Assembly: GCA_951406725.2 (NCBI GenBank)
Contig: CATOCA020000001.1
Coordinates: forward strand, 4,960,001-5,024,000
Origin: Octopus vulgaris
Lineage: Eukaryota
Direction of reading: 5' to 3'
Length of the DNA stretch: 64,000 nt
Shown: positions 1 through 64,000 of the stretch, piece after piece
Layout of the letters: each line of letters begins with the position of its first letter
How positions within the stretch are numbered: the first letter of the stretch is position 1
Made by a program: the position numbers and the translations under genes
The notes under the pieces: generated by a model
The model's database searches: none
What the model was told of the DNA's origin: nothing
The model's input: only the letters and a program-made list of their open reading frames with translations

Positions 1-469
1 TAGGCAAATCTAACAGTGAAAAACATAAGCCAATACATAAAATTTATTTAAAAATATAAAAGTTTAAATTTTATAAATTATTTAAATAATTTAAACTTAA
101 AAAATTCATTTATTTATATAATAATAAAGAAAAAAATTAACAAATAAATAATTAAATAAATTGATTAATAAATAAACTAATAAATAAAATAACATATCAA
201 TATAAAAATATACATACATACACACATATATATATATATATTTGTATATATATATATTTAAAATTTATAAGTTTAAATTATTTAAATAATTTTTTAAATT
301 TTAACTTTTATATTTTTAAATTCATTTTATGTATTGGCTTATGTTTTTCACTGTTTGATTTGCCTAATAATGGTTTTATCTCTAATTTAATATAATATAA
401 TATATTTATACTATAAAATTGGATTTAATCCTAAATCTAATTTTTCCCTGCAATTTTGGATTTATTCCC

Positions 470-528
<59 letters not shown>

Positions 529-680
529 TAATAAATATTAGGGAATAAATCCAAAATTACAGGGAAAAAATCAGATTTAGGATTAAATCCAATTTTATAG
601 TAAAATATTATATAATATTAATTCGAGACAAAACCACTATTTTGCAAATCAAACAAGGAAAGACTTAATCAATACATAAA
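1..680. repeat. Nested AT-rich inverted repeats (1-100 vs 265-366; 365-478 vs 535-645) around (TA)n
   Basis: taggcaaatc...aaactta is the reverse complement of taagttt...gatttgccta; ggatttaatcctaaatct/agatttaggattaaatcc. Confidence 0.8.
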
Positions 681-3424
681 AAATTTTAATATAAAGTAAA
701 TAAATCGCCACTACAATTGTTTCATGTCTTCAAATGACATTCGTCAGGTGTATATCCGATCTAAAAATATCAATATTTTAAAATATAAGTTTAAAATAAT
801 ATAAATTTATCAATGAAAGAAAATAAATATATATAATCTATATATAATCTATATATAATCTATATATAATCAACATATAATCTAAAATAAACCCTATAAA
901 CAATTGAATATAAAGAAACCTATTAGTAAAGTTCACATATTTAAAGATGTACAAAAAACAAAAAACAAAAATAAAAATAAACTATATATACACACATGCT
1001 CATACACATATATCTAAGTATAAATAACCATATCTAAATACATACACTAACTCACACACCTATATATATAACTCTATACATACACATAAAAACATCTAGG
1101 CAACGATAAATTAATAAAATAGCCAAATACTTCAACACATTACTTATTCATACTCCCTCGCACACACATACAACCCACATTCATAAACAATATACATATA
1201 CCCGCTCACACATACATATACATACGTACAGAACTCGATATATACACCAATATATTCACACCCACAGCCATACAGATAAATAAATTACACAAACAAACAC
1301 ACACACACACACACATTCACACATACATAAACACTAAAAAAAAAAAATTCTTTGCGCGTGGTAAGCGAACGTTATTTAAAAATTATGAATGGAATAGAAT
1401 GGAATAATATTTTAATCAACGTAAATAGACAGAATTTACCCCAAAAATCATTAATAAACCAACCATGATAAATGAAACCCTTATATACATATAATGATAA
1501 AACTCGCTTTACCATACACAATAATACCTATATAGCAATCCCCATAACCTATACATTCACACACAAATACACACACGTAAAACACACACCCACAACATAT
1601 ACATATACCCACTCACACATACATATACATACGTACAAAACTCGATATATACAACAATATATTCACACCCACACCCATACAGATAAATAAATTACGCAAA
1701 CAAATACACACACACACACACACATTCACACATTCATAAACACTCAAAACAAAAAACATTTCTAAACATAATACGATATATAGAACACTCCATAAGTAAC
1801 CAGATTAACATAAGTAACAATATTAACATAAGGAGAAAAAAATACATACCTTCTATTCAGTTTTAATTTATGAAATGAATTTAAACTCTAACCGTTATAA
1901 CGTTTACAAAATTACGTTACCATAGAAACCGAACATATTTATAAAAATTCTTCGCGCTTGGTGAACGAACGTTATTTAAAAATTAGGAATGGAATAGAAT
2001 GGAATTATAAAAATTCTTTGCGCGTGGTGAACGAACGTTATTTAAAATTATGAATGGAATAGAATGGAATAATAATTTAATCAACGTAAATAGACAGAAT
2101 TTACTACAAATTCTTTAATAAAACAACCATGATAAACGAAACTCAAATATACATATAATGATAAAACCTCCCTTTACCAAACACTATAACATACCTATAT
2201 AGCAATCCCCCTAATCTATACATTCACACACAAATACACACACGTAAAACACACACCCACTACATATACATATACCCACTCCACTCACACATACATATAC
2301 ATACGTACAAAACTCGATATATACACCAAAATATTCACACCCACACCCATACAGATAAATAAATATATATATCCATAAAAATGGGTGCAATCTCACGCAC
2401 ATCAATCATGCATGTATACAAGTGCATACACAAGCACACACTTTTACATAGCAATCATGCACTCCCGCATCTACACATGCACTTATACACGCGCACACAT
2501 GCACACACACCCATGCACATGCATATTCACGGACTCTCTCCTAAACATCTAAATATACGTATAAATAGCTACAAACAATACCCAATAAAAAACTACCATG
2601 AACAACATACCAAGCTATAATACATGGGGACTAAATATACTAAAAAATTCTTTAATAAAACAATCATGATAAACGAAATCCATACATACAAATATAAAGA
2701 TAAAATCCCTTACCAAATACACAATACACACAAATACACACACATATATACACACACCCACAAACATAACCATATACACATTCACACATACAAATACCTA
2801 CGTACAAAACTCGATATATACACCATATACATTCCCACACCCAATAGATTATTAAAGAAATACAATACAAACATAAATATATATATATATATAAAATATA
2901 TATATATATATATACATTCACACATATCATCACATACACATATATATAAAATACACTCTTTCAAAAAAGTAAATAAATATTTAATAAATGTATATATGAG
3001 TGTGTACACGCAGACGGGTGCAATCACACGCACATTCAAACATGCATGTATACAAGTGCATAAATAATCACACTCAATTACATAGCACTCATACACTCCC
3101 GCATCTACACTTGCACTTGTACACACGCACACATGCATACACACCCATACTTACATATTCACGGACACTCTCCTAAATATCTATATAAACGTATATTGCA
3201 ACAAACAATACCCAAATAAAACTGCCATATCAACATACCAAATATAATACAAGGGGATTGTAAACATTCACACATACATACAAACCTCAATATATACACC
3301 ACTAAATACGCCCATGAAACAATTGTAGTGGCGATTTATTTACTTTATATTAAAATTTTTTATGTATTGATTAAGTCTTTCCTTGTTTGATTTGCAAAAT
3401 AGTGGTTTTGTCTAGAATTAATAT

Positions 3425-3428
<4 letters not shown>
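611..3428. mobile_element. ~2.8-kb element bounded by ~115-bp inverted repeats, with internal imperfect tandem duplications; probably Penelope-like pLTR-derived
   Basis: 611-726 is the reverse complement of 3313-3428; internal blocks such as catacatatacatacgtacaaaactcgatata recur near 1210, 1620, 2290 and 2790. Confidence 0.55.
709..750 (-). ncRNA. Minimal type I hammerhead ribozyme (Penelope-like element type)
   Basis: Minus strand: cac CUGACGA AUGUC auuugaa GACAU GAAAC AAUU GUA gug. Intact core, stem I cac/gug, stem II AUGUC/GACAU, palindromic loop III. Confidence 0.75.
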
Positions 3429-3485
<57 letters not shown>

Positions 3486-3487
<2 letters not shown>

Positions 3488-3860
3488 TGCAAGAGTGGCT
3501 GTGTGGTAAGTAGCTTAGTTAACAACCACATGGTTCCGGGTTCAGTCCCACTGCGTTGCATCTTGGGCAAGTGTCTTCTGCTATAGCCCCGGGCCGACCA
3601 ATGCCTTGTGAGTGGATTTGGTGGACGGAAACTGAAAGAAGCCTGTCGTATACATATATATGTATATATGTGTGTGCTTGGGTGTCTGTCCCCCTAGTAT
3701 TGCTTGACAACCGATGCTGGTGTGTTTACGTCCCCGTCACTTAGCGGTTCGGCAAAAAGAGACCGATACAGTCTAACAAAGAATAAGTTCCAGGGTCGAT
3801 TTGCTCGACTAAAGTCGGTGCTCCAGCATGGCCGCAGTCAAATGACTGAAACAAGTAAAA
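3486..3860 (+). mobile_element. tRNA-derived SINE (octopus-type family A)
   Basis: A-box-like tggctgtgtggtaa, B-box-like ggttcagtccc; further copies at 62011-62400(-), 7010-7290(-), 3920-4210(-), 46930-47340(-). Confidence 0.8.
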
Positions 3861-3883
3861 GAGAAAAAGAGAAAAGAGAAAAA

Positions 3884-3920
<37 letters not shown>

Positions 3921-4032
3921 ACGGGCTTCTTTCAGTTTCCGTTCACCAACCTCACTCACAAGATTTTGATTGCCCAAGGCTACAGTAAACACACTTGCCT
4001 AAATAGCCTCACACGCTCTTTCTCTCCTTCTC

Positions 4033-4066
<34 letters not shown>

Positions 4067-4691
4067 GTGTTTATGTCCGCGTAACTTAGCTGTTCGGCAA
4101 AACAGACCGATAGGATAAGTACTCGGCTTACAAAGGATATGTCCCCGTATTGATTTGTCCGACTGGAGGCGGTGCTGCAGCATGGCCCCAGTCAAATGCC
4201 TCAAAAAATAGAGGAACGAATAAAAGAATATAGAGAAAGAGACGTATGTGGGTGTATATAGCCTTGATAATAATGAGAGTTGTTTACTGGGATAGAAGTA
4301 TAATTTTTTTTTTTATAAAAGCGACTTCAGTTGTTAATGTTAAGTCAAGTGTAACAACACTCTTCGCTTATTGTGGCATAAGTCACACAAACACCTTTTC
4401 TTCGATTCGCACACACACAGGCACACCTGTTTCATACTAACAATTACTACTAGAGACACACTCAATGACTTGTTAGTAATATTTATAACTATTCCTTGGT
4501 AATTTACATTCTGGGTTCGAATCCCGTCACCTTTTTTCATTTGAGGGTCGATACAATTCTCTCAAGATTAACTTCGGCGTCGATGTAATTAATTAGCAAA
4601 AGTTAAAACCTTATAATTGTAGTAAGCAGAATTATTTGTTGCTCGAAGTGCACCTTGTAGATGATTATTCTATTTATATAAGGACGTAGGG

Positions 4692-5250
4692 TGGAGGTGC
4701 GTGGCTTAGGGGTTAGGGTGTCAGCATCATGATCGCATGATTGTGGTTTCGATTCCAGGATGGGGCGACGGGTTGGGTTCTTGAGCAAAACACTTCATTT
4801 CACGTTGCTCCAGTCCACTCAGCTGGCAAAAATGAGTAACGCTGCGATGGACTGGCGTCCCCTCCAGTTAGGGAACACATACGCCATTGAAAACGGGAAA
4901 CCGGGCTCATGAGCCTGGATAGGCTTTAAAAGGGCGAATTCATTTTGTGGAAGCGCAATGGCTCTGTGGTTAGGGGAGCGGACTCGCGGTCGGAGGATGG
5001 CAGTTTCGATTCCCAGACCGCGTGTTGTGTGTGTTTATTGAGCGATAATACCTAATGCTCTACGAGGCTCAGGCAGGGGTTGGTGGCGACCCCCTCTTCT
5101 ACTCTTTCGCCCCAAATTTCTCTCAAACTTTCTTCCTGTTTCTTGGGTAACGCTGTGATGGACTGGCGTCCCGTCCACCTGGGGAACACATACGCCACAT
5201 AAACTAGGAAACCGGGCCCATGAGCACTGACTTGAAAAGGGCGCATAAAA
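4692..5250 (+). mobile_element. Two adjacent tRNA-derived SINE copies (family B)
   Basis: Two heads (tggcttaggggttagg...gtttcgattcc; tggctctgtggttagg...gtttcgattcc) and a shared tail gatggactggcgtcc...ggaacacatacgcca...aaagggcg. Confidence 0.7.
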
Positions 5251-5799
5251 AGATACGGATAGAGAATGGAACAGAGAGAACGAGTGTGAGTGAAAGAGAG
5301 GGAGAGTGTGAGTGTGGGCAAAACAATCTCATAAACCCCCACTCCCAAAGAACAGAAACTATGAGTTACTTCTACACATCCTCTTGGAGATTAAGGGAAG
5401 TTAATTTCACATGTGCTCCCGTCCAACTCCCGCATCTGGAGCCCACTTCTCTCTTAACTTCCATACCTCTGTATCTATTCTTGGCCTTTACTTTGCACGG
5501 GTTGCACCCTATAGTATTTCTGTTTTACTTCCATCAAATCAGATATGGTCATTTCCACCATGGTAACAAGCTCCTATCTTCTTCCTTAGTAATTCTTCAG
5601 ATCCTTTCAACCAAAACAGCTTCGTCATCAACATTTATTCTTGTTAGATAGTAACATTATCTTTAATAATATTTATATGTCTTGTATATAAATATATGTG
5701 TGCGTTCGTGTACATATATACTACTATGTCACTCCGTCGGTTAAGACGAAGAGGATTCCAGTTGATCCAGTCAACGGAAGACTACTCGTGAAATTCTTT

Positions 5800-6559
5800 T
5801 CTACTCTAGGCAGAAGGTCCGAAATTTTAAGGGAGGGGGCCATCGATTACATCTACATCAGTACGAAACTTGTACTTGATTTATCCAACCCGAAACGATG
5901 AAAGGCAAAGTCGACCTAGACGGAATTTGAACTCAGAAAGTAAAGACAGACGAAATACCTATTTCTTTACTACCGACAGGGGGCTAAACACAGAGGGGAC
6001 GAACAAGGACAGAGAAACGGATTAAGTCGATTATATCGACCCCAGTGCGTAACTGGTCCTTATTTAATCGACCCCGAAACGATGAAAGGCAATGTCGACC
6101 TCGGTGGAATTTGAACTCAGAAAGTAAACACAGACGAAATACCTATTTGTTTACTACCCACATGGGGCTAAACAGAGAGGGGACAAACAAGGACAGACAT
6201 AGGTTTTAAGTCAATTATATCGACCCCAGTGCGTAACTGGTCCTTATTTAGTCGACCCCGAAACGATGAAAAGCAAAGTCGACCTCGGCGGAATTTGAAC
6301 TCAGAAAGTAAAGACAGACGAAATACCTATTTCTTTACTACCAACAGGGGCTAAACACAGAGGGGACGAACAAGGACAGACAAACTGATTAAGTCGTTTA
6401 TATCGACCCTAGTGCGTAACTGGTACTTAATTTATCGACCCCGAAACGATGAAAGGTAAAGTCGACCTCGGCGGAATTTGAACTCAGAACGTAGCGGCAG
6501 ACGAAATACTGCTAAGCATTTCGCCCGGCGCGCTAACGTTTCTGCCAGCTCGCCGCCTT
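5800..6559 (-). mobile_element. tRNA-derived SINE (family C) with an internal ~184-bp unit repeated about 4 times
   Basis: cgatgaaagg(c/t)aaagtcgacc recurs near 5896, 6080, 6264 and 6447; head ggcggcgagctggcagaaacgttagc on the minus strand; single copies at ~22350(+), ~48300(-), 53295-53495(-). Confidence 0.8.
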
Positions 6560-7365
6560 AGAGTCTTCGGGAAATTAACGTGCAAGTAGCTGAGCACTCC
6601 AGAGACACGTGTACCCTTAACGTAGTTCTCGGTGAGATTCAGCGTGACACAGAGTGTGACTTGGCTGGCCCCTTTGAAATACAGGTACAACAGAAACAGG
6701 AAGACAGAGTGAGAGAAAGTTGTGATGAAATAATACAGCAGGGTTCACCACCAGTCCTTGCTGGAGCCTCGTAGAGCTTTAGGTGTTTTAGTTTAATGAA
6801 CACTTGCGACGAATTGGACTTCATTTCACATTCCTTGGCAAGAATGACTCACCCTGCGATGGACTGCTGTCCCGTCCATATGCGGAATATATATGCCAAG
6901 GTAGACTGTTCCCATGCGTCTAGCTGCCAACAGAAGTAACTTTATTTACTATTCATATATGTATATATATGTGTATGTATATGTGCGTATATATGTATGT
7001 ATTTGCTTGCTTTTTAAGTCTAGTTGTTATTCTATCGGTATCTTTTGCCGAACCGCAAAGTTACGGGGACGTAAACACAACAGCATTGGTTGTGAAGCGA
7101 TGGTGCGGTGACAAACACATATATATACATCCGATGGGCTTCTTTCAGTTTCCGTCTACCAAATCTACACACAAGGATTGGGTCAGCCCGTGGCTATAGA
7201 ATAAGACACTCGCCAAAGGTGCCACGCATTGAGATTGAACTCAGAACATTGTGGTAGGTAAGCAAGATTCTCACCACACAGCCACGTTCACTTTCCAACT
7301 TTCTAAATATCGATGTATATATTTGTATATATAAATATATTATGTGCACACGTACATCGAGAAAT

Positions 7366-7440
<75 letters not shown>

Positions 7441-7696
7441 GAGAGTGTGATAGATAGATACATACATATATGCACAAATATATACACAAACACAAACACA
7501 ACAAAATCGAAACAGTCGCCCACACACATGCATGGGCACACACACACACATAGCGTCAATTACTGCTATGTCTTGATAACCACATATCCTGTTGGTATTA
7601 TTTATAGTTATTTGCTGGAAGCCTACATTCTGGGTTCGAATTCTATTATTCAACACTAATTTATCATTTCAGGGTTGACGAAATAACAACGATGAA

Positions 7697-7771
<75 letters not shown>

Positions 7772-7868
7772 GTGTGTGAAAGTATGTATTTATTCACCCT
7801 CACTAGTGAGGGGGTTAAATGTATGTATATATGTATATGTATATAGACATATAAATATCTATCTATAT

Positions 7869-7968
7869 NNNNNNNNNNNNNNNNNNNNNNNNNNNNNNNN
7901 NNNNNNNNNNNNNNNNNNNNNNNNNNNNNNNNNNNNNNNNNNNNNNNNNNNNNNNNNNNNNNNNNNNN
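7869..7968. other. Assembly gap (100 N)
   Basis: N run. Confidence 1.
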
Positions 7969-12822
<4,854 letters not shown>

Positions 12823-12859
12823 TATTATTATTTTTATTATTATTATTATAATTATTATT

Positions 12860-13198
12860 GTTATTGGAAATTTCTTCCGGCTAAACATTTCACTCACTTC
12901 TTCACAGTAAAATTATATCATTTAATGCAATCATTAATGTGATATTCCCTCCAGTTTCATATTAAAGAAAAGCTTAGGCAGGGTTATGTATATATTACAT
13001 CACACACAGAGACACAAACACACACACACACACGAACAATCGTACACATCAACTCTCCTCCTCTTCTTTCCCCTCTCTCTCTTCTATCACTCCCTCTACC
13101 CGTCTCTCATTTTAACTCTTCCACTTCCACCGCCAATCATCATAAACTGCTGACTGAAATTTTCAAATCGAAATTATATAATTAGAAATACAGATAAC

Positions 13199-13239
<41 letters not shown>

Positions 13240-13600
13240 TATGTCTTAGGATGTGGAATGTTCGTATCAGCTAACACGGACTACGTCATCATAATACTGT
13301 CCACGAAGTGTTGATAGGAGCAAAGCTTATCCAGGAGAAGTCGGTGGGCCTGCAAATCGGCAGATGGAGTGGCAGACCCATACCAACCGACAGTTTGTAG
13401 GGCGCTAAAGTGAAAGACAGGTTAAACTGTTTGGGGTCTGGTCTGCTGTAGACCCCGAGGTGGGACAACAACGGGTGGGAGGTGACGAACAGGATAGTCG
13501 ATCTCACCCAGAAATTGGCAGAGAGGAAGCTGTTCGTGAAGGGTCGAGTCGAGGTGGCGAATGCGTACATCGCTTCCGTCATCTATGACTGCCTGAATAT
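12860..13600 (+). repeat. Local duplication, paralogous to 17270-18010, including a Tx1/L1 fragment
   Basis: Shared colinear sequence from attggaa...ccggctaaac through cttccgtcatctatgactgcctgaat. Confidence 0.85.
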
Positions 13601-14017
13601 AATAACCACATTGTATCAAACGCCAGGATAGAAGTGTTTGTCTGGTACGTTGATTTTTGTTAATTTTTATGTCTTGACAAAGGCTGCGCTGATGAGTGAA
13701 AAGTGCATTTTGTGCACTAATTACGGAATCATATGATGTTCAGCTACGTCTGTTTCTGGAGGCTCGCTTTGAGAGTTGCATTCCCTCGCGTTTTGTACAA
13801 TGTGGGCATTATAGTAGTTTTGACTTCAAGAGACCCTCCTAGCGTGAGGCATTTATGTATAAGTAATGCCCTTAATATATATAAATATATTCATAGTGAA
13901 TAATTAATAAGTTATCCTTTCTGAGGTTTTCACGATAACTACTTGATAAATCCTCGTAAAAATTCTATCCTATATTTCAATTATATATATTTATTAGTAG
14001 CCCCAAACTTACTTTGT

Positions 14018-14048
<31 letters not shown>

Positions 14049-14667
14049 TTACGTATATATATATATATTTTACATATATGTATATATCTATGTATATCTG
14101 AGCGCGTGTATGTATATGTGTATGTGTTTCAGTTTATCCACTATGACCGCTTGGGAACAGGTTCCGGTTTTTTACGTCCCAGTAATTTGGCCGATCGGTA
14201 TCTTGTTAAATTCCTTACAACCACTTGAAACTTTTCACATTTTTACCACATCATTTTCAAAGCATTTACGTCTGATTCAGAATTGCCTGCCGCTGACGAT
14301 AATTGCCTTCATGTTTTTCTTTTTTCTGGTAAATAATAATAAAAAATCAAAAGTATAAATTTGCGTAACTGTAGGCAAATCAGCGGAAGGGATCGCGAGA
14401 ATACGCAGCAGGCTTAACAACAAATACTGGGGTCGATTTGTGCGACTAAAACACTTTAAGGCAGTGCCCCAGCATAGTCGCAGCCCAATGGATGACAAAC
14501 GTAAGGAATTGTTTACAGCTGTGGTTTAAATTCTACGCCATAAATTAGAATTGTCGGATCTCATCGAAGACAGCGAACGGGAATTGAAGCTCTATGGTTT
14601 GTGTTCCTGAAATTTTAAAGGATGCAACAATAGAAAATGATCTATCTATCGATCAATCAATCGATCT

Positions 14668-14735
<68 letters not shown>

Positions 14736-14764
14736 CCTATATATCTACATATCTATCTATCTAT

Positions 14765-15565
14765 CTGGAACGAGATAACGAGTAGGGTGGTCACTCTCGC
14801 CCAGCAATGGGCCGAGAGGAAAGTGTCCCTAAAAGGTCGGGCGGAGGTGGCGAACGCCTACATCGCGTCCATCATCTACAACCGCCTGACCGTCATACCT
14901 TGTCCCGACCCTACCATCACCAAACTAGAACGCATCCTCTTCCGCTTCTTGTGGAAAGGATGCGTCCTGTTGGTCAGGCGATCCATTTGCTGTCAACACC
15001 CGTTAAAAGAAGGGCTGGGCATGCCGTGGTTGATGATGCGCAGACACGCGCTGAGACTGCGACATCTCCGGCTCTATGTAGACGACGGTGAACAGGTGTG
15101 GTCACCGTTTGTGAGGCACGCATTCCCGCAACTCGTCTCCATGACCGAACAACAGTCGTGGATCAAAAAGAAGCCGAGTACGGGCGAATGGCACCGCGAG
15201 TGTCGCGTTGCTCTCAAGCAACTCTGCCTTCTCGGGTCGACCTTGAGTGACTTCAACACAACCAAAGAATTCTATAGGGGATTAGTGGAGGGGAGGTACG
15301 ACGACGATCTCGTGGCAAACCTGGGCGTCGACGAGGAATACCTGACCCACCTGTTTCAAACGACTTTCGGCCCGGGACCTATGGACAACTTCCAGAGCTC
15401 CCTGGCCTGGCGGTGCTACAGAGAAGCGCTACCCGTTCGGGATAAGCTCTATAGGCATGGCTCGAGAAACACGGGGCCGACCTGCCCGAGATGCGGGCAG
15501 AGCGACGAAACCGCTCTGCACGCAATCGTGCAGTGTCCAGCAATTTCCGACCTGTGGGCTTATTT
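14765..15565 (+). mobile_element. L1/Tx1-clade LINE ORF2 fragment (post-RT region + zinc knuckle)
   Basis: W..RKVSLKGRAEVAN...LFRFLWKG...GLGMP...AWRCYREALPVRDKL...CPRCGQSDETALHAIVQC. Confidence 0.85.
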
Positions 15566-15844
15566 ATCCTTCGTCCTGAATTCTCGCCCCTCCATCCTTA
15601 TCTCTATTTGCTCTTATTACCAGGTTCGTTCACGTTTGTCTGTATTTATATATGTATATATTTATTTATTCATTTATTTATATGACCTCAACATCCAAAC
15701 TTCCTCATTCTACATTGAGAGAAGGACGAGATGGACGCTTCATTTTTATGCTGTTGCCGCATTATGTCGTACGCGAATGAGAGGATTTGCATCCTCAACG
15801 TAGAATTTTTGATGTAATACATGTCCTTGAGGTAGTAATTGTGC

Positions 15845-15922
15845 GCGGCTGAAGAAGGCCACAGACACACATTATGCATTGTTATAAATCCGTCTAATAA
15901 AGGCCCGAAACTTATGTACCGC
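15845..15922 (+). ncRNA. Type I hammerhead ribozyme with long loop II
   Basis: gcgg CUGAAGA aGGCC (long loop) GGCCc GAAAC uuau GUA ccgc; stem I gcgg/ccgc. Confidence 0.6.
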
Positions 15923-16129
15923 TGAATCCTTGGCATCATGTTTTTATTTTGATTAATTTACTCCACCACCTACACCACCAAACGGTATATACAGGTGCTT
16001 ACAATTATCAAGTACTCACCCTGAATTTCTATATATATACATATATAGATATATGCGTACATAGGCACACTCACACACACACACACACATATAAGCTATT
16101 TGGAATGTGTTCTCTTGTCGATTGTCAGG

Positions 16130-16900
16130 TTGACTCTTGTTTTACATTAGAGATTTGATTGGCTTCGGGGCTTGCTCTAGGATTATTTAGAATTAGTGAA
16201 GTGCATGAATGTCGGGCGGTATTTAGGCTTACGATAAAAAATAACGTCAGAGAATTTAACAGCGAGGAGTTGTGGAGGCGAAGAATAGTTAATGACCCTT
16301 TTATACATAACATACATTTACCTATATTTGTGTTGTAGAGGGGAGCTTCACATACTATGGACCACGATAGAGCGTGTTGGACATTGTTTTGAATTGAGGC
16401 TGTAAATGTGTGTCGCTAAAGATTGAAATAGTTTAGATTCGGGATTAGTGAAAGAATACATATGAGCACGACAACGGCATTCAAAATCCTCAGTGCCCCA
16501 AATATACACCCTTGCCTGGTGGGTGCATGGGGTCATCACGTAGCACTTATAGATTACGCTTTTGAGGAGACAGGTGTCTGCATACCGTATATTTCAGAAG
16601 CGCGACATTTTCAAGTGGTTGTGGTTTACTATTAGTAATGTTGATGTTGGTTGGTTTGTTGTTAGTGGGGAGAATCTAAATTAGGATTTATATTAGTTTC
16701 GGATTGGGAGGTTGTAATGGAACTAATATCTATCGTCTAGTAGATAGGGTTGTAGAATGTTGGCTTAAGTGTAGTATTATACAATTGAGGTGGTTTATTA
16801 AGGTTTGAATTATTGTATTGTCAAAGCTAGCCTGGGATTTTCGGAAAAATTTTGTTTTATCCACACATAAAGCCTACCGGTGTTTTATAAAGACTTATGG
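16130..16900 (-). mobile_element. Degenerate Penelope-like element GIY-YIG endonuclease region
   Basis: Minus strand with frameshifts: CLLKSVIYKC...VYIWGTEDF..R..AHMYSF...SLATHIYSL...WSI..EAP...KCMLCIK...LLNS. Confidence 0.7.
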
Positions 16901-17098
16901 AACCACGGGTCCGCAGCTAGCTTTGTTGTTGTTGATGTTTATGTAGTTTCAAAATGTTTTATTCTTCAACTATGAGATGTATTGTTGATTTTTTGAATTT
17001 ATCTTACTATAATCAGCAACAAACACATTCCGTCAATATTAAATTCTTTATTGGATAAAAAAAAACATTATCAAAACATGAAGTTAAAACAAAACATA

Positions 17099-17158
<60 letters not shown>

Positions 17159-17202
17159 ATTATTATTAGTATTATTATCATTATCATTATTATTATTATT
17201 AA

Positions 17203-17275
<73 letters not shown>

Positions 17276-17605
17276 GGAATTTTTAACCGGCTAAACTTTT
17301 CACTCACTTCGTTACAATAAAATTATTTCATTTAATGCAATCGTTAATGTGATATTCCCTTCAGTTTCATATTAAAGAAAAGATTAGGCAGGGTTGTGTA
17401 TCTAATTGCATCATACACACAGACACACACACACACACACTCACAATCGTGCACATCATCTCTCCTCCTCTTCTTTTCCCTCTCTCTCTTCTATCACTCC
17501 CTCTCCCCACTCTTTCATTTTAACTCTTCCACTTCCACCGCCAATCATCATAAACTGCTGACTGAAACTTTTCAAATCGAAATTATATAACTAGAAATAC
17601 AGATG

Positions 17606-17658
<53 letters not shown>

Positions 17659-17779
17659 TTAGGATGAGGAATGTTCGTAACAGCTAACACGGACTGTGTC
17701 ATCATAATACTGTCCACGAAGCGGTGATAGGAGCAAAGCTTATCCAATAGAAGTCGGTGGGCCTGCAAATCGGCAGATG

Positions 17780-18740
17780 GAGAGGCAGACCCATACCTAC
17801 CGACAGGTTTTAGGGTCCTTAATGGAAAGACAGGTTAAACTGCTTGGGGTCTGGTCTGCTGTAGACCTCGAGGTGGACAACAACGGGTGGGAGGTGACGA
17901 ACAGGATAGTCGATCTCACCCAGAAATTGGCAGAGAGGAAGCTGTTCGTGAAGGGTCGAGTCGAGAGTCCTAATGCGTACATCGCTTCCGTCATCTATGA
18001 CTGCCTGAATTTAGTCCCATGCCCGATAAAGTTAGAGCGTTTGTTATTCCGCTTTCTAAAGAAGGGACGTGTTCCGCTCATCAGACGTTCTATCTGCTGT
18101 CAACAACCTCTCAGTGGAGTACTGTACATGTCGTTGCTAATGATTCGCAGACATGCGCTGAGACATCTCCTGCGTTTCTTTATGGGTTAGCATTGGGGAT
18201 TGACTGTTTGTCAAACGGGACTTTCCGCAGCTCGTCTCACTGAAGAAGCTACAGTACTGAGTGAAGCGTTGGCCAAGAAAGGGCGCTTGGCACCTGGAGT
18301 GTCGGCAAGCTCTCACAGCTTTCTGCCAGTCGGGCAATGCCGGCGTTGAAAGTTCCACCATGGATTTCTATAGGGGATTAGTAGAGGGGTAAGAACAAGG
18401 ACGAAATCGGGGTAAATTCTGGGCGTAGGTGGAGGGAATCAACTAACTGGTCTTTAACTTCCAGAAATCCCTGGTTTGGAAGTGCTACCGGGGAGCTCTG
18501 CCGATTCAAGACAAGCTCTACAGATACGAAAGTGTTGACGGACGGATATGTCAGGGATGTGCGCAGGGCGATCAAATAGTCCTGCATGCACTCATCCGTC
18601 CAGTTTACGAGCCGAGTTCATTGTAAAGATCGCCCCGCCACCTTTTTTCTGGCCGGGAAGGAAAAGCAGTTTCTCCTGCCCGGTGGCTAAAGAAGTAGAG
18701 TGGTGGACGAGACTGAAATCATTGAAGACTAAACCTTCTT
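17780..18740 (+). mobile_element. Degenerate L1/Tx1-clade LINE fragment, same family as 14765-15565
   Basis: VKLLGVW...ERKLFVKGRVE..NAYIASVIY...LERLLFRFL. Confidence 0.8.
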
Positions 18741-18820
18741 CACAGGAAAATTATGTCATTTAAAATTATCATTAAATATTATCATTAATATTCACTTCAG
18801 TTTTATATTAAAGCATTAGG

Positions 18821-18903
<83 letters not shown>

Positions 18904-20012
18904 CAGGACGTATACACTTGAAGACCCTTCACACCACAAAATCCTCGCCTGTCATCCTTCTTTCGTATAAAATATTATTACTTTGATTACGAAAATTCTT
19001 TTCCCATACTTTAAAGCTGCTAAAACCTTTAATTCCTCTTCAGAATTGTTATAATTTCTCTATCATATACTTTATTTCACAACGTAATTTTCTGAAACGA
19101 ACTATTGTTAAATGAATTTGTATCGTTTGCTTCCATGTCAATCATTATATATACCATGTAAATTATTATCGTTATTGATAACTTGATTTTCTGAAGTGAC
19201 ACTATCGTTAAATGAATCTATCGTCTGCTCACAGGAAATATTTGGCTGCTATTTCTAGCACATCCAGCTTAAACTTCAGAGATTCTTCACGAAGAGAATG
19301 GTGGATGACAATGTGAACACTGGAGGGTCTAACAAAGAATTTAGAAATGTACTTCATTTTAATTTTGACTTTAGACGGTGTATTTCGGTAGAGATCGATG
19401 ATCAATAGTTATCGAGCAAAAGTGAGATGATTGTAAAACATGAAAAATCTGTCGTCTGATCGAATAACAATATTTTGATCATTTCCGGTTAATGTCGCTT
19501 TTAAACGATTTTTTCCCCAATATTTTTTGTTTCTTCCTTTGCTTCTGACGTTATTTCTTTGATACGAAAGTTTCTTGAGAGTATTACTTCTTCTCTGCCC
19601 CTCCACTGTTCATAAGTGTTGGCTAGGTTTTCATTGTTTAGGGCTCTGCAATATGCTTGGTTTCTTTTATTTAATATCTTAACCCGGATGTTTTTCATTT
19701 GATTTCTCTTTTTGTATGTCTCCTTTTTCCAAGCTGAGTTCATTCAATTCTTTTAGTACGTCTTGTGTGGTTGAATTTAGGTTGTGGATATCCGTTTCTG
19801 GAGTTCTGCTTTGGTTCTCATTTTGGTGTTGGTATGTAAGAAGGGAATAAAGTGTTTCTATGTAGATTTGCGTCTTTTGTGCCATTTCATGGAAGGCATC
19901 AGCAAGGCATTCATGTTTTATCATGGTTGAAAGTTTTTGGTAAATTTCTTATAATATTTCAGATTTCAGTGATTCGGCACACACACACACACACACACCT
20001 AAATGTGCATGA

Positions 20013-20107
<95 letters not shown>

Positions 20108-20335
20108 AATGTTAGTAGTACAAAAAATCGGGTCGGTATTTTTCTTAGTAGTTGAGTTTTGTTAAGTATTGTTTGAGGCCGAGAAGTGTCAAATGACAGT
20201 AGAGGCGGTTGAATTGCAAAGAATTTGAAGAAATTTGTGATGTGTGTTGGTGAGATTTGGGAGGCTGAGAGGACGATGAAAAAGCGATTGATTATAATTT
20301 GCTTCGTTTGATTTAGGGCCATTTTTATTTGTTCA

Positions 20336-21138
20336 CTAGCAGTATTATTCACCTCGTGCGCTCGTGCGTTCTATGCACGCGCGAATTAATCCAAACTTGG
20401 TTTTAAAATCAAGCATTTAATACCCTCTATTTTTGCACTTAAGTGTACCATTTCCTCAGTAGGAAGTACGTATAAGTGTTTCATAATTTTTTTTTGATCA
20501 AATAATTGCATTGTTGAATTATTCTTTTAGATCAGTATTTCTCAACGGGGATTTCAGAGGAGAGTTTCAGGGAGTCGCTGGCGATGTATCGTGATGATCA
20601 AAAATCCGGCCTGCTAAAATTTGGTTAGTGATTCAAACTGCAGACTCAACGCAAAATGGTCATATTTAATTCAAAGCGTTAAAAATGTTATGAAAACAAT
20701 TGGTATGAGTTCACAAAGTCCAAACGATTAATACGAAAAAACCCTCCAGGCTACACCCCGAAAATTCATTTCGTTGCCGAATTTCTACAATGTTTACGGC
20801 GATTCGTTTTTATATCTTGATTTGTTTATTTTTCATGCAATTTACGCATGCTTGCACGCGTGGTGAACACAGTTCACGTCAAACAGCTGACTGAGTAAAG
20901 TTCACTATTCAATGCATGGGAGAAGGCCTAAACAAACACATTATTGATTTTTGCACTTGCGAGATGAATTTCGGAACAGAAATAGCGCAGTTCAATTTTC
21001 ATTCGCCTAAATTTAAGTGACCCATGTTTGGTGGTTCTACGATTTGTTGGCTAGGAGGAGATGTGCCGGGAAGTAAAAGACACAGACACACACACAGATA
21101 CACAGACAGACACACAAGTTGAGTTTTATATATATAGA
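20336..21138 (-). mobile_element. Non-autonomous Helitron-like element
   Basis: Minus strand 5' a|TCTATATATATAAAA + (TG)-rich tract; subterminal cgtgc/gcacg hairpin; 3' CTAG|t. Confidence 0.6.
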
Positions 21139-21668
21139 TTTACGTTCATGCTTTATTCTTGTTTTCAGTAAAAAAAAAAATAAGTAAAATGAAATCATGA
21201 TAGTTCATTTAAGGAAAACTTTGTATGAACGCTTCTAAAACTGGGGTACAGGAAAAATCCTTTGTTACCATACAGTTGCTTGTGGGGTCCCATCGGATTT
21301 AACGACCCAACCGGGTTTACAACCACTGCGTATTTAGGGTCTACGAAACTCATGGTTCACTAGTTTTGTAAATATATTAGACCCCACCCCCGAAGATGGT
21401 TACAGATGTGTGTAGGAGTGCGTTTGTGTTTGTGTGTGTGTGTTTGGTGTTTTCTTTGATATTATTACGCGTTAAAGCTATAATATTTTTATAAATTTCT
21501 TCACACTAATTTATCGAAATTTAATTTTTTATCTTTAAATATCCAATCACGAAAACAAAAATATATTTGTCATGTGGACCAGGGTGAATTTTAGTTCCTT
21601 CAGAGAATCTGCAATTTGAAGTTAATAACATTGAAATCTCTGACATTTCCTATTTTTTTTTTTTACAG

Positions 21669-21880
21669 ATAAATCTACGCCTGGCAATATGTTTCACCAC
21701 GTAGTATCATATAGACGGTCTCTTGTGTTGATACTGTGTACGATATTGTTTTTTTGGAGACTCAAGCTGATTCAGATATATGCAACACATGTAATTGCAA
21801 TTCACTTACAGCGGAATAAATTGTGCACGTCGCAATTTACTATCAATTCCACAACCAATTCCGACGAATGTTGAATATTT
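21669..21880 (+). CDS. Exon: signal peptide + LRRNT cap (ATG at 21689)
   Basis: Poly-T/acag acceptor ends at 21668; gtaagt donor at 21881. Reads MFHHVVSYRRSLVLILCTILFF/ETQADSDICNTCNCNSLTA/INCARRNLLSIPQPIPTNVEYL, matching the LRRNT pattern CxC...C...L..IP..IP. Needs two +1 corrections (T7 run near 21750, near 21815). Confidence 0.8.
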
Positions 21881-24800
21881 GTAAGTATTTGACACTTTCT
21901 ACGTATTTTCCACATCCAATATTTTAAATTCTCATTGATTATGTTCTCAGCTAATCGCTTATGCTGTTTATCTCACAGCTTTAAGCACAATCTTATGTTA
22001 GAGTAAAACAAATCGATATGTTACCTGCTGTGAAGTCAAATAAACTGTTACTTACCATATTGAATTTATAATATATAACATCGCATACACAGAGATTGGA
22101 TATGACTAGTATCTGACTTTGATTTCATTTGTCTGAACTTATCAAATCTTACGGTATATTCAATGAACGGACAGTATAAAAACTTTAGTGCTAAGAAAAC
22201 GTGTATTCCACATAGTTATATTATATCATTAATTAGTTGAATTGTTGCTTATTATTACAGTAATATGATATAATATCAGTTGATCGTGTCACAGAATAAT
22301 TGTTAATTATTGTTTGTGTTAATTTTATAATAGAATATGCAGCGAGCTATCAGAATCGTTGTGCACGCCAGACAAAATGTTGAGCGGTATTTCGTTCGTC
22401 TTTACGTTTCGATTTTAAATTCTGTCGAGGTTGACTTTGTTTTTCATTCTTTTGGAGTCGGTAAAATAAATAGCAATTTATCTCTGAGATCAATGTAAAG
22501 GACTTGTCCCTTTCCCAAAATTTCAGGTTTGTTCCTATAGAAGAAATTATTATTTTTATAATTAAAAATGAAACAGATGGATTAAACAGCAGATAATGAC
22601 GAGATCCGCTTAAATTGCCAAATTCTTAAAATACCTAAGTGAAGAAATCAAAATAGTGTTGTTTTAACAAATTATGAGGAATTTATTTTTGATAGAATGT
22701 CATCAGTAAAATTTACCCTATCACGAACACAATAAACCTTATTACAAAATTATGGAAGGTTAATTGAAGTTTCGGCTGATTGATGTATCCCCGTTCACCT
22801 GAAATCTTACGCAATTTTTAAGTAAATTATTAAAATTTAACGTCTCAAGAAATGGAATAGAATAAAAAAGAGTAATTATTTGATACATGCAATCATAACA
22901 AATACTCTGTTGCAACACATTGCTCTTCCAGGTGATTACTTCCAGTTAATTGGCTTGCATCATTGCATTAATCACCTTAAACTTTCAGTTTTAATCAAAT
23001 ATTCTAATACTAAAGTGGATCAATTCATTCGATCAGATCTATTTCTCAAAACATTTGGAACGTTTTGACAAAATGAGAAATCCTAATGTAAAATAAAGAG
23101 AAAAGTTTCAATAATGGAATTCCTAAATCTCGTATAACTCAAGATGTTGAATAGTAAAGTTGAAGTTCTGTTTAATAAGTTAGATATTTTCATCGTTCAT
23201 AACTTGAGCGAGGATAGGCACAAATCATTTGACCGTCTAGCAGAATACATTGCGTTCTGACACACGGCAATCTGACTTCAAGTCCCGCCAAGGTCAACCT
23301 TGGGTCATTCATTTCCGAGATCAATAAAGAACCATAACAGTTCAATGAACAAATGCAACTATGAGGACCTCGAATAAGACACCTTGCAGTATATTGTCCA
23401 GTTGTCTGTGACCTGAGTTAAAATTCCACACTTTTTATTTTAGCGATTTTGGAGAAAGGATCAGACAAGTTTTATAACTCCTGCAAGATCTCCAATACTT
23501 GTGAGACAGATATCTCTCTCTATATAAACGGCAGGTTTCTGTGTGTCTGAGTTGTACCCTCACCCTGACCACGGCTTTCAACCGATTCTGATGAAACTTG
23601 ACACACACATAGCCCAATGTCATAATTCAAAACTAACGCAGCGAAAATTTTGAAAAGTTCCCCCAGTTCTGAAAAAATCGATAAATTCGACATGGGGTCG
23701 AGAATCAGAAACCCAAACCACAGACCGTCTAGGGGACGCAACTCCAGCTTTTTTAACTCTCAAAAAAAATTTACCATAATTTTTTTTCCATTTTTTGCTA
23801 TTTTTTGGCTATAACTCTCTAAAAATGCTTTATAGTTATTTCCTTACAAACCTGAGCAACGCCGGGCGAACTGCTATCATTAATATTCCGTTTGAGCTGT
23901 TGCAGGTTAACCTTTACAGGAATGATTAACAGGGATGCTATTTAGGGGATGAAGGATTTAGCATAGATGGCTAATAATGGGAACAAACTGAGGTTTAATA
24001 CAGCAAGAGTAAGGAGCAAAGGGCTAAAAAAGACGAAAAAACTAAGGCAATGTATGTTGCCACATCCCTTTTTTAAATAACACCCTTAACCAGTTAAATC
24101 ACCATGTAAGGTTGTTCTCCTTTGTAGCACATAACTCAAAATTATATCAGGGTTTCCCCACTCTACCATCACCAATTCTATTAATAAATCCCTTTCTATT
24201 TCTGTTATGTTTTCCTTCCTAGTCTATTATTTCAGTCTTGAAGTTTTGGGGGTTTATTTATTTTTGTGAAGAACTTTTATGCATCAATTATGCAAAGGAG
24301 AGGAGTTTACTTTTGCAAAGATAAATTACTTTTGACAGCAAAGTGTAATAACAAATAGAATGCTCATTGGACAGAAACAAGATATTTATAAATAAAGCTG
24401 ACTTCTGAGATGATAAAAATATCTTCCACTGAAAACTGATGTTGCAACGAATGCTTTGTAAATCTAATTCAAATCACAAATATTTTGAACATCCATTCTT
24501 TTCTCATATTTTACATGCATGTGTGTTTTTCATTCATACTTTACGTAGTGACTTAAATCTGTTTTATATCTTATATAATAAAATATACGTAAATGCAAAC
24601 AGAACCTTCGTGAAGAAGAAAAGGAAGCTTACAAACTGAAGAATGACAATTCAATCATCCTAAATGAAACCGATTAGGGAAGGGTGAAAGCAGTCACGGA
24701 CCAAAACTACTATAAAGATAAAATATTGGAAACAGACTAATCCTGCTACAAGGAAGAACCAAGACACCCGGAGAAAGTAATAGTGAATACACCTCAAAAG

Positions 24801-27800
24801 TCTGATAAATGAATACCAACGTTCGTTCACAGATAAAGAGAAAGATTATTTATGCAGCTCTGTAATGAAAGAGAGTAATTTCTATGGATCACCCAAGATC
24901 TGCGAATGCTCCAAAATGCAAGGATCAGCATATAAAAATACTAAGACCTACTGACATCAAATTGAGACCAACAGTTGCTGACCTTGAGCCCCAACACAAC
25001 AACTGAGCCATCTTTTGGATATACTCCTCAAACCGTTGTGCCCATTAATGGCCAGCTATACCCGAGACGATAAGGATTTCCTCAAACACATTCCACCCAC
25101 TGTCCCAGAACGTACTATACTTAAAAGATTTGACTAATCTTTGTACTAATACATCACACTTTGGGCCTGGAAGCAATCAAACACTGGGTAGAAAAACATA
25201 GCGGACGGATGGACGAACGCTTCAAAACGCATTTCCAAAGACACACGCCGGGAACTAGAAGACAACACCTTTAGATTCGATAATAAACTATATCGACATA
25301 TAAAAGGACACCACTGCGGGGACGAGGTTCACACACATACACGCACCCAGAGGTAGATATACATATGTGTGTATATTTCTGAGTGTATATGTGTGTATGT
25401 GCGTATATATGCATACATGTGCGTGTATGTGTGTGTTGGTACATAGAGAGGCGAAGCGGATACTCGAGGTTGTGCAAGTCAAGTAAGAAATAAACATGAA
25501 ACTGCTGCCACATTAAGACATTCTTCTCCTCCGTCTTCTTCTTCTTCTTCTTCTTCTTCTTCTTCTTCTTCTTCTTCTTCTTCTTCTCTTCTTCTTCTTC
25601 TTCTTCTTCTTCCTCCTCTTGGTCTCCTCTTGTTCTTTATCTTCTTCTGTTTCTTCTTCCTCCTCTTCTTCTTCTTCTGCTTCTTCCTCTTCTTGTTCTT
25701 TATCTTCTTCTTCTTCTTCTTCTTCTTCTTCTTCTTCTTCTTCTTCTTCTTCTTCTTCTTCTTCTTCTTCTTCTTCTGTCTTTCAATCCTTTTTCGGTTT
25801 TCATCTTGAACACCTTCATTTTCCATGTCTACTTTTTCTTGTTCTTGTTCTTCTTCTTCGTTATCTTTCTTCTTTTTCTTCCTTTCATTCTCAAGTCACA
25901 GTGTTTGATGTTGTATCACAAATATTTTCCAAATAATCTATTTTACTCTTTCTTTACTGCTATAGAGATCTGCGAGGAACAACATTGCAACCATCAAAGA
26001 AGGAGCATTCACGGGGCTTTCAAATTTAAACATTGTAAGTTCGTTCAGTTTCTTGATACTATTTTCCGAAAGTAATAATTGATGCTGATATATAAGCTCA
26101 CAATTGTATAATATTTCAGACTGAACTAAACAAAATTAATTCAAATTTGTAGAATGAACACGATTTAGGAATATACAAAGAGAATATGAGAGAGCGAGAC
26201 AATGTGAAATAAAGAGAGAGAATTTGAGAGAGAAATTGAAATAATAGGAAAAATATAATGTTCCTTTATTGTAGTTGCTTTGTTTCAATTCGCATCTCAA
26301 TAACTCATTTTTGTTCCCCAAATTTCAATGATTTTGATATGAATTTGTATTAGAAATGGTAACGTTTGTGAGTTTACATGTTTGCATCAAATATTTTTAG
26401 CTGAAGTATATGTGTATGTTCATATATAAGTGTAGTTCTGTGTGAAATGTGACTATATTATTCCTTTATTTTATATTTTACATCCTCCTCCATTTCTTAT
26501 TTCAATATTCTCCTTCGTGTTTCGATATTATCATTCAATTCGAATTTTGTCATTCACTTCACGTTATTTATGTAATAGAGCAACTGAAGTGGAAGCGGAA
26601 AATATATATTCGAATAATATAGTCACATACATTCTTTCTGTAAACCTGAAATACTTACTGTACTTGTAAGCTGGAATATTTGGCCTGATACAATTAAACT
26701 GCTGATATATTTCTTGTAAGCGTGTGTTTTCTAATATTCTTGTGACAATGAAGCGATATGAAATAAATAATCTCTCTCACCATATTTCCACAAGGGTGAG
26801 TGGGAATATGTGTGATGTGAGTGTGCATACCGCATTCCGTCGTTGATACTATGAATATAAGAATGCGTATGAGTGCATTTGAATATGTTGATTTCTGATT
26901 CCGTATATTCCCTGATTTTTCAGCCATGTCTTCTCGCCCAAAATTTTTCATTCTATCCTTGAATTATTTCCTGATATTTCGAAAATATTTTCAGTTTCAT
27001 CTTAAACACCATGATTTTCAATGTGTCTTCTTCTTCTTCTTCTTCTTCTTCTTCTTCTTCTTCTTCTTCTTCTTCTTCTTCTTCTTCTTCTCTTCTTCTT
27101 CTTCTTCTTCTTCTTCTTCTTCTTCTTCTTCTTCTTCTTCTTCTCCTTCTTCTTCTTTTTGTTCTTTTTCTTATTCTACTTCTCCTTCTCTGCCTTTTTC
27201 ATCATCTTTTTGTCATTTCGTCTTCCGCCTCCTCCTCCTTCTTCTTCTTCTTCTTCTTCTTCTTCTTCTTCTCTTCTTCCACTTCTAATTCATCTACTTC
27301 ATCTTCTTCTTCTTCTTTTCTTTTCTTTTTCTTCTATTTCACCTCCTCCTCCTCCTGGTCCTCCTCCTCCTCCTGGTCCTCCTGGTCCTCCTCCTCCTCC
27401 CGGACCTCCTCCTCCTTCCACTTCTAATTTTTTTCTTATTATTATTCTTCATTTTCTTCTTTAAATTCTCTTCCCCCTCCACTCCGCCCCTCCTCCTCCT
27501 ATTTCTTCTTGTAATTCTCCTCCTCCCCTCCTCTGCTGCTCCTTTTTCTTTTTTCTTCTTTTCTTCTTCGTCTTCTTCTTCTTCTTCTTCTTCGTCTTCT
27601 TCTTCTTCCTCTTCTTCTTCTTCTACTTTCAACTTCTTCATCTACCCTTCCTCCTCCTCCTCCTTCTTCTTATTCTTATTCTTATTCTTTTCTTCTACAC
27701 CTACTTTTTCCCTATCATCCTCTTCCTCCTCCTTTTTCCTCTTCCTTCTTCTACTTCTTTTTTTCATCTTCTTTTTTCTACCCAATCCTCTCCGCCCCTC

Positions 27801-30800
27801 CTCCTCCTCTTTCTTCTTCTAATTCTCTTCCTCCCTTCCACTCCTGCTCCTTTTCTTCTTCTTCTGCTTCTTCTTCTAATTCTTCTTCTTCTTTTCCTCC
27901 TCCTCCTTCTTTTTGTTTTCTTCTTCTCATTCTTCTATTTCTTTTTTTTCTTCTTATATTCTTCTTCTTCTTTCTACTTCTTTATCTACTTCTCCTCCTA
28001 CCCCTCTTTCTTCTTCTTATATTCTTTTTTTTGTTATTCTCCTCCTCCTCCTCCTCCTCCTTCATCTTCTTCTTCTTTTTCATCTTCTCCTACTTATTCT
28101 CCCCTTCTTACTCCTACTCCTCCTCCTTTTTCCTCCTCTTCCTTCTTCTTCTTCTTCTTCTCTACATCTTCTCCTCCTCCTCCTTCTCCTTCTTAACTTC
28201 TGTTTTTGTTATTCTCTTTCTCTCATCTCCTCCTTCTCCTCCTTCTTCTTCTTCATCTTCTTCTTCTTTTTCCTGCTTCAACTTCTTCTACGTCTTCTTC
28301 TTCTTGTTCTTCCCTTCCTTCTTCTTGCAATTCTTCTTCTTCCTCCTCCTCCTCCTCCTTCCTCCTTCTTCTTCGTCTTCTCCTTCTTCTTCCTCTTCTC
28401 CTTTCTTCTTTCTACTTCTTCATCTACTTCTCCTCCTCCTCTTCCTCGTCTTTCTTCTTCTTATCTTCTTCTTGTTATTCTCTTCCTCCTCCTTCTTTTA
28501 CTTTTTCTCCTGCATCTTCTTCCCTTTTATCAGCCTCCTCCTCCTTTTTCCTCCTATTCCTTCTTGCTCTTCTTTTTCTTCTACCTCTTCTCCTTTCTTC
28601 TTCTTATTCTTCTTCGCCTCCTCCTCTTCCTTCTTCTTCTTCCTTTTCTTCGTTATCTTTCTTCTTTTTCTTCCTTTCATTCTCAAGTCACAGTGTTTGA
28701 TGTTGTATCACAAATATTTTCCATATAATCTATTTTACTCTTTCTTTACTGCTATAGATATCTTGAAGGGAACAACATTGCAACCATCACAGAAGGAGCA
28801 TTCACGGGGCTTTCAAATTTAAACGGATTGTAAGTTCGTTCAGTTTCTTGATACTATTTTCCGAAAGTAATAATTGATGCTGATATATAAGCTCACAAAT
28901 GTATAAAATTTCAGACTGAACCAAACAAAATCAATTCAAATTTGTAGAATGAACAAGATTTAGGAAGATACAAAGAGAATATGAGAGAGCGAGACAATGT
29001 GAAAGAAAGAGAGAGAATTTGAGAGAGAAAGTGAAATAATAGGAAAAATATAATGTTCCTTTATTGTAGTTGCTTTGTTTCAATTTGCATCTCAATAACT
29101 CATTTTTGTTCCACAAATTTCAATGATTTTGATATGAATTTGTATTAGAAATGGTAACGTTTGTGAGTTTACATGTTTGCATCAAATATTTTTAGCTGAA
29201 GTATATGTGTATGTTCATATATAAGTGTAGTTCTGTGTGAAATGTGACTATATTATTCCTTTACTTTATATTTTGCATCCTCCTCCATTTCTTATTTCAA
29301 TATTCTCCTTCGTGTTTCGATATTAACATTCAACTTCGAATTTTGTCATTCACTTCACGTTATTTATGTAATAGAGCAACTGAAGTGGAAGCGGAAAATA
29401 TATATTCGAATAATATAGTCACATACATTCTATCTGTAAACCTGAAATACTTACTGTACTTGTAAGCTGGAATATTTGGCCTGATACAATTAAACTGCTG
29501 ATATATTTCTTGTAAGCGTGTGTTTTCTAATATTCTTGTGACAATGAAGCGATATGAAATAAATAATCTCTCTCACCATATGTCCACAAGGGTGAGTGGG
29601 AATATGTGTGATGTGAGTGTGCATACCGCATTCCGTCGTTGATACTATGAATATAAGAATGTGTATGAGTGCATTTGAATATGTTGATTTCTGATTCCGT
29701 ATATTCCCTGATTTTTCTGCCATGTCTTCTCGCCCAAAATTTATCGATCTATCCTTGAATTATTTCCTGATATTTCGAAAATATTTTCAGTTTCATCTTC
29801 AACACCATGATTTTCAATGTGTTTTTCTTCTTCTTCTTCTTCTTCTTCTTCTTCTTCTTCTTCTTCTTCTTCTTCTCCTTCTTCTTCTTCTTCTTCTTCC
29901 TCATCTTCTACTTCTTCTTTTTCTTATCCTACTTCTCCTTCTCTGCCTTTTTCATCATCTTTTTGTCATTTCGTCTTCTGCCTCCTCCTCCTTCTTCTTC
30001 TTCTTCTTCTTCTTCTTTTCTTTCTTCTTCCACTTCTACTTCATCTACTTTCTTCTTCTTCTTCTCTTCTTTTCTTTTTCTTCTATTTCTCCTCCTCCTC
30101 CTCCTCCTGGTCCTCCTCCTCCTCCTGGTCCTCCTCCTCCTTCCTCTTCTAATTTTTTTCTTATTATTATTCTTCATTTTCTTCTTTAAATTCTCTTCCC
30201 CCTCTACTCTGCCCCTCCTCCTCCTATTTCTTCTTGTAATTCTCTTCCTCCCCCTCCTCTCCTGCTCCTTTTTCTTCTTCTTCTTTTTCTTCTTCTTCTT
30301 CTTCTTCTTCTTCTTCTTCTTCGTCTTCTTCTTCTTCTTCTTCTTCTTCTTCTTCTACTTTCAACTTCTTCATCTACCCTTCCTCCTCCTCCTCCTTCTT
30401 CTTATTCTTATTCTTATTCTTTTTCTTCTACACCTACTTTTTCCCTATCATCCTCTTCCTCCTCCTTTTTCCTCTTCCTTCTACTTCTTTTTTCATCTTC
30501 TTTTTTCTACCCAATCCTCTCCGCCCCTCCTCCTTCTTTTTCTTTTCTTCTTCTCATTCTTCTATTTCTTTTTTTTCTTCTTATATTCTTCTTCTTCTTT
30601 CTTCTTCTTTATCTACTTCTCCTCCTTCTTCTTCTTATATTCTTCTTTTGTTATTCTCAACCTCCTCCTCCTCCTCCTTCATCTTCTTCTTCTTTTCATC
30701 TTCTCCTACTTATTCTCCCCTTCATACTCCTACTCCTCCTCCTTTTCCTCCTCTTCCTTCTTCTTCTTCTTCTTCTTCATCTTCTCCTCCTCCTCCTTCT

Positions 30801-33800
30801 CCTTCTTAACTTCTGTTTTTGTTATTCTCTTTCTCCTCCTCCTCCTCCTCCTCCTTCTTCTTCTTCATCTTCTTCTTCTTTTTCCTGCTTCAACTTCTTC
30901 TACGTCTTCTTCTTGTTCTTCCCTTCCTTCTTCTTGCAATTCTTCTTCTTCCCCTCCCCCTCCTCATCCTCCTTCTTTTTCGTCTTCTTCTTCTTCTTCT
31001 CCTTCTTCTTCTCCTTCTTCTTCTTCTTCTCCTTTCTTCTTTCTACTTCTTCATCTACTTCTCCTCCTCCTCTTCCTCGTCTTTCTTATTCTTATCTTCT
31101 TCTTCTTGTTATTCTCTTCCTCCTCCTCCTCCCCTCCTTCTCCTTCTTTTACTTTTTCTCCTACATCTTCTTCCCTTTTATCAGCCTCCTCCTCCTTTTT
31201 CCTCCTATTCCTTCTTGCTCTTCTTTTTCTTCTACCTCTTCTCCTTTCTTCTTCTAATTCTTCTTCGCCTCCTCCTCTTCCTTCTTCTTCTTCCTCTTCT
31301 TCTTCGTTATCTTTCTTCTTTTTCTTCCTTTCATTCTCAAGTTACAGTGTTTGATGTTGTATCACAAATATTTTCCATATAATCTATTTTACTCTTTCTT
31401 TACTGCTATAGAGGTCTGCGAGAGAACAACATTGCAACCATCAAAGAAGGAGCATTCACGGGGCTTTCAAATTTAAACGTATTGTAAGTTCGTTCAGTTT
31501 CTTGATACTATTTTCCGAAAGTAATAATTGATGCTGATATATAAGCTCACAAATGTATAAAATTTCAGACTGAACCAAACAAAATTAATTCAAATTTGTA
31601 GAATGAACACGATTTAGGAATATACAAAGAGAATATGAGAGAGCGAGACAATGTGAAAGAAAGAGAGAGAATTTGAGAGAGAAAGTGAAATAATGGGAAA
31701 AATATAATGTTCCTTTATTGTAGTTGCTTTGTTTCAATTCGCATCTCAATAACTCATTTTTGTTCCCCAAATTTCAATGATTTTGATATGAATTTGTATT
31801 AGAAATGGTAACGTTTGTGAGTTTACATGTTTGCATCAAATATTTTTAGCTGAAGTATATGTGTATGTTCATATATAAGTGTAGTTCTGTGTGAAATGTG
31901 ACTATATTATTCCTTTATTTTATATTTTGCATCCTCCTCCATTTCTTATTTCAATATTCTCCTTCGTGTTTCGATATTATCATTCAACTTCGAATTTTGT
32001 CATTCACTTCACGTTATTTATGTAATAGAGCAACTGAAGTGGAAGCGGAAAATATATATTCGAATAATATAGTCACATACATTCTATCTGTAAACCTGAA
32101 ATACTTACTGTACTTGTAAGCTGGAATATTTGGCCTGATACAATTAAACTGCTGATATATTTCTTGTAAGCGTGTGTTTTCTAATATTCTTGTGACAATG
32201 AAGCGATATGAAATAAATAATCTCTCTCACCATATTTCCACAAGGGTGAGTGGGAATATGTGTGATGTGAGTGTGCATACCGCATTCCGTCGTTGATACT
32301 ATGAATATAAGAATGTGTATGAGTGCATTTGAATATGTTGATTTCTGATTCCGTATATTCCCTGATTTTTCAGCCATGTCTTTTCGCCCAAAATTTTTCA
32401 TTCTATCCTTGAATTATTTCCTGATATTTCGAAATTATTTTCAGTTTCATCTTAAACACCATGATTTTCAATGTGTCTTCTTCTTCGTCTTCTTCTTCTT
32501 CTTCTTCTTCTTCTTCTTCTTCTTCTTCTTCTTCTTCTTCTTCTTCTTCTTCTTCTTCTTCTTCTTTTTGTTCTTTTTCTTATTCTACTTCTCCTTCTCT
32601 GCCTTTTTCATCATCTTTTTGTCATTTCGTCTTCTGCCTCCTCCTCCTCCTTCTTCTTCTTCTTCTTCTTCTTCTTTTTCTTCTTCCACTTCTACTTCAT
32701 CTACTTCTTCTTCTTCTTCTTCTCTTCTTTTCTTTTTCTTCTATTTCACCTCCTTCTCCTCCTCCTCCTGGTCCTCCTCCTCCTCCTGGTTCTCCTCCTC
32801 CTCCTGGTCCTCCTCCTCCTGGTCCTCCTCCTCCTGGTCCTCCTCCTCCTTCCTCTTCTAATATTTTTCTTATTATTATTCTTCATTTTCTTCTTTAAAT
32901 TCTCTTCCCCCTCCACTCCGCCCCTCCTCCTCCTATTTCTTCTTGTAATTCTCTTCCTCCCCTCCTCTCCTGCTCCTTTTTCTTTTTTCTTCTTTTTCTT
33001 CTCCGTCTTCTTCTTCTTCTTCGTCTTCTTCTTCTTCATCTACCCTTCATCTTCTTCTTCTTCTTCTTCTTCTACTTTCAACTTCTTCATCTACCCTTCC
33101 TCCTCCTCCTCCTTCTTCTTATTCTTATTCTTATTCTTTTTCTTCTACACCTACTTTTTCCCTATCATCCTCTTCCTCCTCCTTTTTCCTCTTCCTTCTT
33201 CTACTTCTTTTTTTCATCTTCTTTTTTCTACCCAATCCTCTCCGCCCCTCCTCCTCCTCTTTTTCTTCTAATTCTCTTCCTCCCTTCCATTCCTGCTTCT
33301 TCTTCTTCTTCTAATTCTTCTTCTTTTCCTCCTCCTCCTTCTTTTTCTTTTCTTCTTCTCATTCTTCTATTTCTTTTTTTCTTCTTATATTCTTCTTCTT
33401 CTTTCTACTTCTTTATCTACTTCTCCTCCTACCCCTCTTTCTTCTTCTTATATTCTTCTTTTTGTTATTCTCATCCTCCTCCTCCTCCTCCTCCTTCATC
33501 TTCTTCTTCTTTTTCATCTTCTCCTACTTATTCTCCCCCTTCATTCCCTACTCCTCCTCCTTTTTCCTCCACTTCCTTCTTCTTCTTCTTCTACATCTTC
33601 TCCTCCTCCTCCTTCTCCTTCTTAACTTCTGTTTTTGTTATTCTCTTTCTCCTTCTCCTCCTCCTCCTCCTCCTCTTCTTCTTCTTCATCTTCTTCTTCA
33701 TTTTCCTGCTTCAAATTCTTCTACGTCTTCTTCTTGTTCTGCCCTTCCTTCTTCTTGCAATTCTTCTTGTTCTTCCTCCCCCTCCTCATCCTCCTTCTTT

Positions 33801-35854
33801 TTCGTCTTCTTCTTCTTCTTCTTCTACTTCTTCTTCTTCTTCTCCTCTTTTTCTCCTTCTGCCTTATTCTTATCTTCTTCTTCTTGTTATTCTCTTCCTC
33901 CTCCTCCTCCTCCTCCTTCTTCTTCTTCTTCTTTTCACCTTCCGCCTCCTCCTCCTTTTTCCTCCTATTCCTTCTTGCTCTTCTTTTTCTTCTTCTTCTT
34001 CTTCTCCTTTCTTTCTTCTAATTCTTCTTCGCCTCCTCCTCTTCCTTCTTCTTATTCTTCCTTTTCTTCTTCGTTATCTTTCTTCTTTTTCTTCCTTTCA
34101 TTCTCAAGTCACAGTGTTTGATGTTGTATCACAAATATTTTCCATATAATCTACATTATTCTTTCTTTACTGCTATAGAAATCTGCAACGGAACAACATT
34201 GCAACCATCACAGAAGGTGTATTCACGGGGCTTTCAAATTTAAAAGACTTGTAAGTTCGTTCAGTTTCTTGATACTATTTTCCGAAAGTAATAATTGATG
34301 CTGATATATAAGCTCACAAATGTATAAAATTTCAGACTGAATCAAACAAAATCAATTCAAATTTGTAGAATGAACAAGATTTAGGAAGATACAAAGAGAA
34401 TATGAGAGAGCGAGACAATGTGAAAGAAAGAGAGAGAATTTGAGAGAGAAAGTGAAATAATAGGAAAAATATAATGTTCCTTTATTGTAGTTGCTTTGTT
34501 TCAATTCGCATCTCAATAACTCATTTTTTGTTCCCCAAATTTCAATGATTTTGATATGAATTTGTATTAGAAATGGTAACGTTTGTGAGTTTACATGTTT
34601 GCATCAAATATTTTTAGCTGAAGTATATGTGTATGTTCATATATAAGTGTAGTTCTGTGTGAAATGTGACTATATCATTCCTTTATTTTATATTTTACAT
34701 CCTCCTCCATTTCTTATTTCAATATTCTCCTTCGTGTTTCGATATTATCATTCAACTTCGAATTTTGTCATTCACTTCACGTTATTTATGTAATAGAGCA
34801 ACTGAAGTGGAAGCGGAAAATATATATTCGAATAATATAGTCACATACATTCTATCTGTAAACCTGAAATACTTACTGTACTTGTAAGCTGGAATATTTG
34901 GCCTGATACAATTAAACTGCTGATATATTTCTTGTAAGCGTGTGTTTTCTAATATTCTTGTGACAATGAAGCGATATGAAATAAATAATCTCTCTCACCA
35001 TATTTCCACAAGGGTGAGTGGGAATATGTGTGATGTGAGTGTGCATACCGCATTCCGTCGTTGATACTATGAATATAAGAATGCGTATGAGTGCATTTGA
35101 ATATGTTGATTTCTGATTCCGTATATTCCCTGATTTTTCAGCCATGTCTTTTCGCCCAAAATTTTTCATTCTATCCTTGAATTATTTCCTGATATTTCGA
35201 AAATATTTTCAGTTTCATCTTAAACACCATGATTTTCAATGTGTCTTCTTCTTTCTTCTTCTTCTTCTTCTTCTTCTTCTTCTTCTTCTTCTTCTTCTTC
35301 TTCTTCTCTTCTTCTTTTTGTTCTTTTTCTTATTCTACTTCCTCCTTCTCTGCCTTTTTCATCATCTTTTTGTCATTTCGTCTTCTGCCTCCTCCTCCTT
35401 CTTCTTCTTCTTCTTCTTCTTCTTCTTCTTCTTCTTTTCTTTCTTCCACTTCTACTTCATCTTCTTCTTCTTCTTCTTCTTTTCTTCTTCTTCTTTTCTT
35501 CTTCTTCTGCTCCTCCTCCTCCTGGTCCTCCTCCTCCTCCTGGCCTCCTCCTCCTCCTGGTCCTCCTCCTCCTCCTGGTCCTCCTCCTCATCCTGGTCCT
35601 CCTCCTCCTCCTGGTCCTCCTCCTCTCCTGGTTCTCCTCCTCCTGGTCCTCCTCCTCCTCCTGGTCCTCCTCCTCCTTCCTCTTCTAATATTTTTCTTAT
35701 TATTATTCTTCATTTTCTTCTTTAAATTCTCTTCCCCCTCCACTCCGCCCCTCCTCCTCCTATTTCTTCTTGTAATTCTCTTCCTCCCCCTCCTCTCCTG
35801 CTCCTTTTTCTTTTTTCTTCTTTTTCTTCTCCGTCTTCTTCTTCTTCTTCTTCG

Positions 35855-35889
<35 letters not shown>

Positions 35890-38800
35890 TTCTTCTTCTA
35901 CTTTCAACTTCTTCATCTACCCTTCCTCCTCCTTTCTTCTTATTCTTATTCTTATTCTTTTTCTTCTACACCTACTTTTTCCCTATCATCCTCTTCCTCC
36001 TCCTTTTTCCTCTTCCTTCTTCTACTTCTTTTTTTCATCTTCTTTTTTCTACCCAATCCTCTCCGCCCCTCCTCCTCCTCATTTTTCTTCTTCTAATTCT
36101 CCTCCTCCCTTCCATTCCTGCTCCTTTTCTTCTTCTTCTGCTTCTTCTTCTAATTCTTCTTCTTCTTCCTCCTCCTCCTTCTTTTTCTTTTCTTCTTCTC
36201 ATTCTTCTATTTCTTTTTTTTCTTCTTATATTCTTCTTCTTCTTTCTACTTCTTTATCTACTTCTCCTCCTACCCCTCTTTCTTCTTCTTATATTCTTCT
36301 TTTTGTTATTCTCATCCTCCTCCTCCTCCTCCTTCATCTTCTTCTTTTTCATCTTCTCCTACTTATTCTCCCCCTTCCTCCTCCTCCTCCTCCTTTTTCC
36401 TCCACTTCTTCTTCTTCTTCTTCTTCTTTACATCTTCTCCTCCTCCTCCTTCTCCTTCTTACTTATTCTTTTGTTATTCTCTTTCTCCTTCTCCTCCTCC
36501 TCCTCCTCCTTCTTCTTCTTCATCTTCTTCTTCTTTTTCCTGCTTCAAATTCTTCTACCGTCTTCTTCTTGTTCTTCCTTCCTTCTTCTTGCAATTCTTC
36601 TTCTTCCCCTCCCCCTCCTTCATCCTCCTTCTTTTTCGTCTTCTTCTTCTTCTTCTTCTTCTCCTTCTTCTTCTCCTTCTTCTTCTCCTTCTTCTTCTTC
36701 TCCTTTCTTCTTTCTACTTCTTCATCTACTTCTCCTCCTCCTCTTCCTCGTCTTTCTTATTCTTATCTTCTTCTTCTTGTTATTCTCTTCCTCCTCCTCC
36801 TCCCCCTCCTTCTTCTTCTTCTTTTTCTCCTACATCTTCTTCCCGTTTATCAGCCTCTCCTCTTTTTCCTCCTATTCCTTCTTGCTCTTCTTTTTTCTTC
36901 TACCTCTTCTCCTTTCTTCTTCTAAATCTTCTTCGCCTCTTCCTCTTCCTTCTTCTTCTTCTTTTCTTCTTCGTTATCTTTCTTCTTTTTCTTCCTTTCA
37001 TTCTCAAGTCACAGTGTTTGATGTTGTATCACAAATATTTTCCATATAATCTATTTTACTCTTTCTTTACTGCTATAGAGATCTGCAATGGAACAACATT
37101 TGCAACCATCAAAAGAAGGTACATTCACGGGGCTTTCAAATTTAAAAGAATTGTAAGTTCGTTCAGTTTCTTGATACTATTTTCCGAAAGTAATAATTGA
37201 TGCTGATATATAAGCTCACAAATGTATAAAATTTCAGACTGAACCAAACAAAATCAATTCGAATTTGTAGAATGAACAAGATTTAGGAAGATACAAAGAG
37301 AATATGAGAGAGCGAGACAATGTGAAAAAAAGAGAGAGAATTTGAGAGAGAAAGTGAAATAATAGGAAAAATATAATGTTCCTTTATTGTAGTTGCTTTG
37401 TTTCAATTCGCATCTCAATAACTCATTTTTGTTCCCCAAATTTCAATGATTTTGATATGAATTTGTATTAGAAATGGTAACGTTTGTGAGTTTACATGTT
37501 TGCATCAAATATTTTTAGCTGAAGTATATGTGTATGTTCATATATAAGTGTAGTTCTGTGTGAAATGTGACTATATCATTCCTTTATTTTATATTTTACA
37601 TCCTCCTCCATTTCTTATTTCAATATTCTCCTTCGTGTTTCGATATTATCATTCAACTTCGAATTTTGTCATTCACTTCACGTTATTTATGTAATAGAGC
37701 AACTGAAGTGGAAGCGGAAAATATATATTCGAATAATATAGTCACATACATTCTATCTGTAAACCTGAAATACTTACTGTACTTGTAAGCTGGAATATTT
37801 GGCCTGATACAATTAAACTGCTGATATATTTCTTGTAAGCGTGTGTTTTCTAATATTCTTGTGACAATGAAGCGATATGAAATAAATAATCTCTCTCACC
37901 ATATTTCCACAAGGGTGAGTGGGAATATGTGTGATGTGAGTGTGCATACCGCATTCCGTCGTTGATACTATGAATATAAGAATGCGTATGAGTGCATTTG
38001 AATATGTTGATTTCTGATTCCGTATATTCCCTGATTTTTCAGCCATGTCTTCTCGCCCAAAATTTATCGTTCTATCCTTGAATTATTTCCTGATATTCTG
38101 AGAACATTTTCAGTTTCGTCTTTAACAACATGATTTTCAATGTATCTTCTTCTTCTTCTTCTTCTTCTTCTTCTTCTTCTTCTTCTTCTTCTTCTTCTTC
38201 TTCTTCTTCTTCTTCTTCTTCTTCTTCTTCTTCCTCCTTCTCTTCTTCTTCTTCTTCTTCTTCTTCTTCTTCTCTTTGTTTTCACTTCTTCTTCTTTTCT
38301 TCTTCCTCTCCTCCTGCTCCTTCTCCTCCTTCGTTTTCTTCTCTTCTTTTTCTTCTTTTCCTTCTTCTTCTTCTCTTCTTTTCTTTTCTTCTACTTCTAC
38401 TCCTCCTCTCCTTCCTCTTCTAATTTCTTTCTTCTTCTTATTCTTCATTTTCTTCTTTAATTCTCCCCCCTCCACTCCGCCCCTCCTCCTCATTTTCTTC
38501 TTGTAATTCTCCTCTCCCCTCCTTCTGCTCGTTTTTCTTCTTCTTCTTCTTCTTCTTCTTCTTCTTCTTCGTCTTCTTCTTCTTCTTCTTCACTTCATTC
38601 CTCCTTTTTCCTCCTATTCCTTCTTGCTCTTCTTTTTCTTCTACCTCTTCTCCTTTCTTCTTCTTCTAATTCTTCTTCGCCTCCTCCTCTTCCTTCTTCT
38701 TCTTCCTTTTTCTTCTTCTTCTTTTCTTCCTTTCATTCTCAAGTCACAGTGTTTGATGTTGTATCACAAATATTTTCCATATAATCTATTTTACTCTTTC

Positions 38801-41800
38801 TTTACTGCTATAGAGATCTTGGATGGAACAACATTGCAACCATCAAAGAAGGAGCATTCACGGGGCTTTCAAATTTAAAGGGATTGTAAGTTCGTTCAGT
38901 TTCTTGATACTATTTTCCGAAAGTAATAATTGATGCTGATATATAAGCTCACAAATGTATAATATTTCAGACTGAACTAAACAAAATTAATTCAAATTTG
39001 TAGAATGAACACGATTTAGGAATATACAAAGAGAATATGAGAGAGCGAGACAATGTGAAAGAAAGAGAGAGAATTTGAGAGAGAAAGTGAAATAATGGGA
39101 AAAATATAATGTTCCTTTATTGTAGTTGCTTTGTTTCTATTCGCATCTCAATAACTCATTTTTGTTCCACAAATTTCAATGATTTTGATATGAATTTGTA
39201 TTAGAAATGGTAACCTTTGTGAGTTTACATGTTTGCATCAAATATTTTTAGCTGAAGTATATGTGTATGTTCATATATAAGTGTAGTTCTGTGTGAAACG
39301 TGAATATATTATTCTTTTATTTTATATTTTGCATCTTCCTCCATTTCTTATTTCAATATTCTCCTTCGTGTTTCGATATTATCACACAATTTCGAATTTT
39401 ATCATTCACTTCACGTTATTTATGTAATAGAGCAACTGAAGTGGAAGCGGAAAATATATATTCGAATAATATAGTCACATACATTCTATCTGTAAACCTG
39501 AAATACTTACTGTACTTGTAAGCTGGAATATTTGGCCTGATACAATTAAACTGCTGATATATTTCTTGTAAGCGTGTGTTTTCTAATATTCTTGTGACAA
39601 TGAAGCGATATGAAATAAATAATCTCTCTCACCATATTTCCCCAAGGGTGAGTGGGAATATGTGTGATGTGAGTGTGCATACCGCATTCCGTCGTTGATA
39701 CTATGAATATAAGAATGCGTATGAGTGCATTTGAATATGTTGATTTCTGATTCCGTATATTCCCTGATTTTTCAGCCATGTCTTCTCGCCCAAAATTTTC
39801 ATTCTATCCTTGAATTATTTCCTGATATTTGAAAATATTTTCAGTTTCATCTTAAACACCATGATTTTCAATGTGTCTTCTTCTTCTTCTTCTTCTTCTT
39901 CTTCTTCTTCTTCTTCTTCTTCTTCTTCTTCTTCTTCTTCTTCTTCTTCTCCTTCTTCTGTGTATTGTTCTTTTTCTTATTCTACTTCTCCTTCTCTGCT
40001 TTTTTCATCATCTTTTTGTCTTTTCGTCTTCCGCCTCCTCCTCCTCTTCTTCTTCTTCTTCTTCTTCTTCTTCTTCTTCTTCTTCTTCCACTTCTACTCC
40101 ATCTACTTCTTCTTCTTCTTCTTCTTCTACTTTTCTTCTTCTTCTATTTCACCTCCTTCTCCTCTCCTCCTGGTCCTCCTCCTCCTGGTCCTCTCCTCCT
40201 CCCTTCTGGTCCTCCTCCTCCTGGTCCTCCTCCTCCTCTTCCTCCTCTTCCTGGTCCTCCTCCTCCTCCTCCTGGTCCTCTTCCTCCTCCTGGTCCTCCT
40301 CCTTCCTCTTCTAATTTTTTTCTTATTATTATTCTTCATTATATTTTTTAAATTCTCTTCCCCATCCACTCCGCCCTTCCTCCTCCTATTTCTTCTTGTA
40401 ATTCTCTTCCTCCCCCTCCTCTCCTGCTCCTTTTTCTTTTTCTTCTTTTTCTTCTTCCGTCTTCTTCTTCTTATTCTTCTTCTTCGTCTTCTTCTTCTTC
40501 TTCTTCTCCTTCTTCTTCTTCTTCTTCTTCTTCTTCTTCTTCTTCTACTTTCAACTTCTTCATCTACCCTTCCTCCTCCTCCTTCTTCTTCTTCTTATTC
40601 TTATTCTTTTTCTTCTACACCTACTTTTTCCCTATCATCATCTTCCTCCTCCTTTTTCCTCTTCCTTCTTCTACTTCTTTTTTTCATCTTCTTTTTTTCT
40701 ACCCAATCCTCTCCGCCCCTCCTCCTCATTTTCTTCTTGTAATTCTCCTCCTCCCTTCCTTTCCTGCTCCTTTTCTTCTTCTTCTGCTTCTTCTTCTAAT
40801 TCTTCTTCTTCTTTTCCTCCTCCTCCTTTTCTTTTCTTCTTCTCATTCTTCTATTTCTTTTTTTTCTTCTTATATTCTTCTTCTTCTTTCTACTTCTTTA
40901 TCTACTTCTCCTCCTACCCCTCTTCTTCTTCTTATATTCTTCTTTTTGTTATTCTCATCCTCCTCCTCCTCATCTTCTTCTTTTTCATCTTCTCCTACTT
41001 ATTCTCCCCCTTCATACTCCTACACCTCCTCCTCTTTTTCCTCCACTTCCTTCTTCTTCTTCTTCTTCTACTTCTTCTCCTCCTCCTCCTTCTCCTTCTT
41101 AACTTCTGTTTTTGTTATTCTCTTTCTCCTTCTCCTCCTCCTCCTCCTCCTCCTTCTTCTTCTTCATCTTCTTCTTTTTTCCTGCTTCAAATTCTTCTAC
41201 GTCTTCTTCTTCTTGTTCTTCCCTTCCTTCTTCTAGCAATTCTTCTTCTTCCCCTCCCCCTCCCTATCCTCCTTCTTTTTCTTCTTCTTCTTCTCCTTCT
41301 TCTTCTCCTTCTTCTTCTTCTCCTTCTTCTTTCTACTTCTCCTCCTCCTCTTCCTCGTCTTTCTTATTCTTATCTTCTTCTTCTTGTTATTCTCTTCCTC
41401 CTCCTCCTCCACCCTCCTTCTCCTTCTTTTACTTTTTCTCCTACATCTTCTTCCCTTTTTTCAGCCTCCTCCTCCTTTTTCCTCCTATTCCTTTCTTGCT
41501 CTTCTTTTTCTTCTACCTCTTCTCCTTTCTTCTTCTTCTTCTTCTTCTTCTTCTCCTCCTCCTCTTCCTTCTCCTTCTTCTTCTTCTTCTTCTTCTTCTT
41601 CTTCTTTTCTTCCTTTCATTCTGAAGTCACAGCGTTTGATGTCGTAACACATATTTTCCATATAATCTAATTTACTCTTTCTTTACTGCTATAGAGCTCT
41701 GAACGAGAACAACATAGCAACCATCAAAGAAGGAGCATTCACGGGGCTTTCAAATTTAAAGGGATTGTAAGTTCGTTCAGTTTCTTGATACTATTTTCCG

Positions 41801-44800
41801 AAAGTAATAATTGATGCTGATATATAAGCTCACAAATGTATAAAATTTCAGACTGAACCAAACAAAATCAATTCGAATTTGTAGAATGAACAAGATTTAG
41901 GAAGATACAAAGAGAATATGAGAGAGCGAGACAATGTGAAAGAAAGAGAGAGAATTTGAGAGAGAAAGTGAAATAATAGGAAAAATATAATGTTCCTTTA
42001 TTGTAGTTGCTTTGTTTCAATTCGCATCTCAATAACTCATTTTTGTTCCCCAAATTTCAATGATTTTGATATGAATTTGTATTAGAAATGGTAACGTTTG
42101 TGAGTTTACATGTTTGCATCAAATATTTTTAGCTGAAGTATATGTGTATGTTCATATATAAGTGTAGTTCTGTGTGAAATGTGACTATATTATTCCTTTA
42201 TTTTATATTTTGCATCCTCCTCCATTTCTTATTTCAATATTCTCCTTCGTGTTTCGATATTATCATTCAACTTCGAATTTTGTCATTCACTTCACGTTAT
42301 TTATGTAATAGAGCAACTGAAGTGGAAGCGGAAAATATATATTCGAATAATATAGTCACATACATTCTATCTGTAAACCTGAAATACTTACTGTACTTGT
42401 AAGCTGGGATATTTGGCCTGATACAATTAAACTGCTGATATATTTCTTGTAAGCGTGTGTTTTCTAATATTCTTGTGACAATGAAGCGATATGAAATAAA
42501 TAATCTCTCTCACCATATTTCCACAAGGGTGAGTGGGAATATGTGTGATGTGAGTGTGCATACCGCATTCCGTCGTTGATACAATGAATATAAGAATGCG
42601 AATGAGTGCATTTGAATATGATTTATATTCCCTGATTTTTTTCCGTTTCTCGCCCAAGAATATTCCATATTCTGATTTTTCAGCTTTTCATGTTTCTCGC
42701 CCACCATGCTGCAATTTATCGATCTATCTCTTCTTCTTATTCTTCTCTCCTTCTTCCGCCATTCCTCCTGCTTCCTCCTTCTTCATTTCTTCTTCCTCTT
42801 CTTCCTTCTTCTTCTTCTTCTTCCTCCACCATTCTTCCTCCTCCTCCTCGTCCTTCTTCTTCCTTCCGCCATTCCTCCATGCTCCTCCTCCTCGTCATTC
42901 TCTTTTCTTCTTCCTCCTTCTTCTTCTTCTTCTTCTTCTTCTTCTTCTTCTTCTTCTTCTTCTTCTTCTTCTCCTTCTTCCGCCATTCATCCTGCTCCTC
43001 CTCCTCGTCCTTCTTTTTCTTCTACTTCCTCTTCTTCTTCTTCTTCTTCTTCTTCTTCCTCCACCATTCCTCCTGCTCCTCCTCCTCGTCCTTCTTCTTC
43101 TTCTTCTTCTTCTTCTTCTTCCGCCATTCCTCATGCTCCTCCTCCTCGTCCTTCTTTTTCCTCTTCTTCTTTATCTCTTCCTCTTCTTCTTCTTCTTCTT
43201 CTTCTTCTTCCTCCACCATTCCTCCTGCTCCTCCTCCTCGTCCTTCTTCTTCTTCTTCTTCTTCTTCTTCTTCTTCTTCTTCTTCTTCTTCTTCTTCTTC
43301 TTCTTCTTCTTTCTTCTTCTTCTTCTTCTTCTTCTTCTTCTTCTTCTTCTGCTTCTTCTTTTCTTCTATCTTTCTTGTTCCCTCCTCCCCCTACCCCTCC
43401 TTCTTTTCTACTTCTAATCTTTTCTCTTCTCCTTCTCCGTCTTATTCTTCATTTTCTTATTGTAATTCTCTTCCCCTCCTCCTCCTTTTTCTTCTTGTAA
43501 TTCTCGCCCTACCCCTCCCCATCTCCCTCCTTTTTTCTTCTTCTTCTTCTTCATCTACTTTTTCTCCCTCTTCTTCTGCTCCTCCTCTTCTTCTTCTACT
43601 TCTCCTTGTCTACCTCCTTCTTTTTATTTTTCTACTCTACTCCTTCTTCTTCTTCTTCTCTTCCACCTCCTCCTCCTCCTCCTCCTCTTTCTTTTTCTTC
43701 TTCTCCTACTTCTTCTGCTCCTTCAACCTCCTCCCTCCTCCTCCTATCTACCTCCTCTTCTTTCTTCTTCTTATTCATCTTTTTCCTTCTTCTTCTTTCT
43801 CTTCCTCTACCTATTCTTCTTCCTCTTCTTCTTGTACTTCTCATTTCTCTTCTCCTTCTTTTTCTTCCTCTTCTTCTTCTCCTTCTACTTCTCCTCCCCA
43901 TCTTCCTCCTTCTTTATCTTATTCTTCTCTTTCATCTTTATTTTTCTTCTTCTTCTTCTTCTTCTTCTTCTACTTTGTACTTCTTCATCTACTTCTCTCT
44001 CCCTCCTCTTTCTTCTTCTTATCTTCTTTTTGTTATTCTCCTTCTCCTCCTCCACATCCTCCTTCTTCAACTTCTTTTACTTCTACTTCCCCTTCATACA
44101 CCTCCTTTCCTCTTCTCCTTTTGTCTCCTCTTCCTCCTTTTGTCTCCTCTTCCTCCTTTTGTCTCCTCTTCCTCCTTCTCCTTCTTCTTTTCTTCTTTTT
44201 CTTCGACGTCTTTTTCTTCCTATTCTTCTTCTTCTACAACTCCTACTTCTTCTTCTCTTCTTTCTTTTTCTTCTTCTTCTTCTTCTTCTTCTTCTCCTTC
44301 TATTCCTCTTTATTCTTCTTGTAATTCTTACTCTCCCACTCCCCCTCATCCTCATCCTTTTTCTTCTGCTTTTTCTTTACTTAATCTACTTTCTACTCTT
44401 CATCTACTTCTCCTCCTCCTCCTCCTCCTTCTTCTTCTTCTTCTTTCTTTTTATTCTCTTCCTTCTTCTCCTTTTCCACCTCCTTCTTCATTTCTTTCTT
44501 CTTTTTCATGCTTCTTCTTCTTCTTGTTTCTCTTCTACTCCTCCTTCTTCTTCTTCTTTTTCTTCCTCTTCTTCTTCTTCTTCTTTTTCTTCATCTTCTT
44601 CTTCATTTTCTTCTTCTCCTTCTTCTTCTTCTTCTTCTTCTTCTTCGTCTCTTCTTCTTCTTCTTCTTCTTCTACTTCTTCTTCTTCTCCTTCTTTTTCT
44701 CCTCCTCTACTTCCTCTTCTTGTTTCCTTCTTGTTCTTCTTCTTCTATTTCTTCTTCATCTTCTTCTTCTCCTTCTTCTTTTCTTCTTCTTCTTCTTCTT

Positions 44801-47111
44801 TTCTTCTTCTCTTTCTTGTTCTTCTTCTTCTACTTCTTCTTCCTCGTCTCCTTCTTCTTCTTCTTCTTCTACTTCTTCTTCTTTTTCTCCTCCTCTACTT
44901 CCTCTCCTTGTTCTTCTTCTTCATCTTCTTCTTCTTTTCTTCTTCTTCTTCTTCTTCTTCTTCTTCTTCTTCTTCTTCTTCTTCTTCTTTTTCTTCTTCT
45001 TCTTTTTCTTCTTCTTCTTATTCTCCTCCTTATTCTCCTTCTTCTTCTTCTTCTTCTTCTTCTTCTTCTTCTTCTTCTTCTATGTTAGCACTGAGGACAT
45101 CCTCAATAAAATGAGTATTTTTGGTCACTCCAAGTTCGTCACATGTTGTGTAGTGGACACTAAGGACTTGATTCCCTCTACCCATCTATTGACATCGATT
45201 TTGCTGGAGTATAATGTAATGAGATTGTCTGTGAAATGTGAAGTGAGGTCAACACGCGTGATCCGTGTCTCGTTCTTAGACTATATATTCTACCCCGCCA
45301 GATCACAGATTCTTAGACCACCCACCATCACTTCAGCAGTAAATAAATGCACCACTGAGCGCTGGTGTGGCTTGACCCTACCCACCCAACTCCCTGAGAA
45401 CAACAATTAGGAGAAAGGAATGATTGCACAGGCAGTAGGAGCTAGCGTAAGAACCACCTTGAAGAACCACAGACTAAAGTATAACTAGTTTAGTTTAGTT
45501 TAATTTTTTGTCTCAAAAAGCAAAAGCAAGGCCATGTAGGGGGACAGGGCGTTATGTACAGGGAGGGTGGTCATACAAAGAGTTCAGGCTATTTCTGGTC
45601 AAGAGAGACTTTGAACCGAGCGGTCGTCGGCATCTTCACTATCTCGTCCGGCAGCTTATTCCACGGATCCGCAACCCGGACGGAGAAAGCCCCTCTCCTT
45701 CGATTGAGATGAAATCGTCGTAGATAGAGCTTTTCGGAGTGACCTTGCAGCCGACGCTCTGGAGCAGGAGTGAAGAACAGCTCTTTCGAGAGGATACACT
45801 TTCCGCTTATGATGTAGTGACCAAGAATGAGATCACCACGGCGTCGTCGTTTTTCGAGAGAACAAAGGTCGAGCGTCTTCGGCCTTCCTTCATAAGACAA
45901 ATGCTTGAAACTATACATGTAAGTTCAAGGTGCAGCCATTTGTGTCGGTGTATCTGGAGATATTGCCGGCCTCTTCATGACCTGGTGGATCAGAAAACCT
46001 AAGCAATTCTTGGCAAAACAGTCCACAACTCTTCTAATTTTCTGTAGGTATATAGATGGCATTAATATCACAGTTAAGACCAGCTCTAGTAACGGTAATG
46101 TGGAAACTGAGAGGAACATAATGGAGAGCATCCAGCAAGTAGCCAACTCCATCCACCCAAAGTATCAAGGTGACTACAGGTTATCCCACCCGGCACCCCA
46201 ACATTTGACTCCCCGTCCTTGTTACTGAACTTCACTTAGAGACTGTGAACAACAGAGTGCAGCTCTTCCACTCCTATTACATGATTTAATTAGTAATTCA
46301 GCTCTCAACCGAATTAATTGCATCGTTTTGGCAATGATGATCGAGATGTAAGCTACATTTCGAGCTAAAATAATTGGAAATTGATTCTTTAAAATATTTA
46401 TTTCAAAGTTTTCGAGGTAAAAAATGGCAGCGTAAGGCAAAAAAGTGACTTTGAATCAAAATATCTCAGTTATTTCCAAAGGAAATGTGTAGATTAATCA
46501 AATTTAAAAGAATGTCTTCATGGGGAAGACTCTTTTAGTAAAAATCCCGTTATAAAAATCAACCAAGAAAAAAGCAGTGTGGCTTTTAGCGACGTAGAAT
46601 TGGTAACAATTAAATCCACGTCGAAGTGTTCTAATGCTTCTGATATTTGTTTGCCAATGATTTCCAATAAAATTTGATGAGCTATCCTTGTTCTTCATTG
46701 CCTTCTGAAGTGTTCAAATTGTAAAGTCAATTTATAGGTACCCAGTATATATCTTCTACCAAAAGGTGACCATTGTTTTATGTACTTTGAATAGGATTCT
46801 GAAAGTTATGTACTAGCCTGATGATGGTCAATGTTATTGCAATAATTATTATTTTATTGTTTTGAAAACCTTTTTTATCATTACACTGCTACTGGAGTAT
46901 GTACTTTTACTATTCCTTGTTTCAGTTATCAGATTGCGGCCATGCTGGAGTACTACCTTCAAGCGTTTACTCGAACAAATCATCCTTAGTACTGAATTTT
47001 TAAAATCTGGCACTTAATCAGTCGGATACCTTTTGAGGAATCACTAAGTTACGGGGGACGTAAACAAACCAATATTGGTTATCAAGCTTACAAACACACC
47101 ATATATATAAT

Positions 47112-47200
<89 letters not shown>

Positions 47201-64000: not shown

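Follow-up and report, generated by a model that had tools for sequence, protein, structure and literature searches.

How can the repeated exons of one gene differ strongly at a handful of codons when the introns next to them are nearly identical? This question is raised by a leucine-rich repeat (LRR) gene in the window analysed here, a 64,000-nt stretch of Octopus vulgaris DNA (assembly GCA_951406725.2, contig CATOCA020000001.1, positions 4,960,001-5,024,000, forward strand). A preliminary description of this DNA had proposed that diversifying selection or targeted mutation acts on a few codons of the concave face against a homogenised background. The features of the locus are collected in Table 1.

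Table 1. Features of the LRR gene, with coordinates counted from the first nucleotide of the window.
Feature	Coordinates	Strand	Remarks
Exon 1, signal peptide and LRRNT cap	21689..21880	+	
LRR cassette exon 1	25966..26034	+	69 nt; as assembled, −1 at x8 and −2 at x3
LRR cassette exon 2	28758..28829	+	72 nt, phase 2
Conserved intron segment (~1 kb), 3' of cassette 2	28830..29826	+	
C/T-rich simple-sequence tract, remainder of intron	29827..31335	+	length-variable
LRR cassette exon 3	31412..31483	+	72 nt
LRR cassette exon 4	34179..34250	+	72 nt
LRR cassette exon 5	37079..37152	+	74 nt; two +1 indels adjoining paralog-polymorphic bases
LRR cassette exon 6	38814..38885	+	72 nt
LRR cassette exon 7	41695..41766	+	72 nt
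Conserved intron equivalents, other cassettes	26035-27026, 31484-32488, 34251-35254, 37153-38145, 38886-39876, about 41767-42620		
Terminal LRR exon, single-copy	47703..47774	+	72 nt; x7, x8 and x3 differ among paralogs
Last half-LRR and LRRCT cap exon	51850..52006	+	157 nt
Cys-rich domain exon A	56846..56931	+	
Cys-rich domain exon B	58910..59093	+	
Downstream ectodomain exon	60036..60118	+	matches P0010/P0012
Last exon detectable in the window copy	61168..61220	+	
Assembly gap between the window copy and the next tandem paralog	62969..63068	.	

In all cassettes the four hypervariable codons occupy exon nucleotides 2-4 (x5), 8-10 (x7), 11-13 (x8) and 68-70 (x3), and the intron splits the L4 codon. 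The introns measure 1.66-2.83 kb and are conserved only along ~76 nt upstream and ~1 kb downstream of each exon. The near-identity formerly attributed to the flanking introns holds for these segments, but not for the remainder, the C/T-rich tract; the unit 7 intron diverges beyond about +860 nt. One such tract is found ahead of each cassette and, speculatively, might promote exchange between units. The seven units had been placed within 28758..41766; all seven exist, but unit 1 lies outside that span. Exon 1 is 192 nt long, whereas 13 of the 14 paralogs read have 191 nt, the window copy differing by one +2 and one −1 indel, and the LRRCT exon, 158 nt in most paralogs, has lost one nucleotide at the variable x7 codon. 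No type-B cassettes were found hidden in the gene. The Cys-rich domain, which from its Cys pattern may be Ly6/uPAR-like, matched no Pfam family and had a pLDDT <50 and no Atlas match; its exon B showed 100% and 99.6% identity in the two paralogs for which the retrieved sequence extended that far.

The gene is one of a family of adhesion-GPCR-like genes with LRRs in Octopus. Pfam scans of annotation models identified GPS (E 1e-10) and 7tm_2 (E 7e-34) domains in the close paralog P0012, and GPS and 7TM, with weaker GAIN and HRM, in the close paralog P0031. Only 6 close GPS exons were found for at least 17 genes, most close paralogs having none. The window copy ends near the assembly gap, with no GPS exon downstream of it among 54 GPS matches and no GPS or 7TM exon 3' of the last exon in Table 1, and it carries five exons' worth of frameshifting or length-shifting indels (exon 1, cassettes 1 and 5, LRRCT). 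Because of these indels and because no GPS/7TM exon was found, the copy may be a pseudogene or a donor. Exon 1 of the next tandem paralog starts about 1.8 kb beyond the window end, and relatives in O. bimaculoides show 58-63% identity. Slit-like, LRRC15-like, chaoptin and TLR5 are among the names that conceal the family in public annotation.

Within the window the residues of units 1 to 7 are D,Y,G,N,D,D,A at x5, R,E,R,Q,Q,G,N at x7, ?,G,E,R,W,W,E at x8, ?,G,V,D,E,G,G at x3 and N,N,N,K,K,K,K at x2 (codons of the frameshifted units 1 and 5 were read in the unit 2 register and gapped codons were dropped), and every residue listed previously was recovered. Over the 12 nt of the x3, x5, x7 and x8 codons, 9 of 12 sites segregate and π is 0.393 (92/234), as compared to 34 of 850 sites and a π of 0.0146 in the first 850 nt of the downstream intron of the same seven units (Fisher p 1.6e-10). 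The anticipated excess of hot-codon over intron divergence is therefore real. The maximum π of any 12-nt intron window is 0.111, and the 12 most variable single intron sites have a mean π of 0.43. Variation had been described as confined to the concave face; it is concentrated there, but position 15 (K/T), position 18 (A/V/T) and 6 of the 57 sites in the rest of the exon also vary (π 0.040, p 0.034 vs intron). The four hot codons have a pN of 0.51 and a pS of 0.08. Silent changes are few in number, as had been stated, but their rate is high, with a whole-exon pS of 0.10, about 7 times the intron value.

The family survey covered 17 close paralogs with 114 cassettes (BLAST matches), of which 106 were extracted; the 8 left out were two half-exons and six with divergent splice motifs. 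Removal of 36 with intron identity <93% and 8 for frame or length gave a core set of 62, and the analysis was repeated without the intron-identity filter on 60/61 intact cassettes of 11 close genes. The cassettes lie inside the gene flanked by AG/GT splice sites; 99 of the 106 are 72 nt long and 98 are in frame. Each is carried by a tandem unit of about 2.7 kb, the number of type-A cassettes varies from 2 to 15 per gene, and at least 40 loci match each cap exon. A spliced cassette-to-cassette joint is present in run X5, with no skipping seen there. At two O. sinensis loci, with 7 and 13 models respectively, the differences between models amount to entire 24-residue units, these models being predictions in which multi-mapping is possible. 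In the core set entropy is 2.6-3.0 bits at x3, x5, x7 and x8 and at most 1.1 at other positions, pN is 0.59 and pS 0.25 at the hot codons, and there are 55 distinct x3/x5/x7/x8 signatures among the 62 cassettes; in the unfiltered set hot π is 0.50 vs 0.039 in the intron. O. sinensis protein models are variable at the same positions. They have in common with the O. vulgaris cassettes 18 of 25 x7-x8 pairs against a chance rate of 0.48 (a weak, protein-level comparison) and 5 of 25 whole cassettes, both counts including non-independent isoform models.

In the ectodomain model, whose best fold matches were LRRTM2, LINGO-1 and NGL, strands are predicted on x3-L4-x5 in every repeat (pLDDT mostly >85), and the hypervariable positions x3, x5, x7 and x8 are predicted to lie on or just after the concave β-strand. 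The β-strand residues of the LRRNT exon 1 vary among paralogs in the same register, with the caveat that these positions had been seen before the register was fixed from the model. At 12 register codons of the three single-copy cap exons pN is 0.310 and pS 0.068, vs a pN of 0.037 at the 96 other codons (permutation p 5e-5). The excess of pN over pS in window, family and caps supports the diversifying selection on the concave face that had been suggested.

We consider it likely that the concave-face variants form an old pool preserved by diversifying selection, with ectopic conversion and unit duplication evening out the introns and reshuffling patches of the exons. Each LRR would be one 72-nt phase-2 exon within a tandem unit of the size given above; units would be gained and lost, and short stretches would be swapped by ectopic gene conversion, leaving the neutral intron uniform. 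Conversion would be the physical mechanism and selection the probable cause: since selection would favour difference at four concave residues per repeat, older variant codon blocks would be kept, with point changes adding to them and reshuffling taking place both inside exons and from one exon to another. The outcome would be a germline receptor library with differing binding surfaces on one scaffold, to which exon skipping may contribute further combinations. The homogenised background is borne out by intron π in the window and among close genes and by a near-uniform intron in run X15. A toy simulation with selection (two seeds per setting) reproduced the divergence peak; it gave a silent π of 0.03-0.09 vs 0.131 observed and an x5 third-base π of 0.28-0.50 vs 0.03 observed, and therefore does not match in detail.

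Recombination occurs within the exon, and the question is whether it is directed there. Exon sites 16 nt apart are in linkage equilibrium. In a Mantel test done without 8 cassettes of three genes the upstream and downstream flanks are coupled to each other (r 0.29, p 0.002; p values throughout this analysis are optimistic, because the cassettes are non-independent samples) and the exon to neither (r −0.02, 0.06), a contrast that is modest because linkage decays within the intron too (the mean z, 2.2 at 11-30 nt, falls to about 0 past 150 nt); saturation at hot sites by itself lowers exon correlations. Such results would fit a programmed micro-conversion directed to the exon, in the germline or in somatic cells, in which truncated copies would be the donors and selection would be secondary, as would the scarcity of GPS exons among close paralogs and the existence of two half-exon cassettes. 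However, untargeted conversion with selection predicts much the same, and the intron is itself a fine mosaic. Fused 144-nt exons were not found, and 37 adjacent pairs showed no linkage from one side of the splice junction to the other (p 0.07-0.91), so there is no sign of an mRNA template and mRNA-templated conversion was rejected. We regard a programmed process as improbable.

A model without exchange between units, in which positive selection acts on new point mutations following a recent duplication, would account for a pN far above pS at four codons, and single steps do connect every hot codon. It predicts that silent divergence in the cassettes equals that of the intron, but the observed value is 4 to 7 times higher. 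Among close genes scaffold third positions diverge by 0.155 vs 0.039 in the intron, and a minor count of at least 12 is found at 4/18 third positions vs 15/850 intron sites (p 4e-4); in two older paralogs the intron (0.18, 0.14) is similar to the silent exon (0.22, 0.14). Nor does this explanation produce the four gametes seen at each of the 15 biallelic site pairs in the exon, the pairing of each of 15 x7 codons with one silent L6 codon only (0/100,000 permutations), or a unit comparison with 8/12 hot differences and introns differing at 2/850 sites. Hot-site distance is already 0.42-0.50 where the intron difference is <1% (rho 0.08), and of the 30 L6-x7-x8 blocks, 14 are found in 2-5 genes. 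The silent excess largely refutes fresh mutation for the cassettes. It is adequate for the caps, where pS (0.03-0.07) is close to that of the flanking intron (0.01-0.04); as a general account it is very unlikely. The preliminary description had not recognised that most variants are old blocks which paralogs share and reshuffle, and not fresh point changes.

Targeted mutators such as AID/APOBEC and DGR have a base-specific spectrum and strike silent and replacement sites alike. A germline mutator of this type (deaminase-, DGR- or editing-like) acting on exon ends might explain the very sharp peaks with invariant bases alongside, and a toy 30-fold regional mutator gave a hot π of about 0.52 and a silent π of 0.09-0.11. 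On the other hand, it gave an x5 third-base π of 0.62-0.65, far from the value observed: this base is T in 61/62 cassettes. The exon opens with a silent A and the N9 scaffold codon is AAC, each in 60/62 cassettes, silent bases within the hot patch are fixed with the exception of L6, and all six substitution classes are present, with no base bias among single-step links. Furthermore, cap exons, whose sequence is unrelated, vary in the same register, and three cassettes of one older paralog are protein-identical in O. sinensis. Targeted mutation, the second option originally offered, is thus disfavoured and highly improbable.

An assembly or polishing artefact, in which paralogous reads evened the introns and scrambled the exons, is hardly credible: exon indels are in excess (13 in 5,040 nt vs 33 private small intron indels in 59,500 nt, p 3.5e-5) and nearly all adjoin paralog-polymorphic bases, resembling consensus mixing, so that the frameshifts in units 1 and 5 are probably consensus errors, but this does not account for the pattern. 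The contrast is also present in independent runs: in run X15 the intron is represented by deep single contigs that show 0-5 differences along 290-346 nt, and the exon breaks up into numerous variants at x2/x3. Runs X17 and X19 did not cover the exon and have no bearing here. In addition, introns hold structured shared variants, and the O. sinensis variability and intact cassette frames noted above stand against an artefact.

The closest known systems are the brown-algal ROCO LRR exons and the conversion-plus-selection pattern of opsins and MHC. In brown-algal ROCO genes each LRR is encoded by one 72-bp phase-2 exon in tandem arrays with exon shuffling and alternative splicing, and four concave-face sites (14, 16, 18, 19) are positively selected (PMC11378527). 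The octopus family also has a 72-nt phase-2 exon per LRR, and x3, x5, x7 and x8, recognised here by pN/pS and entropy, share the 2-2-1 spacing. The algal proteins are LRR-ROC-COR GTPases, whereas the octopus LRRs belong to the signal-peptide ectodomain of an adhesion-GPCR-type gene (no ROC-COR GTPase domain was found in Pfam scans of P0012, P0031 and P0007), and the part of the algal account available mentions neither gene conversion nor homogenised introns (PMC11378527). The resemblance is convergence, not homology. For conversion-plus-selection peaks there are theory and precedent in primate opsin exon 5, MHC and plant R genes, where introns are homogenised, divergence is held at selected codons, conversion creates haplotypes and non-functional copies may act as templates (PMC3924837). 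The octopus differs in that the unit is a repeated exon within a gene, >100 units exchange, there are many alleles per site, and linkage is lost within 20 nt.

The VLRs of lamprey and hagfish share with the octopus genes the order LRRNT, 24-residue LRRs, terminal LRR and LRRCT, the variability of the concave sheet and a conversion-like shuffling of cassette pieces, but their germline gene is incomplete and deaminases assemble it somatically in lymphocytes (PMC3900441). The octopus germline genes are complete, with an adhesion-GPCR-like C-terminus, and their cassettes are spliced exons; VLR identity was rejected because the cassettes are exons within the gene, bounded by AG/GT, and are spliced in run X5, unlike the unspliced donor cassettes that lie outside a VLR gene. 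The parallel to VLRs and plant NLRs drawn in the preliminary description thus extends to the hypervariable concave face, but not to the gene type. A Dscam-type cluster contributes exactly one exon per transcript; mutually exclusive exons of this kind were rejected in view of the cassette-cassette joint in run X5 and the many cassettes in series in models.

The family probably corresponds to the group 3 adhesion GPCRs of Ritschard et al. 2019, an Octopus-specific expansion with GPS and 7TM in tandem clusters, with LRRs in 5/22, that is expressed in axial nerve cord, suckers, skin and gills (PMC6408891). The available part of that study gives branch-level positive selection with no selected sites found, and exon cassettes, hypervariable residues and conversion are not described in it (PMC6408891). 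It was the nearest report in a literature search, with most subscription journals outside its coverage, that found no earlier account of this cassette diversity; PMC13193013 and PMC11202624 proved irrelevant.

The role of the family would be the recognition of a fast-changing ligand, which suggests immune recognition; we give somewhat better than even weight to microbial or parasite surfaces, and a cell-identity or adhesion code is possible, if doubtful. It seems unlikely that the family is an anticipatory system of dozens of LRR adhesion-GPCR genes with exon-focused micro-conversion (possibly somatic too) and exon skipping, in which 7TM copies signal and 7TM-less copies are secreted binders or donors; this would be a third independent VLR-like LRR repertoire, G-protein-wired and serving immunity or a cell-identity code. 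No diversified recognition receptor is known in cephalopods, and adhesion GPCRs are not known to act as arms-race receptors. The octopus family shows the marks of such a receptor in its signature diversity, cassette number, abundance of cap-exon loci and probable selection across the entire concave face, features characteristic of immune-type recognition proteins on which selection for variety is strong. Its >100 units are a system for weighing conversion against selection at codon scale, and the family is a defined target for studies of octopus immunity, self-recognition or neural wiring.

The window, part of the 2.8-Gb Octopus vulgaris genome, includes one gene, on the forward strand, with exons coding in order for a signal peptide and LRRNT, seven tandem LRRs, a terminal LRR, an LRRCT, a Cys-rich domain (two exons) and two more exons. 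Because close full-length paralogs continue downstream into GPS and secretin-class 7TM domains, the family can be classified by sequence as adhesion-GPCR-like. Each of the single-copy cap exons (LRRNT, terminal LRR and LRRCT) has at least 40 matching sites genome-wide. Sixteen paralogs among the closest were fetched, and together with the window gene they include 114 matches to the type-A cassette, a 72-nt phase-2 exon coding for one LRR (2 to 15 per gene); 106 were extracted, 99 of them 72 nt long. Only six close GPS exons were found in the genome, versus at least 17 close LRR genes; two have no counterpart among the fetched genes and none follows the window copy, the end of which is near an assembly gap. 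Several paralog models stop short of the GAIN region; many of the copies could be donors, code for secreted forms or be fragments produced by the assembly. In the two paralogs whose fetched stretch extends to exon B of the Cys-rich domain, identity to this exon is 99.6-100%. This domain has no match in Pfam or Atlas; its Cys pattern would make it putatively Ly6/uPAR-like. It is found as tandem repeats in the O. sinensis protein models P0001 (three copies) and P0003 (two copies).

Location of features in the window and in related loci of the O. vulgaris assembly (C31, contig that includes the window; other C numbers, other contigs; L numbers, fetched stretches)
Location	Feature	Observation
Window 8100-12900	Tandem satellite	Short unique spacers separating long AAT runs
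Window 14634-15803	ORF fragment	Resembles a non-LTR retrotransposon reverse-transcriptase tail
Window 17708-18190	ORF fragment	As the preceding
Window 37111	Extra base in cassette exon 5	
Window 51796-51849	LRRCT exon	Longer by 18 codons upstream in O. vulgaris annotation models; intron by paralog comparison; piece absent from several O. sinensis models
Window 56846-59093	Two-exon Cys-rich domain	Almost invariant between paralogs
C31:1783559	Close GPS exon	No counterpart among fetched genes
C31:2553586	Close GPS exon	No counterpart among fetched genes
C31:1.57 Mb gene (L017, match 7)	Half cassette	Cut ~28 nt into exon, then intron sequence
C31:3.03 Mb gene (L031, match 3)	Half cassette	Same cut
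L052:1-1200	Inverted type-A/type-B cassette pair	Directly upstream of C5 paralog, exon 1 of which was not found within its fetched stretch
C29 13-21 Mb, C30 18-20 Mb, C2 152 Mb, C8, C9, C10	Clusters of more distant subfamilies	Cap exons ~70-80% identical; many GPS exons

All residues listed in the preliminary description for the seven window cassettes are present in the sequence, and the hot codons x3, x5, x7 and x8 (LxxLxLxxNxI numbering) do diverge more than the intron: pi over these 12 bases is 0.393, against 0.0146 in the downstream intron and at most 0.111 in any 12-nt intron window. Segregating sites amount to 9 of the 12 bases and 34 of 850, respectively. The hot codons have a replacement divergence (pN) of 0.508 and a silent divergence (pS) of 0.076, against a pN of 0.026 at the remaining codons. 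Each hot position takes 9-11 residues (2.6-3.0 bits) across 62 intact family cassettes. An AlphaFold2 model of an O. sinensis paralog, which resembles the LRRTM2, LINGO-1 and NGL ectodomains, places x3-L4-x5 in the strand of every repeat; from what is described of LRR structure (PMC3900441, PMC11378527), such predicted strands would make up the concave face and x7 and x8 would lie immediately after them. Lesser variability (0.7-1.1 bits) is seen at positions 2, 10, 12, 15 and 18, the others being almost fixed, so that the variation, said earlier to be confined to the concave face, is on this model concentrated there instead. Several paralogs (L020-L059; C31, C30, C2 and C5) have type A alternating with a second 72-nt cassette, type B (consensus around KISRIEKEMFQGL). 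Type B is also found in O. sinensis models and is variable at the same x positions; none was found in the window gene.

The cassette pattern is real. In X15, a sequencing run separate from the assembly, the intron gives single deep contigs with 0-5 differences per 290-346 nt and the exon splits into many contigs with differing letters at x2/x3; in O. sinensis models, too, variation falls at these positions. The cassette frameshifts are best read as consensus error: indels occur in the exons at about five times the density of private indels in the introns and adjoin bases that differ between paralogs, and the extra base in cassette exon 5 is missing from most of the depth in X15 and in a second run, X5. 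The same frameshifts could also mean that the window copy is a pseudogene.

Protein-level selection appears to be a simpler cause of the variation than a mutator, the two having initially been offered side by side. The caps (13 paralogs each) vary in the structural register of the cassettes, with pN 0.310 and pS 0.068 at 12 register codons and pN 0.037 at 96 others (p 5e-5; the LRRNT variation was already known when its register was fixed). Another LRRCT strand is variable at alternate residues (pN 0.29, pS 0). A mutator would have to choose codons by protein geometry across unrelated DNA contexts. Within cassettes, the x5 codon ends in T in 61/62 and N9 is AAC in 60/62, and all six change classes are present.

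Silent changes, described before as few, are so in number, but this conceals an exon silent rate 4 to 7 times that of the intron: 0.10 versus 0.015 in the window, and 0.155 versus 0.039 for 60/61 intact cassettes from 11 close genes. Two older paralogs show similar divergence in the intron and at silent exon sites (0.18 versus 0.22, and 0.14 versus 0.14), which, taken with the silent excess in young genes, makes the exon variants as old as the older layer; the introns of the young subfamily were then homogenised after these variants originated. The first 200 nt of the intron show a shoulder of divergence (0.050 versus 0.025).

Cassette variants travel as blocks: one silent L6 codon accompanies each x7 codon, and 14 of 30 L6-x7-x8 blocks are shared by two to five genes. 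Recombination between them is also fine-grained: sites within 10 nt of each other are strongly linked and those more than 30 nt apart are not, all 15 biallelic site pairs show four gametes, and 5′ and 3′ exon patches are unlinked. Intron distance is no guide to hot-site distance (rho 0.08). The two flanks of a unit are correlated across the exon and the exon with neither, pointing to the insertion of short patches into units that had recently duplicated; linkage decays in the intron as well, so that this contrast is modest, and units are not independent samples in these statistics. A toy simulation reproduced the peak and mismatched the silent sites. The same pattern of conversion opposed by selection is described for opsins, MHC and R genes in the part consulted of PMC3924837. 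The half-cassette junctions are possible deletion or exchange breakpoints. The C30:19.6 Mb gene (L050-L051), an older paralog, has nearly the same cassette series as O. sinensis P0001, and only two other whole cassettes are common to both species; therefore turnover differs strongly between subfamilies.

The family belongs to neither of two known systems that it resembles. As far as the consulted text of PMC11378527 goes, brown-algal ROCO LRR arrays share 72-bp phase-2 exons and four selected concave sites, but the octopus family lacks ROC-COR. Layout and variability are like those of VLRs (PMC3900441, in part), but octopus genes are complete in the germline and their cassettes are spliced; a VLR-like system here, whether programmed or somatic, is improbable. 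The expansion of LRR-bearing octopus adhesion GPCRs, to which this family may belong, has been published (PMC6408891); that account, in the part consulted, does not mention cassettes, hypervariable sites or conversion. Our literature search, mostly outside subscription journals, found no description of this cassette diversity.

We propose that unequal exchange would alter cassette number, that short ectopic conversion would level neutral DNA and distribute exon patches, and that selection would retain and add residues at x3/x5/x7/x8 and matching cap positions. Exon reordering or skipping could generate new strands because an intron splits L4, x3 coming from one exon and x5/x7/x8 from the next; no linkage across this junction was found in 37 adjacent cassette pairs. 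O. sinensis models, which are predictions, differ by whole cassettes, suggesting exon skipping. In run X5, which only the tool's guess identifies as RNA, two contigs leave the exon at the donor site and run into terminal-LRR sequence, and one fuses the end of one cassette to the start of another; these contigs do not discriminate between paralogs. Diversification this strong would suggest a coevolving partner, for instance microbes or parasites. Since octopus adhesion GPCR duplicates are expressed in nerve cord, suckers, skin and gills, according to the portion consulted of PMC6408891, the family may instead have a role in wiring or as an identity code.
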